NCBI GenBank assembly: GCA_963835065.1
Contig: CAWIEK010000044.1
Location: 32,001 to 96,000, forward strand
Reading direction: 5' to 3'
Length of the DNA stretch: 64,000 nucleotides
Source of the DNA: an uncultured Chthonomonadaceae bacterium
GTDB taxonomy: Bacteria; Armatimonadota; Chthonomonadetes; Chthonomonadales; Chthonomonadaceae
In this document: positions 1-64,000 of the stretch, one piece after another
Numbering within the stretch: the stretch's first letter is position 1
Layout of the letters: every line of letters begins with the position of its first letter
Program-made: the position numbers and the translations under genes
The notes under the pieces: model-generated
Seen by the model: the letters and a program-made list of their open reading frames with translations, nothing else
Told to the model about the DNA's origin: nothing
The model's database searches: none

Positions 1-37
1 TAATGCGCTGGTACAGGTCGAGAGGAGGAGTAGACGT

Positions 38-289
38 ATGACAATTATGCCGCAATGCACCTTCTGCAAGCACTTTCAAGGTTTTCAGGGCATGGCAGGT
101 TTGTGTAGCGCCTTTCCTAAAGGCATACCCACAAAAATTATGAACAATGAGGTAGATCATAAACACCCTTACCCCGGTGACCGCAACATCCATTGGGAAC
201 AATCGGCGGACACACTGGAGAGCCTCGGCCCTATTGACTTATTCACCGAAACCGGACGGCCTGAGCCTGCGTTGTCGAAAGCCTCTTGA
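38..289 (+). CDS. Small Cys/His-rich hypothetical protein
   Basis: Strong RBS (GAGGAGGAG); CxxCxH, CSAFPKGIP and DHKHPYPGD motifs suggest a metal-binding small protein. Confidence 0.7.
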   Translation: MTIMPQCTFCKHFQGFQGMAGLCSAFPKGIPTKIMNNEVDHKHPYPGDRNIHWEQSADTLESLGPIDLFTETGRPEPALSKAS

Positions 290-362
290 TAAAGGATCCT
301 GTGATTACTCAGTTCTCGGATACATTCGCAAGTTGTAGCCTTAAGTTTCAGCAGGTAGTCTT

Positions 363-1586
363 ATGCCGCATAAGTCCTTGATTTACCAATTGAATGGCAG
401 CATCGCTCAACAGTGGAGTGATGTCAACAGGGCATTGGCATGTCTAGCACAAAGCAACAGGGTTTGGCTGATTGAGGCAGAAACCACCACTTACGACTTT
501 AAACGAAATTCTGGTTCGTCCAGTCTAATTGATAGAAAACCTGCCGTCATAACGCTCCGCCAATCGGAATTCGTGTCCTGTAATCTTAATCCTTATTGTA
601 TTCAGGCGGGTATGCAAAGAATCTTCTTTTTGCCCGATAGACTTGTACTTTGCCGTTACAACAACTACGTGGCTGTCTATTATTCTGATTTGACACTTGA
701 CGTCAGCACTGTTTCGTTCATAGAGGAAGATCAGCCGCCGACAGATGCGCCGACAGTTGGAAGCACATGGCGATACGTAAATAAAGATGGCAGCCCGGAT
801 TTGAGGTTTATGGACAATTGGCCTTTGCCAGTCATGGAGTATGCAACCGTCATTTTGGCTAGTTCTCACATACCTCCCCTGCAAATATACGTCAGTTCCG
901 TTGGTGTCGCTCAAACATTTGCTGACATAATGCGGAGAGTTCAGCAGTATCCTTCGCAGGCGGCACAGGCGAACACAAAGGAGAATAAGGGGCCACAGCA
1001 GAATTGTCACATTCAAGAATCTTCTTCCGCTCAGAATTGCTATAATACACTCAACGTGTCGCCGCAATGTACATTGGAAGAGGCTTCTGTTGCCTATAGA
1101 GAGATGGCAAAACAGTACCATCCTGATACCGTGTGTCGCCTTGCGCCAGAGTTCCGCGCACTGGCACATGAGCGAATGGTAGCTATCAATGAGGCTTATG
1201 CCGAAATAAAGAGACTGCGGGCGCTCTGCAATGAAGGCGTAGCCCAAACTTCCGGCTATGCTGTCTCTGAAACTGCAAACAGTTCCATTGTCTTGCAGAC
1301 GAAACCAAGGTTAATCGGGTTAGAAGGGGCAGTAGCAGGTAAAGTCTACGAACTAGACGTACCTCACATTGTAATTGGGCGCGACGAAGGCTGCAATATA
1401 CGTTTGTTCGCTGATACCACTGTTTCACGCAGACACGCCTATATCGTCAAAAAGGACGGCTGCCATGTCGTCCATGACAATGCTTCGACAAACGGTACTT
1501 TGATTAATGGCGGACGGCTTTCTGCTCAGATTTTGAGGCCGGGAGATATTGTTCAATTCGGTAACAGCAAATTTCGTTTCGAGTAG
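363..1586 (+). CDS. J-domain (DnaJ-like) plus C-terminal FHA domain protein
   Basis: YNTLNVS...YREMAKQYHPD...INEAY (HPD J-domain); IGRD...VSRRHA...STNGTLING (FHA); N-terminal WRYVNKDGSPDLRF motif. Confidence 0.85.
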   Translation: MPHKSLIYQLNGSIAQQWSDVNRALACLAQSNRVWLIEAETTTYDFKRNSGSSSLIDRKPAVITLRQSEFVSCNLNPYCIQAGMQRIFFLPDRLVLCRYNNYVAVYYSDLTLDVSTVSFIEEDQPPTDAPTVGSTWRYVNKDGSPDLRFMDNWPLPVMEYATVILASSHIPPLQIYVSSVGVAQTFADIMRRVQQYPSQAAQANTKENKGPQQNCHIQESSSAQNCYNTLNVSPQCTLEEASVAYREMAKQYHPDTVCRLAPEFRALAHERMVAINEAYAEIKRLRALCNEGVAQTSGYAVSETANSSIVLQTKPRLIGLEGAVAGKVYELDVPHIVIGRDEGCNIRLFADTTVSRRHAYIVKKDGCHVVHDNASTNGTLINGGRLSAQILRPGDIVQFGNSKFRFE

Positions 1587-1595
1587 GAGGCACCA

Positions 1596-2171
1596 TTGGC
1601 GTCGGAGCAGGAACCGGTAGTGGGATTGGTCACAGCCCCGCAAACTGTTGTTGGCTATCATGGCTGTTCGCAAGAAGTGGCCCGGCTGATATTGGAGCAA
1701 CAACGGTTTGTGCCTTCCACAAAAGCGTATGACTGGTTAGGTGAAGGCATTTACTTTTGGGAATATGCGCCTTATCGCGCGCTGCAATGGGCACAGGAAA
1801 GATACACATTTCCTGAAGGTTCTGCGGCAGTAATTGGCGCTACCATTCAACTTGGCCGCTGCTTAAATCTGCTGGACACAGAATACATGACAACTATTGC
1901 AACAACATACGCGGCATTTGCCGCGTCGGGAGTGGAAACTCTGCCCCGAAATACAAATCGTGGCGCACACTATTTGGATCGGTATATCATTGATGCACAT
2001 TGTCGAGAAATTGAAGCCGCAGGGTTAGCGCCGGTGCAAACGGTGCGGGGCAGTTTCGCCGAAGGGACGCCTGTGTACCCGGGATCAAAAATTCTTGACA
2101 GGTCTCATGTGCAGATTGCCGTTCGAGACGCAAGTTGTTTGTCCAATCTACATCTGGCAAAATTGCCGTGA
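1596..2171 (+). CDS. Hypothetical protein with possible ADP-ribosyltransferase-like fold (putative toxin)
   Basis: GYHGC...WLGEGIYFWE...QIAVRD pattern resembles the H-G/GxY core of ART-like proteins; TTG start with AGGAGG RBS. Confidence 0.5.
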   Translation: MASEQEPVVGLVTAPQTVVGYHGCSQEVARLILEQQRFVPSTKAYDWLGEGIYFWEYAPYRALQWAQERYTFPEGSAAVIGATIQLGRCLNLLDTEYMTTIATTYAAFAASGVETLPRNTNRGAHYLDRYIIDAHCREIEAAGLAPVQTVRGSFAEGTPVYPGSKILDRSHVQIAVRDASCLSNLHLAKLP

Positions 2172-2216
2172 AAATCAGTATTCCCATTGGAATAGAAACA
2201 GCGCAGGGAGATTATT

Positions 2217-2450
2217 ATGGAACAGAAAGCATGGAACCCGAACAGCCCGGAAGTAAAAGCCGCTATTGTCGAAAGAATACGGCAGTTGACACCTGACGAA
2301 GCGATGGACTTTCTGGAAGCGGGAGCAGAAGGTTTGGAACAAACGAACATGACGGGGCATTTCCCCATTTGTCCTAGCCGTCCATCTCAGCACAAAGAAT
2401 ACAGGCAGGAACCGCAACCGCAGTTGGTCGAGACTGAAACCGCCGCTTGA
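2217..2450 (+). CDS. Small hypothetical protein, possible partner/antitoxin of 1596-2171
   Basis: 77 aa ORF with GGAG RBS directly after the putative toxin. Confidence 0.5.
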   Translation: MEQKAWNPNSPEVKAAIVERIRQLTPDEAMDFLEAGAEGLEQTNMTGHFPICPSRPSQHKEYRQEPQPQLVETETAA

Positions 2451-2476
2451 AATAAGGAAGGTGAGGAGAAAATAGC

Positions 2477-3904
2477 ATGTCAGATGACCGCACCCGTATC
2501 ATCGGGCAGACGGGAATGCCCCTGCCGGGCGGAACCGGGCAAACGCAAATGGGCGCGAACCGGACGCAAATCATTGGGCAGCCCGGTACGCCCACCGGCA
2601 GAACGCAGATGGGCGGGCCGGGAACGCCGCCGGGATTCGACCCGATGCGGACGCAGATGAACATGCCGTCCATGCAGACCGTCGAAGTGGAGTGCCTGGC
2701 CGGGAACCGCTACGCCTATGCGCCCGAAGTGACGCGGGACAACGCCCTTGTCGTCCTCAAAGTCAGCGGGCAGCAGTTGGGACGGCGCGCGCCGATCAAC
2801 GTGTGCCTGTGCATTGACCGTTCCGGCAGCATGGAAGGCCCGCCACTCGAATACGCCAAGCGCGCCTGCGATTACGTCGTGGACATGCTGGAACCCAACG
2901 ATATTCTTTCCATCGTCACGTTTGAGGAGCAGGTAGACGTTCTGATGCCCGCCCGCCGCGTGGTCAACAAGGCGCTGGTCAAGGAACACATTCACCGGCT
3001 GGAAGTGGGCAATACGACCAATCTGTACGATGGCCTGATGGCGGGCTGTATGCAGATTGCCAGCGTACAGGCGCAAACGCCCGGTTATGTCAGCCGCGTT
3101 CTGCTGCTTACGGACGGCGAGCCGACAGTTGGGCTGAAAGATTACACGTCCATTGTGCAGCAGGTGGCGGAGCAGAAACAAAAGGGCATTTCCATAACCG
3201 CGCTTGGCTTCGGGCAGGAGTACAACGAAGAACTGATGGCCGGTATCGCGCGGCGCAGTGGCGGCAACTACTATTACATTCAGCGCCCCGACCTGCTGCC
3301 CGAAGTGTTCCGCCGCGAACTGGAAACCCTGATGACCATTGTGGCGAAAAACGTCCGCGTTCGGTTCCAGTTGTCGAAGTGGGTCAGCCTGCGGCAGGTC
3401 TATGGCGCGCAGCCCGCGTTCGGCCCGCGCATGGTGGAAGTGACCGTTCCCGATCTGGAGCGGGGCACGAGCCGCACGGTTCTGGCCGAACTGGAATTCG
3501 AGCGGCATCCCCTCGGCACGTTCCGCGTCGCCAAAGTGGAAGCGTATTACGACGATGTAATCAACAACCGCTCGGAACGCATTGCCGCCGACTGCGTGTT
3601 TGAGTTTACGCAGGATAGAAGCGTGTTGGCGGGCGGCGTCAACCCGATTGTGCGGGGAGAACTGGAACTGGCGCAGGCGTCGTCGAACTTGCAGCGCACG
3701 ATGATGGGAATGCGAACACAGCAGATTACCTCGATGGGAGCCATGACGGAACTGCAAAAAACGCGCACCATTATGATGCAGGCCGGGCAAACGCAGCAGG
3801 TGCAGCAATTGGATCAGGCCATGCAGTCGCTGCAGCGCGGCGGCGGGGACGTGGAAAAAACCCTGATGGGCACGATCATGGAGATAGATCAGGGCAAGCG
3901 TTAG
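2477..3904 (+). CDS. vWA domain protein with Thr-repeat N-terminal tail
   Basis: MIDAS DRSGSM, LLLTDGEP, IARRSGGNYYYI; N-terminal RTQM/RTQI repeats. Confidence 0.9.
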   Translation: MSDDRTRIIGQTGMPLPGGTGQTQMGANRTQIIGQPGTPTGRTQMGGPGTPPGFDPMRTQMNMPSMQTVEVECLAGNRYAYAPEVTRDNALVVLKVSGQQLGRRAPINVCLCIDRSGSMEGPPLEYAKRACDYVVDMLEPNDILSIVTFEEQVDVLMPARRVVNKALVKEHIHRLEVGNTTNLYDGLMAGCMQIASVQAQTPGYVSRVLLLTDGEPTVGLKDYTSIVQQVAEQKQKGISITALGFGQEYNEELMAGIARRSGGNYYYIQRPDLLPEVFRRELETLMTIVAKNVRVRFQLSKWVSLRQVYGAQPAFGPRMVEVTVPDLERGTSRTVLAELEFERHPLGTFRVAKVEAYYDDVINNRSERIAADCVFEFTQDRSVLAGGVNPIVRGELELAQASSNLQRTMMGMRTQQITSMGAMTELQKTRTIMMQAGQTQQVQQLDQAMQSLQRGGGDVEKTLMGTIMEIDQGKR

Positions 3905-3924
3905 CGGAAGCGGGAAGGGGCATA

Positions 3925-4296
3925 ATGAACATTTCTATTGAACTGTCTCCCGCAATCGAACAGCAACTGCGGGATGTTGCGGCACAATACCAGCTGGACC
4001 TTTCCGAATTTGCTCCGCAAGCCGTGCAAGGTTTGCTGGCGCACTCCGTAAACTGGAAGTTGGAGAACCAACCGAATGTGGAAGCCATGCTGGACGAACT
4101 GGCCTCTCGTATCAGCGCGCAGCGGGAACAAGCCCGCAGCGCGCAACGCGAAAAAAATCAAGCGGCCATTGCCTTGCTGCGCTCCTGGCGTGAAGAGGAT
4201 GCAGGCGTGAACTCTGAGGAGAAAGCAAGGCGCGAAGTGGAAGGTAAGGCTCTGGAAGCGGGACTGGCGGCGCATCCGTTTCTGCTTGAAGGCTAA
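3925..4296 (+). CDS. Putative antitoxin
   Basis: 123 aa ORF immediately upstream of a PIN gene; N-terminal ISIELSPAIEQQL resembles a DNA-binding antitoxin N-terminus. Confidence 0.6.
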   Translation: MNISIELSPAIEQQLRDVAAQYQLDLSEFAPQAVQGLLAHSVNWKLENQPNVEAMLDELASRISAQREQARSAQREKNQAAIALLRSWREEDAGVNSEEKARREVEGKALEAGLAAHPFLLEG

Positions 4297-4301
4297 CGCA
4301 C

Positions 4302-4760
4302 ATGACAAGCATTGCCAGTGATGTTGTGATACTTGACAGCGCGCCGTTAGGACTTTTGGCGCGGCGTGACGGTATTCCTCCCGTAGATGCCTGTAAGCAG
4401 TGGCTGGAAGGATTATTGCTGCGCGGCGCGCGAGTGCTGATACCGGAAATTGTAGATTATGAACTGCGCCGAGAACTGTTGCGTCTGAATAACGCAGAAA
4501 GTATTGCGCGTTTGGATGCGCTTCATGCCACGATGGAGTACATGCCTTTAACCACATCCGCTATGCGCCGCGCCGCCGCGCTATGGGCGAACGCCCGACA
4601 ATCGGGGCAAGTGACTGCTTCCGAGAAGGCACTGGACGGAGATGTGATTCTGGCCGCGCAAGTTCTGGAATTGAACTTGTCCTTAACGGTTGTAGCGACA
4701 GACAACGTGAAACATCTCGCGCTGTTTACGTATGCGCAAAAGTGGCAGGATATTTCCTGA
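4302..4760 (+). CDS. PIN-domain (VapC-like) ribonuclease toxin
   Basis: VILDS, EIVDYELRRE, DGDVILAAQ, VATDNVKH acidic PIN motifs. Confidence 0.85.
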   Translation: MTSIASDVVILDSAPLGLLARRDGIPPVDACKQWLEGLLLRGARVLIPEIVDYELRRELLRLNNAESIARLDALHATMEYMPLTTSAMRRAAALWANARQSGQVTASEKALDGDVILAAQVLELNLSLTVVATDNVKHLALFTYAQKWQDIS

Positions 4761-4845
4761 GTTGTGCAGGCGAAAGTTGTATGTGCAAGAATGTTCAGGG
4801 GTGTAGTTGTGCATTGCGATGTGAACAAATGAGAAGGAGCGCGTG

Positions 4846-6156
4846 ATGAGTGACGATGCAACCCGCATGATGCCGCCTGCGAATCCAACCAGTCCGGGCG
4901 GACAAACGGGAACCTTTGACCGTACAATGGTGGCGGGCAGCGCGACGCAGATGCCGGGGGCGGCAGCTTATGGAGCGACGCAGCAGATGCCTGCGGGCGT
5001 GTCCGACCCGATGCGAACGCAGATGGGCGGAACCGCGACGTGCCCCGTCTGCAAATCCAATACGCCCTTAATGGAAGCCTTTTGCGGCGAGTGCGGCTAT
5101 CTGCTCGCGTCCGCGCCCGCTGCAAATCTGGAAGTTCCGCAGGAGGAACCGGCGGCGGCGGAACTTGTCGCCGAGTCGGACGGCCAGCGCTACAAACTGC
5201 GGGCGGGCGTCAATACATTAGGACGGCAGGGAACGGATGTGCTGCTTAACGAGGGTACGATATCGCGCGTTCACGCCAAAATCACGGTTGAAGGCAATGT
5301 CATTACTATCGAAGACATGGGCAGCACGAACGGCACGAAGGTAGGCGAACAGCGCATCGGAGCCAATCAGCCTACGCCCGCTACGCCCGGACAGACCCTG
5401 CGCTTCGGCAACTGGCGCGCGGTTTTGCAGCTTGGCAGCCTGCCTGCTTCCGTCGGGGCGGGCGCGGCAACCGGCGCGGCCCCGACCCTGATGGGCGGCA
5501 ACCAGACGGTTGTGATGCCGGCTGCGGGAAGCGGCCAAACGCCTGCCGACACTGCCGAGACGGGCGCAAACGCCACGCTGATTTACCAGCCGGGAGATTT
5601 GCACCCTGCCGACGCGCCGCTTGCCGATATGCGCAACGCGACGATTGTAGAACCGGCGGTTGCGGACGGCAACCTGGTCGCCAACCTGAATCCCACAAGC
5701 GGGCCGGGCGTTCCCATTGCCATAACCGAAGGCATGGTGTCTATAGGACGGCGGACGGGCAATACAATCGTTATCAGCAACGACGCTTACATTTCGGGAC
5801 GCCACGCGCAGTTGGAAACCGATAATACGGGCACGTACCTGACCGATGTTGGCAGCACCAATGGCACGTCCGTCAACGGCCAGAAACTTACCGCGGGCGA
5901 GCGGCAATTGCTTTTGGAAGGCGATGAAGTCCAGCTCGGGCAGACAAAATACGTGTTCGCGCTGGCGTATGAAGAAATTGCCCCGGCTGTGGACATTAAC
6001 CCCTCCGGCGAAAGCCATTACGGCGGGCAGTGGAGCAACCCGGACGGTTCGCCGCCCGGGCAGGAGTTCGGCGCGATCAACGATCCAGTCTATCCGCCCA
6101 CGTCGCCGCGCATTCAGGAAGTGTACCACGCCGTAGACAACGAGGTACCCGAATGA
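4846..6156 (+). CDS. Zinc-ribbon plus two FHA domain protein
   Basis: CPVC...CGECG; two FHA signatures (GR...SRVHA...STNGT and GR...SGRHA...STNGT); AAGGAG RBS before ATG 4846. Confidence 0.9.
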   Translation: MSDDATRMMPPANPTSPGGQTGTFDRTMVAGSATQMPGAAAYGATQQMPAGVSDPMRTQMGGTATCPVCKSNTPLMEAFCGECGYLLASAPAANLEVPQEEPAAAELVAESDGQRYKLRAGVNTLGRQGTDVLLNEGTISRVHAKITVEGNVITIEDMGSTNGTKVGEQRIGANQPTPATPGQTLRFGNWRAVLQLGSLPASVGAGAATGAAPTLMGGNQTVVMPAAGSGQTPADTAETGANATLIYQPGDLHPADAPLADMRNATIVEPAVADGNLVANLNPTSGPGVPIAITEGMVSIGRRTGNTIVISNDAYISGRHAQLETDNTGTYLTDVGSTNGTSVNGQKLTAGERQLLLEGDEVQLGQTKYVFALAYEEIAPAVDINPSGESHYGGQWSNPDGSPPGQEFGAINDPVYPPTSPRIQEVYHAVDNEVPE

Positions 6157-7226
6157 GCGAGGACGCGCGGTTTGCGCAGGGAATGGGGCAGGACGACCTG
6201 GACTCGACGGCCAAGTTCGACCGGGCGGAACTGGTGCGGGGCTGGCGCGCTTACGAGGCGCGGCAGCCGCGCGTGGTTCCCGTCGTCAAATTCGGCGCGC
6301 GTACCGATATGGGGCAGGTGCGCGAAAACAACGAGGACAAGTTCGACTTTTACGAGCCGGAAACGCCCGAAATTCTGGCGGCAAGAGGCTGCCTGTATGC
6401 GGTTGCGGACGGCATCGGCGGCGCGCTTGCGGGACAAATCGCCAGCGAAATGATGCTGAAAAATGTCATCGCAAACTATTACGACAGCCCCGCTCCCGAT
6501 CTGCAAACCGCCATGCGCGACGCCATTGTGCAGACCAATGACCGCATCTTCCATCTGGCGCAAATGATCCCGGAGCGGTCGGGCATGGGCACGACGCTGG
6601 TGGGCGCGATTTTCGTCGAAGACCGGGTTGTCATTGCGCAGGTGGGAGACAGCCGCGTCTATCTGGTGCGCGACGGGCAGATTACGCAGATCACGCATGA
6701 CCATTCATGGGTGGAAGAGCAGGTTCGGGCCGGGCTGATGCGCCGCGAAGACGCAGAAATGTCACCGTTCCGCAACGTGATTACGCGCTCTATCGGCGCG
6801 GCGGCAAATGTCGTGCCGGACTTCTACGAGGAGCAGGCGCAAATCGGCGACGTGTGGGTTTTGTGTTCGGACGGCCTGACCGGGCATGTCCACGACGGCG
6901 AAATCCTGCAAATCGCCGGCAGCCACGCGCCTTCCGAAGCCGTCCGGCAACTTGTGGAACTCGCCAATGCGCGCGGCGGGCGCGACAACATCACCGTTTT
7001 CATCGTAACCGTCCGCGATCTGCTCACGCCGGACGGCAAACCCTATACTGCGAATGTTGATGCGTTAGCGTCTCACGCTTCCGAAGCGCATAATACTTAT
7101 GCCACAAACGGGCAAGGCGATCCAACGACTTTACAGGCACAATATGCGCCGAACGAAGCGCAGCAAGATACGTCCGGCGCGGCAGAGGACAATCGCCCCG
7201 GCTGGCGTAAACTATTTGGGCGCTGA
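6153..7226 (+). CDS. PP2C-family Ser/Thr phosphatase (Stp1-like)
   Basis: RENNED, VADGIGG, MGTT, VGDSRVY, LCSDGL, GGRDNIT; ATGA overlap with the upstream gene. Confidence 0.95.
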   Translation: MSEDARFAQGMGQDDLDSTAKFDRAELVRGWRAYEARQPRVVPVVKFGARTDMGQVRENNEDKFDFYEPETPEILAARGCLYAVADGIGGALAGQIASEMMLKNVIANYYDSPAPDLQTAMRDAIVQTNDRIFHLAQMIPERSGMGTTLVGAIFVEDRVVIAQVGDSRVYLVRDGQITQITHDHSWVEEQVRAGLMRREDAEMSPFRNVITRSIGAAANVVPDFYEEQAQIGDVWVLCSDGLTGHVHDGEILQIAGSHAPSEAVRQLVELANARGGRDNITVFIVTVRDLLTPDGKPYTANVDALASHASEAHNTYATNGQGDPTTLQAQYAPNEAQQDTSGAAEDNRPGWRKLFGR

Positions 7227-7298
7227 ATGTACCGAAAGCAATGGGTGCAAATCTTGCGGCGTATGCCGTATAATGAGAATGAGAGATTTCAAGCGTAA

Positions 7299-9401
7299 GT
7301 GCAGGTGGAGAGCAACCCCGGCGTGAATGGTACGATCATTAAAGGCAAATACCGCATTGTGCGGGAAATCGCGCGCAGCAACGACATCGTTTTTGAAGCG
7401 ATGGACGTGGCGCTGAATCGTCGCGTCGCCTTGAAAGAGCTGAACATTGCGCCCGGCATGACCGGGCAGGCCAAACGGGAGCGTATTGAGCGCTTCGAGC
7501 GCGAAGCCCGCGCAGCCGGTAAACTCAGCCACCCCAACATTGTCACCATTTACGACCACTGGGAAGAAAACGGCAGGCACTTCATTGCGATGGAGTATCT
7601 GGACGGCCAAACCCTGCGCGACGTGATGCAGGTTCGCCACACGCTGCCCCACAAAGAAGCGATTGACATTGCCGCGCAGATGCTTGCCGCGCTTGCCCAT
7701 GCCCACCACCACAAAGTCATTCACCGCGACATCAAGCCCGACAACATCTTCATTCTTCCGGGCGGGCATGTCAAACTCACGGACTTCGGCATCGCGCGCC
7801 TGTCGGAAGAACCCGCACTGACCAGCAACGGACAGGTTTTCGGTACGCCGAGTTATATGTCGCCCGAACAGATCGAGGGCAAGCACATTGACCACCGCTC
7901 CGACCTGTTTTCGCTTGGCGTACTGCTATACGAAATGCTGGCGGGGCGCAAGCCGTTTACCGGTGACAGCGTCATCAGCATTACGTATGCGATTATGAAC
8001 GCGGAACCGTCGCCCCTGATTGGCGTTCCGCAGGGGATTGAGCAGGTGATACGCCGCGCCCTGCAAAAGCGTCCCGAACAGCGCCAGATTTCCGCCGACC
8101 AGATGCGGCAGGACTTGATGTACGCCGAACAAACTCCGCAGGTGTTTCTATCCGTAAACAATTCCGGCTACAATCCGAATGTCAACCAGACGGGCATGAA
8201 CCGGATGCAAACCGGCATGAACGGGCCGTATGGCGCATCCATGCCGGGAGCCAACACGGGGTATGGAAGTCAGAACATGCCCGGTATGAATCCGATGAAC
8301 GGCATGTCGGCAATGGGCAGCCCAATGGCGCAGAACGGCGGCTACAGCAACGCCGCGCAGCCGAACACGGGCTATGTGGGTCAAAATATGGCGGGTATGA
8401 ATCCGATGAACGGCATGACGAACAACGCCGCGCCCATACCGAACCCGCAGGGCGGGGCGCAGCCCTGGGCGTGGAACACAACCGGGGCGGGATTGACGCG
8501 GGGGCAGATCAAAGCCATGCGGCGTTCCGCGCAAATGGCTGCCGCGCAGGGCATGACGCAGCAGCAATACGCCGCGATGCTGGCGCAAAACGGCCAGTTG
8601 CCGCAGGGCGTCACGCCCAATACGCCGCAAATGTCGCCCTATGCCTCGCCGCCGTTTCCCATCCGCCGCCGCGAACCGTTGATTGTGCTGTCCGACGCGG
8701 CGCGTTCCAACATTTATGCCGCGCTGATTGCCGCCGTCATCGGGTGCTGCCTCGCCTTCGGCGTGGTGGCGTTTATGAACCGCTACCAAAACTACAAGGG
8801 CACGGTCAGTTCCGAAAAAGTGCGCGGCTTGATGGCGCAGGGCAGCGCCGCCTACAACAAACAGGATTACGCCGGAGCCGCCCAATTTTTCGAGCAGGCG
8901 TTGGCAGGCAAACCCAATACAAGCGATCTGGCAAACGTCAATCAAAACCTCGGCTATGTTTATGTGCAGCTTGCCCGGCAGGCGCATGGCCGGGGCAATA
9001 TCACTGAAGCGGCTGACGATTACAACAAAGCCATCGGTTACGCGCCCGGTTATCAAGTGGCCCAAACCGAACTCAGCATTCTACGGGGCGGCACACAAGA
9101 CGCGCCCTCAGATCGCAGCGCCCTGCCCGGCACATCCACGCAGGAACCGCCCGCTTCGCTGCAAGCGCCTCCGCCCATCGTCAGCGACGATCCGGCTCCC
9201 CGCGTGTCGAATATAGACCCGGATCACCTGCTCCGCGATAAGGCCGCGCAAGCCAGCCAGCTTATCAACGATGGCGATCAGCTTTACAAGGGCGGCGACA
9301 TCAACGGCGCGGCCAAAAAATGGCGCGAAGCGCGCGACACCGCCTACGGCCTGAAGGAACACGACGACGCCATAGATCGGCTTAGTCGCTATGCGCCATG
9401 A
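7299..9401 (+). CDS. Hanks-type membrane Ser/Thr kinase with low-complexity linker, TM helix and TPR-like C-terminus
   Basis: VALKE, HRDIKPDN, DFGIA, GTPSYMSPE; TM AALIAAVIGCCLAFGVVAF; TPR-like helices after the TM. Confidence 0.95.
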   Translation: MQVESNPGVNGTIIKGKYRIVREIARSNDIVFEAMDVALNRRVALKELNIAPGMTGQAKRERIERFEREARAAGKLSHPNIVTIYDHWEENGRHFIAMEYLDGQTLRDVMQVRHTLPHKEAIDIAAQMLAALAHAHHHKVIHRDIKPDNIFILPGGHVKLTDFGIARLSEEPALTSNGQVFGTPSYMSPEQIEGKHIDHRSDLFSLGVLLYEMLAGRKPFTGDSVISITYAIMNAEPSPLIGVPQGIEQVIRRALQKRPEQRQISADQMRQDLMYAEQTPQVFLSVNNSGYNPNVNQTGMNRMQTGMNGPYGASMPGANTGYGSQNMPGMNPMNGMSAMGSPMAQNGGYSNAAQPNTGYVGQNMAGMNPMNGMTNNAAPIPNPQGGAQPWAWNTTGAGLTRGQIKAMRRSAQMAAAQGMTQQQYAAMLAQNGQLPQGVTPNTPQMSPYASPPFPIRRREPLIVLSDAARSNIYAALIAAVIGCCLAFGVVAFMNRYQNYKGTVSSEKVRGLMAQGSAAYNKQDYAGAAQFFEQALAGKPNTSDLANVNQNLGYVYVQLARQAHGRGNITEAADDYNKAIGYAPGYQVAQTELSILRGGTQDAPSDRSALPGTSTQEPPASLQAPPPIVSDDPAPRVSNIDPDHLLRDKAAQASQLINDGDQLYKGGDINGAAKKWREARDTAYGLKEHDDAIDRLSRYAP

Positions 9402-9413
9402 GGATATTACGAA

Positions 9414-10433
9414 TTGACAACAAACTCCGATGCCGCCGCAGTCTCGACACTGCTGGCGCAGGCGACGCCCGATGCCGCCGCGCAACTGCGCGACCTGGCG
9501 GAAAACACTGCCGAGAAAGACACGCGCAAAGCCGCGCGCCGCGCCCTGTACCTGCTGTCGCAAAAGGGCATTACGCCTCCCGAAACGGCCTTGCAGCCTG
9601 CCACATCTGTTCCGGCTGCCAGAGCAAAGCCCTCACTGACCGCCTGGGCCAGCGCTTACGATGGGGCCGGGAACCGCGTGGTGTTCCTGACATGGCCCAA
9701 CAACGACGGCGGCTCTCCCACTTTTCTGCAATCCCTCCTCAACGATGAAGAAGGCGTCCGCGACATAGAAACGCGCCGGTTGCCGCGCCGCGAACTGGAC
9801 GAACGGCTTCAGGGCTTCCTGTCGCAACTGGAAGGCGGCATTGCGCTTGCCGAAATCACCCCGGATTACGGGCGGTTTCTGCTGCATCAGGCGCGAACTC
9901 TCAGCCAACAGCAGCGGCGCAGAACGCCCATCGGCTTTACGGACCTTCTCGCCATCATTGGCGAGCCGGAACAAAACTATGCGGATGCGCCCGTATGGGA
10001 GCGCGTCACGCCCGAAGAAGTCCGCGCCGATGTGGAACCCGCTTCCGCTTCCGACCTGTTCAAGCTGCCCTGGTTTGAAGCGTGGTTTCTGGATGTCAAC
10101 GACGTGGTTCCCTGGATGTCCGACATTTACGAAGTAATCGGTGACGCGAACAGTTCCGAAGAAGCGAAAAAGCAGGGATTGGAAACCGTTGCTAAAACCG
10201 CCGCAGGCGAGTTGTTTACCGCCGACGTGAAAGCGCGTTACGTTCGCCGCCTGGAAGAAACCGCCGGCGCGCTGCATCGGCGCGGGCGCGAAACCGAAGC
10301 GCGGCAGGCGCTGCGCCACGCGCTCGGCCTGCGCGACACCCCTTCCGCCGCCGACTCCGACTTTGCCGTGACACTAGTACAGCGCACGATGCAGGCGGCT
10401 ATTGAGATGATGCGCCAGAGAGTTGATAGTTGA
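9414..10433 (+). CDS. Hypothetical helical protein
   Basis: 339 aa ORF with genome-like codon usage, TTG start with GAGGA RBS, co-oriented after the kinase. Confidence 0.7.
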   Translation: MTTNSDAAAVSTLLAQATPDAAAQLRDLAENTAEKDTRKAARRALYLLSQKGITPPETALQPATSVPAARAKPSLTAWASAYDGAGNRVVFLTWPNNDGGSPTFLQSLLNDEEGVRDIETRRLPRRELDERLQGFLSQLEGGIALAEITPDYGRFLLHQARTLSQQQRRRTPIGFTDLLAIIGEPEQNYADAPVWERVTPEEVRADVEPASASDLFKLPWFEAWFLDVNDVVPWMSDIYEVIGDANSSEEAKKQGLETVAKTAAGELFTADVKARYVRRLEETAGALHRRGRETEARQALRHALGLRDTPSAADSDFAVTLVQRTMQAAIEMMRQRVDS

Positions 10434-10539
10434 TAGTTGATAGGCTTCCGGTTTCATGGTTCGCTTGTTCCAGTTACGCTGTTCAGGCAAAGTTCGCTTC
10501 TTCAGGAGGGCATTTACTATCAACTATCAACTATCAACT
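10421..10539. repeat. Inverted heptamer tandem repeat pair (AGTTGAT)3 / (CTATCAA)3
   Basis: 23-bp perfect inverted repeat, 10421-10443 against 10517-10539. Confidence 0.9.
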
Positions 10540-10566
10540 CACCCAACAAGGAGAACCGGCTTTACC

Positions 10567-11352
10567 GTGAGTGATCCGTTGATTTCGATTGATACCGGGC
10601 AGAAAAATCCGTATTTGCTGCAAGTGACGCGCCATGATGTGCCGATGCGCGGGCTGTCTGCGTCCTTATACGGCAAGGTCGTCGTGCATCTGAGCGATCT
10701 GCACGGCGGGTTCGGCAACACGCGGGCGGTGCATGAAGAGGCCGTGCGGCAGGTACATGCCATCAAGCCCGACCTGATTTTGCTGACGGGCGATTATATT
10801 GACAGCAAAGTTCTCGGCAAAGATTATCCCATTCAGGAGATGCTGTGCCAACTGCGCGCCCCACTCGGCGTGTTCGGCTCCCTGGGCAACCATGACCACC
10901 GGCGCGGGCCTGTCGGAACGCGCCGGAAATTGGAACATTCGGGCGTACAGCTGCTTGTAAATGAAAATACGCCGATTGAAGGCGGGCTGCACATCGCGGG
11001 CATTGATGATCTGTTCGAGGGCAAGCCCAATATCGCGGCCACCATGCGCGGCCTGCCTCCCGACGCTACCAGTATCGTGCTTTCCCACAACCCCCGATTG
11101 ATTGAAAAAGCCGGCAAGTACGACGTGCTAATTCTATCCGGGCATACGCATGGTGGACAGATCGCGCTTCCCCTTCCGAATCCCAAAATGATTTGTATGC
11201 TGCATCTGCGCTGCCCCCAGGTGGCCGGATGGTACAAAAAGGGCAAAGCGCGTTTGTACGTCAATCGCGGCCTGGGCGTCACCGGCAAACCCTACCGCTA
11301 CCGCTGCCCCGCCGAAATCAGCGTGTTCCGCCTCGTGCCGGAGGGGGAATAG
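10567..11352 (+). CDS. Calcineurin-like metallophosphoesterase (YkuE-like)
   Basis: SDLH, TGDY, LGNHD, LSHNP, SGHTHGGQ, NRGLG; probable GTG start at 10567. Confidence 0.9.
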   Translation: MSDPLISIDTGQKNPYLLQVTRHDVPMRGLSASLYGKVVVHLSDLHGGFGNTRAVHEEAVRQVHAIKPDLILLTGDYIDSKVLGKDYPIQEMLCQLRAPLGVFGSLGNHDHRRGPVGTRRKLEHSGVQLLVNENTPIEGGLHIAGIDDLFEGKPNIAATMRGLPPDATSIVLSHNPRLIEKAGKYDVLILSGHTHGGQIALPLPNPKMICMLHLRCPQVAGWYKKGKARLYVNRGLGVTGKPYRYRCPAEISVFRLVPEGE

Positions 11353-11544
11353 AAAAGCAGTGACTTCGCGGCATGTTGTCTATTCTTTCTGCTCTTTCTT
11401 CCGGCAGTTTGGCGGCGAGAGTCTCCTTCTTCCCTCCAGTTGTGTCATACTCTTAACCATGTATGAAATGACTCAAGTATGAAACGGCTAAAGTCCAGAT
11501 GCCTAATGCCTTCATCCTTCATCCTTCATCCTTTGGAGTGCCCT

Positions 11545-12486
11545 ATGCGTCCCGTGGACTTATCGCAAGTGCGAACCATCCCGCTGCAAACGCGCCAAAA
11601 TAAAGTGGCGCGGGAGCGGTTTGCGCGGCCTGCCGCGCCGGGGCGTTCGTTTGCGGAGTTTCTGGATGCGCTGCCCAACATTTTGGCGGGGGAACAGTTT
11701 CGCGTTGTCGTAGATCGCATTGTGGCCGCGCGCAAGCGGGAGCGTCCCGTGATTGTCAGCATCGGCGGGCATGTCGTGAAATGCGGATTGGGACCATTAC
11801 TCATAGACCTGATGCGGCGCGGCATCATCACCACGCTTGCCATGAACGGGTCGGGAGCCATTCACGATTTTGAACTCGCGCTTTTGGGCGAAACCTCGGA
11901 AGATGTGGCGGCGGGGCTGGAAAACGGCACGTTCGGCATGGTGCGCGAAACGGGCGAACAAATGAATCGGGCCATCAATCGCGTACTAAGTGATAGGGAT
12001 GCGGGCATGGGGCGGCTGTTGGGCAAGGAACTGCTGGCAACGGATGCGCCGTGCCGCGAAGTGAGCCTGCTGGCGGCGGCTTGTGAATTGAATATCCCGG
12101 CGACCGTTCACGTCGCGCTGGGAACCGATATTATTCACATGCACCCGTCCGCCAATGGAGCGGCAACCGGGCAGGCGTCGTTCAACGATTTTCGGCTGTT
12201 CACGGGCGCGATACAGGAATTGAGCGGCGGCGTGTACCTCAACATCGGTTCCGCCGTGATTATGCCGGAAGTGTTTCTCAAGGCGTTCACCATTGCGCAA
12301 AATCTGGGCGCGCATTTGCAGGACTTTTGCACCGTCAACATGGACATGACTCCGCATTACCGCCCCGCTGAAAACATCGTGCGCCGCCCGCCCGCTGTCG
12401 GCGGCGAAGGCTATATGCTGATCGGGCGGCACGAAATTATGGTTCCCCTGCTGGCTCACGCCGTCGTTGAAGCCTTATCAATTTAA
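11545..12486 (+). CDS. Deoxyhypusine-synthase-like conserved protein
   Basis: GGHVVKCG, NGSGAIHDFE, GTDIIHMHP, GSAVIMPEVFLKA; GGAG RBS before ATG 11545. Confidence 0.65.
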   Translation: MRPVDLSQVRTIPLQTRQNKVARERFARPAAPGRSFAEFLDALPNILAGEQFRVVVDRIVAARKRERPVIVSIGGHVVKCGLGPLLIDLMRRGIITTLAMNGSGAIHDFELALLGETSEDVAAGLENGTFGMVRETGEQMNRAINRVLSDRDAGMGRLLGKELLATDAPCREVSLLAAACELNIPATVHVALGTDIIHMHPSANGAATGQASFNDFRLFTGAIQELSGGVYLNIGSAVIMPEVFLKAFTIAQNLGAHLQDFCTVNMDMTPHYRPAENIVRRPPAVGGEGYMLIGRHEIMVPLLAHAVVEALSI

Positions 12487-12489
12487 ATT

Positions 12490-13761
12490 ATGCGACTTCT
12501 CTTTTTGACAACCTATTATCGTCCTGAAAGCGCGACCAATGCCATTTTGATTACCCTGCTGGCGGAAGAATTGGCCCGTAAAGGCCACCAGGTCACCGTT
12601 GTGACGGGTATGCCGCATTATGACAACAACAAAGTGGAAGCCAAGTACCGGGGCAAATTGTGGATGCGGGAGCGGCAGAACAATGTAGATATACGCCGCG
12701 TGTATCTATATGTGCCGGAAAACAAAAGCCGCTTAATGGGACGATTGCTGAACTATATTTCTTTCAACATCACGTCTGCCCTTGCCATTCTGCTGACGCC
12801 GCGCCATGACGTGCTGTTTGCGCCCTCGCCCCCGCTCACGAATGGCATGACCGCGTGGTTCACGAGTTGGCTGAAGCGGATGCCGTTCGTATACAACGTG
12901 CAGGACATTTACCCCGATGTGGCCGTCCGGTTGGGCGTCCTGAAAAACCCGCGCCTGATCCGCCTGTTTTCCCGCATGGAACTCTTTGTATACCGCAAAG
13001 CCGCCGCCGTGAGCGTGATTTCCGACTGCTTTCAGCGCAACCTCGCGGCCAAACAGGTTCCCGCGTCCAAATTGAAGGTAATCTCGAATTTCGTGGACGT
13101 GGACTTTGTGTATCCGCATCCGCGCCGCAACGCCTTCAGCCACGAACACAATCTGGACGACAAGTTCGTGGTCGTCTTCGCGGGCAATGTCGGGCTATCG
13201 CAGGGATTGGAAACGGTTTTGCTGGCGGCGCAAAAGCTGGTCGTCATGCCGAAAATCCATTTTCTCATCGTGGGCAACGGCGCGTCGAAAAGCGAATTGA
13301 TGCGGCAGGCCGAAGAGATGGGGCTGAACAACCTGACATTTTTGCCGCTCCAGCCGTATGAGCGCGTCCCGGAACTGTATTCCGCAGGCGATGTGTGCCT
13401 GATTCCACTGAAACGTGGCCTGACGGAAGACTCGGTTCCCAGCAAACTGTGGACAATCATGGGCGTAGCGCGTCCGGTTGTGGCGACGGTAGACAAGGCA
13501 AGCGACACGTACAAAGTGATTCAGGAAGCGGGCTGTGGCCTGTGCGCGGAAGCGGAAGACGCGGACGGCATGGCGGCGGCGATTGCCCGCCTGTACAACG
13601 ACTGCGAACTGGCGGCGAACATGGGCAAGCAGGGCCGAGCTTATGTCGAACAATTCTACACGCATGAGCGCGTTTCGGAACAGTACGAGCAGCTATTCGC
13701 CGCTTTAATCGCCGCGTCCGAACGTCCCAAAAACTTTGCCGACGCAAAACGCACGGAGTAA
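12490..13761 (+). CDS. GT4 family glycosyltransferase (WbuB-like)
   Basis: YYRPE...GHQVTVVTGMPHY, SPP, QDIYPD, AGNVGLSQGLE, VPSKL. Confidence 0.9.
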   Translation: MRLLFLTTYYRPESATNAILITLLAEELARKGHQVTVVTGMPHYDNNKVEAKYRGKLWMRERQNNVDIRRVYLYVPENKSRLMGRLLNYISFNITSALAILLTPRHDVLFAPSPPLTNGMTAWFTSWLKRMPFVYNVQDIYPDVAVRLGVLKNPRLIRLFSRMELFVYRKAAAVSVISDCFQRNLAAKQVPASKLKVISNFVDVDFVYPHPRRNAFSHEHNLDDKFVVVFAGNVGLSQGLETVLLAAQKLVVMPKIHFLIVGNGASKSELMRQAEEMGLNNLTFLPLQPYERVPELYSAGDVCLIPLKRGLTEDSVPSKLWTIMGVARPVVATVDKASDTYKVIQEAGCGLCAEAEDADGMAAAIARLYNDCELAANMGKQGRAYVEQFYTHERVSEQYEQLFAALIAASERPKNFADAKRTE

Positions 13762-14378
13762 TCGTTTTGTACGGCGTATTGGAGCAAGTACCGCGTACTG
13801 CCGCGTGTAACCGGTATATACCATTTAAATCTCTCTAAAGATAGAAAAAAGAGCCGGACAGCGCGAAAAATGCGAACCCTTTGCCCCCCACATCCGTCTA
13901 AACAGTAGAACAATGTCTGCGATATAGACGTTCTACCCACAGGAAGGCGGAACGTTCGCAGTTCCTATCAACCTAAAACCCTAAAACCCTAAAACCTAAC
14001 CCAGAAGGGAGGTGCCAGTCCTATGTTTCACCCCTCCCGTTCGCCTTGACGCTTCTGGAGGTCACGACGCCTCTCTCCTACAACCAGACACAACGAGACA
14101 TCGGGCTGGAAGCGCTGTATTGCCAAGATTTCGACGATCTCTCTACATACCCTTTTTTCCACCTACCCGTTTCTCAATGTTTCCCATTGGCAACAGTCAG
14201 GCTTCCCGCTGATTCGGGAACTTATAGATTTACGTATACTAATACTGTACGTTTTTGTTCCGATGATTATCAGACCCCACAAAAGCCCGTCACGGTTTGA
14301 GTAGTTCTGAAATAAGAATTCCGGTGGAGCGCATGGCTCTACCGGAATTCTTTGATTATGGCTTTTTCATCAGGGATG

Positions 14379-15228
14379 TCAGGCGGGCGTTTTGTCGCCC
14401 TCTTCCTGATAATCGTTCTGGTATTTCTTCTGGTAGCCTGCCTGATAATCTTCCCGGTACTCCGGCGCAGGCTCTTCATGGCGCGTGGCATGTTCCCGAT
14501 GCGTAAAGCCATCGGCGGACGCTTCGACATGCGCTGCGATTTGCGCTGTTGAAGCGCGGCCCAACATTCGGCGCAGCAGCGACAGCAAAACCGCGTAACC
14601 GGTTTTACACAGAACGGTCATATCGAGCCGGAAGCAGCGCTGCATCACATAATCCACGTCCATGCGGCACTTGATGGGCAGCAAATTCTGGATGTAGTAT
14701 TCTTCGCGGTTTTCCAGTCCGCGCAGCATGTTTTCTTCTTCGCGGAATTTCAGCTGTGTCGGGCCGGTAATGCCGGGGCGGACGGTGAGGATGATGGCGC
14801 GTTGATCGGCGGGAAACGCTTCCACAAAGCGCGGAACTTGGGGGCGCGGGCCGACCAGACTCATTTCGCCAATCACGACATTCCACAATTGGGGCAGTTC
14901 GTCCACCTTACAACCGCGCAGGAACCGGCCTACCCTGGTCACGCGCACATCGTCGGCAGCGGTAATGAGCGGGCCGCACTGGTCGGCGTCGTCGGTCATG
15001 GTGCGGAATTTCCAGACCCAAAAGGGACGGCCATAGCGCCCCACGCGAATCTGTTTGTAAATGACCGGTCCGCGCGACGTGCAGCGAACCGCAACCGCCG
15101 CGAAAAGCAGGCAGGGGGAAAATAGCGTCAGCAGGACCGCGCCGGCGGCCACGTCGAAGCTCCGTTTAGTGAACTCGTACATCAGTTTGGATGAGGAATT
15201 AAATCGCACTGTTGAAAAAGTTTCATCC
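14379..15228 (-). CDS. Bacterial sugar transferase (polyprenyl glycosylphosphotransferase)
   Basis: KRSFDV, KFRTM, DELPQLWNV, MSLVGPRP, RPGITG; start codon uncertain. Confidence 0.9.
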
Positions 15229-15733
15229 ATGCGCGGATTGTGCCTTTCCACAGGGTTTGCGTCGCAGCCGATTATTCCCATATTTTCCTTTCGATCTTAG
15301 CTGTGATCTGCGAAAGGGATCAGGCGGCATGGCTCGCGCATCGCGCAAGCAATGGGGGGAACGCCCCTGCTCCACAAAACATCGTTCATCTCGAAACAGG
15401 ACGCAGCGGAAAGTTTACGGCCAGCGAGACTTTAGTTTTTTCGGGACTTTGTTGTGTCCTACAAGCAATGCTTTGAAGCCCGCTTCCTGCAACAGAAGTT
15501 CAAGTCATAGACGACTCACTTTCCGTAAAGGTACGTGTTGTTGCAGCGAAAGTTGCCTGTTCTTTGCGCCGGGCATGACAAAGCACTCTAATCATACCAG
15601 AATTCTGCGGGGTTTGGAGCAAACCGGCAAACTTTCCGCAATAAAACATAAAAACGCTTTTGCAAAGAACTGAATTGACTTTGCAAAAGCGTTGGATTAG
15701 CGGCTTCGCGCCCATGCGAAGCCCGAATGTGTA

Positions 15734-15807
15734 TCGGGGTGACAGGATTCGAACCTGCGACCTCAGCGTCCCGAACGCTGCGCTCTACCAAGCTGAGCCA
15801 CACCCCG
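15734..15807 (-). tRNA. tRNA-Pro (CGG), CCA not encoded
   Basis: Reverse complement CGGGGTGTGGCTCAGCTTGGTAGAGCGCAGCGTTCGGGACGCTGAGGTCGCAGGTTCGAATCCTGTCACCCCGA folds as a cloverleaf with anticodon CGG. Confidence 0.97.
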
Positions 15808-15858
15808 GTGTCCGTTCCGCGTCACGGGGAAACTCTCCCGCAACACGAAACCAATACT

Positions 15859-15887
15859 AGTATAGCACAAGGGCGTAGTTTCGTCAA
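15859..15887 (-). promoter_or_regulatory. Sigma70-like promoter of tRNA-Pro
   Basis: TTGACG-17 nt-TATACT with TG extension on the minus strand. Confidence 0.65.
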
Positions 15888-15987
15888 GGACAGACCTGTA
15901 CAGTGCTGCGGCTTCGATCTATTTTACCGGTCTCTGCCCGCGCAGGCTTGAAAGGGATTTTGAAGCGACATTTGAATCAACAACGGA

Positions 15988-16016
15988 TTGACCGCTACAG
16001 GATTGTAGGCTATACT
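15988..16016 (+). promoter_or_regulatory. Sigma70-like promoter of the STAND-WD40 gene
   Basis: TTGACC-17 nt-TATACT. Confidence 0.6.
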
Positions 16017-16065
16017 GTCAGACAACAAACCTTTGTTATGAATCGTGTGAGATAAGGATGCACGG

Positions 16066-19932
<3,867 letters not shown>

Positions 19933-20041
19933 ATAATACCATCTCTGAAACCAGTTCATAACATAATCTTAATCTCTTCTTAATAGGATGTTAAACTTGC
20001 TCTGTTATTATGAAAATCCCTCACTCTTCGCTCTGCTAGGC

Positions 20042-20162
20042 GTTGAAAACGCCTGGCTCGGTGGCGTTCCGCCAGGCGTCCTACGGACGCAATACGTTGT
20101 TGTACAAAGGTTCGCGTCCGTAGGACGCTTGGCCGCAGGCCATACAGACGGTGGTTTTCAAC
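20042..20162. repeat. REP/REPIN-like nested palindromic element
   Basis: 20-bp inverted repeat, 20071-20090 against 20114-20133 (one mismatch), inside outer GTTGAAAAC...GTTTTCAAC arms. Confidence 0.7.
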
Positions 20163-20225
20163 CACTGGCTAAAGGTGTCCGGTTATGAACAACGCCTGGC
20201 ACACTGCTGAAGGCAAGGAAAACAA

Positions 20226-22860
20226 ATGTCAAATCAACGAGTGGTTCGTAATCTTGGTTTGCTGCTGCCTTTAGGCGCGGCGTTGCTTTATGGCGGGCTG
20301 CGATTGAGCGCGCGGCCTGCGCAGAAAACGTCCGACAAGGCCATTATCGGCAAACAGGCGGATGGAACCTACTTCGTTCCCACCGGGCAAACGCTTGCTC
20401 CCGCAGGGCGCAACCTCACGTTCGAGGGCCGGCCCGTTGATATGGCGCTGCGCCCCGACGGGAAAATCCTGGCCGTAATGCTGGCGCGCGAAGTGCGTCT
20501 GCTGGATACCGCTACCGGACAGTTTCAAACGCCCACGCTTCCCGGAACCCATAACTTCGGCGGCATTGCCTGGTCGGGCGATGGACACACGCTGTATACG
20601 ACGGGCAAGGCAACAGTGGGGAACGACGACGCGCAGGCAGGCATGGGCGTTGTTTTTGTCACGCGCTTCGATGACGCGGGCCACGCCACGCCGCAAAAGC
20701 CGATTGCTTTCGCGCTTCAATCGCGTATTCAGCCCAATCTTCAAGCCAAAGACGCCGAGCCGTGCGGACTCGCCCTCAGCCCGGACGGCAAAACGCTTTA
20801 CGTCACCCTGTTCAACAACGGCACTCTGGCGGCTGTTGACTTGGCCTCCTACAGCCCGGAAACGGGAGCCGCCAAATTCGTGGAAACGCCGGTGGGCAGT
20901 TCACCGGAACGGGTGGTCGTCAGCGCGGACGGCGCGAAAATCTATGTCGCCAACCGGGGCGGCAAAACGCCGGAAGCGGGCGACACGAAAGACTTTGCCG
21001 ACCCCGTTGCGGTGGACCCCGAAACCTACAAAGTGGCGACGGGAACCCTGTCCGTCGTAAGCGCCAGTCAGATGGCGACGGATGCCGCCCATGCCGTTAC
21101 CAAAACCATCAACGTCGGCTTGCAGCCCGCCGATTTGCTGCTGTCCCGTGACGGCAAGCGTTTGTTCACGGCCAATGCGAATGCGGAAACCGTTTCGGTT
21201 ATCAGCGTCGAAACCGACAGCGTTGTGGAAACCATTCCCACCAGTCCCGCGCCCGGACGCCTTGCCGCCGGCAGTCCCAACGGACTTGCCCAATCGCCGG
21301 ATGGACAAACGCTGTACGTATCACTCGGCGGCGACAACGCCCTCGAAGTGGTCGCGCTGGATGCCCGTGCGGGCGGCAATGCGCCCGCAAACCGCTATTG
21401 CGGGCCTGATTCCAACCGCCTGGTTCCCGCTCGGCGTGACATTGGGCGCGGACGGCAAAACGCTGTATGTTGCCAACAGCAAAGGCATCGGCTCTCTGGG
21501 GGCAACAGTAACCCGCGCGCGTACCACGCCCGGAGCCGCCACGCCGGAAATGGGGCCGGGCGGAACGGTTGAAGGCGGCAATTTCGTGGGGCATAGCGTG
21601 TACGCGGTGGTAGGCAGCCTGGGCATCGTGGAAACGCCGGACACGAAATCGCTGGCGCAGTATACCGCGCAGGTGGCGCGAAACAACCACTTTGACCGCA
21701 TGGACGCCGCGCTCAAGCAAAAGCCCGATCCGTTCTGGTCGCGCTTCAAGCATGTTGTTCTGGTTATCAAGGAAAACCGCACCTACGATCAGGTGTTCGG
21801 TGACGTAGCCGTTCCGAGTGGGCATATCGGCGGCGATCCGCATCTGGTGATGTTCGGCGCAAAGGTCACGCCCAATCACCATGCCCTTGCCCGCGAGTTC
21901 GGCCTGTTCGACAACCTGTATTGTTCGGGGGCCATCAGCGCGGACGGACACCACTGGCTCAACGAGGCGTTTGCAAGCGATTATGCCGAACGCGCCATGA
22001 ACCTTTATCCCCGCTCTTATCCCTGCTGCGGAACCGACCCGCTTGTCTACGCGGGCAACCCGTTCCTCTGGCAGGCGGCGATGCAGGCGGGGCGCACGTT
22101 CTACAATTACGGCGAGTTCGCGCCCCTGCCGAGCATTCAGCGCCACTCCGACAACCAGTACAACGCCAAATACGAAGTGACGGCGGACCGCAATGAAGAT
22201 GTTGCCCACTGCGAACGCATCCTGGCGGATATTGCAAATGAGAGCAAGCCCCTGGCGCAATTGACGACCATCTGGTTCCCCAACGATCACACGTCGGGAA
22301 CGCGGCCCGGAAGCTACACGCCCGAAGCCGATGTTGCCGACAACGATCTGGCGGTTGGCAAACTGGTGGAGGCCATCACGCACAGCAAAAAATACTGGCA
22401 GGACGAGCCAACGGTGATTTTTGTCGTGGAAGACGACGCGCAGGGCGGATTAGATCATGTGGAAGGGCATCGTACCGTAGGACTGGTTATCAGCCCGTTC
22501 AATCGGCGCAATCAAATCGTCAGCACAAACTTCAACCAGTTGAATATGCTGAGAACAATAGAGTTGATCCTCGACATGAAGCCGCTCAACCAATTCGATG
22601 CCGCCGCCCTGCCGATGCGCGGTATTTTTACGGACAAAGGCGATTTTCAGCCGTACACGGCGCGCAAGAACGAAATCGCGCTGAACCTGAAAAATCCGCC
22701 CTTGAAGCGCCTGTCGGGAACCGCCCGCCACTGGGCCGCTCTGTGCGCCGAACTGGACTTTTCCGAGCCGGACCGCGCCGACCCGGAAACTCTAACTGAA
22801 GCCCTGTGGCATCACGCGCATGGCGACGAAGCCTATCCGCCGCCCACCGCCGCGCGCTAA
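20226..22860 (+). CDS. Secreted YVTN/YncE beta-propeller plus phosphoesterase (alkaline phosphatase-like); split by a one-base frameshift near 21385
   Basis: Propeller repeats (LSPDGKTLYV) continue across frames; IKENRTYDQ, SADGH, PNDHT, EDDAQ..DHV..HR in the second frame; removing one C gives an 877 aa ORF. Confidence 0.85.
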
Positions 22861-22890
22861 TCAATATTTGATTTATTGAAGGGATCAACT

Positions 22891-23865
22891 ATGTTCTTAT
22901 TTCGTAAGGCAACGCTGCTGACTGCTGTTTTGCTCGGCCTGGCTGCCGTTCCCGCGCTTGCCGCGCCGCCGCTCACGGCGCAGACGCCCATCGTGATTCC
23001 GGGCGGTCCCGGAGGGTTCGACTGGATGCGGGTGGATGCGCCCTCCCATCGCGTTTTCGCCACGCACAAAGGCACGAAAACCGTCGCCATCGTTGACCTG
23101 AAAACCGAGAAGGCTCTTGCGTCCGTAACCGTAGGCACAGCGCAGGGCGTGGCGTTTGACCCGAAGGACAACAAAATCTTTTTGGGTGACGACGTGGAGC
23201 ATAAAATCGTCATCCTCAATTACGCGACGCTCAAGCCCACCGGGGAAATCGCCGTGACGGGTCCTGTAGACGATATTTGCTACTGCCCCAAAAACGGCCT
23301 GATTTACGCCGACCACGATGACGGCGAGGATGTATGGGTGATTGACCCGAAAACCGAGAAGATCGTTGGAACCGTTACCATCCCCACCGCCCCGGAAAAA
23401 ATCGAGTACGACAAGGCGAGCGACCGCTTGTACCAGAATATCAAGAGCAACAGCACGGTGCAGGTGATTGACCCGGCAACAAACAAGGTGGAGAAAACGT
23501 TTGACACCGCGCCTGCAACCGGCCCGCACGGACTTGCCCTTGACAGCAAAACGCAGCGGCTCTTTGCGGCAGGCAGCAACGGCAAACTGGTCGTGATTGA
23601 CCTGAAAAGCGGCAAGGTGATTGCAACGGTTGATATTGGCAAAGGCGTGGATCAAATCGCCTTCGACCCCGGCAACAAGCGCATTTACTGCGCCTGTCAG
23701 GGCGTGATTTCCGTTGCGGAGGAAACGGCAGGCGGCGCGAAACTGATGGGCAGCGTCCCGACTCCGAAGGGAGCGCACACAATCACGGTAGACGAAAAGA
23801 CTCATGCGGTCTGGACGTGCTACGCCGACGCGCATGACAGCTATCTGTTGAAACTCTTACCTTAG
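22891..23865 (+). CDS. Secreted YncE-family beta-propeller protein
   Basis: Signal peptide (LLTAVLLGLAAVPALA); repeated VIDPKT/AFDP blades. Confidence 0.85.
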   Translation: MFLFRKATLLTAVLLGLAAVPALAAPPLTAQTPIVIPGGPGGFDWMRVDAPSHRVFATHKGTKTVAIVDLKTEKALASVTVGTAQGVAFDPKDNKIFLGDDVEHKIVILNYATLKPTGEIAVTGPVDDICYCPKNGLIYADHDDGEDVWVIDPKTEKIVGTVTIPTAPEKIEYDKASDRLYQNIKSNSTVQVIDPATNKVEKTFDTAPATGPHGLALDSKTQRLFAAGSNGKLVVIDLKSGKVIATVDIGKGVDQIAFDPGNKRIYCACQGVISVAEETAGGAKLMGSVPTPKGAHTITVDEKTHAVWTCYADAHDSYLLKLLP

Positions 23866-23934
23866 ATATTGCAAGGAGTTGCAAAAGTTTAACCCGCCTT
23901 ATGCAAAAAAAGTGACATTATTTTGTTGTGTATC

Positions 23935-23963
23935 TTGACGCATGGTATAACGCATGGTATACT
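23935..23963 (+). promoter_or_regulatory. Sigma70-like promoter upstream of the tail operon, with overlapping 11-bp direct repeats
   Basis: TTGACG-17 nt-TATACT with TG extension; CGCATGGTATA at 23939 and 23951. Confidence 0.6.
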
Positions 23964-24403
23964 AAACTGTCAGGAATACTTGGTTCTCCGCTTTCCTCGC
24001 CAATTTTCCCCTGATTTATGACCTCTATCGCATTTTTGCAGCATACTTTGCGCAAAGATTGTGTTTGCAGCCGTTTTCGCAGCGATATTTTTGGCGGACG
24101 CCCGGCCATATTATTTATGGCGCTTTCGCCTTTTGCACTAATCAGCTCTACCCGAAATCAGCTCGATTCGATATTTGACCTGTCAGATATTTGTTGTGCC
24201 GGATATTTGCTCCACCCTGAATTAGTCCGCTTGTAATCAGCTCCACCCGCATCCAATTTAACAATCCAATAGCGTCCGTTTTCTGGTTGCCTGGTATTTA
24301 TTTATCCGGCACTCATTTGGTCACGCGGCGGCTGCCATCGTCGGCATACCGTCCATTGAGGGCAGCGTTCGACCGCCAAACGAAGCGCAGCAAAGGGGAA
24401 ATC

Positions 24404-26098
24404 ATGTCGGAAATGGTCATACCTGGAACGTATATCTCGGTGCGGGCGGAGGGTCTGATTACGGCAGGCCGCATCTCGTCGGGCATCGTGGGCGTGGTCG
24501 GCACGGCGGAAAGCGGGCCGATCAATACGCCGGTCACGCTTGCCAACTTCGCCGACGCCCGCGCCATCTTCGGACGCGCCGACGACCCGGCCAACGCCAT
24601 TGATCCCGGTTCGCCCATGCTGACCCTGGTGAAAGCGCTGCAATTCGCCTACGACAACGGCGCGTCGTCCATCATTGGGGTGCGGGTGGCGGGTACGGGC
24701 GCGGCTTCGGCCACATTCGCCCTGCCGGGCGAAACCGCGAACACGACGGTTGCCACGCTGACCGCCAAAACGCCCGGCACTTACGCCAACAACTTGCGCG
24801 TACAGGTCACGCCCGCGCAGGAGCGCGCCCACATCGTCGGCGAAACGAGCGCGTCCAATGTCAAACTGAACTACGGAGGCGTCGCCAGCGTACAGGGCGG
24901 CAAACTTGCCCTGCGCCGCGCCGCAACCCACAGAGTGGACACCTTCGATGTCGTGTTCCCCGCCCCTGCCCCTGCGCCCACCCCCGCGCCCGCTGTCGGA
25001 CAGGTGGTTATCAGCCCCGATACGGGCGCTCTCACCTTTGAAGCCACGCAAGTGCCGGCTGCCGGGGATCAATTGCTTGCCACCTACGATGTCGCGCCCG
25101 CAAGCGCGCGCCTAGTCACGCTTTCGCTTAACGGCACGGTGGAGCGCTATACCGTACCCGACGGCCAATCCCTCGTCAACTATATAAAGGCTGGTTCGCG
25201 CCTTGTCACGGCCATTGCCGACGCCAAAAACAGCGGCGGATTGCCCAAAGCCGGAACCGACTCATACCTGGGAACCGGAACCAATACGCAGGGCGCGGAC
25301 GGCCCCACTGCCGCCGGCGACGATTACGCGACGGGACTGGACACCCTGAGTGACCGCATGGTGAACATCGTCGTATTGGCCGGGCAGGACGCCAAAACAA
25401 TGGGCAGCCGCCTCATTTCGCATCTCAATTCTACTGAAAACAGCGACCACGAGCGCATCGGCGTGATCGGTGTGGCCGGCAACAGCGTGGATGATTATTT
25501 GGGACATGATGTTTCCAACGGGCGCGTTGTTCTCGTTGCGCCGGGTATTGCCAACATTTCGCCGAGTACCTCCAACCCGGATGGTTCTACCCTCCCGCCT
25601 GCTTACACTGCCGCCGCCGTTGCCGGCCTGATCGCTTCCCTCGACGTGCAAGCCAGCCTGACCAACAAAGCCGTCAACGTTCCCGGCCTGGACATCCGCG
25701 CCAATCGGGGCCAACAGGCGCAGTTGATTGGGCGCAGCATCCTGACCGTGATTGCCAAAGACGGCTATCGCGTCCTGAAAAGCGTGACGGCGGCGGGCGA
25801 GGGCGACCCCTTTATCAACATCACCACGCGCCGAATTGTGGATTATGCCAAGTACGGCGTCCGCTCCGCCGCCAATCCCTATCTGGGCCGTCTAAACAAT
25901 TCCCGCGTTCGGGGCGCGATGAAATCCACGCTCGACGCCTTCCTGACGGGCATGGTGGAAGACGAGGCGCTGACCGGCTACAAACTGACCGTAGACGCCA
26001 CCCGCGCTCAGGAAATCGCCGGCGAAGTCAGCGTCGTAATGATCCTTCAGCCCACGTTCAGCATTGATTACATTCGCGTAGTGATGAATCTGCAATGA
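24404..26098 (+). CDS. Contractile tail sheath protein
   Basis: N-terminal PGTYI...GVVGTAESGPINTP; C-terminal RRIVDY...YLGRLN...LQPTFSIDYIRV. Confidence 0.92.
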   Translation: MSEMVIPGTYISVRAEGLITAGRISSGIVGVVGTAESGPINTPVTLANFADARAIFGRADDPANAIDPGSPMLTLVKALQFAYDNGASSIIGVRVAGTGAASATFALPGETANTTVATLTAKTPGTYANNLRVQVTPAQERAHIVGETSASNVKLNYGGVASVQGGKLALRRAATHRVDTFDVVFPAPAPAPTPAPAVGQVVISPDTGALTFEATQVPAAGDQLLATYDVAPASARLVTLSLNGTVERYTVPDGQSLVNYIKAGSRLVTAIADAKNSGGLPKAGTDSYLGTGTNTQGADGPTAAGDDYATGLDTLSDRMVNIVVLAGQDAKTMGSRLISHLNSTENSDHERIGVIGVAGNSVDDYLGHDVSNGRVVLVAPGIANISPSTSNPDGSTLPPAYTAAAVAGLIASLDVQASLTNKAVNVPGLDIRANRGQQAQLIGRSILTVIAKDGYRVLKSVTAAGEGDPFINITTRRIVDYAKYGVRSAANPYLGRLNNSRVRGAMKSTLDAFLTGMVEDEALTGYKLTVDATRAQEIAGEVSVVMILQPTFSIDYIRVVMNLQ

Positions 26099-26099
26099 A

Positions 26100-26223
26100 G
26101 GGGTCAGGATTCAGGGGTCAGGGATCAGGGATAATGCCGCGTTGTAAGAAACGTTGCGCATAATCAAAATTTTAGCCAACAAGATATTGCTCCTGACCCC
26201 TGACCCCTGAATCCTGACCCCTG
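26100..26223. repeat. Inverted heptamer repeat hairpin (GGGTCAG/CCTGACC) between sheath and tube genes
   Basis: About 31-bp near-perfect inverted repeat. Confidence 0.85.
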
Positions 26224-26244
26224 CCAAGAAAGGATTGTGCGCTC

Positions 26245-26751
26245 ATGCTCAATGATGTTTTTCGCGCCTCCGACGCCGTGCTGGTGCTGGGCGTGGACGA
26301 TCCCACCGCGCCCGAAGGCGCGGCGGCGAATGGCCTGGTCGAGCAATACAGCCTGACCAATGCGGTCGGCAGGCTGCGTAATGTTTCCGTCAGCGTGTCT
26401 ACGGACGTGCAGGCATTTTATGAAATCGGCAAGCGCTATCCCACCGAACTGCGGTCCGGCGTGATTCAGGTGTCCGGCACGGCGGAACGCGCCCACATCA
26501 ACGGCGCGTTGCTGCGTCTGATGCTTGGCGACGGAGCCGTCAGCCCGCCTTCGAGCGGCAATTTCGTGCAGCCGTCCTTCAATATCATCGCCACACTGGA
26601 AGACCCGGCTCATCCCGGCCAAACGTGTACCCTGACCATCTTCAGCGTCAAGTTCGACAGTTGGAAGTACACCATACCGGGCAGCGACTTCGTGATGGAA
26701 GCCATTTCGTTCCAGGCCATGCGCCTGTCGTATGATGAAGCCGGGGCGTAG
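26245..26751 (+). CDS. Tail tube protein
   Basis: 168 aa, directly after the sheath; beta-rich, FYEIGKRYP and VMEAISFQA tube-like motifs. Confidence 0.8.
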   Translation: MLNDVFRASDAVLVLGVDDPTAPEGAAANGLVEQYSLTNAVGRLRNVSVSVSTDVQAFYEIGKRYPTELRSGVIQVSGTAERAHINGALLRLMLGDGAVSPPSSGNFVQPSFNIIATLEDPAHPGQTCTLTIFSVKFDSWKYTIPGSDFVMEAISFQAMRLSYDEAGA

Positions 26752-26838
26752 GAGAGATACAAGATATAAGATATAAGATAAAAGTGAACTGCCTTTCCCT
26801 CGTATCTGCTTATATCTTATATCTTGTATCTCTCCTAC
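26748..26838. repeat. 30-bp perfect inverted repeat built from GATATAA heptamers, after the tube gene
   Basis: 26748-26777 is the exact reverse complement of 26809-26838. Confidence 0.92.
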
Positions 26839-26851
26839 CCAGGAGTAAGCA

Positions 26852-27364
26852 GTGGCGGACGAGGAAGCGGCGCGCGCGCTGACGGCGCAGGACTTGCTGG
26901 CGGGCGGCAAACTGGTGCATGACGTATGTATCCCGCCGGAGATATTGGCGCCGGGTGGGATGAACGGCGGAGGGGCGGGAGCATCGCTGGTGCGCCTGCG
27001 TCCGCTCAATGTCGCCATGCTTGCCCTGATTTCGCGGGCGGCGCGGGACGATGCGGGTTTGGTTCCCCTGCTGATGATTAAGGAAGCGCTGGTTGAGCCG
27101 ATGCTAAGTTTGGATCAGGCGCGTCAACTGCATGTCGGGCTGGTGCATTATCTGGTGGGGCAGATCAATGTGATTTCGGGGCTTACGGCTGAGGGCGATA
27201 CATTTGCGCAGGCGGCGTCCTCGCCCACCGGCCAGGCGTATCTGCTGCTGGCAAAGCACTTCGGCTGGACGCCCGAACAGGTCAGCCAACTAACGCCGGG
27301 GCAGGTCGCCATTTATCTGGCGGGCGTACAAGCGCTGCTGCAATATGAGGAGAAGCGGAAGTGA
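26852..27364 (+). CDS. Tail assembly chaperone-like protein
   Basis: Position after the tube; VRLRPL motif; C-terminal LAKHFGWTPEQVSQL resembles the gpE'/GT-type extension. Confidence 0.6.
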   Translation: MADEEAARALTAQDLLAGGKLVHDVCIPPEILAPGGMNGGGAGASLVRLRPLNVAMLALISRAARDDAGLVPLLMIKEALVEPMLSLDQARQLHVGLVHYLVGQINVISGLTAEGDTFAQAASSPTGQAYLLLAKHFGWTPEQVSQLTPGQVAIYLAGVQALLQYEEKRK

Positions 27365-28614
27365 GCGAAACACAGGCGTTTCGATTGGACGCTTTGGGAC
27401 AACCCCTGTGCCGCATGGCGCAGGCGTTGTTCGCGCCCGTTGCCGCGCCTGCCTGCCTGCCCACGCTCCCCATCCTGCAAACCGACCCCGCCTTGCAAAT
27501 GAGCGCTTTGTTCCTGCCGTTGACCCATTCCACGCGCCGTCCTGTCAACGTGGTTCCACAGCCGCCGGAATCGGCTGCGGAACCGCGCCCGGACGTAACG
27601 CCTGCCCTCGTCGCTGATTGGCAGGCCAGAAATAGTGCCGGTTCGGTTGGGCTAAACCGGACGGCAGATTTGCCGGACGCAGGGCGCGAAACACCAGAGA
27701 ACGCGCGCGCGTCCCAACGCCCCGCGTCTGATTCTCTATTCCCTTCCGCTATATCCAATGCGCCACAGCGCGTAACGAAGTTTTTGCCCGGTACGCCAAT
27801 CGCGCCACCAACAGCCACGTTCGGGTTTTTACCATCAATGTCGCCGGCGTTGCCGATAGAAGCAGGCATTGCGCCGAGCGATGCGGCAAAAAACTTGCAG
27901 ACAAATACAACGCAGGCAAAAACAGCGCAGACGGCAAGCCCCGCCGTCCCGGACGTTCTTCAGGCGCTGCGCGCGCTTACCACAACCGCCCGGACAACGG
28001 CGCTGCCTTTCGCCGGGCAGAACCACGCTTCGCCCGGCCTGCCAACGCTGTCCGCAAACCCGTTCGCGCCACTGGAAGCGGCTGTCGCCTACATGCCGGA
28101 TGCCACGCTTTTTCCGTCTTTGAACGGCGAAAACGAGGTCAGTAACAATGTCAGCAGCGAAACCCAAACACCGTTTCGGGAAGCGTTTGCGCCGAGTACG
28201 GACGGCTTGATGCAGGCGCGGCAGGCCTACACAGCAGACGCGAACACCGGGCAAACTCACGTGGAACAAGCCAACGGCAGACGGGGCGAACCGCTTGAAA
28301 CCATGCCGCCAATGGCAACGCCCCCGCAGGCTGGAAACGACAACGCGCCGATGCGATTGACGCGCGAAACTGCGCCGCTTGCCGCCATGCTGCAAACACT
28401 GGTTCAGGCCGCGCCGTTCGCTTCATCGGTGGCGGCACTTTCCGAGCGACAGGCCCCGCCTACACTTCCGGCATTTACCCCGACGTTTGAAGATTTGCCG
28501 AACAATGCGCCGCCAACTGCCGCCCCTCCTCCCGACATAGACGCGCTGATACAAGCCCTAGAGGAGCATCTGGAACTGGAATTCCGCCGCGCTTACGGCA
28601 CATCGGGACGGTGA
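27361..28614 (+). CDS. Pro/Ala-rich low-complexity protein with short C-terminal helix
   Basis: GTGA overlap with the chaperone; ends DIDALIQALEEHLELEFRRAYG. Confidence 0.55.
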   Translation: MSETQAFRLDALGQPLCRMAQALFAPVAAPACLPTLPILQTDPALQMSALFLPLTHSTRRPVNVVPQPPESAAEPRPDVTPALVADWQARNSAGSVGLNRTADLPDAGRETPENARASQRPASDSLFPSAISNAPQRVTKFLPGTPIAPPTATFGFLPSMSPALPIEAGIAPSDAAKNLQTNTTQAKTAQTASPAVPDVLQALRALTTTARTTALPFAGQNHASPGLPTLSANPFAPLEAAVAYMPDATLFPSLNGENEVSNNVSSETQTPFREAFAPSTDGLMQARQAYTADANTGQTHVEQANGRRGEPLETMPPMATPPQAGNDNAPMRLTRETAPLAAMLQTLVQAAPFASSVAALSERQAPPTLPAFTPTFEDLPNNAPPTAAPPPDIDALIQALEEHLELEFRRAYGTSGR

Positions 28615-28766
28615 GGGGGTAGGCATCAGGCATTAGGCATTAGAGAAGAAGTGAAGAGGAGAAGAGAAGAAGATATTAGATATTAGATATTAGCCACATA
28701 GAAGAAGACGGAAGCCGTATTCACAATCGGCAATCGAAAATCCAAACACCGGAGAGTACCGCGACA

Positions 28767-29378
28767 ATGGCTGTGGAATTGGGCAAAATCAGTTTGGAGC
28801 ATTTGACGCAGGTGAGCGTGGTGGAGGAGCCGCGCATTGCCTTTCAGTCCGTGCCGGGATTGAAAGGCGACCTGGCGCAAACGATGGGGCGCGCGTCCGT
28901 ATCCGTCAATTTTCACGGCCTGTTTTATGGTCCCAAAGCCGGGGATGATCTGGCGCAGTTACGCGCCGCTTTTGCCGAAAACGCGCCCATAGATTTCTTT
29001 ACGGAAGCGGTCGGACAGGGCTATTTCGCCAAAGTGCTGATTACCCGGCTGGAAGTGGCGCAAAAAGCCGGGTATCTGGATCAATTTGATTATCAGTGCA
29101 GCGTCCGGGAGTATGTGGAACCGCCCGCGCCCGCCGCCGACACGCTGGCTGGATTGGACGCCGGCCTGAAAACGGAAGCCGCCGGGTTTATGAAGGATGT
29201 GGAAGGCTCACTCGGCGCGGTTAGCGACCTGACCGACCTTGTGAACAACCTGCCCCTCAACCTGCCCGTTTTCAGCGACCCGACTACGAAACTCAAAACC
29301 ATCGGCGGGCCGTTCGAGAGCGCCGTCACCGATACGGGGCCATTGACCGCGTTGAGCGATGTCGCCGGGTTGTTCTAA
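28767..29378 (+). CDS. Tube initiator / DNA-circularisation-N-like baseplate-proximal protein
   Basis: VPGLKGDLAQTMGRAS...FDYQCSVREY tube-like fold pattern; position in the operon. Confidence 0.55.
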   Translation: MAVELGKISLEHLTQVSVVEEPRIAFQSVPGLKGDLAQTMGRASVSVNFHGLFYGPKAGDDLAQLRAAFAENAPIDFFTEAVGQGYFAKVLITRLEVAQKAGYLDQFDYQCSVREYVEPPAPAADTLAGLDAGLKTEAAGFMKDVEGSLGAVSDLTDLVNNLPLNLPVFSDPTTKLKTIGGPFESAVTDTGPLTALSDVAGLF

Positions 29379-29555
29379 CACATTGGTATTCTGAAAATGC
29401 CGGTATTCGGTGTTCGGTGTTCGGTATTCGGACAATCCGGCGTGTTTATGCTCGAAGGTGAGCGTAGTTCATGGGGCTATCCTGAATATTTGCGTTCATT
29501 CGCGTTCATTTGCGGCTAAATTCCCTTTGTATTTTCTTGTAAGTGGAGTGTGCTT

Positions 29556-32500
29556 GTGGCTGGTTTTCTGGCGGACCTTCCGAATATATCGCCGCTTTTT
29601 CAGGGCCGTGAAGAATTGGCGAACGCGCTCCTGGGCGCGCTTGCCAAGATCAACACGGACGATGGTTCGCCCACGCCCCTCAGCGTTGCCCTGGAAGAGT
29701 TCGACGCCCTAAATAAGAAGCTCGACATAGACGTGAGCGGCCTCACGGTTAAGCTGCCGTCCGCCCTCAAAACCATTGAAAACCTGCTGCCGTCCGATTT
29801 GTTCGACAGCATTGACTCCATACAGAAGGACTTCAACGACGCGCGCAAGTTCCTCGAAGACAGCGAACTGCGCCATGCCATAGCCGACGGCGCGGATTTA
29901 CAAACTGTCGCGCTTGCCGTGATAGACGATGTTCTGGCCCTGTTCAAAACCCGGTTGGGCGATCTTGCCAAACAGTTGATTGACCCCGCTCTGGTGGCGC
30001 AGATAACGTCGGCGTTTCAGGCGATGGAGGATTTCAAGGCCAACTTCGCCGGGAAAAAGGCAAACTTTGAAACCTTTGCCAACGACTTTCTCATCGGCAA
30101 TCCACTTGACCTGCTGAAATCGCCGCAGGACTTTCTGAACAAACTGTACGCCGACTTCGACGCGCTCAAAGATGACAATCTGAAATCGCTGCTTGGTCAG
30201 GCGCAGACCGCGCTTGCCGACGCCCTGAAAGCCCTGCAGGATCAACTGCAAAAGCCCTTCGACGCTACTGTGGACGCCGCGTACAAGACGCTGGACGATC
30301 TGGTTCTCGCGGTTGACAGCGCCCTGCATACGCTTCTGGACGCGGCCACAAAAGTGTACGGCACGGTGCAGACGGTGGTTGACAGCAGTATTTGGGATAC
30401 GTTATTCGCCACGTACAGCCAGGCGCTGGACAGCCTGCCCCTGACGCGCCCACCCAGCCTCAATGAAATGGTGGACACCATTGCTAACGCGCTGGACGGC
30501 ATCGTCGGCAAGTTCGATACGGGATTGACACCGGCGGAACTGCAAAAGCGCATGGGCGCGTTGACGCAATCCCTGCACGACTCGCTGGTGAAATCCGCCA
30601 TGTGGCAGACCCGGCAGCTGCTCATTGATTTTCTGGCGACGATACAACACGCTATCGAAGGTATCCCGCTGGAACAGGTGCGCGACAAAGTTCAAGCGGC
30701 TATGACGACGGCGCATCAGAAACTTGATGAACTGGGCGTCACCAATATCGCGCAAACTATCGCCGACGCTTTCAAAAACGCGCAGGATTTTATTACCGCC
30801 CAGATCAACGATAACCTGATTGCCACGATTAGCGCCGGCATGGATCAAGTCATTGCCGAGATGAACAAGCTGCCGATTGACAACCTGCTCAATCAAATTT
30901 CAGCGGGCGTACAAACAGTACAGGACGTGATTGACAAGGTGGACAAGGCGCTTTCCGACAAGATCGCGGAAGTCAACACCCTGCTGGAAAAATTGGACGG
31001 ACTGAGCTACGCGCCTGTCAGCAACGAAGTCATCGGGGAGATTGACAAGGTAAAGCAGAAGCTGCAGGCGATGCGTCCCGACGCGCTTTCCAGCGCGCAA
31101 AAATTGGCGATCAAGGCCGCGCTGGCCGTTCTGGAAGCCGTGAAGCTGGAAGATGTTGTAGAAACCGAAATCAAAAAGGGCTACCACGCGGCGGAAGGCG
31201 AAATCAAGAAATTACTCGATGCGCTGACCGAAAAACTAAAAGAGTTCAAGGATAAGATAGACATTTTCGATCCCAAAACGCTGCTTGCGCCGGTCAACGA
31301 AGTGTTTGCCAAAGCGAGCGCGGAACTGGAAAAGATCAACGGGCGGCTGCTTGCCAAACCCTTGTTCGCGCAGTTCGACAAGGTTTCCGGCCTGCTGGAG
31401 CATCTGTCGCCGGGCAATTTATTGCAGCCCCTGGAAGCGCCGTATCAAACGCTGATCGGGTTTGCGGACAAATTGGACCCCGACAGGTGGATCGGTTCAC
31501 TTGATGACCTGTACAAGCAACTTCAGAATTTGCTGAAGTACACGGACGTGTCGCCGCTGATGGCTGAACTTGACAAGCGCCGCGCGGCCTTGTTCGATGA
31601 TGCCCGCAAAGCGATGGGCGACGCCTTAGATCAGGCCGTGAAGAGTTTGCCCACGCCCCTGCAAGCCTCATTCGGAGCCGTCGCGCCCGTGCTGGACGAC
31701 GCGGCGACAATTTTATTCGGCGGCAAGGATACGGATTTAAGCACGGTTGGCGCAGACCTTGCCAAAAACTACAAACTCAGCGGCGTGTTCGCGCCCCTCG
31801 AATCGCTGTTTGATGAGTTCGTCGCTCTGGTCAATGCCGCGCCCCACGATGATGTAACGGCAGTCCTGAACGACATACGAGGCGGCCTGACAACCGGATT
31901 GGGCGCGCTTGATCCCGCGAATGTGGTCAGCGCCCTGCGAACCATACAGCAGCGCCTTGCCGGATTGACGCCCTCGACAATGCTGCAACTGCCTGACGCG
32001 CTTTCCGGCCTGCCCGCCCTTGTGGATAAAGCGCTCGGCGCGGCAGTTCCCGGCCACGAGGCGCAGGCAAAAAAACTACGGGACGATACAGCGAAACTGG
32101 CGCTGTGGGCGACGCCCGCCGATGCCGCAAGCCCCCTGCGCGACCTGGACACGGCGCATACGGCTCTGGTTGCGGCGTTGACAAAGCGGGTTGATGCGCT
32201 GAATGCTTCGTCCGCGCAGGCTTCGTATGCGCGCGTCCACGATTGGGTGCAGTCCACGCTGCCTGCGTTCCTGCGCCAATCCGACGCGCTCACGTACCAG
32301 AACATTCTGGACGGCCTGGCCGACATGCGCCCCATCAAGCAGGCCGCTCGTCTGGATGACAAGATGCAGGCGTTCCTGACGCATCTCGCGCCCTTGCAGG
32401 ACGCCATTACGCAGTCGGCGAACAGCCTGTTTTCCGGCCTGCGCGACGCCTTGCAGATGCTCAACCCGCTCACCTTGCAGGATCAGGCCAAAGCCATTTA

Positions 32501-32987
32501 CGAGGCCATTACGACGAAAATGGCCGTTCTCGACCCGGTTCCGCTTGCCAAACAGTTGCGAACGGACATTTATTTGCCCCTGCGCGTACCCCTCGACGCC
32601 ATCGCGCCGGACAAAATCGCCGCGCAGCTTAATGCCGCGTTCAAAGCCGTTTCTACCGCGCTCACGGACGGAGTGCGCGCGCTGCTGGACAAGATCGTAG
32701 GCGCGGTAGACGCCAAATTGACCGACGTTCGGACGCGCATACAGGCCATCATCAAGCAGGTGCAGGACCTCATCACCGGTACCGTAACTAAGGTGCGGGC
32801 GGCATTGGACAAACTGGAAAATATCATTTTCGTGGGCGTATTGGAACGCCTGCAAAAGCTCATAGACAAATTGGGCGTCAGCTTCGACAAGGAATTGAAC
32901 CGGGTAGTACAAGCCTTCGACGCGATGCTGGCCGCCATCCCGCTCAAAAGCAATTCGCCTCCGGCGGCTTTGCCCCTTGCGGCGTAA
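29556..32987 (+). CDS. Long amphipathic alpha-helical protein (tape-measure-like)
   Basis: About 1140 aa, A/L/D/K-rich helical sequence with recurring LDP/LNP breaks; start GTG 29550 or 29556. Confidence 0.6.
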   Translation: MAGFLADLPNISPLFQGREELANALLGALAKINTDDGSPTPLSVALEEFDALNKKLDIDVSGLTVKLPSALKTIENLLPSDLFDSIDSIQKDFNDARKFLEDSELRHAIADGADLQTVALAVIDDVLALFKTRLGDLAKQLIDPALVAQITSAFQAMEDFKANFAGKKANFETFANDFLIGNPLDLLKSPQDFLNKLYADFDALKDDNLKSLLGQAQTALADALKALQDQLQKPFDATVDAAYKTLDDLVLAVDSALHTLLDAATKVYGTVQTVVDSSIWDTLFATYSQALDSLPLTRPPSLNEMVDTIANALDGIVGKFDTGLTPAELQKRMGALTQSLHDSLVKSAMWQTRQLLIDFLATIQHAIEGIPLEQVRDKVQAAMTTAHQKLDELGVTNIAQTIADAFKNAQDFITAQINDNLIATISAGMDQVIAEMNKLPIDNLLNQISAGVQTVQDVIDKVDKALSDKIAEVNTLLEKLDGLSYAPVSNEVIGEIDKVKQKLQAMRPDALSSAQKLAIKAALAVLEAVKLEDVVETEIKKGYHAAEGEIKKLLDALTEKLKEFKDKIDIFDPKTLLAPVNEVFAKASAELEKINGRLLAKPLFAQFDKVSGLLEHLSPGNLLQPLEAPYQTLIGFADKLDPDRWIGSLDDLYKQLQNLLKYTDVSPLMAELDKRRAALFDDARKAMGDALDQAVKSLPTPLQASFGAVAPVLDDAATILFGGKDTDLSTVGADLAKNYKLSGVFAPLESLFDEFVALVNAAPHDDVTAVLNDIRGGLTTGLGALDPANVVSALRTIQQRLAGLTPSTMLQLPDALSGLPALVDKALGAAVPGHEAQAKKLRDDTAKLALWATPADAASPLRDLDTAHTALVAALTKRVDALNASSAQASYARVHDWVQSTLPAFLRQSDALTYQNILDGLADMRPIKQAARLDDKMQAFLTHLAPLQDAITQSANSLFSGLRDALQMLNPLTLQDQAKAIYEAITTKMAVLDPVPLAKQLRTDIYLPLRVPLDAIAPDKIAAQLNAAFKAVSTALTDGVRALLDKIVGAVDAKLTDVRTRIQAIIKQVQDLITGTVTKVRAALDKLENIIFVGVLERLQKLIDKLGVSFDKELNRVVQAFDAMLAAIPLKSNSPPAALPLAA

Positions 32988-33058
32988 ACCAATGGGTGTT
33001 GGGTGTTAGGTATTAGGTGTTGGGGTGATCAACGATTAGATTGAAGAAGGAAGCAAGT

Positions 33059-35394
33059 ATGCCCGTCGCGGCCATGCACAATCAGGAGCCTGCTTTCCAT
33101 ACACTGACGGAAGCCGAGCGTCAGCAGGAGGCTTTGCGCCGCGTGGAAGGCTATCTTTATGAGACGGCAAAACCCCGCGTCACGTATGGGCCGAACGGCG
33201 CGGTTGTCGGCGTGGAGGAAACGGACGGCAGGCAATCCGTTTATACCTACTCCGATTGGGGCGATTTGATCGGCATCCGTGAACCGGACGGACGCGAAAC
33301 GCGCTACGAGTACGAGGCGCGGCGGCTGACCCGCGTTGTCTTCCCGGACGGCGGGGAAACTCGCTATGAATACGACGCGAACGGGCATTTGTCCACTATG
33401 TCGGAACGGGGCTTCGTGACCCGCTATGCTTACGACGCGCAGGGACGATGGACGCAATCCGTATGCGCGGACGGAACCACGACGGATTATATGTATGACG
33501 CGCAGGGACGTGTCATACGCGCCGTTGCAACCCCGCCCGCTTCACCGGAAACACAAACGCAAACCGACGTCTGCCAACTGCCCGTCACGATGGAATATGA
33601 ACACGACGCGCAGGGACAAATAACGGCGATTCATCAGGAAATAAACGGCGTCCGCGTAAGCGTCCGGCTGCGCTTCGATGCGTCCGGGCGGCTGTCGGAA
33701 CTAAACCTGCCCGGCCTCCCCGCGCCCCTCCGCTATACCTGGGACAAAACTGGCAGGCCGCAAACCGTCAGCCTGAACACGGAAAGTTCCCCTGTTCCCT
33801 GTTCCCTGTCACCTGTTCCCTTGCCTCTAGCGCAATTCGAGTTCGACGACGCGACCCGAACCACGCGGGTTCATCTGGCGAACGGCTGGGTTGAGGAGAC
33901 GCGAGCAGATAGCATTGACTGCCGCCCCGTTTCACGGCGGGTGTGGCATACGGAGCGGACAAACGAAACCCTGCTTTCGCGGCACAACACGTATGACGCG
34001 CAGGGCAGAATCATTGCCGATGGCGCGCGCTGCTACGATTACGACGTGGCAGGCCGGTTATGCGCCGTTCATGCCGTTCAGGAAGAAACTAGCCGCGCCT
34101 ATGCCTACGATTCGGGTGACTGTCTGCTGCGCGACAACGCTCCTGCCGATACAGGGGATTTGCGCGACAGCAATCCTGCCGATGCGGACGTTTTGCCCGT
34201 TCACGATGCGCGCGGGCGGCAAACGAGGCGCACAGATGCGTGCGGCACATGGACATACGCCTACGACGATGCCCACAATCTGCGCCGCGTTGCCTTAAAC
34301 GGTCAGCCCGTTGCCACCTTCGCCTACGATCACAAAGGCCAACTCGCCGCGTCGCAAATCGAAAACCGCGTGGAGCGTTACTTGTACGGGCCTGCCGATG
34401 AATTGCTTGCGGTCACGGACGCAGCAGGCAATCTAATACGCGCCGACATTCGTACTCCGCTCGGCCTGCTGGCGCAGATAGACGGCGCGGGCGATATTTT
34501 TTCACGCACAACGATGACCGCGCCACCTGCCTCGCCGTGACGGATTTGCAGGGTGCAGTTGTAGAGCGTTTTGATGTTGAGGCGTATGGAAACGTCGGCA
34601 AACCTTACTTCGCCGCCCTCGGCCTGTGCCACTGGGGGGCGCGGTGGTACGATCCGCAGGGCGGGCGGTTTCTGACGCGGGACACGTATACGGGAGCGCC
34701 GGATGATGCGCGGCTTGTGCATCCGTGCCTGAGCGCGGCGGAGCAGGGGAGGGCGCGGGCGCACATTTTGATGGACTGGCTCAAGCAGCCGCGCGTTCGG
34801 CGCAGTTATGCGTTTTGTCACGGCGACCCGATCAACTATGTAGACCCGAACGGGCATTGGGCGCTGGGCGGCGCGCTGCTGTCGCTGCTGGGCGCGATCT
34901 GGTCCCTGCCCAATACCCTGCTTGGTTTGCTGCTGGAAATCACGTGCCTGATCGGGGAAGTGATCCGCTGGCTGGCGTTTCTGATAAGCGGCGGTAAAAC
35001 CAACTGGCAGACGCCGGGTGTGGAAGGCATCGTTTCTTCATCGCGCTTGAATACGGTTGCGCTCGTGTTCAGTGGCGGCTGGCTTGGTTCCCTGCCCGGC
35101 ATGACCGCGCTCACGTTTGGCAATGTGATTTTCGTCAACAAGGACTGGAAAAGCAATCCGGCCATCAATCCCGCCGGCAACGTTCAGCCGCCCGCGTATA
35201 AGGGAACCGTTTCCCTGCCGGGCAGTCAGGCGCTGTATGAGCGTGAAATGCGGCGGGGCAATCAGTACGGCTGGTTCGGCCCGTTCTATCATCTTGGCGT
35301 ACCGACGTTCGGGCTGTACCTGTGGGATTTGCTCATCAACGGGCCGGACAAGTCGTGGCTCAATGCCGACGCGCATAATTATGGAGGCGTGTAA
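33059..35394 (+). CDS. Rhs/YD-repeat protein with C-terminal tip; split by a one-base frameshift in the T6 run at 34497-34502
   Basis: Many YDAQGR repeats; ARWYDPQGGRFLTRD and PINYVDPNG core end; adding one T gives a 778 aa ORF. Confidence 0.85.
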
Positions 35395-35397
35395 GCC

Positions 35398-36453
35398 ATG
35401 CCGCCCCTGAAACCCACGTTTACGCTGATGGCGGGCAGCCTGCATTCCACCACCAAAAGTCCCGTTGGCGGCCCCTCCCGCATTTGCGTGGAGCGGGACA
35501 TGGACATTGCCGCCGATTCTGCCCGCGTGTGGCTGGACGAGCGGAGCGGCGTGGAATTAGAAGATGCCATCACGCTGAAATTGGGCAATGACGGCGATGA
35601 AATGACGGTGTTTACCGGCAAGGTTGTAGCCCTGCGGCCTACGCTTGACGGCGTGATTTTGGAAGCGTTGGGCAGTTTGAACGCCCTGCTCAACCTGCGA
35701 ACGTCCAAAATGTGCCTCAACAAAACGCCGGGTGACATTGTAAGCGATCTGGCGTCAACAGGAAGCGTGACGACCGGAACCATTGACAGCGGGCCGAGCC
35801 TGCCCCGCTTCGCGCTGGACAGCCGCCTGAGCGCGTATGCCCACATCAAAGACCTGGCAGACCGATTGGGCTACGAAGTGTACGCGGATCGTGACGGCAA
35901 ACTGATGTTTCACGCATTGGGCGCGGCGGCAAGTCTGGATGGCGCGGGCGGTTTGAGCCTGCCGTCGGGAGTCGGGGGGGCGCTTGGCGGACTTGCGGGC
36001 GCGGGCAGTGACAGTTACGCTTACGGAAAGAACCTGCTTGCCGCGCAGAGCGAGGCGCGAACGGCGGGGTGGGGCAAAATCACGGTTGGCGGCGAAAGTC
36101 CCACATCCGGGCAGGGAGACAAGGCCGCGTCCTGGCTCACGGCAAAAGACACGGATTATGACGGCGCGGCAGGTGACGGCAAGCCGACGCGCTTGTATCT
36201 CGATCCCGCCGCGCGAACGTCCGATCTGGCCGAACGCTTCGCCAAGGGGCGGCTGGCAACTTCGCAGCGCCGCGCCCATCAGGTTTGCTTTACCACATTG
36301 GGCCGCGCCGCCTTCGACCTGGGCGATGATACGCAGGTGAGCGGCGCAGACGACGACCAGATTAACGCAAGCGGCTATATTCGCGCCCTCCGCCACCGCT
36401 TCGACGCCGAAACCGGCTTCGTAACCGACGCGCGGATTTGCGTGAAAAAATAA
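35398..36453 (+). CDS. Baseplate hub (gpD/gp44/gp27-like)
   Basis: VFTGKV, IKDLADRLGYEVYADRDGKL, GYIRALRHRFDAETGFVT. Confidence 0.75.
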   Translation: MPPLKPTFTLMAGSLHSTTKSPVGGPSRICVERDMDIAADSARVWLDERSGVELEDAITLKLGNDGDEMTVFTGKVVALRPTLDGVILEALGSLNALLNLRTSKMCLNKTPGDIVSDLASTGSVTTGTIDSGPSLPRFALDSRLSAYAHIKDLADRLGYEVYADRDGKLMFHALGAAASLDGAGGLSLPSGVGGALGGLAGAGSDSYAYGKNLLAAQSEARTAGWGKITVGGESPTSGQGDKAASWLTAKDTDYDGAAGDGKPTRLYLDPAARTSDLAERFAKGRLATSQRRAHQVCFTTLGRAAFDLGDDTQVSGADDDQINASGYIRALRHRFDAETGFVTDARICVKK

Positions 36454-36515
36454 CATTACTCTCCTCTTTCCAAAACAAAATGTGGGCGGTCAGGAGAGGT
36501 TAATCTAAAATGCCT

Positions 36516-36565
36516 CCCCTCTCCTAGCGAGGAACGAGCGTCCAGGAGAGGGGCCGGGGGTGAGG
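36516..36565. repeat. REP-like palindrome CCCCTCTCCT...AGGAGAGGGG-CCGGGGGTGAGG
   Basis: 10-bp inverted repeat with the characteristic GGGGTGAGG tail. Confidence 0.65.
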
Positions 36566-36568
36566 TAA

Positions 36569-37285
36569 GTGAGTCAGATCATTGACATCATACGCTGCGT
36601 GGTGCAGCAGGAACTCGCCCGGACCCGGACCAGTCTGCTCGGCGTCGTGACGGCTATTTTCGCGCACGAGGCCAAAGACGACAGCAACAACTACGAGGCC
36701 AGCGTCCGCTTCAAGCACGAGGATTGGGAACTGACGCGCATTCCCGTTGCTGTAGACCATACGGGCGCGGCCAGTCTGCCCGTTGTCGGCGATCTGGTTT
36801 TGGTGCAGTTCATTGACGGCGATCTGAACCAGCCTGTGATTACGGGGCGCTTTTACCATGAGGACAACCGCCCGCCCCTGCACAAAGCCGGGGACGTGAT
36901 GTTCGAGCAGCGGTACGAAGAAAACAACAGCCCCAAAATCAATCAATTGCGCTTTGGCGCGGACGGCGCGATCTATTTGCAGCACGATGTTACCAAACCG
37001 GAAGACAACAGCGACGCCAAAGCCACGATCAAGATAGAACCCAATGGTGATGTTACCATCAGCGCCAACAAAAAAGTCGTTATCAAACTGACCAATGATT
37101 CCAAGTTGGAAATCACCGCCGATGATCTGCCCTTCGACATCAAATGCAAGAAATTGACTGTTACGGGGGATGCGGAAATCACGGGCAAAACCACGATTGG
37201 CGGTGACACCACGATCAATGCCAAACTGACGGTTGGTACGGCGACCAAGACTACGATAGATGGCAGCACGATTACAGGGAGCTGA
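36569..37285 (+). CDS. Baseplate spike (gpV/gp5 OB-fold plus beta-helix)
   Basis: LPVVGDLVLVQFIDGDLNQPVITGRFY; C-terminal T/I/G-rich beta-helix. Confidence 0.85.
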   Translation: MSQIIDIIRCVVQQELARTRTSLLGVVTAIFAHEAKDDSNNYEASVRFKHEDWELTRIPVAVDHTGAASLPVVGDLVLVQFIDGDLNQPVITGRFYHEDNRPPLHKAGDVMFEQRYEENNSPKINQLRFGADGAIYLQHDVTKPEDNSDAKATIKIEPNGDVTISANKKVVIKLTNDSKLEITADDLPFDIKCKKLTVTGDAEITGKTTIGGDTTINAKLTVGTATKTTIDGSTITGS

Positions 37286-37295
37286 TACAACGGCT

Positions 37296-37718
37296 ATGGG
37301 AACGCTCACGCTCAAAGGCAAATTGAACCTGATGGGCAATCTGACGCTCAAAGACACGGTTGTGATTGACGGCAAGAAGGCACTGGTGCAATTGTCGGCT
37401 CCAAGCGATCCGCCCCACAGTACGAGCGGCATTCCCGTAATTATTCCGCCGCCGCCCGCTCCGAAGCCACTGGACGATGGCCCAAATGTATGGGTCATAG
37501 CCAGCTTTAATCAAACGGTGAAGGCCGGAAGTAAGCCCATTGTTGCGCTTGGCATGGCGATACAGGGCGCTACTCCCATCTGGCCCGGCATGATGCTGCC
37601 GAGCGTGGGCAATACGGGACCCGTCACCATCAACTTCATACCAATCAACGTAGAGAAAGACCAGTGCATCATTTTTCCGTCCGGGGCCAGCGCAGAGCTG
37701 AGTACAAGCGGGCAGTAA
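37296..37718 (+). CDS. Putative spike-tip (PAAR-like) protein
   Basis: Directly after the spike; three VxIxG-type repeats (VVIDGKKA, VKAGSKPI, VTINFIPI). Confidence 0.5.
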   Translation: MGTLTLKGKLNLMGNLTLKDTVVIDGKKALVQLSAPSDPPHSTSGIPVIIPPPPAPKPLDDGPNVWVIASFNQTVKAGSKPIVALGMAIQGATPIWPGMMLPSVGNTGPVTINFIPINVEKDQCIIFPSGASAELSTSGQ

Positions 37719-37721
37719 ACC

Positions 37722-38564
37722 ATGACGAACGCTGTCGCGCCGCAGGGCATTACCCAACTTAAACTGATCGTTGACGCGCCCGCCAACGGCGCGGTGTTTG
37801 TGGCGCCGGGAACGCCACCGGTGGCAGGAACGCCGCCGACAGCCAGCGTTGCTTTCGCGGGGCATGTCGTGACCCCGCCCGCAGGCATTACGCTGTTTTA
37901 TAAATGGTATTCCAGCCTGTATACTCCCGCCGACGCCAATCTTGTCGCGCTGAACGCGCCCAATTTTACGCAGACCGGCGGCAGCATTGCTTTACAAGTC
38001 GGAACGCACGTTTTAACGTTTACCGCGAAAGATCAACTCGAGGAAAGCGTGGCCGCAACGCTAAAAGTAAAATACGCAGGCTTGGCGGGCGGGCCACCGC
38101 AAAACCCGCAGCCCCCACCGGACAAACTGCCGCCGCCCTGCGTGATACACGTTTTCGCGGCGCAGTCGCTGTGGCCTAACAATGCAAACGGAGGAACGTA
38201 CACGCTGATTCGCGCCAATGCTGTATTTCAGGGCGTTGCCGCAACCGCCGCACATCAGGGATTGGAAGCCGCCGCGCCGTCAAAATGGACGAACCCTGCT
38301 TACCTGGCGCTCAATCGCATCAGTTACGTGTGGCGTTTTTCTCGCGCAGGCCAACCCGTCGTGGAACTGCGCCCCGCCGCGAAAGACTTGCTGTTTGTGC
38401 CTGCGCAGGGCACGGATGGCGCGCGCGTCCGTTTGCAAGGACCACTGCCTGCCACTCTGGTAAGCAGCGTTCCCTACTCCGTCAGCCTGCGCGTCGAGGA
38501 CATCAACCCGCCGCATCAAGGCCATAACGATCCGGTGACAGCCACGATTACCATTATTGGTTAG
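37722..38564 (+). CDS. Hypothetical beta-rich (Ig-like) protein
   Basis: 280 aa; LIVDAPANG, GTHVLTFTAKD Ig-like strands. Confidence 0.55.
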   Translation: MTNAVAPQGITQLKLIVDAPANGAVFVAPGTPPVAGTPPTASVAFAGHVVTPPAGITLFYKWYSSLYTPADANLVALNAPNFTQTGGSIALQVGTHVLTFTAKDQLEESVAATLKVKYAGLAGGPPQNPQPPPDKLPPPCVIHVFAAQSLWPNNANGGTYTLIRANAVFQGVAATAAHQGLEAAAPSKWTNPAYLALNRISYVWRFSRAGQPVVELRPAAKDLLFVPAQGTDGARVRLQGPLPATLVSSVPYSVSLRVEDINPPHQGHNDPVTATITIIG

Positions 38565-38574
38565 GAACAGTTTT

Positions 38575-39000
38575 ATGATTGACCGGGAATTGCTTTTCGG
38601 CAACGACATACAGGTGTTGGAGCGGGCGGGCGGCTTTGACGCGATTGCCGGGGGTGACGGCGATTTGCGCATGGCGCGAGGCACGGACGACATTATTCAG
38701 GCGCTGACCCTGCGCCTGCTGGTACGCCTGGGCGCGCTGGCTCCGCTCGGCTGGCCGGACTATGGTTCCCGCCTGCACGAACTCATCGGCGAACCCAATA
38801 ACCGGCGCACTCATTTGAAACTGATGGCTTTTGCCCGCGCCGCGCTGGAACTGGACGCCCGCGTGGATCAAGTAGCCGACATACAGGCTGAAATCGCGCC
38901 GGGTGAGCGCAATGCCGCGCGCCTGACCATTACGGTTGCCCTGATACAGCAGCCCACGCCCGTAACGCTGGTTTTTCTCGCCAATTTGGAGGCGCAATAA
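38575..39000 (+). CDS. Baseplate wedge gp25/gpW-like protein
   Basis: IIQALTLRL...PDYGSRLHELIGEP...DARV. Confidence 0.85.
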   Translation: MIDRELLFGNDIQVLERAGGFDAIAGGDGDLRMARGTDDIIQALTLRLLVRLGALAPLGWPDYGSRLHELIGEPNNRRTHLKLMAFARAALELDARVDQVADIQAEIAPGERNAARLTITVALIQQPTPVTLVFLANLEAQ

Positions 39001-40809
39001 ATGATTGCAGACCCGGGACGCCCGTTTTCCAAATCTTTTGCCGATCTCATTGACGCGATGCAGATCCGGCTTACGAGCGGCGTGGAAATGCCCGCTTCCC
39101 TGACACTTGCCTATCAGGAAGGGACAAGCGCGTATGACCTGCCTTCCAACCTGCTCACTCTGACGACGGTATGGGCGCAGATCGGCAGCCGCGTCGTGAC
39201 CTGTCAGCCGGGCCGCGATGCTACGATCAACAACGTCGTTACCGTCGTTGGCGGCGATTATGTGATACGGGGCAGCAAACTGGTATGGCGGGCCGTCAGC
39301 GCCACCCTGGATGCGCCGGAAACGCTGCTCGTGGCGGGCATGATGTTCACCATCGAGTACACGGTGCGCGGGACGCCTTCGGGCATCAACGATTTTCTGC
39401 CCGGTAGCATCGCGGGTACGCTGGTGCGCGCCATCACCCGCGAAATGACGCTGATGTACAGCCAGATTGACGAGGCGTACCGGCGCGCGTTTCTGATGCA
39501 GGCTGAAGGCATCGCCCTGGATAACGTGGTTGCGCTGCTCGGCGTGTACCGCAACCCGGCTGTGAAAGCGGTGGGAAGCGTCACCTTTTTCGTCAAACAG
39601 CCGCCACTCAAGCCCATTGCTATTCCCGCGGGAACGCAGGTCGCGGACGCGGGCGGGCGCTTGTTCGCCACGCTGGCGGATAAAACCATCGGCGTCACGG
39701 ATCAGAACGTGACTGTAGACGCCGCCGCTCTTGACCCCGGCCCGCAGGGCAACGCGGACGTAAATACCATTACGGTCATGCCAACTCCCCCGCGCGGCGT
39801 GGACAGCGTGACCAACATCGCGGCGTTTATGGGCGGGCAAGTCGCTGAAGCCGACGACGCTTTGCGCGAACGCGCCCAGCACGCGCTTGACCGGGCGGGC
39901 AAGGGAACCCTCAACGCCATCAAGTACGCCGTAAAAGCCATACAGGGCGTCGAGGAAGTGGAAGTGCGGGATCATACCCTGGACGGCACAATCCCGTTGG
40001 GCGAAGTGCATGTCTATTATTCCGGCGGCAACAACCTGACCGGCCTGGACAACAAGGTACAACTCGTCGTCAACGATACGCGCTCGGCAGGCATTTTCCC
40101 CCGCATCTTCACCATTGACAAGGTGAACATCGGCGGCGTTTTTTATCTGCTGCCGGATGTGGGAATTCCCGATACCGCGCCCGCCGCGTTCCGGCAGGAT
40201 GTGGTTGCGGCGATAACCGCGCTGCCCGTTGGCGGCGCCCTCTCCCTGCGCCGACTGAATGCCCTTGTTTACAATGAAGTGGGACTCAAAGACGTGGCGG
40301 AAGCGCAATTGACGTCTACAGTGCGCGGAACCACGCAGGCCATCGCCACAGACCCGCTCACCATCAAGGCGACGGACACGCTTATGACCAGTGGGGATGC
40401 CATCAAGGTCGTAGTGATACGGGCGCTCGTGATTACCGACAAGACAAAAATCACCGTTACGCATGACACGAAGGCCACGCCGCCCACCTATACCCTTACT
40501 TTTCCCGTGCAGTTGACGGACGGAACCGCGCCGCTTCCCTTTCTCAATTTCATCCTGAATATCAATGTCGCGCTGACCGTCACTTCCAAAACCAACAACA
40601 GCGTACAAACAATTATCGGCCCTTACCGCGCGGCGGCTGTTTTCAAGGGCGACGGCAAAACGGCAAGTACCGCAATGGCGCAAATCATCGTGCCGGACGT
40701 GCCGGGAACGGGACTGCCGGCGGACCGCATACCTCTCATCAGCGCATCGCTGTCGGCGGACGGCTACCCGGCCATTCCCGCCATAACAACCGACGTGACA
40801 TTGCCGTAA
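39001..40809 (+). CDS. Baseplate J/gp47 family protein
   Basis: AEGIALDNVVALLGVYR, GPQGN, GGQVAEADDALRER, GTLNAI. Confidence 0.9.
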   Translation: MIADPGRPFSKSFADLIDAMQIRLTSGVEMPASLTLAYQEGTSAYDLPSNLLTLTTVWAQIGSRVVTCQPGRDATINNVVTVVGGDYVIRGSKLVWRAVSATLDAPETLLVAGMMFTIEYTVRGTPSGINDFLPGSIAGTLVRAITREMTLMYSQIDEAYRRAFLMQAEGIALDNVVALLGVYRNPAVKAVGSVTFFVKQPPLKPIAIPAGTQVADAGGRLFATLADKTIGVTDQNVTVDAAALDPGPQGNADVNTITVMPTPPRGVDSVTNIAAFMGGQVAEADDALRERAQHALDRAGKGTLNAIKYAVKAIQGVEEVEVRDHTLDGTIPLGEVHVYYSGGNNLTGLDNKVQLVVNDTRSAGIFPRIFTIDKVNIGGVFYLLPDVGIPDTAPAAFRQDVVAAITALPVGGALSLRRLNALVYNEVGLKDVAEAQLTSTVRGTTQAIATDPLTIKATDTLMTSGDAIKVVVIRALVITDKTKITVTHDTKATPPTYTLTFPVQLTDGTAPLPFLNFILNINVALTVTSKTNNSVQTIIGPYRAAAVFKGDGKTASTAMAQIIVPDVPGTGLPADRIPLISASLSADGYPAIPAITTDVTLP

Positions 40810-40839
40810 CTTCCGATAGAACGCGGGGAACTTAAACCG

Positions 40840-42189
40840 ATGTCGTACAAAACCGACCGCCTGCTTGCCCTGCTGCCGGACGTTTTCGCGGTGGAAAGCG
40901 AGTCGCTGCTGTACCACCTGCTGGACGCGGTGGGGGCGGAGTTCATGCAGGCCGATGAAAGCATCAAGCGGCTGCTGCGCTCACACTGGGTCAACTATGC
41001 CGATGGCGCGGCGCTGGACGCGCTGGCTTCCATCTATAACGTGTCCCGGCGTCGGCTTCGCGACGGCGAACTGGAAAGCGACGATGCGTTTCGGCTGCGG
41101 CTCAAATCCGTCGTGGATTTGTTTACGGGCGGCGGCTCGGTGCGGGCCGTAAAGGGCGCGGTGCGCTCCGCCCTGGGCCTGCCTTTCGATCTGGATCAAT
41201 TGAACCTGTCGAGTGAGTTCCAGAGTTTGCGCGACGATATCGAAGCTCTGGTTGTGCTGGAAGAATTCAAAACGCAGTTCAGCACGGTCTTCGGCAACAA
41301 TGTACAGCGCGCGGGCGACCTGGCCGAACTGCGCGTCAGCGTGGACTCGGCCAGCACCAGCGCCGCGCGGCCCGAAATCCAGTGGCATTTTACGCGGGGT
41401 TCAGCCCGCCATCTTCGCCTGGTCGTGACGGGCACAACAGACGGTTTTCAGTCCAAAACCGGGTTCATTGTGCCGGAAGACGGGACCCTGTACCTGTCCG
41501 GCGACACAGATGGTAATTTGAAAGTGGTGTTGAACAGTCAGGACGTGAGCGCGTCCTTCACCGGCCTGATTACCGACGCCGATCTCAAAGCGGGCAAAAC
41601 GCCCCCGCCCACGCGCCTGCCGCTCGTGCCGCAGGGCCACAGCGAGTGGACGTTTCGGGCAGGAAGCGGCGTCTGGGACGAAAGCGTATTCGACGAGGGC
41701 CAATTAGGGGCGGTAGACAGTTTCGGCTCTTCGGACGCCGATGCTGCGGGCGTGGCCGCGCCGCAATTTGAAATCAGCTTGCAGCAGGGGCAGAAGACGC
41801 CGCTGGAGTTCGATGTCAGGGTTCCCTATTTTCTAAAGCAGGCGGTGGAGCAGTTGGCGTCACTGCACAACTATCCTTCAAACTCGCTGCTCGTGTTCGA
41901 GGGACTGCCGCCCGAACGCATACAGGACGTGGTGAACCAGACGCGGGCTGCCGGGGTGCGCGGCACGGTGCAGTTCACGCTCAACCTGTACGACAATCAT
42001 TTTCTTAACGATGTCCTGCGTTTGCGGTCCACGCAGCACACGCAGGAGGACGCGGGCGCGCGGGAGGGGCTGTTCGCGCTCGGCTCTGTAGACAAGGCAC
42101 AGGAAACGCACGATGTAGGCGAGGTTTTCTTAATCGGCAGCGTGTTTGACCGCACCACATTTAACGGCAGTTACGGTTTTGCGTTTTAA
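40840..42189 (+). CDS. Baseplate wedge gpI/gp7-like protein with insertion
   Basis: LLALLPD, ADGAALD, ESDDAFRLRL, RAAGV. Confidence 0.7.
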   Translation: MSYKTDRLLALLPDVFAVESESLLYHLLDAVGAEFMQADESIKRLLRSHWVNYADGAALDALASIYNVSRRRLRDGELESDDAFRLRLKSVVDLFTGGGSVRAVKGAVRSALGLPFDLDQLNLSSEFQSLRDDIEALVVLEEFKTQFSTVFGNNVQRAGDLAELRVSVDSASTSAARPEIQWHFTRGSARHLRLVVTGTTDGFQSKTGFIVPEDGTLYLSGDTDGNLKVVLNSQDVSASFTGLITDADLKAGKTPPPTRLPLVPQGHSEWTFRAGSGVWDESVFDEGQLGAVDSFGSSDADAAGVAAPQFEISLQQGQKTPLEFDVRVPYFLKQAVEQLASLHNYPSNSLLVFEGLPPERIQDVVNQTRAAGVRGTVQFTLNLYDNHFLNDVLRLRSTQHTQEDAGAREGLFALGSVDKAQETHDVGEVFLIGSVFDRTTFNGSYGFAF

Positions 42190-42226
42190 CATGGATAATG
42201 AAGGGTTGTTGAGAAGGAGGATCGCT

Positions 42227-42739
42227 ATGCAGGAGCGCAACGACATGCGCGGACAGTTGCGGATTGAGGTGCGCGACAGGGACGGGAACCTGGTGCAAAC
42301 GCAGGAGTGCCACAACCGCATCGTCCTGTCCGGGCGGTATCTGGTCGCGCACATGTTCGGCGGCGTACCCACCCCGGACCCGACGATTAAGCCCATCGCG
42401 TTTCTGGCGGTTGGCGAGGGAGCCGCAGCCGTTACGGATGACCAGACGGCCCTCGTCACCGAGCGCGGCCCGCGCAAGGCTATCACTAAAATAGATTATA
42501 CGGATTTTACCGACACGGGAACCAAGCGCGTCCGGGCGACGATCACGGCCACATTCGACTACAAGGAAGTCAACGGCAACGCGCCGCTCGTGGAAGCGGG
42601 CCTGTTCACCGATGACAACACGGTAGACCCCAAAACGAAGACGCCGAAAGCGGGAATCATGTACAACCGCGTCACCTTCAACCAAGTCAACAAAAACGAG
42701 TCCTTCCAACTCACGCTGCTGTGGGAGATTATTTTTTAG
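42227..42739 (+). CDS. Tail fibre attachment / collar-fibre-like protein
   Basis: NRIVLSGR, LAVGEG, LVEAGLF, MYNRVTF..VNK..LTLLWEI; AAGGAGG RBS. Confidence 0.65.
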   Translation: MQERNDMRGQLRIEVRDRDGNLVQTQECHNRIVLSGRYLVAHMFGGVPTPDPTIKPIAFLAVGEGAAAVTDDQTALVTERGPRKAITKIDYTDFTDTGTKRVRATITATFDYKEVNGNAPLVEAGLFTDDNTVDPKTKTPKAGIMYNRVTFNQVNKNESFQLTLLWEIIF

Positions 42740-42742
42740 GAA

Positions 42743-42862
42743 GGCCATTAGGCATGTAGGCATTAGGCATTAGGCATCGGGCATTAGGAAAGAAGGTAGA
42801 AGGCAGAAGACAGAAGCCTGATCCCTGAACTCCTGACCCCTGACCCCTGACCCCTGACCCCT
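42743..42862. repeat. Heptamer tandem repeat cluster (GGCATTA)n, (GGCAGAA)n, (CCCTGAC)n
   Basis: Visible tandem 7-mers in the intergenic spacer before the fibre gene. Confidence 0.85.
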
Positions 42863-42878
42863 ACTTTGAGGAGGCAAT

Positions 42879-44360
42879 ATGCCGCTTACGCTTATTGATA
42901 AAACGCCGGGCGATCCATTAAGGTCGCAGGATTGGAACGCGCACGTCCATGAGACGCAGCGCCTGGATCAAGCCAAAGTGGATCGCAAAGGCGACACCAT
43001 CACGGGTGACCTGACCATCAATGGCGCGCTGACAGCCGTCGCCAATGTCACCATTACCGGCGCGCTGACCGCCGCCGCTAACGCCACTATCAACGGCGCG
43101 CTAACGGCAGTAGGGAACGTCGGCATCGGGGCAGGCGCTCCCGATACGAACCTGACTATTCAGGGCGGGCCAAGTGCGTATTTGAACCTCAAGACCGCGG
43201 GGAATGCGCAGCAACTGCTTATTGGAGCCGATGCCGGGGGCGGCCTCATCTCCACTATGACCAATCACGATCTGCAATTGCGGGCCGGCGGCAACGTGAC
43301 CAGGATGATCGTAAAAGCGAACGGCAATGTCGGTATCGGCGGCGACCCGCAAACCGCTCTGCATGTCTACAACGGCAACATTCGCGTGGATGGAGGCGAG
43401 TACCAGAATTGGGGGCCGCTGGTGCTTCACGCCGACGTAGATAACAGCGGCGACGGTGAATTTCATTTCCGCGGTACGAACAACCAGGAGATGATGACCA
43501 TCCTCGCCAACGGCAATGTGGGGATCGGCACGAACGCGCCAATCGTTCCGCTCCAATTCTCAAGTACTCTGGGCAATAAAATTTGTCTGTGGGGTACGAA
43601 CGCATCGCAGCATTACGGTTTCGGCATTCAGAACTCCACACTGCAAATCTACGGGGATATTGCCGGCACAAGCGTCGCATTTGGGTGGGGCTCCAGCAGC
43701 AACTTTCATGAGACGATGCGGATTCAAGGGGATGGCCGGCTTATCGTTCAAAGCGATTACTACGGCAAAGGGCATGTGTTCCTCCACGCCTTTGAGGGGG
43801 ATGGGGTAAACGGAACAGCCTATGTCCAAGCCCGTGACAACACCGGCAAAACCAGCATCGGGCTGACACTGCGCACCACCATCAGTGGAGGTATTATCGA
43901 GGCCATCAAAATAGACCCGAGCGGCCAGACACATATTGCGTCATTAACGGGCGTCCTAAAACTTTTCCGCATAGACCACCCGGCAAAAGCGGGCTACGAC
44001 CTGGTACACGCCTGCATGGAGGGACCGGAAAACGGCGTTTATTATCGGGGCACGGCGCGGCTTGTGAACGGCGAAGCGATCATTACCCTGCCGGAATACT
44101 TTGAAGCTTTGACGCGCAAAGAAGACCGCACGGTTCAGTTGACGCCACAGGGCGGCAAGCCATTCCTGTTGAGCGCCGAAGAAGTTGTGGACGGGCGCTT
44201 CAAGGCGTATGGAACCGAACCGAACGGCGTATTCTGCTGGGAGGTCAAGGCGGTACGGGCGGATGTCGCGCCGCTGGAAGTCGAGGTCGAAAAGCAGGAG
44301 CCGAGCAGTCTGCGCGCGCAGGAAAGTGGCAATCTGCACTCCGTTGCCGCTAGAGGCTAA
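42879..44360 (+). CDS. Tail fibre with C-terminal intramolecular-chaperone-like domain
   Basis: GALTA repeats, GNVGIG x3; FRIDHP...LVHACMEGPENGVYYRG. Confidence 0.8.
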   Translation: MPLTLIDKTPGDPLRSQDWNAHVHETQRLDQAKVDRKGDTITGDLTINGALTAVANVTITGALTAAANATINGALTAVGNVGIGAGAPDTNLTIQGGPSAYLNLKTAGNAQQLLIGADAGGGLISTMTNHDLQLRAGGNVTRMIVKANGNVGIGGDPQTALHVYNGNIRVDGGEYQNWGPLVLHADVDNSGDGEFHFRGTNNQEMMTILANGNVGIGTNAPIVPLQFSSTLGNKICLWGTNASQHYGFGIQNSTLQIYGDIAGTSVAFGWGSSSNFHETMRIQGDGRLIVQSDYYGKGHVFLHAFEGDGVNGTAYVQARDNTGKTSIGLTLRTTISGGIIEAIKIDPSGQTHIASLTGVLKLFRIDHPAKAGYDLVHACMEGPENGVYYRGTARLVNGEAIITLPEYFEALTRKEDRTVQLTPQGGKPFLLSAEEVVDGRFKAYGTEPNGVFCWEVKAVRADVAPLEVEVEKQEPSSLRAQESGNLHSVAARG

Positions 44361-44374
44361 AGGAAAAACATACC

Positions 44375-44659
44375 ATGCGAGATCAATTGGAGCGCCGATT
44401 GCAGCAACTGAAGGACGAATACGCGCAGGGCGAAAAAACGCTGGAAAACCTGCAAGCCAAAACATCGGGCGTACAGCGCGTGATGCTGCGCCTGAGCGGA
44501 GCGATTCAGGTGCTGGAAGAGGAACTGGCGGCGGAAAACACCCCACAGCCTTCCGGCAATCATTCGGTTTATTCCGGCAATGGCGCGTCGGAAAACGGCG
44601 CGGAACCCGGCGCGCTTCTTCCGAATTCCGCGCCTGCCGCCCTGCCGGGGAGAATATAG
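44375..44659 (+). CDS. Small coiled-coil protein
   Basis: Heptad pattern ending LRLSGAIQVLEEEL; AAGGA RBS. Confidence 0.65.
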   Translation: MRDQLERRLQQLKDEYAQGEKTLENLQAKTSGVQRVMLRLSGAIQVLEEELAAENTPQPSGNHSVYSGNGASENGAEPGALLPNSAPAALPGRI

Positions 44660-44662
44660 GCC

Positions 44663-45439
44663 ATGCCCGCCAGTATCACCGGCGCCTTCCGCGATCTGCT
44701 GGTCACGTCCCTGCCCGATCTGTTCGGCGGCGACAAGCCCGCCGCGCAGCTTGCCGTCACCGAGGGCAGTTTCGACGTAGACCCGACGTATGCGGAGGTC
44801 AGCGTCAGCGAACCGCGCCCGGACGACCGGACGGAAAACCTGCCGTTCGACCCCGCAAAACCGACCGGGCCGTATACGCTTGCGCAGCCGCCGGCCGCCG
44901 GGCCGCGCCGCGTCAGCCTTGACTCGGAAACGGGCGCGCGAACCCTTTTGGCCGATGAGGAAATCGTGTGGGATGTGGCGGATGGACGCAAATTTACGCT
45001 GCAACTACGTCCGTCCCGCGACCCCAAAACATTCAAAACCGTGCATGCGCTGTACGGCGTGGTCACGGTCACGACGCTGCTGCGGGGGCGGCAAACGCTG
45101 TCGGCGCGCTTGCAGCCTGCCGACGCTTCCCGGCTGGAAGAAACGCTTTCCCTCGTCATGGGCGTGGTCGCGCTGAACCGGCAGGCGCTCATGGACGCCA
45201 CGCGCAGCGATTATGCGGGCAACGGGTACGGGGCGCATGTCAGCGTGAAAAGCCTGCAAATCAAGAGCGCGGCCTACGCCGCCGATTCGGTGACGCTGCT
45301 GTTAGGCGCGGAAGTGGAACTCAAAGCCGAGCGCGCCCTTGCGCCCGACGAAGGCCACGCGATTGTCCGCATCATCACGGCGGGCCGCACAACGGGACAA
45401 ACGCATCCCATTGACATTGACGTAGCATTGGACGTGTGA
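44663..45439 (+). CDS. Hypothetical protein, last gene of the tail operon (possible terminator/cap)
   Basis: 258 aa, co-oriented, genome-like codon usage; function inferred from position only. Confidence 0.55.
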   Translation: MPASITGAFRDLLVTSLPDLFGGDKPAAQLAVTEGSFDVDPTYAEVSVSEPRPDDRTENLPFDPAKPTGPYTLAQPPAAGPRRVSLDSETGARTLLADEEIVWDVADGRKFTLQLRPSRDPKTFKTVHALYGVVTVTTLLRGRQTLSARLQPADASRLEETLSLVMGVVALNRQALMDATRSDYAGNGYGAHVSVKSLQIKSAAYAADSVTLLLGAEVELKAERALAPDEGHAIVRIITAGRTTGQTHPIDIDVALDV

Positions 45440-45473
45440 TCGCGCCATTGCCGGTAAGCGCAATAGCCGCGTC

Positions 45474-46157
45474 TCATGCCACCCACCCACTCCGCCGCAG
45501 CGCGAAGCCGATGATGAACCCTAAGATCGCCAGGAACAGGAGCATCCACCAGCCTCGGTAGCGGTATTCCGCCTTGACGCGCACTTCCAGGCGGGACTTG
45601 TTGTCGGGGTCTACGCCGTTGTGCGGCCACGCGCCCTGACTGTACAGGCTGTCGGTCAGTTTCAGCGCGATACCTTTGTGGTCGAACACATCGTAGCAGC
45701 ACACCGCGTCAATCTTGCCCGCCGTATGCAGATTTTCCAGCACCTGGCGCACCGGTATCTCCGGGTCCAGTATCCATTCGCTTGTTCCGCCAGGCGTTCG
45801 GATCATATAAGCGTCGCGGGCGAAGGTCAGCGTGATGAAGGAATTTTTCGTGACATCATCCAGCGTATTGGGCGCGTTTTGCCGACGGTTGTAGGGTAAA
45901 AATTTCCCATCCGCCCAGAAGTGCCGGAACAGATCGTTCATCTTTTCCCAGGCTTGCAAATCCGCCTGCTCCGCCATACGCTGCTTGCACTTTTCCTTCA
46001 GCGCGGTCAGGGGCGTCCCGGCAGGAAACTGCCCGATGTTGTAGATTTTGGCGTCCGGGAGCGCGTCCTGTCGTTTGGGCAGGCCGCCCTTTTCCGCCGC
46101 CCGCCCATCCAACTCCGGCAGGTTCACCTTGATATGTATGTCTTCTCGCATGGGCAT
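45474..46157 (-). CDS. C-terminally membrane-anchored protein with possible ubiquitin-like domain
   Basis: C-terminal TM WWMLLFLAILGFIIGFAL; PVRQVLENL...LKLTDSLYSQG...RLEV resembles a beta-grasp; GGAG RBS before ATG 46157. Confidence 0.6.
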   Translation of the reverse strand: MPMREDIHIKVNLPELDGRAAEKGGLPKRQDALPDAKIYNIGQFPAGTPLTALKEKCKQRMAEQADLQAWEKMNDLFRHFWADGKFLPYNRRQNAPNTLDDVTKNSFITLTFARDAYMIRTPGGTSEWILDPEIPVRQVLENLHTAGKIDAVCCYDVFDHKGIALKLTDSLYSQGAWPHNGVDPDNKSRLEVRVKAEYRYRGWWMLLFLAILGFIIGFALRRSGWVA

Positions 46158-46188
46158 TGTTCGTCGCTTTTGCTCCTGCGTTCGATTG

Positions 46189-48234
46189 TCACGAACCCTT
46201 GATGCCGCGTTGCTCTTTAAAGGGTTCATCCAATGAGTCTCGATGCCCTTTCCAACTTACAACCGCCCATTTTGGGGAGTGTACGGGGAGTGTTTTGACG
46301 TAACCCCGCAGGTCTTTACGCGCCGTGTCGGGAAGGTTATCCGCATCTACTGCCAGCAAGATATATTCAAGATCCTTCTGTCCGGTGGCATCGATCTGAA
46401 GGGGAACATCGCGTGTGTCACTGTTCTGCCACGCCATCTCGTATGGGTGATGAGTTCCATCTGCTTCGGTCACGTCCTGCTTCCCATCCGGTTCGCGCAG
46501 TACAGGCTCGGCTTCTCCAACCATGTTCTTCATATAGCTCATTATCGGGCGCGCTTTTTCTCCCGAAACGCTGAACAATTGGAAATAGTACTCCTTGAGC
46601 GGGAGTACAAAGGTGAGTTCGCTGGGGCGGCCTTCCTTTCTGGCCTCGACACTCAGAGTGAGTTCAAGAGGATTGTCCGTTCTCAGAACCGATAATCCCG
46701 CCCGCTTACAGAGTTCCTGCATCGCCGTTAACTTCGGCGCGGGAACCTTGATATGAGGGGGGCGCTTTTTAGGCGTGTGGGGATTGACAACCACTCCCCC
46801 CTGTCCCTGCCTGGGATCATGCGTTATGACTCCGCCAGATGGATTTACAGGCACCCCCCCGCTGCCAGGAGAACCCGGCGGCGGTCCGGTAATCGTGGGT
46901 GGAGCAATTAGTGGCCGGATAGGCTGTTGTTGAACCGGTGGCGTTTTATCCGATTCTTTAGGCTTGTCCGGCAGTTTATCTAATTTCAACTCTGCTGCGC
47001 ATGGAACGACATAGTTGTGGTCGTGGAATTTGCGCCGTTCGCTTACGTAAGAGATGTCAACGGGTTCCTGGTGTCCAACAGTGAAATGCTCCTTCATTGC
47101 GCTGGAAATATCAACCAGCAGTTCATAGGGTTCCGTTTCCTGCGAACTCCCACTCCACCCAAACGGCCAGCGATACCAAATATAGCGCTTGGGCAAAAAG
47201 AATTGGTACACATTGTCTCCAAGCGGGCGGCCATGGTAGCGCTTTTCAACAGCGTCCCTGTGTGACAGCAGTTCCACGCCTTGTATATCTTTCGGATTGA
47301 CAACCATGCCCGGAGGTGGTTTTAGCTGCAAATTAACTGTCGCTCCGGCATTTTCCGGGATGCCCCGGAACATCCAGACAAGCGCGCACACCACGAACAA
47401 TCCGCCGCCGATGAGCAGGGGATAGTCGTACCACCAGAGATGCCGGAACGGCACGTAATCTACAAACGTCTGCTGCTCGCAGGGCGCGACAAAGGCCGGG
47501 GAGGCTTCCCTGGGCGGCGTTACGGCAGCGTCGGCGCAAAGCGTGAAATTCTCGTTACGCTCGCGCGGATTGAGTCGGATGGTCACGGGCAGGGTAATGG
47601 AGGTTTCCGGCGCAAGCGCGTACTCCGGCAGCTTGGAAACCTTCGCGCCGTGATCCGGCGTTTCGCCCCGATACACCTGCGGCTTCACGCCCAGTTCCAT
47701 GTACGACCAGTTGCTGACGGTGATCCGCGCTTTGGGCGAGCCAAAGCCCCAGCGATGCCAGGGACGCAAGCGTACAACTTCGGGGGTTAATTCCACGCGC
47801 ACGTCGCGCTGCGTGGGCGGGGGAAACCAGTGGTACGTTTCCGGTTCGCCGATGAGCGAACCCCCATCCTGGGGCGAGTTGGTGTCGTGCTTAAAAAGAG
47901 AAACGACAAATTCACAACTTGCTTCGCGCTGACTAAGCACAACCAGCGTCAGCGTGACCCCCTCTCCCGGAGGCAGCGGAAATTTGTCGCCCGGCTTGAT
48001 ACGCCCCATATTGGAAGTAGTCAGCTCATATTCGCCGGGACTCAAGCCTTCCACGAGAATACTGGCAAACCGCATTTGAACATTCTGGTTTTCAAGCGGC
48101 CAGGTCAGTTCCGTGCCGTTGCCGACAGCGTTTTCATCCAGGCGCGCCGAAGCGCGGCCCCCGGCCCCATACTGAAACGGGCGTTCGGAGGGCCGCTGGC
48201 GGCTTGAAGATCGGGTTCGCGGCTGTATAAGCAT
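46189..48234 (-). CDS. Bitopic membrane protein (beta-rich N-terminus, TM, Pro-rich linker, C-terminal domain)
   Basis: TM YPLLIGGGLFVVCALVWMF; PPPGSPGSGG linker. Confidence 0.7.
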   Translation of the reverse strand: MLIQPRTRSSSRQRPSERPFQYGAGGRASARLDENAVGNGTELTWPLENQNVQMRFASILVEGLSPGEYELTTSNMGRIKPGDKFPLPPGEGVTLTLVVLSQREASCEFVVSLFKHDTNSPQDGGSLIGEPETYHWFPPPTQRDVRVELTPEVVRLRPWHRWGFGSPKARITVSNWSYMELGVKPQVYRGETPDHGAKVSKLPEYALAPETSITLPVTIRLNPRERNENFTLCADAAVTPPREASPAFVAPCEQQTFVDYVPFRHLWWYDYPLLIGGGLFVVCALVWMFRGIPENAGATVNLQLKPPPGMVVNPKDIQGVELLSHRDAVEKRYHGRPLGDNVYQFFLPKRYIWYRWPFGWSGSSQETEPYELLVDISSAMKEHFTVGHQEPVDISYVSERRKFHDHNYVVPCAAELKLDKLPDKPKESDKTPPVQQQPIRPLIAPPTITGPPPGSPGSGGVPVNPSGGVITHDPRQGQGGVVVNPHTPKKRPPHIKVPAPKLTAMQELCKRAGLSVLRTDNPLELTLSVEARKEGRPSELTFVLPLKEYYFQLFSVSGEKARPIMSYMKNMVGEAEPVLREPDGKQDVTEADGTHHPYEMAWQNSDTRDVPLQIDATGQKDLEYILLAVDADNLPDTARKDLRGYVKTLPVHSPKWAVVSWKGHRDSLDEPFKEQRGIKGS

Positions 48235-48270
48235 TTTTACTATCTTTACCTTTTTAGTTAATTTGGGCTG

Positions 48271-48777
48271 CTATTGAGGCTTTCTGTCAAAAATCACGGG
48301 ATAGTCGAACGAAAATTTGTCTTCCGGGCTGGCATCCTTACGATAATTCTCAAATTTATCATGCCAGAGTTTGATGTTCTTGTTTCCCTCGCTCGCCAGT
48401 TGCTTTTCCTTCTTATCCAGTAACTCCATGTACTCTTTGCGCGTAGGCCATGTTACTGTGTCTTTCCAAACCTGATAACTTCTATCATCCGGGGTGAACT
48501 CCAGATACTCTTTTTCACCCGAATGTTTACTCAGTTGATAAGGTTTTGATAATGACGGGTCGCTTAAATGCGTCTTGTGTTGGTCCTTGGCTCTGATGGA
48601 GTTACCATCCTTATCAAAACCAAAAAAGAGCAGCGTGATTTTGCCCTGCTGTTGGGGGGGCGGTATGGCCGGCGCCGGCTTCGGAGTCGGCTTGCCAAGC
48701 AGATACCCGATTACGCCGCAGACCGTAAACGCCGCAAACGCTTTTAACCAGAATATATTTGACAGACAGCGTAACAT
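48271..48777 (-). CDS. Small N-terminally anchored hypothetical protein (low GC)
   Basis: Hydrophobic AFAAFTVCGVIGYLLG followed by Pro-rich linker. Confidence 0.6.
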   Translation of the reverse strand: MLRCLSNIFWLKAFAAFTVCGVIGYLLGKPTPKPAPAIPPPQQQGKITLLFFGFDKDGNSIRAKDQHKTHLSDPSLSKPYQLSKHSGEKEYLEFTPDDRSYQVWKDTVTWPTRKEYMELLDKKEKQLASEGNKNIKLWHDKFENYRKDASPEDKFSFDYPVIFDRKPQ

Positions 48778-48794
48778 TGTAAGAAGTTCCTTCG

Positions 48795-49886
48795 TTATTT
48801 GTCCGACCGCCAGTTTATCAAACTACGCTTTTTGATGGTGACATCCGGCGCGCTCGCCCCCGGCGACGGCAGAAAAGGTTTTTCCGAGTTGACGACGACA
48901 CCGCCGCCGGGGCCGCTGTCGGGCGTAATGCCGGCCTCCCACTTCTTGTACTCCTCCGCCAACTTGCGCAGCGCTTCCGAGATGAGATACAGCAAATAGC
49001 CCCAGTCGGTTTCCCGCCTTTCCGCTTCCGGGGGAATTTCCCTCAAAGCGACGGCAAGATGCGCCAGTATTTGCATCTGCTGACCATGATGCGGCAGGAG
49101 GAACCGCAGTTCGTTCAGCTGCATCAATATGCGGTACACGCGATTGAGATAAGCGCGCGGACGCTCGCCCCAATCCAGCACAACGTTCGCTTCCATCAGC
49201 GCCGCCGACATAATGCCCGCTTCCGGCTTGTGGTTCACCAGCAGTTTGTTCAGGTGCGTGAGGCAATTTTCCGCTTGTTCCTGTATCTGCTTCACGGCTA
49301 TGATCAAGCGCGGCATACTGTCCAGGCGCAGACATTCGGGAATAAACGTGTCGTCTTCCCGCAGCCCGGTTATGTCGTTGACGAGTCGCCCGATGCACAG
49401 CCAATCCTCGACGTTTTGTTCCGCCCGCGTGGTGGAAAGCAGATAGCGCATTTGCGAGAAACGGCGCGGGATGCGTCCCTGCGACGATTGTTCCCCGATT
49501 GGTTCCATGCCCTCCCGAATCCCTAAATAAACGGCGATTTTGCTGCCCGTCGCCGACGTTTCCGGGGCAAGGTCGCCGACATAGGGCGCGCACAACGGCA
49601 TACCCGCGCTGATGACGATTTCCGCCGGGTAGCCGCTCGGCATGATGGCCCGACATTCCAGCAGCTTCAGCGTACATTCCCAGATACCGCCCCGCGTGTT
49701 GTTTTGATAGCGCGTCAGACTGAAGGCTTCGCGGGGCATTTTCGCAACCCCATACGCGCCCTGCGCCAGCGCCAACAGCCGCAGTTGATCCAAAACAAAC
49801 TCGCGGTCTTCGGTCAGATACTGCCCGCGCATCATTCCGACCGAGTCCCAATACACGGCGTTCAAGTTAATGGCGTCTCTGCTCAC
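48795..49886 (-). CDS. tssK: TssK-like baseplate subunit
   Basis: N-terminal VYWDSVGMMRGQYL and LCIGRL...EDDTFIPECLRL match the TssK VxWxxGM and LxxARL...DxxFIPPxL motifs; helical C-terminus. Confidence 0.7.
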   Translation of the reverse strand: MSRDAINLNAVYWDSVGMMRGQYLTEDREFVLDQLRLLALAQGAYGVAKMPREAFSLTRYQNNTRGGIWECTLKLLECRAIMPSGYPAEIVISAGMPLCAPYVGDLAPETSATGSKIAVYLGIREGMEPIGEQSSQGRIPRRFSQMRYLLSTTRAEQNVEDWLCIGRLVNDITGLREDDTFIPECLRLDSMPRLIIAVKQIQEQAENCLTHLNKLLVNHKPEAGIMSAALMEANVVLDWGERPRAYLNRVYRILMQLNELRFLLPHHGQQMQILAHLAVALREIPPEAERRETDWGYLLYLISEALRKLAEEYKKWEAGITPDSGPGGGVVVNSEKPFLPSPGASAPDVTIKKRSLINWRSDK

Positions 49887-49955
49887 GCTTCTCCTCAGAA
49901 AAAAGTGGATAGTGGATAGTTAGTTGATAGTTCGTAGTTGACACAAGACAGACAT

Positions 49956-51632
49956 TTATTTGGCGAGACAGGAGCGCAGGGGAAGCCCCTCGCGCGTCCG
50001 GGGCGCGTTGCCGTCCGCAAGCCAGGCGGTTTCACCGAGAACAGCCGCGTCTACCGCCCATCGGCAGCGCAGCGGCACATGCGCGGGCAGAAACAGCCGC
50101 CCCAAAACTTCCAGCCGTTTATGCGCCTGCTCCGTTTTTGATTCAGCCCAGGCGTTTTCCACTTCGGGGCGGCCCGCCGCCTGCGCTTTCTGTTCTGCCG
50201 TTGCAGTCGCTTCTGCCGTTACAGTCGCTTCTGTCGCTTCTGTGCCTCCTGCCGCTTCTGACGCTTCTTCCGGTTCGGAGGTTTCAAAGCGCTCATGCGG
50301 CAGATACACGATCACTTCGGGCGCGCGCAAAATCGCTTCGCCTTCCAGCATCAGCGTTAATCCCAACTGCGCAAGGGGCGTTCCCATCCGGCTTTCCACG
50401 CTGTGATAGGCTTCCAGGTGGATGCTTGCGTCCTGGGAAACCAGCAGGCGAACGGCGCGGTCGAAAAGCGCGCCCCAATCCGTCACTTCCCGGCGTTTCA
50501 GCAGCAGCGCCCACAAAATGCCCTGCGCTTGCGGTTCGGAAAACAACTGCCAGTCTTCGGGCATCAGTCCCAAAAATCCATCGTCCTTCCAATCCTGCAT
50601 CAGCCGCAGCAGAACGCCATTCAAGTCCAGGCCGCCGAGCAATCCGTTTTGCGCGTAGGGCTTGCTTTTTCGGCCAAGCCAATAGGCCAGCGGGTTTACG
50701 CCCAAAGCCTCCGGCGACTCCCCGGTTTGAAAGGCCGTTAATGTCGCTGCAAAAAAATCCTCAACGGTCAAATCCCAATCGGGCGGCGACCAATCCATCG
50801 GATACGCTGCGCCTTCCAGCATGTCAATTTCGGCCAGGTGCAGAAACATCAGCGTGAAAAACCGCTCCGCCAATCGCGTGGCCGCATCGGTCTGCGTATC
50901 TACATTTTGATCGTCCCAAACAAAGCCGTGCGGGTTGGCGACGGGAATCAGCTGATTGTCGCGCAGCAGCAGGATGTAATCGGAAGGCGTTTGCAGCGCG
51001 GGCGGCGACTGCAATTCCGGGTACTGCGTTCGCCACAGCCGCGCCAGCCATTGCGTGGGAGACATCGCGCCGGGCATCACCATTCCCTGCGCGCCCGGCG
51101 CGTCGGGCGCGGCCAATCCCTGTACGGCAACAAACCCCAACTGCTCCGTCCATTCGTCCGGGCTGCGGTCAATCAGCCACCGGTGCGTTTCCAGGCAGGC
51201 CTGCTCCTGCCGGTTGGGGATCAGACTCGGCGCGAACTGCGTGTCCCAGAGGCTGGCCGCGAGCCGTTCCGCCAATGCGCGCAGTTCCTCCTCCAGGATG
51301 GGCGCAGGCGTTTTGGGCAGTCCGACCTGCATCAGTGGATACAGCCATTGCAGCCGATTGTCGGCCCGTATATTCAGGTCAATAGAGCCGTCCTGGCGCG
51401 CGGCAATCACTTCCGGCTGCGCGAAATGCCCGACATTGGGCGTAACGCGCATCGTTTCCAGCGGGATGCCCTTTTCCCGCAGCAGCAGCACGGCGTACAG
51501 CAGAAAAGCCGGGCCGTTCAAAGCAGAAAAATACTCCAGTTCGTCGTATTTCAATTCCACTTTCGGCGGCGCGGGCTTGCCGGGCGTATTCGCCTGCCCC
51601 GTTGATGCGGCTTCCGTTGGCTCCGGGTTCAT
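49956..51632 (-). CDS. Divergent TssG-like baseplate subunit
   Basis: Lies between TssF-like and TssK-like genes; C-terminal AQLGLTLML...LGRLFLPAHV; ATG 51632 overlaps the upstream stop (ATGA). Confidence 0.5.
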   Translation of the reverse strand: MNPEPTEAASTGQANTPGKPAPPKVELKYDELEYFSALNGPAFLLYAVLLLREKGIPLETMRVTPNVGHFAQPEVIAARQDGSIDLNIRADNRLQWLYPLMQVGLPKTPAPILEEELRALAERLAASLWDTQFAPSLIPNRQEQACLETHRWLIDRSPDEWTEQLGFVAVQGLAAPDAPGAQGMVMPGAMSPTQWLARLWRTQYPELQSPPALQTPSDYILLLRDNQLIPVANPHGFVWDDQNVDTQTDAATRLAERFFTLMFLHLAEIDMLEGAAYPMDWSPPDWDLTVEDFFAATLTAFQTGESPEALGVNPLAYWLGRKSKPYAQNGLLGGLDLNGVLLRLMQDWKDDGFLGLMPEDWQLFSEPQAQGILWALLLKRREVTDWGALFDRAVRLLVSQDASIHLEAYHSVESRMGTPLAQLGLTLMLEGEAILRAPEVIVYLPHERFETSEPEEASEAAGGTEATEATVTAEATATAEQKAQAAGRPEVENAWAESKTEQAHKRLEVLGRLFLPAHVPLRCRWAVDAAVLGETAWLADGNAPRTREGLPLRSCLAK

Positions 51633-53278
51633 CGCGCAATCTCCGCAAGGATTCGATACCAGCCCAGGGAAAAGTTTTGTTCCAGGCAGGAAGCCGCGTG
51701 GTGCGCCATGTCTTTGAGCAGATAATCCGGCAGCGCAATTGTCGGCTTGACCGGCAGCGTCAGGCGCATGACCGGCGAAATCGGCAGGGAGGGGGCGGCT
51801 TCCTCCGGCGCATTCGCGCCTTCGGTGGGAAGCGGCGGCAGAAACGCGGGCTGATAGGAGAGAAACGGTTCTGCCATGCGCGAAGGCCAAAGATAACTGT
51901 CCCATAGCGTCGGTTCCTGTACGCGCGCATTCACGCCTTCCAGCCGGAACTGCGCGCGGCTGATGTCGAAGCAGCGATGGCAGTCCGGGAGATGCCGTAA
52001 AAATTCCTGCAATTCCCCGAACGTCAGCATCCGGGAGCGCAGGAAAATCCACTGCCACCAGAAGCGGCAGGCGTCGCCCGTCGGGTCGCTGAAATCCAGC
52101 GTCAGCCCGCCGACGGGAAACAGGCTGATGTCAAATTTCGAAGGCGCTGCCTCGCGCTGATTGTCCGGGTCGCTGACAATTTCGCGGCGTTCGCGGCGCG
52201 CGGCGGGTTCTGACGCCTCAAATTCGGCAGGTTCAATCGTGCCCCGGCTGCCGTAATAAACGCGCGCTTCCTGGGCCTGATTGCCACACGCCACGCGCGT
52301 TTTGTTGCCCTCATGGCGCAGCGGCGCGGCCTCCCAGGTGTCCCCGCTCACGCCCGCCGCCGCGAAAACGCCCTTCAAATCATCGAAGATAATCTCGATT
52401 TTACCCATTACCAGGTCGCGGCGCGTCGGCTGCCAGTCCATCTTCATTTGCGCCGCGACAACGGGATTGAGCAGCAGCCAATCGTCGCCCTCCGCGAGCC
52501 GCTTGCGCAAACCCGCGCCAATCTCATCCTCCATCGTGACCGACAACGCGATCTGCGTGGCTTCCCCCCGGCTTCCCCCTGTCTGCCCGTATGTGGGCAG
52601 CGCAGCAAAAGGAGACGGACTCGAACCGGACGGGCTTGCGAAACCTGTGGAAAAACGGAGATGCAGGATTTTGCGGGAATAGGGATAAAAGGGCGGCAGC
52701 CAGGTTTCCAGCGCGGGCGTGGTGGGCGCGGACAATCGCAGCGACTGCTCCAGTTCGCAATACCCTACGTACCGCTCCACCTGCACCGAACAGGGGCGTC
52801 CATCAATCTGCGCGCGCCACGTCGCTTCCGCCAGGCTCGCAACCGCTTCTTCTTCGGCGGCAATGCAGACCAGCATCCCCATTTCCGGGTCGGTTAAATC
52901 GGGTTCCTCCGTTCCGGGGATATGGCGCAACGTCCAGAAGCAGGAGTTTTCGCTGACGCGGCAGTTCTGCGTGAAAATCGGACGAATCCAGCCTTCACCG
53001 CATGGCGTCCAGGGCTCCCGATGTTCGTCAAACGCCACATCGCGCCGACGAATCAGGGGCGTGGCGGCGGGACTGGTTTGCGATGACGTGATCTGCTGCC
53101 AGGCGGGGCTTTGCGGCAGCAGCAATCCCTGCATGGGAAACTGCCAGACGCCCTGCGGCAAAATCTGCGCCGAAATCTGCCCCGCCACATGTCGGTGCGC
53201 CTGTTCCAGCCGCTTCGCCAGAAGTTCGTTCCACTTGTCGAGAAAATTTTCAAAAGGCCGGCTATAGGTGTCTGTCAT
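51629..53278 (-). CDS. Divergent TssF-like baseplate subunit
   Basis: 549 aa; AQILPQ..FPMQGLL, LLLNPVVA, RSRMLTFGE resemble TssF motifs; synteny. Confidence 0.55.
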   Translation of the reverse strand: MTDTYSRPFENFLDKWNELLAKRLEQAHRHVAGQISAQILPQGVWQFPMQGLLLPQSPAWQQITSSQTSPAATPLIRRRDVAFDEHREPWTPCGEGWIRPIFTQNCRVSENSCFWTLRHIPGTEEPDLTDPEMGMLVCIAAEEEAVASLAEATWRAQIDGRPCSVQVERYVGYCELEQSLRLSAPTTPALETWLPPFYPYSRKILHLRFSTGFASPSGSSPSPFAALPTYGQTGGSRGEATQIALSVTMEDEIGAGLRKRLAEGDDWLLLNPVVAAQMKMDWQPTRRDLVMGKIEIIFDDLKGVFAAAGVSGDTWEAAPLRHEGNKTRVACGNQAQEARVYYGSRGTIEPAEFEASEPAARRERREIVSDPDNQREAAPSKFDISLFPVGGLTLDFSDPTGDACRFWWQWIFLRSRMLTFGELQEFLRHLPDCHRCFDISRAQFRLEGVNARVQEPTLWDSYLWPSRMAEPFLSYQPAFLPPLPTEGANAPEEAAPSLPISPVMRLTLPVKPTIALPDYLLKDMAHHAASCLEQNFSLGWYRILAEIAR

Positions 53279-53321
53279 ACTCTGCCAGGTTACTCTGCGG
53301 GCTTGCTCAGTTCAGGAAGCC

Positions 53322-53747
53322 TTAGCCTAAAATATCGTTCTGAATGTATTGCAGCAGTCTATGGATTGTTCGCGCTTCAAGAGTACTCCGTGTTTTTGCT
53401 AAAGCAGCTAGGCGTGTTCTATGTCCCTGATCAAGCGCGCCGGCAACCTGCTGGCGATCCAAATCCCGTAACCCGTCAGCAACCGTGACCAACAACTCAC
53501 CATCTGCTGCGTCCAGCATCTGTATCATCAGAGGAAGCGCATATCGCAACTCTCCATGAGGAAGGATTTGAGCGAGATAGCGCTGCCATTGTAGAGGTTT
53601 TTGGCGCCAAATCCTGTTTAGCGCGTCCCAATCGTCAGATGTCAACGGCCCTATAAGCGTGTGAGCATAAAGGATAACATCATCTGACCAGTAATCCACA
53701 GAGTAGTCCTGACTGAGACAGTCATCAAGCATAGCTAGTGTACTCAT
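53322..53747 (-). CDS. Putative immunity protein for the EndoU toxin
   Basis: 141 aa helical ORF 9 nt after the toxin stop; same low-GC block. Confidence 0.7.
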   Translation of the reverse strand: MSTLAMLDDCLSQDYSVDYWSDDVILYAHTLIGPLTSDDWDALNRIWRQKPLQWQRYLAQILPHGELRYALPLMIQMLDAADGELLVTVADGLRDLDRQQVAGALDQGHRTRLAALAKTRSTLEARTIHRLLQYIQNDILG

Positions 53748-53756
53748 AATAATCCT

Positions 53757-54950
53757 TTACCATTGGGACGGGTTTCCACCTGTCGGGTAGGAAGAGGTAA
53801 TATTACCTTGCGCATCTTTAATCACTTCCCATTGAACGCCATCCACAGTTTGCCTGTGCAGGGTGGCGCCATCCCTGACACGCGATGCGACTTCCGGGGT
53901 GTCTGCTACCTTTCCAGTCGTATCAAGTATCTTCTGATCAGTCCAGTCATCAGGCGCTAAAGTGGACTGTTTGATTTTAGAAAGATTTCCGTCTGGAAAT
54001 TGAGTTACAAACTTGACTTTTGAAGTGCCGTCAGGATAGGTTTCAAGAACCTCATGGTCGAAATTGGGCGATGTTTTGATTTGAGGAGAATGCCCTCCAA
54101 TAACTTCGTTGGACATTCCTCCTGGTGAATTAGCATTTGGCACTCGTTGACTGTAAAGAATCTTCTGCTCCATTTCAGGAGTAAGTCTCTGGCTTGCAGG
54201 AACTTCGACTTCACCCGGAACGAACTTTCCCGCAAGCCCACTGCCGAGCGCAGCACCCGCAAAGCCACCTGCAAAGGTTAGAACTTTCTGACCGGTAGAC
54301 CCCTCTCCGAAAATCTTGCCGCCTGCCCAATGCCCGCCCATACCGCCGCCGATGCCGCCCAAAAACCCGCCGCCCAGCCTGGCGGCGATAGCAGCCATGC
54401 CTAATCCCCTGGCGGTCATTGCCAGGCCACCGCCGGCCAATCCCAACACCAGCAAGGCTGCCTCAGCCTGCCAGGGAACTTCGCTATGGATGTCCGCGCA
54501 GGTATGTACCGGGCCGCCAATCAAAACGGTGGAACACCCTTGCGCGATGACAAAGCCGCATACGCCCTTATCTGTTTTACGCGCCGCGTGCAAGCCTTCA
54601 ATCAAGACGGTTTCGCTGCCCTGCGCGACCAGAGACACTTTATGGGCGACGCAAGCAACCTTACTGCCACATGCAATGGCCGCCTGCCGTCCGTCGCCTC
54701 CAATGTAAACTGTGGCTGCTCCCGTGATGATAGGGCCACTGTCGGCAGGGATCATGGAGCCAACAACTTCGCCTATCATCCCTCCCAGAGACGCTCCCGT
54801 ACACGCCGCGCCCGCAATCGCCAGCGCCGCCGCGCCGCCGGTCGCAATGATTGCCGCGCCAATCACTGCGCCCGCAAGCGCGCCCACTATCAACCCCGCG
54901 AATGCAGAGGAATGTGAAACCTGATCTCCTATTCGCGCGGCTTCCGGCAT
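53757..54950 (-). CDS. prePAAR-TMD-PAAR-TMD effector with C-terminal EndoU-like RNase
   Basis: AARIGDQVSH prePAAR motif; Gly/Ala TM hairpins; GSETVLIEGLHAARKTD; GGH...KQSTLAPDDW...ITSSYP EndoU pattern. Confidence 0.85.
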   Translation of the reverse strand: MPEAARIGDQVSHSSAFAGLIVGALAGAVIGAAIIATGGAAALAIAGAACTGASLGGMIGEVVGSMIPADSGPIITGAATVYIGGDGRQAAIACGSKVACVAHKVSLVAQGSETVLIEGLHAARKTDKGVCGFVIAQGCSTVLIGGPVHTCADIHSEVPWQAEAALLVLGLAGGGLAMTARGLGMAAIAARLGGGFLGGIGGGMGGHWAGGKIFGEGSTGQKVLTFAGGFAGAALGSGLAGKFVPGEVEVPASQRLTPEMEQKILYSQRVPNANSPGGMSNEVIGGHSPQIKTSPNFDHEVLETYPDGTSKVKFVTQFPDGNLSKIKQSTLAPDDWTDQKILDTTGKVADTPEVASRVRDGATLHRQTVDGVQWEVIKDAQGNITSSYPTGGNPSQW

Positions 54951-54968
54951 AATCAACAGTCCCCAGGT

Positions 54969-55391
54969 TCAGCGCAGCAGGCTGAAACTCTCAACCAGCG
55001 ATGCAAGCTGCTTTTCGTAGCGGTCGAAATTTACTTCTAAAGCGGTGGCCGTCAGCGTCAAAGCGAGCTGATTGGAATAGAAATAGTATTGATGCTGACG
55101 CATCATACCGTTCTCGGAACGCCAGGTAAAATTGGCTCGGATCGTGTGCCTGCCCCCAATAGCGGCAGGGCGCTGCTCAAGCAGAAGAAACCCGTTCAGA
55201 TTTGCCTCTAAGACTTTCAATTGCCTGGCTGCGTAACTGTTCACATCTTCGTCGGCTCTGGCGTCTTCTCGATTCATCACGACATTGAACTCGCCCGGAC
55301 TGGCTCCCGCATTGGTAAAGATGTGAACAGACAGGTCTTTCCACCCTTCGGGCAGGAAGAAGGATCCCTCATTGAACTTGTATAAAGGCAT
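54969..55391 (-). CDS. Eag/DcrB (DUF1795) effector chaperone
   Basis: YKFNEGSFFLPEGWKDLSVHIF...LVESF; directly upstream of a prePAAR effector. Confidence 0.85.
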   Translation of the reverse strand: MPLYKFNEGSFFLPEGWKDLSVHIFTNAGASPGEFNVVMNREDARADEDVNSYAARQLKVLEANLNGFLLLEQRPAAIGGRHTIRANFTWRSENGMMRQHQYYFYSNQLALTLTATALEVNFDRYEKQLASLVESFSLLR

Positions 55392-55519
55392 ATACGCTTC
55401 CCTCATTATCCCAAGACCGGAAGATAGTTGTTTTAGAGACGGTTTCGCCCGCCTGCGGGGCCGCAGCAGCACTTGCCGGTGGCATTGCGGCGACCCGCTT
55501 ACTTTTGGATTGCTGATTC

Positions 55520-56296
55520 TTACGGATGGTGAGACTGTACAGGCAGATCACCCGGCAGGATAGGCCGACTAAGCTCGCCGGTATATTTCAGCACTTGCAG
55601 GCCCGTACCCGGAACGGGTACAGAAGAGCGCAGCAGTTCTATATCTTTGTCTGACAGTCGGGTCTTTACGGCTGCTGCATTTAAATCCAGCGCCGTTGAG
55701 CCGAGGAAAGCTGAAGGTGTCGCTGTCACATCGGGCCGCGCGGTGACATATTGAACGATTAGCTCGATCTGCTTCGCCTGGACAGGCGCCATAGGGATGG
55801 TATCATTTCTGAAGAAATAGGCGCTGTGTTCTGAAACAGGAACAGGAACCTCAATATCCAACTGCAGATCAGAATGTGCCTTAAGGCGGGTGGCACAGGG
55901 CCGATTGGAGTAGGTAACCAGCCTTTTGGGGAGTGGAGACGCGCCTAATAACAGGCGTAATGTCCCATCTTGAAAGAAGCAGTAGACGTGTTCCGGGTCA
56001 AGAACGGGATGATTATTTTTGGCCTCCAACCGCCACAGACGGTTTAGCACATAAATGTCTTCATTGCCAGAGTTCGTTATGTGTATGCCGACACGCAAAA
56101 TAGAGGCGCTGGTCACTGTGAAATTTGTTTTCATATGAACCGAACCCCGCGTAGAAGTTGGGTCGGAACTTGGCGTTCCGCTGCCAAGCGGCACATTTTG
56201 GCCGACAGTGTTCATGCTTTTGCTCCTTATTTTGTTTTTATCGTCTTTGGCGAGACTACGACAGGCAAGATTGCAGCCTAAGGCTGCAATCAACAT
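55520..56296 (-). CDS. Hypothetical protein, candidate immunity for the VgrG peptidase; start uncertain
   Basis: Directly downstream of vgrG, lower GC; possible lipobox-like ALGC near the N-terminus. Confidence 0.5.
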   Translation of the reverse strand: MLIAALGCNLACRSLAKDDKNKIRSKSMNTVGQNVPLGSGTPSSDPTSTRGSVHMKTNFTVTSASILRVGIHITNSGNEDIYVLNRLWRLEAKNNHPVLDPEHVYCFFQDGTLRLLLGASPLPKRLVTYSNRPCATRLKAHSDLQLDIEVPVPVSEHSAYFFRNDTIPMAPVQAKQIELIVQYVTARPDVTATPSAFLGSTALDLNAAAVKTRLSDKDIELLRSSVPVPGTGLQVLKYTGELSRPILPGDLPVQSHHP

Positions 56297-56339
56297 TATA
56301 CATCGCCAGCGCTTTTTATATTGTGTTTGCACACTACAT

Positions 56340-58772
56340 TTAAGGCTGCGACGGAGGCGTGTTGGGAACAAAAGCATTGTCAGCATCAGAATGATTTACC
56401 CTGTGGTATGGATAGCCTATGTCGCGCAGATAATCTGCTTCCGAAGGCGTTCCTGTTGAAATTGTAGTTTTTTCTTCCAGTGTGTCGAAGACCGGGTCCG
56501 GCGCGCAGTCGCCAATGCCGTTCATCTGATGCGCGCCATGTGTCATTTCGTGAAACAAAATGGCATCATTAGGAACCGGATGTGCCGGATCAAGGGAGTT
56601 TGTAAGCGTTAGATCCGGCAGAAGCCTTACAGTGGTATCAGCCCCCGTTCCAGTACCAATGCGCTGTGTTACGCCATCAGCCTCCATAACGGGTGCCCCG
56701 GAGCCGTAGAATACAGGTTTACCTACAGCCGTAGACGCTTGCCATTCATCATCGGTATCCGGGCCGCAATCGCTGTTTGGTCCGTTTGGATCGTTAGCTG
56801 GATACTCGGTAATCTTCATGTTGTGTCCGCTCTCATCAATGCTGTTGAGGGTCTGCATACCGGAATCGGTAGTGGCAATTTTGTCAAGCCGATCCAATGC
56901 CTGCGCCTGGAAAGCGGGCGTACCGTGAATGGTAATAGCCCTGCCTACTTTGGTGTCCCCGTTGGGCAGCTTCGTAACGGCCATTCCTCCAACAGTACGC
57001 GTTGCCGCAGTGCCCGTTCCCGCGCCTCCTGCTGGCCCTGCTCCCACGCCTAAACTCGTGTCCAGGTGCAGGGGTGACATGGAGGTGGGTCCACAGTTGA
57101 TCATAACGAGCGGCGTTCCGTCTATCTTGACAGTTCCCTTTGTCGCCTTCATCTGGATCGTGCCCGCTTCCAGCATCAACTGGTTGTCGGCGTGCATGTA
57201 GATGCTGCCCGAACAGAAGATGTCAAGCTGCGCGGGGCCACTCCCCTTCTCGAAGTGAATACGATCACTCCCCGAACTTGTCAGGTCCATCACCACTGTC
57301 TCTTTGCCGCCCTCGATCTCGCCCCGAAAGATCAACTTGTCCTTACAGCGTATCTCTACAATGTCGGTGGCGCCTTTGTCTTTCGTCGTCATGCTCACCA
57401 GATTACCCGAAGGTGTCCGCCACAACTTGGTTTCATCCGGCGCATACACAAACCCCTGCGCCGCATGTTCACGCACCGACCCGATCACGACTGCATCGCT
57501 GTCCCAACCATCTAAGAACTGCACAAGCACATGCTCGCCCACTTCCGGCAGCGACAGAAAGCCCGACGTGCCGGTCTTGCCCTTCAACCCGCCATATGGT
57601 GTGACGGTTTGCAGCCAGCACAAGCGCGTAAACGGCGTCGCTTCCAGCGGCTCCCAATCGAACTCCACCTGAATACGCCCGCTCTTGGTCGGATCGTCGC
57701 TATTGTTCTTGGTCACATGCGCCCACAGGCACTGCATCGGCCAGTTGGTGCGCCGCAAGCGGGGAAGCAGGGGCATCAGTTTGTCTAAGAGCGCGAACTC
57801 CTGCGACACGGCTTCGCTGCCATGTCCTTGTATGGTCACGTCGCGCACCAGCCAGGGTTGTTCGGCAAAGTTGACCAACGCGCCAGGCGCAAAGGCGTAC
57901 ACGCCTCCCATCCAGCGCGCCCGGCACACAACCGTGTTCACATCCAGGTTGGTCGCATCCTCTAACTTCTGTTCCTGCTGGTACTGCGCATGATGGGGCG
58001 CGTCCGCTTTCGGTTCGTACAGGTGCCCCGGCGCGCGCGTCAAACCCGCGTTGAACTCCAGCACCTTAGAACGCGCAATACCCGGCGACGCGCTGCCGGT
58101 GCCCTGCGCGGTTGTTTGTATGGGAACCAGGCCCGCTTCCAGACTGGTCGTATTCCAGTGCCTATCCGCGCTCGGAAACTCGTCGCCTGCCGGAACGCTC
58201 GGTTTGCCGATCAGCACTTTGCGGTTGAGGTCGTCAACGGCTAGGGGAATGCCCCACGCATGCAGCATCCGGCACAAGTAAGCAAAATCGGTTTCTTCGT
58301 ACTGGACGCTGAGGGGTATCTTTACGCTTCCTGTTGCGCTCGCCCCGCCTTCGCCGAAGTCAAGTTCTCCCTTGTTCTTGCCGATGAGGTAATCGCACAC
58401 ATCTTTGAGCGTACAGCTTTCCCACACGCGGAAGTTGCGGATTTGATCCAGGCGCGCGCTGTAGGACACGCACTCGAAGTGGAAGTAGGCGCGGTGTTCC
58501 AGCCGTTCGGCGCGCACGGAGCGCACATAGCCCCGGAAGCAGTCCACCGTTTCGCTGTCATCCTTAGAATGCCAGCGCAGCAGCACATCGGCGTTGAGGG
58601 TTTTTGCGCCTTTTTCGGCAAGAGCGGCGTAGGTATCGGCTTCCTGATCGTCGGTTCCGAGCGTACAATGGGCCGTGCCGTGCGTGTACAGGCGGCGGAC
58701 GATGGACACATCGGCCAGTTCCGTTTTGGCGATCAGCCCGTTGATTACACCCGACACGATCTCGAACGACAT
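56340..58772 (-). CDS. vgrG: Evolved VgrG with C-terminal HExxH zinc metallopeptidase (M91/NleD-like)
   Basis: VQYEETDFAYLCRM, DPTKSGRIQVEF, LPEVGEHVLVQF, VMINCG, then a G/A/T linker and ILFHEMTH. Confidence 0.88.
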   Translation of the reverse strand: MSFEIVSGVINGLIAKTELADVSIVRRLYTHGTAHCTLGTDDQEADTYAALAEKGAKTLNADVLLRWHSKDDSETVDCFRGYVRSVRAERLEHRAYFHFECVSYSARLDQIRNFRVWESCTLKDVCDYLIGKNKGELDFGEGGASATGSVKIPLSVQYEETDFAYLCRMLHAWGIPLAVDDLNRKVLIGKPSVPAGDEFPSADRHWNTTSLEAGLVPIQTTAQGTGSASPGIARSKVLEFNAGLTRAPGHLYEPKADAPHHAQYQQEQKLEDATNLDVNTVVCRARWMGGVYAFAPGALVNFAEQPWLVRDVTIQGHGSEAVSQEFALLDKLMPLLPRLRRTNWPMQCLWAHVTKNNSDDPTKSGRIQVEFDWEPLEATPFTRLCWLQTVTPYGGLKGKTGTSGFLSLPEVGEHVLVQFLDGWDSDAVVIGSVREHAAQGFVYAPDETKLWRTPSGNLVSMTTKDKGATDIVEIRCKDKLIFRGEIEGGKETVVMDLTSSGSDRIHFEKGSGPAQLDIFCSGSIYMHADNQLMLEAGTIQMKATKGTVKIDGTPLVMINCGPTSMSPLHLDTSLGVGAGPAGGAGTGTAATRTVGGMAVTKLPNGDTKVGRAITIHGTPAFQAQALDRLDKIATTDSGMQTLNSIDESGHNMKITEYPANDPNGPNSDCGPDTDDEWQASTAVGKPVFYGSGAPVMEADGVTQRIGTGTGADTTVRLLPDLTLTNSLDPAHPVPNDAILFHEMTHGAHQMNGIGDCAPDPVFDTLEEKTTISTGTPSEADYLRDIGYPYHRVNHSDADNAFVPNTPPSQP

Positions 58773-58844
58773 CTAAAGATACTCCACGAATGTCGCGCCA
58801 GGGCGACATCTCACGACAAGATATTACAAACAAGGCCGGCTTTG

Positions 58845-58903
58845 AAAAAAGATACGGACAGGATGCGCAGGCATCTTCAAGAAGCGCCTGCGCATCCTGT
58901 CCG
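58845..58903 (-). terminator. Intrinsic terminator between the hcp-like gene and vgrG
   Basis: 18-bp perfect stem, 58855-58872 against 58886-58903, followed by T6 on the minus strand. Confidence 0.8.
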
Positions 58904-58910
58904 GCGCGGT

Positions 58911-59345
58911 TTAGTTTTCGGCTGCCGTGCCGGCCGAGACGTCAATGAGGTTCTTGCTATCGTAGTTGACGGTTCCGGGCAACGCGGCCATAATGTTGAC
59001 CGTGATGGTGGAACCTGTCAGCTGCAAGTCCGTGCCGACGCCGCCTGCCGTGACATCCGATCCCCATTCGTTTTCCGCATAGCTGCTGACCCAGGCGTGA
59101 GGAATTATCCAGTTGTGCTGCGGCTTCTCATCGCGGCTTTCCGTGCTCAATTCCACTTTCTTGAAGCGGTCCGGGCCGGCTTTGGCCTTTACCCAGTCGG
59201 CGAGCAGCGTGTCTTCAGTCAGCCGCACAATGACTACCATCCCGGCGATGGGCACTTTGAGCGGTTCGCGGCTGTCGCCATGTCCAATGTTCACGGTTGC
59301 GCGCAGCACCTGCTGAATCTCGGTGCCATTGATTTTCAGTTTCAA
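58911..59345 (-). CDS. Hcp/TssD-like tube protein
   Basis: About 144 aa, beta-rich; LADWV...FKKVEL...AWVSSYAE; lies between sheath-like gene and vgrG; TTG start with AAGGAG RBS. Confidence 0.7.
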   Translation of the reverse strand: MKLKINGTEIQQVLRATVNIGHGDSREPLKVPIAGMVVIVRLTEDTLLADWVKAKAGPDRFKKVELSTESRDEKPQHNWIIPHAWVSSYAENEWGSDVTAGGVGTDLQLTGSTITVNIMAALPGTVNYDSKNLIDVSAGTAAEN

Positions 59346-59602
59346 CGTTTTACTCCTTGTCAGTTGCAAACTTCGAGTTCAAAACTAGTTCCAGGACGAT
59401 TTTGAAAAGGCGCTTGCCGGGATGCGGCAGGGCATTTCCCTTTGCGCATGTAGAGCGTTCGCCTTTGCGCATGAAAATGTCGAAGTGTCCGCTCCTGGAA
59501 TACCGAACACCGGAACGCCGGCATCTTCATACAATGTCACCAGTCCCTAGTGGCTAATCAATAGTGGCTGGCCGAAAAATGGTTTGTCGCTAACGTCGTT
59601 GT

Positions 59603-62108
59603 TCAATTGAAGGAAATATGCAGATCGCCGACAACGCCCTCTTTGAAGTTCAGCTTGATGCTGTAACCGGCGGAAGGGTCGTCCACGTCATTGGGCGTGA
59701 CCACAACGCCGTCTTCTTTCAGCGGGCCGGGGAACGCATTGACGGTCTTGCCCAGCGGATCGTACCAGCCCTTGTTGCCGCCGTCCACATACAGCAGAAT
59801 TTCCGCGATAAGCGCTTCCATTTCCTCCTGCGTGGGCAGCGCGCCGCCTTCAAACGCTTGATACGCCAGCAGCAGGCGGCGCAGATACACCTCCTGCCGG
59901 TAGTGGTGAATCATGCGATAGCGATAGCCGGAGCCGATGTCCACGCGATACAGCGTGCGCGGCGCGACAATCGCAGGGTTTTTGCCGGCAACATGCCGAA
60001 ATACGAGAAACGACTGATCCACGCCCGAAAACTGCGAATAGATGTCGTCGCCGGTAAACTCGTCGAGCGGTACGCGGGTCTGCGCGAATATGGGATGGGC
60101 GGTAACATCTACGGCAATACCGGGCAGTCTCGGGTTCACCTGTTGCTGCATTTTGGAAATAGCCTGCAGCACTTTGGGCTGGTCATTCGCCATGATGCGT
60201 CCCGCCGCGACATAGCAGGCGCGCACGGCAACGGGCGGCACTTCCACCGCTACCTCGCGCCCGTCCGCCACCTTGCCCGTGATCAGTACGCCGTCCGGGG
60301 GCAGGCACAGGAAATCGGGCGCGCACAAAATGCCGGAAACCGCCCACGACTGCCCCACAACGTCGTCCACGCAGTAATCGTTTTGTACGCCTTCCACAAC
60401 GACTTTTTTCGCCCGCCCGGAAATCAGCCTTTCTTCGGGCGAGAACAGTACTTGAAAGCCGCACTCATAGCCCAGTTCCATCAGGCCCATCACTTCGGCT
60501 GCGCCCGCCACGCGCCCAAACCCGCCGAACTGCTCGATGCGCTCGTGGCGCAGTTTCTCGATGCGCGCGTCCAACTGGATATGGTCATCCTCGACCTCGG
60601 CCTCTGTGGTACGCTGGTAATCCTCTTCAAAGTTGCCGCCCCGGATGCGCCCCTCGCCGGGGGGAGTCGGTTCCTGGCCGAGGAAGGGAGCGACATGCGG
60701 CACAATCGCAAAGGAAATGGCGTCCTGGTACTGGTTGCCAGCCTGGTGGCATGCGCGGCGCATGTAGTAGACAAGCTCTTCCTGATAGATTTGCCACAGG
60801 TCGGTCAGTTCGCCGTTGGCGACGATAAGTTCCGGCTGTATGCCCATGACGTCCGGCGGAAACTCGTTGAAGAGAGAATAAACTCCCATAATCGTTTCAA
60901 ACAGAGGAATCACTTCGCGGAGGAAGCTTTGTACGCCCTTGCTGTACACGCCAAGAAAATCGTCATGCGCTTTCGCCAATTCCTGCGCGTCGAATTTGTA
61001 GGTGATTCCATCCGGGCCGGTCAGACCTTTGGCAAGTTCTTTGGGATCGTTGAGGACGACGGCAAGCAGGTTTCCTACAACCGGGTCAATCTTCTTCAGA
61101 CGCACCATCTCGCTCATGAAGCTGCCGACAACGGCGGGAAGCTGGGCTTTTCTGTCCTTGATGGTAGCGATTTCGCTCAGGTCGCGCTTTGCCAGGGGCT
61201 TGCTTTCCAGCGCGTTGCGCAGGGGAACCAGTTCCGTGCTTCCCGTGCGGGTGGCCGCGCCCGCGCCGATGGCCTTGCGCGTGGGCGGCGGCAATTTGGG
61301 AATGTCTTCGACGCTCAGGCGGCCATTGGTTCCGATGGTCAGGAACAAATTTTGATCGCTTGATTGACCGCTGCCCCCACTCGGCCCGACCATAGATTTG
61401 TAAGATTCCAGCAGCGCGTGTTCCGCGATGGCTGTGGTGCGCAGTTGATCGGACAGCGCGTTTTCCAGTTCGGACTTGCGCCGCTCAAAGGCTTCCAGCG
61501 AACGCTGGATGTCCTTGTTCATCTTCACTTCGCCGCTGGAATCTTCGGCCCGCTTCATTTCGATCAGCAGTTTTTCCAACTGGGCATGCAGCGTCTGCAT
61601 GGACTTTTTCACCAAGCCGTACTGTACGCTGGGCTTGAAGCCAAACAGCGCTTCGTCAATGTTGACCCGATCCGCGCCCTGACGCAAACGCACCCGATTG
61701 CTGATAAGGTCGCGCAGCGAACGGATGAAGGGATGGGAACTCGTTGATGAGTATCTTGGTCCAGCCCGGCCCGCCTTCCAGCGAGAACTCATAATGCGGA
61801 AGTTCATCAAGGGAGTAGACCTGGCCTTCCGCGTCTTCGGTCGTGATTTGCCCACCCGCCCGTAGGCGATAAAAAAAAGCGGGCTGCATCTTGTCCATGA
61901 ACTCTTTGAAAGAATGGACAGCCAGTTCTTTCTTGACTTTGTCTCGAAATTGCGTCCACGTCATCAAGCCGGACTGCAAATAGGCCAGCATATCTTCCAG
62001 GCGTGGCGCATCTATGGACAAGTTGACGGAGGTAAACAAAATGGCGCGGCTGGTGTTGGGCTGCATGGTCTGATTGACAAATTGCAGCGTTTTACGATTA
62101 ATGGGCAT
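59603..62108 (-). CDS. Large divergent sheath-like protein (TssC-like C-terminal half); split by a one-base frameshift near 61738
   Basis: Removing one base joins ...KILINE to SHPFIRSL..., giving 834 aa; FAIVP, YVAAGRI, APRTLY and terminal YSIKLNF resemble sheath/TssC motifs; first gene, upstream of the tube. Confidence 0.55.
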
Positions 62109-62601
62109 GTCGAACTTTCTCCCGGAATGTGACTGTTTGTTTTACCTGCATTGTTCTAGTGACGTAGAATACACCACTCGTGTTCCGTCTATCGCCATAA
62201 AAAGTAGATATTGAATGATCATCTTTGCAAGATGAGCGTCAACTTCACAAATTGATAAATATGATCAGATGGATGAGGCGCAAAGCGGTTTTAGGCCAGC
62301 GAAATTGGAGGATCTGCTGAATTTAAGAGAGTGTTCTACCCTAACCAACCTGACAGGCGAAAAGTTCTGTTGCGGTTCCCAATCTGGCGCGATTTTAAGA
62401 AAATTTTATTCAAACCACAGAGGAAAAGCATATCCAGTCGGTCAATCTATATCCACGCCCTGTTACTTTCAACAGCCTGCCCGGGCGCAAACGATTTTCC
62501 CATACTCTGTTACATCTTCCAATGGTCAAGGCATGTTAGATAAATGCAACCAAATGGATTGTGTAAAAATATTCCTGAGCAACTATCCCGGAGGTCGTTC
62601 C

Positions 62602-63879
62602 ATGCCAAAGTATACACACATGGTTTGTTTGGTTGGCGAGAATCCTCTGCCTATCTGGTTGGGAATTCACCAGTTTATGCCATCGAAGCAAGAAACGGCC
62701 AACATAGAAGCAAAGCCGATTGTCCGTCTCGTCTACTCAAGTCAAACCAAGAAGGTCGCTGAACACCTGCAAAAACAGTTGCAGCATGAAAGCGATAGTG
62801 GTCTGCACGAGATTAGATGCTTATTCGATGCCGATGGCGAACTCAAAGAAGCCTTTTCACCACAGGCAATGAGGGAGACGTTGAAAAAGCTGAATGGCGA
62901 GAACCTTAGTGATCTTGACGATTATGCGTTGAACTACACCGGTGGCACAAAGGTTATGGCTGCCTACTTTCTCCACGACTGGATGACGACCGGACGCAGT
63001 GACCGCGCATTCTATCTACAAGAAACAAACGGGCAATTTCACTTTGATAGCGGCACCCCATATCCACTTAAGCCAACTATTAGAGAGTTGACACTTGACA
63101 CTCTCGAAAGACTTCACGGCGCTAATCCGCATTCGTTGCGCCCCAATGTGCCCTGTAACAAACAAGATTGTGTGAATTTTTATAATGCACATCAAAGCGG
63201 CGAGTTGGCAAAAATCAAGAAGAAGTCATCTGATAAGTGGAACCCACTAGAACCTTCAATTCCTTACTTTCATGCCCAAGTTGAAAGTGAAGGAACTTGG
63301 AGAGGGGAGAGTGAATGGGCGCAAATTTTTACACTACTCACCGACAATGCGCGTACGCAATGGCAGCAATCTATCTTCTATTCTGATGACACAAAGCAAA
63401 AGCTCAGTGAAGAACTCAAGGAGCAGTTCCGCTTTGCCTTTAAGAATGAGTGGCTGGAATGGCTTGTCATGTTCTGGCTGAAAGAAGTATTGCCTGACAG
63501 TAAAGTTACCACTGGCAAGAAGTTCAAAATTGAAGGCCAAGAGTTTGAAGCAGATGCGCTGGTGGTTCACAAGAATCGTCTTTATTACTTCTCTGTCACT
63601 ACCAAATTGAAGCCCGATGAGTGTAAAGAGAAAATGTTCGAGGCTATACACCGCTCGCGGCAGTTGGGTGGTGGATTAGCGCGTTCTTGTACCATTTGCC
63701 TGGCAGATGAATACGATGATTACGAGAGCGGCAAAAAGGTGGATACAGTTTCAGCAATTCGTAAATCTCTCACGAGCAGCGATAAAATCGGGAACCACAC
63801 CATCTTTGGACTTAAAGAGATCACTAAATGGCTAACTGATGAAAACATCGAAGATATGGAAACTTTCATCAATCAATAG
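62602..63879 (+). CDS. CARF-domain PD-(D/E)XK nuclease (Card1/Can2-like CRISPR ancillary effector)
   Basis: LVGENPLP, LNYTGGTKVM (CARF); WLEWLV...FEADAL...YFSVT...RQLGG; GGAGG RBS before ATG 62602. Confidence 0.8.
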   Translation: MPKYTHMVCLVGENPLPIWLGIHQFMPSKQETANIEAKPIVRLVYSSQTKKVAEHLQKQLQHESDSGLHEIRCLFDADGELKEAFSPQAMRETLKKLNGENLSDLDDYALNYTGGTKVMAAYFLHDWMTTGRSDRAFYLQETNGQFHFDSGTPYPLKPTIRELTLDTLERLHGANPHSLRPNVPCNKQDCVNFYNAHQSGELAKIKKKSSDKWNPLEPSIPYFHAQVESEGTWRGESEWAQIFTLLTDNARTQWQQSIFYSDDTKQKLSEELKEQFRFAFKNEWLEWLVMFWLKEVLPDSKVTTGKKFKIEGQEFEADALVVHKNRLYYFSVTTKLKPDECKEKMFEAIHRSRQLGGGLARSCTICLADEYDDYESGKKVDTVSAIRKSLTSSDKIGNHTIFGLKEITKWLTDENIEDMETFINQ

Positions 63880-63893
63880 AGAGGATTTCTGGT

Positions 63894-64000
63894 ATGGCAT
63901 TGGATAGTGACGGAGTAAATTCGGCCTATATCTCCTTCGATGTAGATCGTATCAAGGAGTTTGTATTCGCCGGACAGCGCCCTCTCGACATTACTGGAGC
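63894..64000 (+). CDS. cas10: Probable Cas10/Cmr2 N-terminus (partial, runs off the window)
   Basis: MALDSDGVNSAYISFDVDRIKEFVFAGQRPLDITGA matches the DxxxIxxFVF...LxxIxGA(S) start of HD-less Cas10; follows a CARF gene. Confidence 0.65.
   Translation, partial: MALDSDGVNSAYISFDVDRIKEFVFAGQRPLDITG

Follow-up and report, generated by a model that had tools for sequence, protein, structure and literature searches.

A candidate new type VI secretion subtype with a putative envelope anchor of its own in Armatimonadota

An operon from an uncultured bacterium of the phylum Armatimonadota probably encodes a membrane-docked type VI machine of a new subtype, which is predicted to inject toxins into neighbouring cells. 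The operon was studied in a stretch of 64,000 nucleotides (contig CAWIEK010000044.1, positions 32,001 to 96,000), hereafter the window, to which the coordinates refer unless another record is named. The host genome (G000, in which this contig is C44) is 8.0 Mb in size and 92% complete. In the accessible part of a 2026 review, four type VI secretion system (T6SS) subtypes are described, all from Pseudomonadota or Bacteroidota (PMC13584744); the present system is a candidate fifth. A new subtype with its own anchor had been proposed in a preliminary description of this DNA, and the proposal is supported: the membrane genes co-occur with the system, and the known anchors were not found. A literature search, mostly at the level of abstracts and with supplements and most subscription journals outside its scope, returned no published description of the nine-gene system. 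If the reading is correct, a third independent means of attaching a TssK baseplate to the envelope would be added, from a new phylum, with ubiquitin-like domains suggested as a recurring docking site.

All 14 open reading frames between 45,474 and 62,108 lie on the minus strand, with intergenic gaps of -200 to 233 bases, and they form one operon with the gene order first described. Pfam and NCBIfam name the VgrG/M91, DcrB/Eag and prePAAR-PAAR-EndoU proteins and, weakly, TssK; the remaining ten ORFs are without a family. The core genes are single-copy in the host genome, and protein B has extra matches on other contigs. When the 401 Armatimonadota genomes of at least 80% completeness were searched with a sheath profile, 21 genomes in 5 of 205 genera were positive. 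The neighbourhood was then compared across 24 loci, with 4 duplicate loci excluded. A core of nine genes is kept while the effector cargo varies: sheath (24 loci), Hcp (23), protein C (23), VgrG (21), TssF (19), TssG-like (19), TssK (16), protein B (15) and protein A (14), the absences being mostly at the ends of contigs or flanks. The genes are most often arranged as C, sheath, Hcp, F, G, K, A, B, VgrG, with differing effector genes. In G050 and G052, tssK is located about 60 kb from the sheath gene in the opposite orientation, and three Hcp-like genes stand in tandem (L011:8692-10419, L013:10619-12424).

Co-occurrence was measured by whole-genome profile searches. TssK and protein C were each found in all 21 sheath-positive genomes and in none of 10 chosen sheath-negative ones, and protein A in 19 of the positive genomes and in none of the negative ones; these counts are not independent, because 14 of the 20 positive genomes other than G000 belong to one genus, and the negatives are their informative part, because the profiles contain sequences from many of the positive genomes. 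The two positive genomes without a protein A match are assemblies of 500 and 1,060 contigs.

The sheath gene is split in the window. A 150-aa ORF (61,656..62,108, minus strand, as are all features of the operon) aligns to residues 1-171 of the 862-874-aa single ORFs of relatives and represents the TssB-like N-terminal part. The ORF at 59,603..61,855 carries the linker and the TssC-like part, as assigned from the AF2 model of a homolog with Foldseek and VIA, and its 5' end is out of frame with the true sheath start. Comparison of the frames with a 78%-identical intact homolog places a one-base frameshift near 61,740; the shift may stem from an error of assembly. Since the 150-aa ORF is the frameshifted sheath N-terminus and relatives have a single sheath ORF of 840-880 aa, TssB is not absent but fused. 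The earlier statement that no separate TssB is present stands for the gene; the protein part is found N-terminal to the TssC-like part. The AF2 model of the full-length homolog P0002 (pTM 0.83) matches contractile sheaths in Foldseek and VIA, with TssC chains aligning to model residues 373-834. By fold, the gene first called sheath-like is therefore predicted to encode a single-chain contractile sheath of the TssB/TssC type expected of a T6SS. Canonical TssC (PF05943) was found in 0 of the 401 Armatimonadota genomes.

The tube and spike genes follow. The Hcp/TssD-like gene (58,911..59,345) has a probable TTG start at 59,345 preceded by AAGGAG. Among reference T6SS proteins, the top three matches of its profile are all subtype iii TssD, the best at a weak E of 0.004, and one homolog gives weak Pfam gp19 and TssD matches (E 0.03-0.04); the Hcp-like assignment made earlier is weakly yet consistently backed. 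The VgrG spike (56,340..58,772) was confirmed by PF05954 (E 5e-11), PF04717 (E 2e-10) and TIGR01646 (E 4e-17), and its C-terminal M91 zinc-peptidase domain (PF14891, E 4e-9) has an HEMTH motif at 741. As a T6SS tube and spike, the set is thus strong for VgrG and PAAR and weak for Hcp.

The cargo genes show a cognate toxin-immunity layout and an Eag/prePAAR pair. The protein at 55,520..56,386 has no Pfam or NCBIfam match, and no homolog was present in the four relatives compared; it is possibly the immunity protein to the VgrG peptidase, judged by position alone. The product of 54,969..55,472 matches PF08786 (DcrB) with an E of 1e-25, in agreement with the Eag gene proposed before, and is a DcrB/Eag-type chaperone; the name Eag is given for its likeness to DUF1795/DcrB proteins. 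The next gene (53,757..54,956) encodes a prePAAR-PAAR effector that has hydrophobic segments and is tipped by an EndoU nuclease (PF05488, E 7e-14; PF14436, E 1.5e-11; PF25799, E 5e-5). A predicted immunity gene (53,322..53,747, no Pfam family) starts 9 bases downstream of it, and the PAAR-toxin/immunity pair of the preliminary description was thereby recovered.

The baseplate was described earlier as TssF/G/K-like, and its three members are not equally certain. For the TssF gene (51,629..53,278), the AF2 model is of low confidence (pLDDT 52). Its best two Foldseek matches are chains H and I of 6n38 (E 2e-6 and 6e-6), the third being at 7e-3; a wedge protein of PVC follows at 9e-3, more than three orders of magnitude behind 6n38, and wedge proteins are among the weak VIA matches. 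The fold points to a T6SS-type TssF wedge protein, so that structural similarity to the proposed folds is supported for both the sheath and TssF. TssK (48,795..49,886) was identified by TIGR03353 (E 1.7e-6) over just the N-terminal 240 of 429 model positions; its homologs give matches of this HMM type at E 1e-9 to 6e-8, and the closest reference is a subtype iii TssK (E 1.8e-5). TssF and TssK are both baseplate proteins expected of a T6SS. The gene between them (49,956..51,632) overlaps the tssF stop by 4 bases and most likely starts at 51,632 (558 aa) rather than at 52,058. Its product is about 200 aa longer than reference TssG proteins and has no Pfam or NCBIfam TssG match; a subtype iii TssG ranks first among 22 references, though only at E 0.07. 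This protein is weakly assigned as a TssG-like wedge protein, by rank and mainly by position. TssE is part of described T6SS baseplates. None was found in the locus, and gp25/TssE (PF04965) matched in two of five genomes, both times far from the locus, and not in the other three, a search that a divergent or fused form could escape.

Each of the three membrane proteins first noted at the operon end has one hydrophobic segment and co-occurs with the system. Protein A (48,271..48,777) consists of an N-terminal helix, seen as a hydrophobic segment in 14 of 14 homologs, and a small domain predicted to be periplasmic. Protein B (46,189..48,234) has an N-terminal region of about 270 aa, one helix, a beta-rich domain, a proline-rich linker and a variable C-terminus with Fn3 domains in many homologs; its internal hydrophobic segment is likewise kept in 14 of 14 homologs. 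Protein C (45,474..46,157) is predicted to have tandem ubiquitin-like domains followed by a C-terminal hydrophobic helix, which is present in 18 of 20 homologs. When a 20-sequence profile of protein C was compared with the PDB (E up to 10), 13 of 13 matches were di-ubiquitin or Affilin, which is ubiquitin-derived (best E 0.005). With a 57-sequence profile the likeness dropped (best E 0.027, 2 of 5 matches being Affilins), and YukD was matched by 1 of 20 members at E 0.043; the likeness to tandem ubiquitin is borderline. No recognisable outer-membrane lipoprotein or channel was found among the nine core genes. These three conserved proteins likely form a new envelope anchor.

Known anchors and accessory proteins were searched in five genomes (G000, G001, G052, G161 and G247, the last two single-contig). 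TssJ (PF12790), TssL (PF09850), TssM (PF06761) and TssA (PF06812) were each found in 0 of 5 genomes, with a positive E. coli control, and ClpV (TIGR03345) was above the cut-off in none, only general Clp ATPases being seen. The reported absence of these proteins from the operon thus extends to all five genomes, in which no canonical tssJLM, tssA or clpV turned up elsewhere. TssN (PF17555) was also found in 0 of 5 genomes, in a search whose control gave no signal; when authentic TssN, O, P and R sequences of plasmid loci were used as tblastn queries, G000 returned nothing. The description of the system as minimal needs qualification, since TssB exists in fused form and the searches could have overlooked a divergent TssE.

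Subtype i T6SS of Pseudomonadota uses the TssJLM anchor, and TssL has a tail-anchored layout. The Armatimonadota system resembles subtype i in its TssF fold (6n38), the N-terminal part of TssK, VgrG, the Eag chaperone with its prePAAR-PAAR effector, and the tail-anchored layout of protein C. It differs in that TssJ, L, M, A, E, ClpV and a canonical separate TssC were not found, TssB is not separate, and the TssK match ends at model position 240 of 429.

In the proposed membrane-docked machine, TssF, the TssG-like protein and TssK would build the baseplate around VgrG-PAAR, with the PAAR effector loaded onto the VgrG spike by Eag. TssK would dock on the cytoplasmic ubiquitin-like domains of the tail-anchored protein C, a candidate docking site by analogy with TssN, and the N-terminal region of protein B might bind TssK as well. 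The periplasmic portion of the anchor would be made of proteins A and B. Sheath polymerisation would proceed without TssA, and recycling of the sheath would either fall to a general chaperone or not occur; the machine would then fire toxins into adjacent cells. At the end of the G001 locus, the gene for protein C is flanked by dnaK and a DnaJ-domain gene (L010:10440-13750), which hints, speculatively, at chaperone-based recycling.

The contractile systems of Streptomyces and cyanobacteria act inside their own cell or are freed on lysis, and a machine tethered to the inner membrane that acts in this way, without secretion across the envelope, is an unlikely alternative. Extracellular contractile systems and subtype iv are made up of gp25, a baseplate-J-type wedge, a tape measure, a cap, an Afp15-type ATPase and a fibre. 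The Armatimonadota system shares a single-chain contractile sheath with subtype iv (Amoebophilus), Afp, PVC and the Streptomyces system, but its wedge is TssF-type and accompanied by TssK. None of the listed parts, from gp25 to the Afp15-type ATPase, was found among the nine conserved gene clusters. The presence of TssK with a T6SS-type TssF, the conserved set without tape measure, cap, tail fibre or Afp15-type ATPase, and the adjacent immunity candidates and Eag/prePAAR effector typical of cell-to-cell delivery all argue against a tethered, non-secreting machine.

A strongly diverged offshoot of subtype iii, in which protein C is a remote TssN and proteins A and B are remote homologs of TssO/P/Q, is improbable; the anchor would in that case not be new. 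As far as the source shows, the subtype iii anchor of Bacteroidota is TssNQOPR with TssN as its hub, which has five helices before an EccD-like ubiquitin-like domain and co-purifies and recruits TssK (Bongiovanni and colleagues, PMC10781749). The likeness is considerable: TssK, Hcp and the distant sheath profile rank subtype iii first (E 1.8e-5, 0.004 and 0.004), TssJLM and TssA are missing, TssA also being absent from subtypes ii and iii in the accessible part of PMC13584744, and single-helix membrane (periplasmic) proteins and a membrane protein bearing a cytoplasmic domain of ubiquitin-like type are common themes in what is available of PMC10781749. However, protein C has one helix after its ubiquitin-like domains whereas TssN has five before, protein C did not match any of three authentic TssN proteins significantly (E 0.49), and TssN, O, P and R have no tblastn match in G000. 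The Armatimonadota sheath is a single chain, three membrane genes take the place of five, and TssE, ClpV and a TssR-like lipoprotein were not found in the core. The subtype iii layout of separate tssB and tssC, tssE beside tssF and ClpV in the locus was not seen; Hcp or cargo genes precede tssF in the loci compared. The phylum differs as well.

It is very unlikely that the window copy is a decaying or incomplete element borrowing parts from the opposite-strand extracellular contractile system at 24,287-45,439: its sheath is frameshifted, the neighbouring cluster owns a sheath, a spike and a baseplate J, and a gp25 gene lies on another contig, but relatives hold the same core intact without that cluster, the single-contig G161 has the core yet no gp25 match, and frame splits, which affect 4 of the 40 loci matched in G000 and amount to 3 distinct places, are consistent with assembly errors.

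In a wider search, 254 of the 1.84 billion representatives compared gave a sheath-profile match at E <=0.001, many of them 670-760 aa long. The Atlas label of these distant sheath clusters, taken from 5-7 members each, is mostly Bacillota. Of 65 distant homologs that were scanned, none showed a Pfam family for T6SS or tail sheaths, and standard screens would miss the system because the Pfam sheath models are blind to it. A scan with 20 distant sheaths yielded 310 matching stretches; 80 of them were retained, corresponding to 61 loci. The 23 distant loci of at least 15 kb contain an Hcp-like gene (19), genes of 425 aa (19), 225 aa (16) and 260 aa (17), Hsp70-like (21), DnaJ (11), membrane FHA (19), FHA (19) and PP2C (21) genes, VgrG or a DUF4280 PAAR (12), and two sheath genes in 8. 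In L043, L045, L047, L048, L050, L053, L061 and L075, two sheath paralogs are separated by about 10 kb within one cluster, and a pair of Hcp-like genes is often present too. The Armatimonadota Hcp profile matches the distant 141-aa gene (E 3e-5) and the TssG-like profile the 225-aa gene (E 5e-4); for TssF the connection is weak (E 0.006), and profile comparison detected neither TssK nor any of proteins A, B and C in the distant loci.

[quoted passage not shown] Similarly, the distant sheath family adjoins a Phage_GPD-type VgrG and a DUF4280 PAAR; the distant loci differ from the system as outlined there in having sheath, Hsp70-like, DnaJ, FHA and PP2C genes. As the distant relatives supply the sheath and tube missing from that outline, the Gram-positive translocation question becomes directly testable. 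A wider reading, offered tentatively, would make the system the founding member of a fifth T6SS lineage, in which the sheath is fused and TssA, TssE and ClpV are lacking. Its Armatimonadota branch would have the three-protein ubiquitin-like anchor, and a sister branch widespread in Bacillota would be a genuine Gram-positive type VI machine, regulated by FHA, PP2C and kinase proteins, with Hsp70-like/DnaJ recycling replacing ClpV.

The surroundings of the operon contain further gene clusters. The plus-strand extracellular-type system at 24,287-45,439 converges on the operon and ends 34 bases away; it comprises a phage sheath, a 1,145-aa possible tape measure, an Rhs gene, a spike, baseplate J and a fibre-like gene, and in the relatives examined it does not adjoin the operon. 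A third contractile cluster (G000:C15, about 22,700-47,000; L126, L127) has gp25, a phage-type sheath and an AAA ATPase-like gene. The G002 locus (L015, G002:C14:345000-364999) has many split genes, including sheath, VgrG and protein C, from decay or assembly errors. At about 1,300-2,700 of G000:C44, upstream of the window, a flagellar ATPase-like gene is apparently split over three frames, a further sign of indels in the G000 assembly. An Armatimonadota-type locus was also found in L030, a record titled Janthinobacterium lividum, a title which may be a mislabel. Directly upstream of the operon, on the other strand, lies a low-GC CARF/Card1-like gene (62,269-63,879, plus strand), and the genes after it look like a type III CRISPR module.

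Follow-up and report, generated by a model that had tools for sequence, protein, structure and literature searches.

The gene at 59603..62108 on the minus strand of the window, as we call the whole 64,000-nucleotide stretch analysed from an uncultured Chthonomonadaceae bacterium, probably, to judge from the predicted fold of an intact homologue, encodes the contractile sheath, in one piece, of a T6SS-like injection system that is likely anchored in the membrane. It is likely the single-chain sheath of a T6SS-like system for which we found no description in the literature searched: titles and the beginnings of abstracts yielded no published account of the family, and subscription literature, where a prior name is possible, fell largely outside this search. 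The available portions of 10.1101/134874 and PMC5797969 contain nothing relevant to the family.

The window's ORF list shows two overlapping minus-strand ORFs at this position, 62108-61656 (150 aa, with the motifs TSRAILF and LAVHSFKEFMDKMQP) and 61855-59603 (750 aa, with FAIVP, YVAAGRI and APRTLY). Both are parts of a single gene of 834 codons, broken by one extra base at about 61738. P0002 (843 aa), the closest of the intact homologues, matches the 150-aa ORF at 71% over ORF residues 3-130, with its own residues 1-124 as the counterpart of that region, and the 750-aa ORF at 76% over residues 31-750. The sheath-family profile is interrupted at window positions 61740-61744 in the source genome, and a contig from run X1 (depth 2, ca. 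97% identical), which covers 59077-62111, differs by 97 substitutions and, as its sole gap, one base omitted at 61738. This contig is in frame, and the 2506 bases minus one give a sheath protein of 834 aa, as the preliminary description had anticipated in proposing a single frameshifted gene of about that length. We place the frame break at 61736..61744 (minus strand) and, upstream of it, the 5' part of the gene at 61739..62108 (minus strand), about 123 codons for the N-terminal arm strand and a small alpha/beta region.

The extra base at 61738 is either an assembly error or a recent mutation in the source strain. That the source-genome copy is a true pseudogene, with the system inactive in this strain and intact in its kin, seems to us somewhat unlikely. 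The extra base is indeed present in the source assembly, the contigs of run X2 (99% alike) miss the junction and raw reads of the source strain were absent from the comparison; however, the in-frame contig from run X1, the stop-free remainder of the gene, the short G/C runs adjoining the extra base and two further frameshift-like loci in the assembly (three with the sheath gene, versus 18 intact among the queries used) all argue against it. The break lies close to the end of a TssB-sized N-terminal region, as would suit a natural split or programmed frameshift giving separate TssB-like and TssC-like chains, but this is very improbable and largely refuted by the near-identical, in-frame contig; in addition, the codon-position GC of both overlap tails appears off-frame. 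In place of the separate tssB and tssC genes of canonical T6SSs, one open frame (844-874 aa) occurs in 16 of the 17 other gene-bearing genomes of the phylum, the 17th being cut by contig ends. In all, 18 of 401 phylum genomes carry the gene, the source genome included, and 12 of these belong to one genus; in one more genome of that genus it is broken at several places. Our reading remains that of a single, one-piece gene. Elsewhere in the window, overlapping same-strand ORF pairs at 20226-22860 and 33041-35394 each resemble one gene with a frame change, which fits assembly indel errors.

The structure model is that of P0002, and the window coordinates of its hairpin were mapped through the alignment with the 750-aa ORF. 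A sheath candidate had been proposed from the sequence, and by fold match the model of this intact homologue has both traits of the sheath superfamily, a subtilisin-like core and a C-terminal handshake domain. The N-terminal arm predicted to complete the core, with a strand at about residues 14-22, lies in the same chain. TssC chains cover the core from residue 383, and the TssC/VipB-like sheath core (residues 383-834) corresponds to 59603..60961 (minus strand). One-chain sheath structures align to the model from residue 1-18 to 832-843, values that are end points of ranges only, and they tie in Z with TssC. The predicted helical hairpin (residues 156-237; 61388..61633, minus strand) is a coiled coil of about 85 residues with heptad patterns in which 8/9 and 8/12 of the a/d positions are hydrophobic. 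Residues 1-140 are mixed alpha/beta and residues 243-287 are of low confidence, so that the coiled-coil N-terminal half described earlier was overstated and shrinks to this hairpin. We rejected a Walker A motif, as the GxxxxGKT-like string of some homologues sits in a beta-hairpin of the model, and the window protein has ITGKV instead. Most close homologues (P0003-P0019) bear a long acidic, low-complexity N-terminal insertion at about residues 85-140, from which the window protein and P0002 are nearly free.

The protein might also be a literal TssB-TssC fusion that arose from a two-gene T6SS and gained a coiled-coil linker; this is a refinement compatible with our main reading, and we regard it as possible but doubtful. 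The domain order fits, with the arm strand, a TssB-sized alpha/beta region, the hairpin and the core covered by TssC, and the best TssB alignments coincide at the LxVxSFxEF stretch or the one next to it. Nevertheless, none of the comparisons with TssB reaches significance (E 0.008-0.24, probability <5), 4 of 20 shuffles outscored the real one, and an unsplit ancestral sheath with insertions of its own accounts for the data equally well.

Homologues were collected by a word-based search, in which 8000 candidates were scored and 22 proteins kept, the window's own included, and by an alignment search that kept 42 of 7998 candidates. The full-length close homologues (n = 44, omitting two partial matches and the entry for the window protein itself) are all whole, with 839-922 aa. 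The named ones comprise 'bacterium HR15', a member of Armatimonadota, one labelled Armatim... and another with the label Caldarchaeum; for the host we infer Armatimonadota. P0039 and P0043 (879-897 aa) form a third, long-branched subfamily; the protein tree is a quick one in which long branches meet, and we drew no order of events from it. Despite its predicted fold, the sheath is missed by the family libraries: searches of Pfam, NCBIfam and PHROGs gave no naming match, the best PHROG being no better than E 0.038. Likewise, sequence and profile searches of the PDB gave no naming match and returned mostly designed or generic helical proteins aligning to the hairpin. VipB matched in none of the 401 phylum genomes (control positive), a scan of viral contigs for TssC gave no match, and no RNA holder was listed. 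The likeness to Bacteroidota-type TssC previously read from FAIVP, YVAAGRI and APRTLY, motifs that are all present, was not recovered with PF17541, the Bacteroidota TssC family, which did not match the sheath protein in searches of which one had a silent control.

The sheath gene is the first of an operon on the minus strand. It is followed by a gene for a 152-aa putative tube protein, Hcp/TssD-like (58911..59369); a gene for a VgrG spike with a C-terminal Peptidase_M91 domain (56340..58772; PF05954, PF04717 and PF14891, with TIGR03361 under cut-off at E 8e-17); a 288-aa ORF that from its position is a possible immunity gene (55520..56386; no family in Pfam or NCBIfam); a gene for a DcrB/EagR-type effector chaperone (54969..55472; PF08786, E 1e-25); one for a prePAAR-PAAR-EndoU nuclease effector (53757..54956; PF05488 and PF14436 over cut-off, PF25799 under it at E 5e-5); and a 141-aa ORF, by position another possible immunity gene (53322..53747; no Pfam family). 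Next come conserved genes of 549 aa (51629..53278) and 700 aa (49956..52058, true start probably near 51630), which by position alone are putative TssF-like and TssG-like baseplate genes, and the gene for a TssK-like baseplate connector (48795..49886). Hydropathy marks the last three products: a 168-aa protein with an N-terminal hydrophobic segment (48271..48777) and a 681-aa protein with a central one (46189..48234), both candidate membrane anchors, and a 251-aa protein with a C-terminal segment and a TssL-like layout (45474..46229).

We compared seven loci, that of the window and those of six of the 18 matching relatives. All seven contain the sheath gene with the 152-aa family immediately downstream of it, as well as VgrG and the 549-aa and 700-aa families; the 251-aa protein occurs in six, the TssK-like protein in five, and the 168-aa and 681-aa proteins in four each. 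In these seven loci, sheath homologues adjoin the candidate tube and share the locus with VgrG, as expected of a sheath gene in the preliminary description. The tube assignment comes from this constant position and a weak match: against Hcp1 (6bdc) the 152-aa protein scores E 0.13, rank 2 of 3 behind an unrelated lectin (0.11), and against the Hcp profile E 0.06-0.18. Two relatives have three tandem tube-family genes (L012:12692-14419 and L100:2619-4424), one with a long low-complexity tail.

T6SS profiles for comparison were built from eight annotated loci. In profile-profile tests against TssB, TssC, Hcp, TssF, TssG, TssE, TssA, TssL and TssK, the sole match was TssK, a distant one (hhalign probability 91, E 9e-7; TIGR03353 under cut-off at E 1.7e-6). 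A VgrG and PAAR spike is present, with PF05954, PF04717 and PF05488 over cut-off, and at the place expected for the TssE/TssF/TssG wedge stand two conserved genes with no significant profile match. The three hydrophobic proteins have no match in Pfam or NCBIfam, and the two compared with TssL gave nothing significant. Neither PF05591 (TssB) nor PF05943 (TssC) was found in the 92%-complete source genome, with positive controls; the gene upstream of the sheath is divergent, in agreement with the earlier statement that no tssB adjoins it. This low-GC gene (62269-63879, plus strand; 536 aa) has a weak match to Card1 CARF (E 0.001, under cut-off) and possibly starts a CRISPR-associated locus.

The same sheath could instead belong to a free particle, cytoplasmic or released by lysis in the manner of an eCIS, a tailocin or the Streptomyces CIS, rather than to a reusable anchored T6SS, and we judge this unlikely. 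One-chain sheaths are usual in phages, pyocins and eCIS, with Z values here equal to those of TssC; ClpV gave 10 matches in the 92%-complete genome, none over cut-off and none on the sheath contig; and no TssJLM was recognised, TssL being the member compared. Against a free particle stand the TssK-like gene, DcrB and prePAAR, which are T6SS traits, and the three conserved hydrophobic proteins. Moreover, the operon has no tape-measure match, and its 14 scanned ORFs have no match to Phage_sheath_1, gp19 tube, Baseplate_J or DUF4255, and hence lack the marks of an eCIS, whereas both Phage_sheath_1 and Baseplate_J are matched in a cluster that stands apart on the plus strand of the window. That cluster, an eCIS at 24287-45439 with a sheath (PF04984/PF17482), tube, RHS, Baseplate_J and a fibre-like gene, is convergent with the T6SS-like operon. 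In none of the six relatives do the two lie side by side, and because of this we rejected the idea that our gene provides the eCIS with a second sheath.

In the anchored machine that we favour, one chain would supply both the N-terminal arm strand and the TssC-like core, according to the P0002 prediction and its fold match. In canonical T6SSs the arm strand comes from TssB. If it behaves like solved sheaths, the protein would form hexameric rings that polymerise around the product of the adjacent tube gene. The hairpin and residues 295-372 would likely point outward. VgrG, PAAR, the TssK-like protein and the conserved 549-aa and 700-aa proteins would form the baseplate, and the three hydrophobic proteins would tether it in place of TssJLM. 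On contraction, VgrG-PAAR would be pushed into neighbouring cells together with its EndoU nuclease and M91 peptidase.

The family extends beyond Armatimonadota, with distant relatives in Bacillota, a mostly Gram-positive phylum, where many of the carriers are bacteria of gut and soil. Searching 1.84 billion representatives yielded 27 matches, including proteins of 680-725 aa at E 2e-6 to 1e-3, and an alignment of five distant matches led to 374 confirmed stretches, out of 412 pattern matches, in species-representative genomes, from Bacillota wherever named. Those named among the best 79 loci come from Lachnospiraceae, Oscillospiraceae, Paenibacillus, other Clostridia and the diderm Selenomonadaceae. 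The Bacillota family of ca. 725 aa aligns with the window's over 662 columns (probability 99.7, E 4e-27), and by this profile comparison both are the same sheath family. The 142-aa genes downstream in Bacillota correspond to the window's putative tube family (probability 81, E 1e-5) and the window VgrG to a Bacillota GPD gene (probability 99.6); the match of the 700-aa family to Bacillota cluster 10 is weak (probability 34, E 4e-4), and in profile-profile comparisons the TssK-like protein found no partner in the Bacillota clusters. The Bacillota sheath protein had no match in the plasmid collection.

Gene counts were made in the 50 of the best 79 loci with >9 kb downstream, using a crude ORF caller. 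The putative tube family occurs in 40 of these, PP2C in 39, vWA in 38, two FHA families in 34 and 35, and DnaJ and a weakly SrfB-like protein in 26 each; within 10 kb, GPD/VgrG was found in 13 and DUF4280 in 12. Many Bacillota loci have two tube-family genes. The SrfB match of a protein of about 880 aa (L060:10094-12733) is weak (E 0.03); with DnaJ it would make a possible chaperone pair for sheath recycling. Because FHA, PP2C and DnaJ genes accompany the sheath in these loci, the clostridial clusters named in the preliminary description are confirmed, as is its link to Gram-positive bacteria by the homology and the 374 stretches. As a whole, the earlier interpretation is partly supported, in the sheath family (by predicted fold) and the Bacillota link. 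In the window itself, genes at 363-9401 (plus strand) resemble, as read from sequence alone, DnaJ-FHA, vWA, double FHA, PP2C and Ser/Thr kinase, the domain set of the Bacillota clusters. We rejected them as part of the system, being >35 kb away and absent from the six relatives' loci save for one kinase match.

In most accounts, T6SSs are machines of Gram-negative bacteria whose sheath is encoded by two genes. We tentatively propose, with somewhat less than even confidence, an unrecognised one-piece-sheath subtype of type VI secretion that Armatimonadota share with hundreds of species of Bacillota, monoderm gut Lachnospiraceae and Paenibacillus among them. In Bacillota, a membrane FHA/PP2C/vWA module would control its firing, and DnaJ with the SrfB-like protein would recycle the sheath in place of ClpV. 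If true, Gram-positive gut commensals would carry a cell-based contractile weapon, and the one-piece sheath would show the unsplit state that gave rise to TssB and TssC. The family also offers a structural bridge from the one-chain sheaths of phages to the split sheath of T6SSs. The question can now be tested in cultured carriers of the sheath gene, for example Roseburia inulinivorans DSM 16841, Selenomonas ruminantium S137 and Paenibacillus terreus DSM 100035.

Among known systems, the T6SS sheaths TssB/TssC (VipA/VipB, IglA/IglB; 3J9O, 5N8N) share the predicted TssC-like core, but ours is a single chain of ca. 835-920 aa (ca. 725 aa in Bacillota) instead of two, with 8-10% identity and an extra hairpin; PF05943, PF05591 and PF17541 are unmatched, no ClpV exceeds the cut-off and TssA, TssE and TssL were not recognised. 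We also compared the one-chain sheaths of phages, R-pyocin, diffocin, Afp/PVC and Streptomyces CIS (8KEE, 9EV2, 3J9Q, 6RAO, 8BL4). Unlike these, our family does not match Phage_sheath_1, and its operon has genes for T6SS-type effector loading and no recognised Baseplate_J or tape measure. Parts of the CIS of Halogeometricum borinquense are reportedly derived from eCIS. This haloarchaeal CIS (9EZM; PMC11566945) has 12% identity to our family and another gene set. Finally, in the part available of their paper, Zhang et al. 2021 (PMC8651086) guessed at an unknown, phage-like system for translocation in Firmicutes with PAAR_H2 (DUF4280) and Phage_GPD, and that part names neither sheath nor tube. 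The Bacillota loci are like it in having GPD/VgrG and DUF4280 and no recognised T6SS or eCIS markers, and they are probably this translocation system, likened by markers; our results probably supply its sheath and candidate tube.
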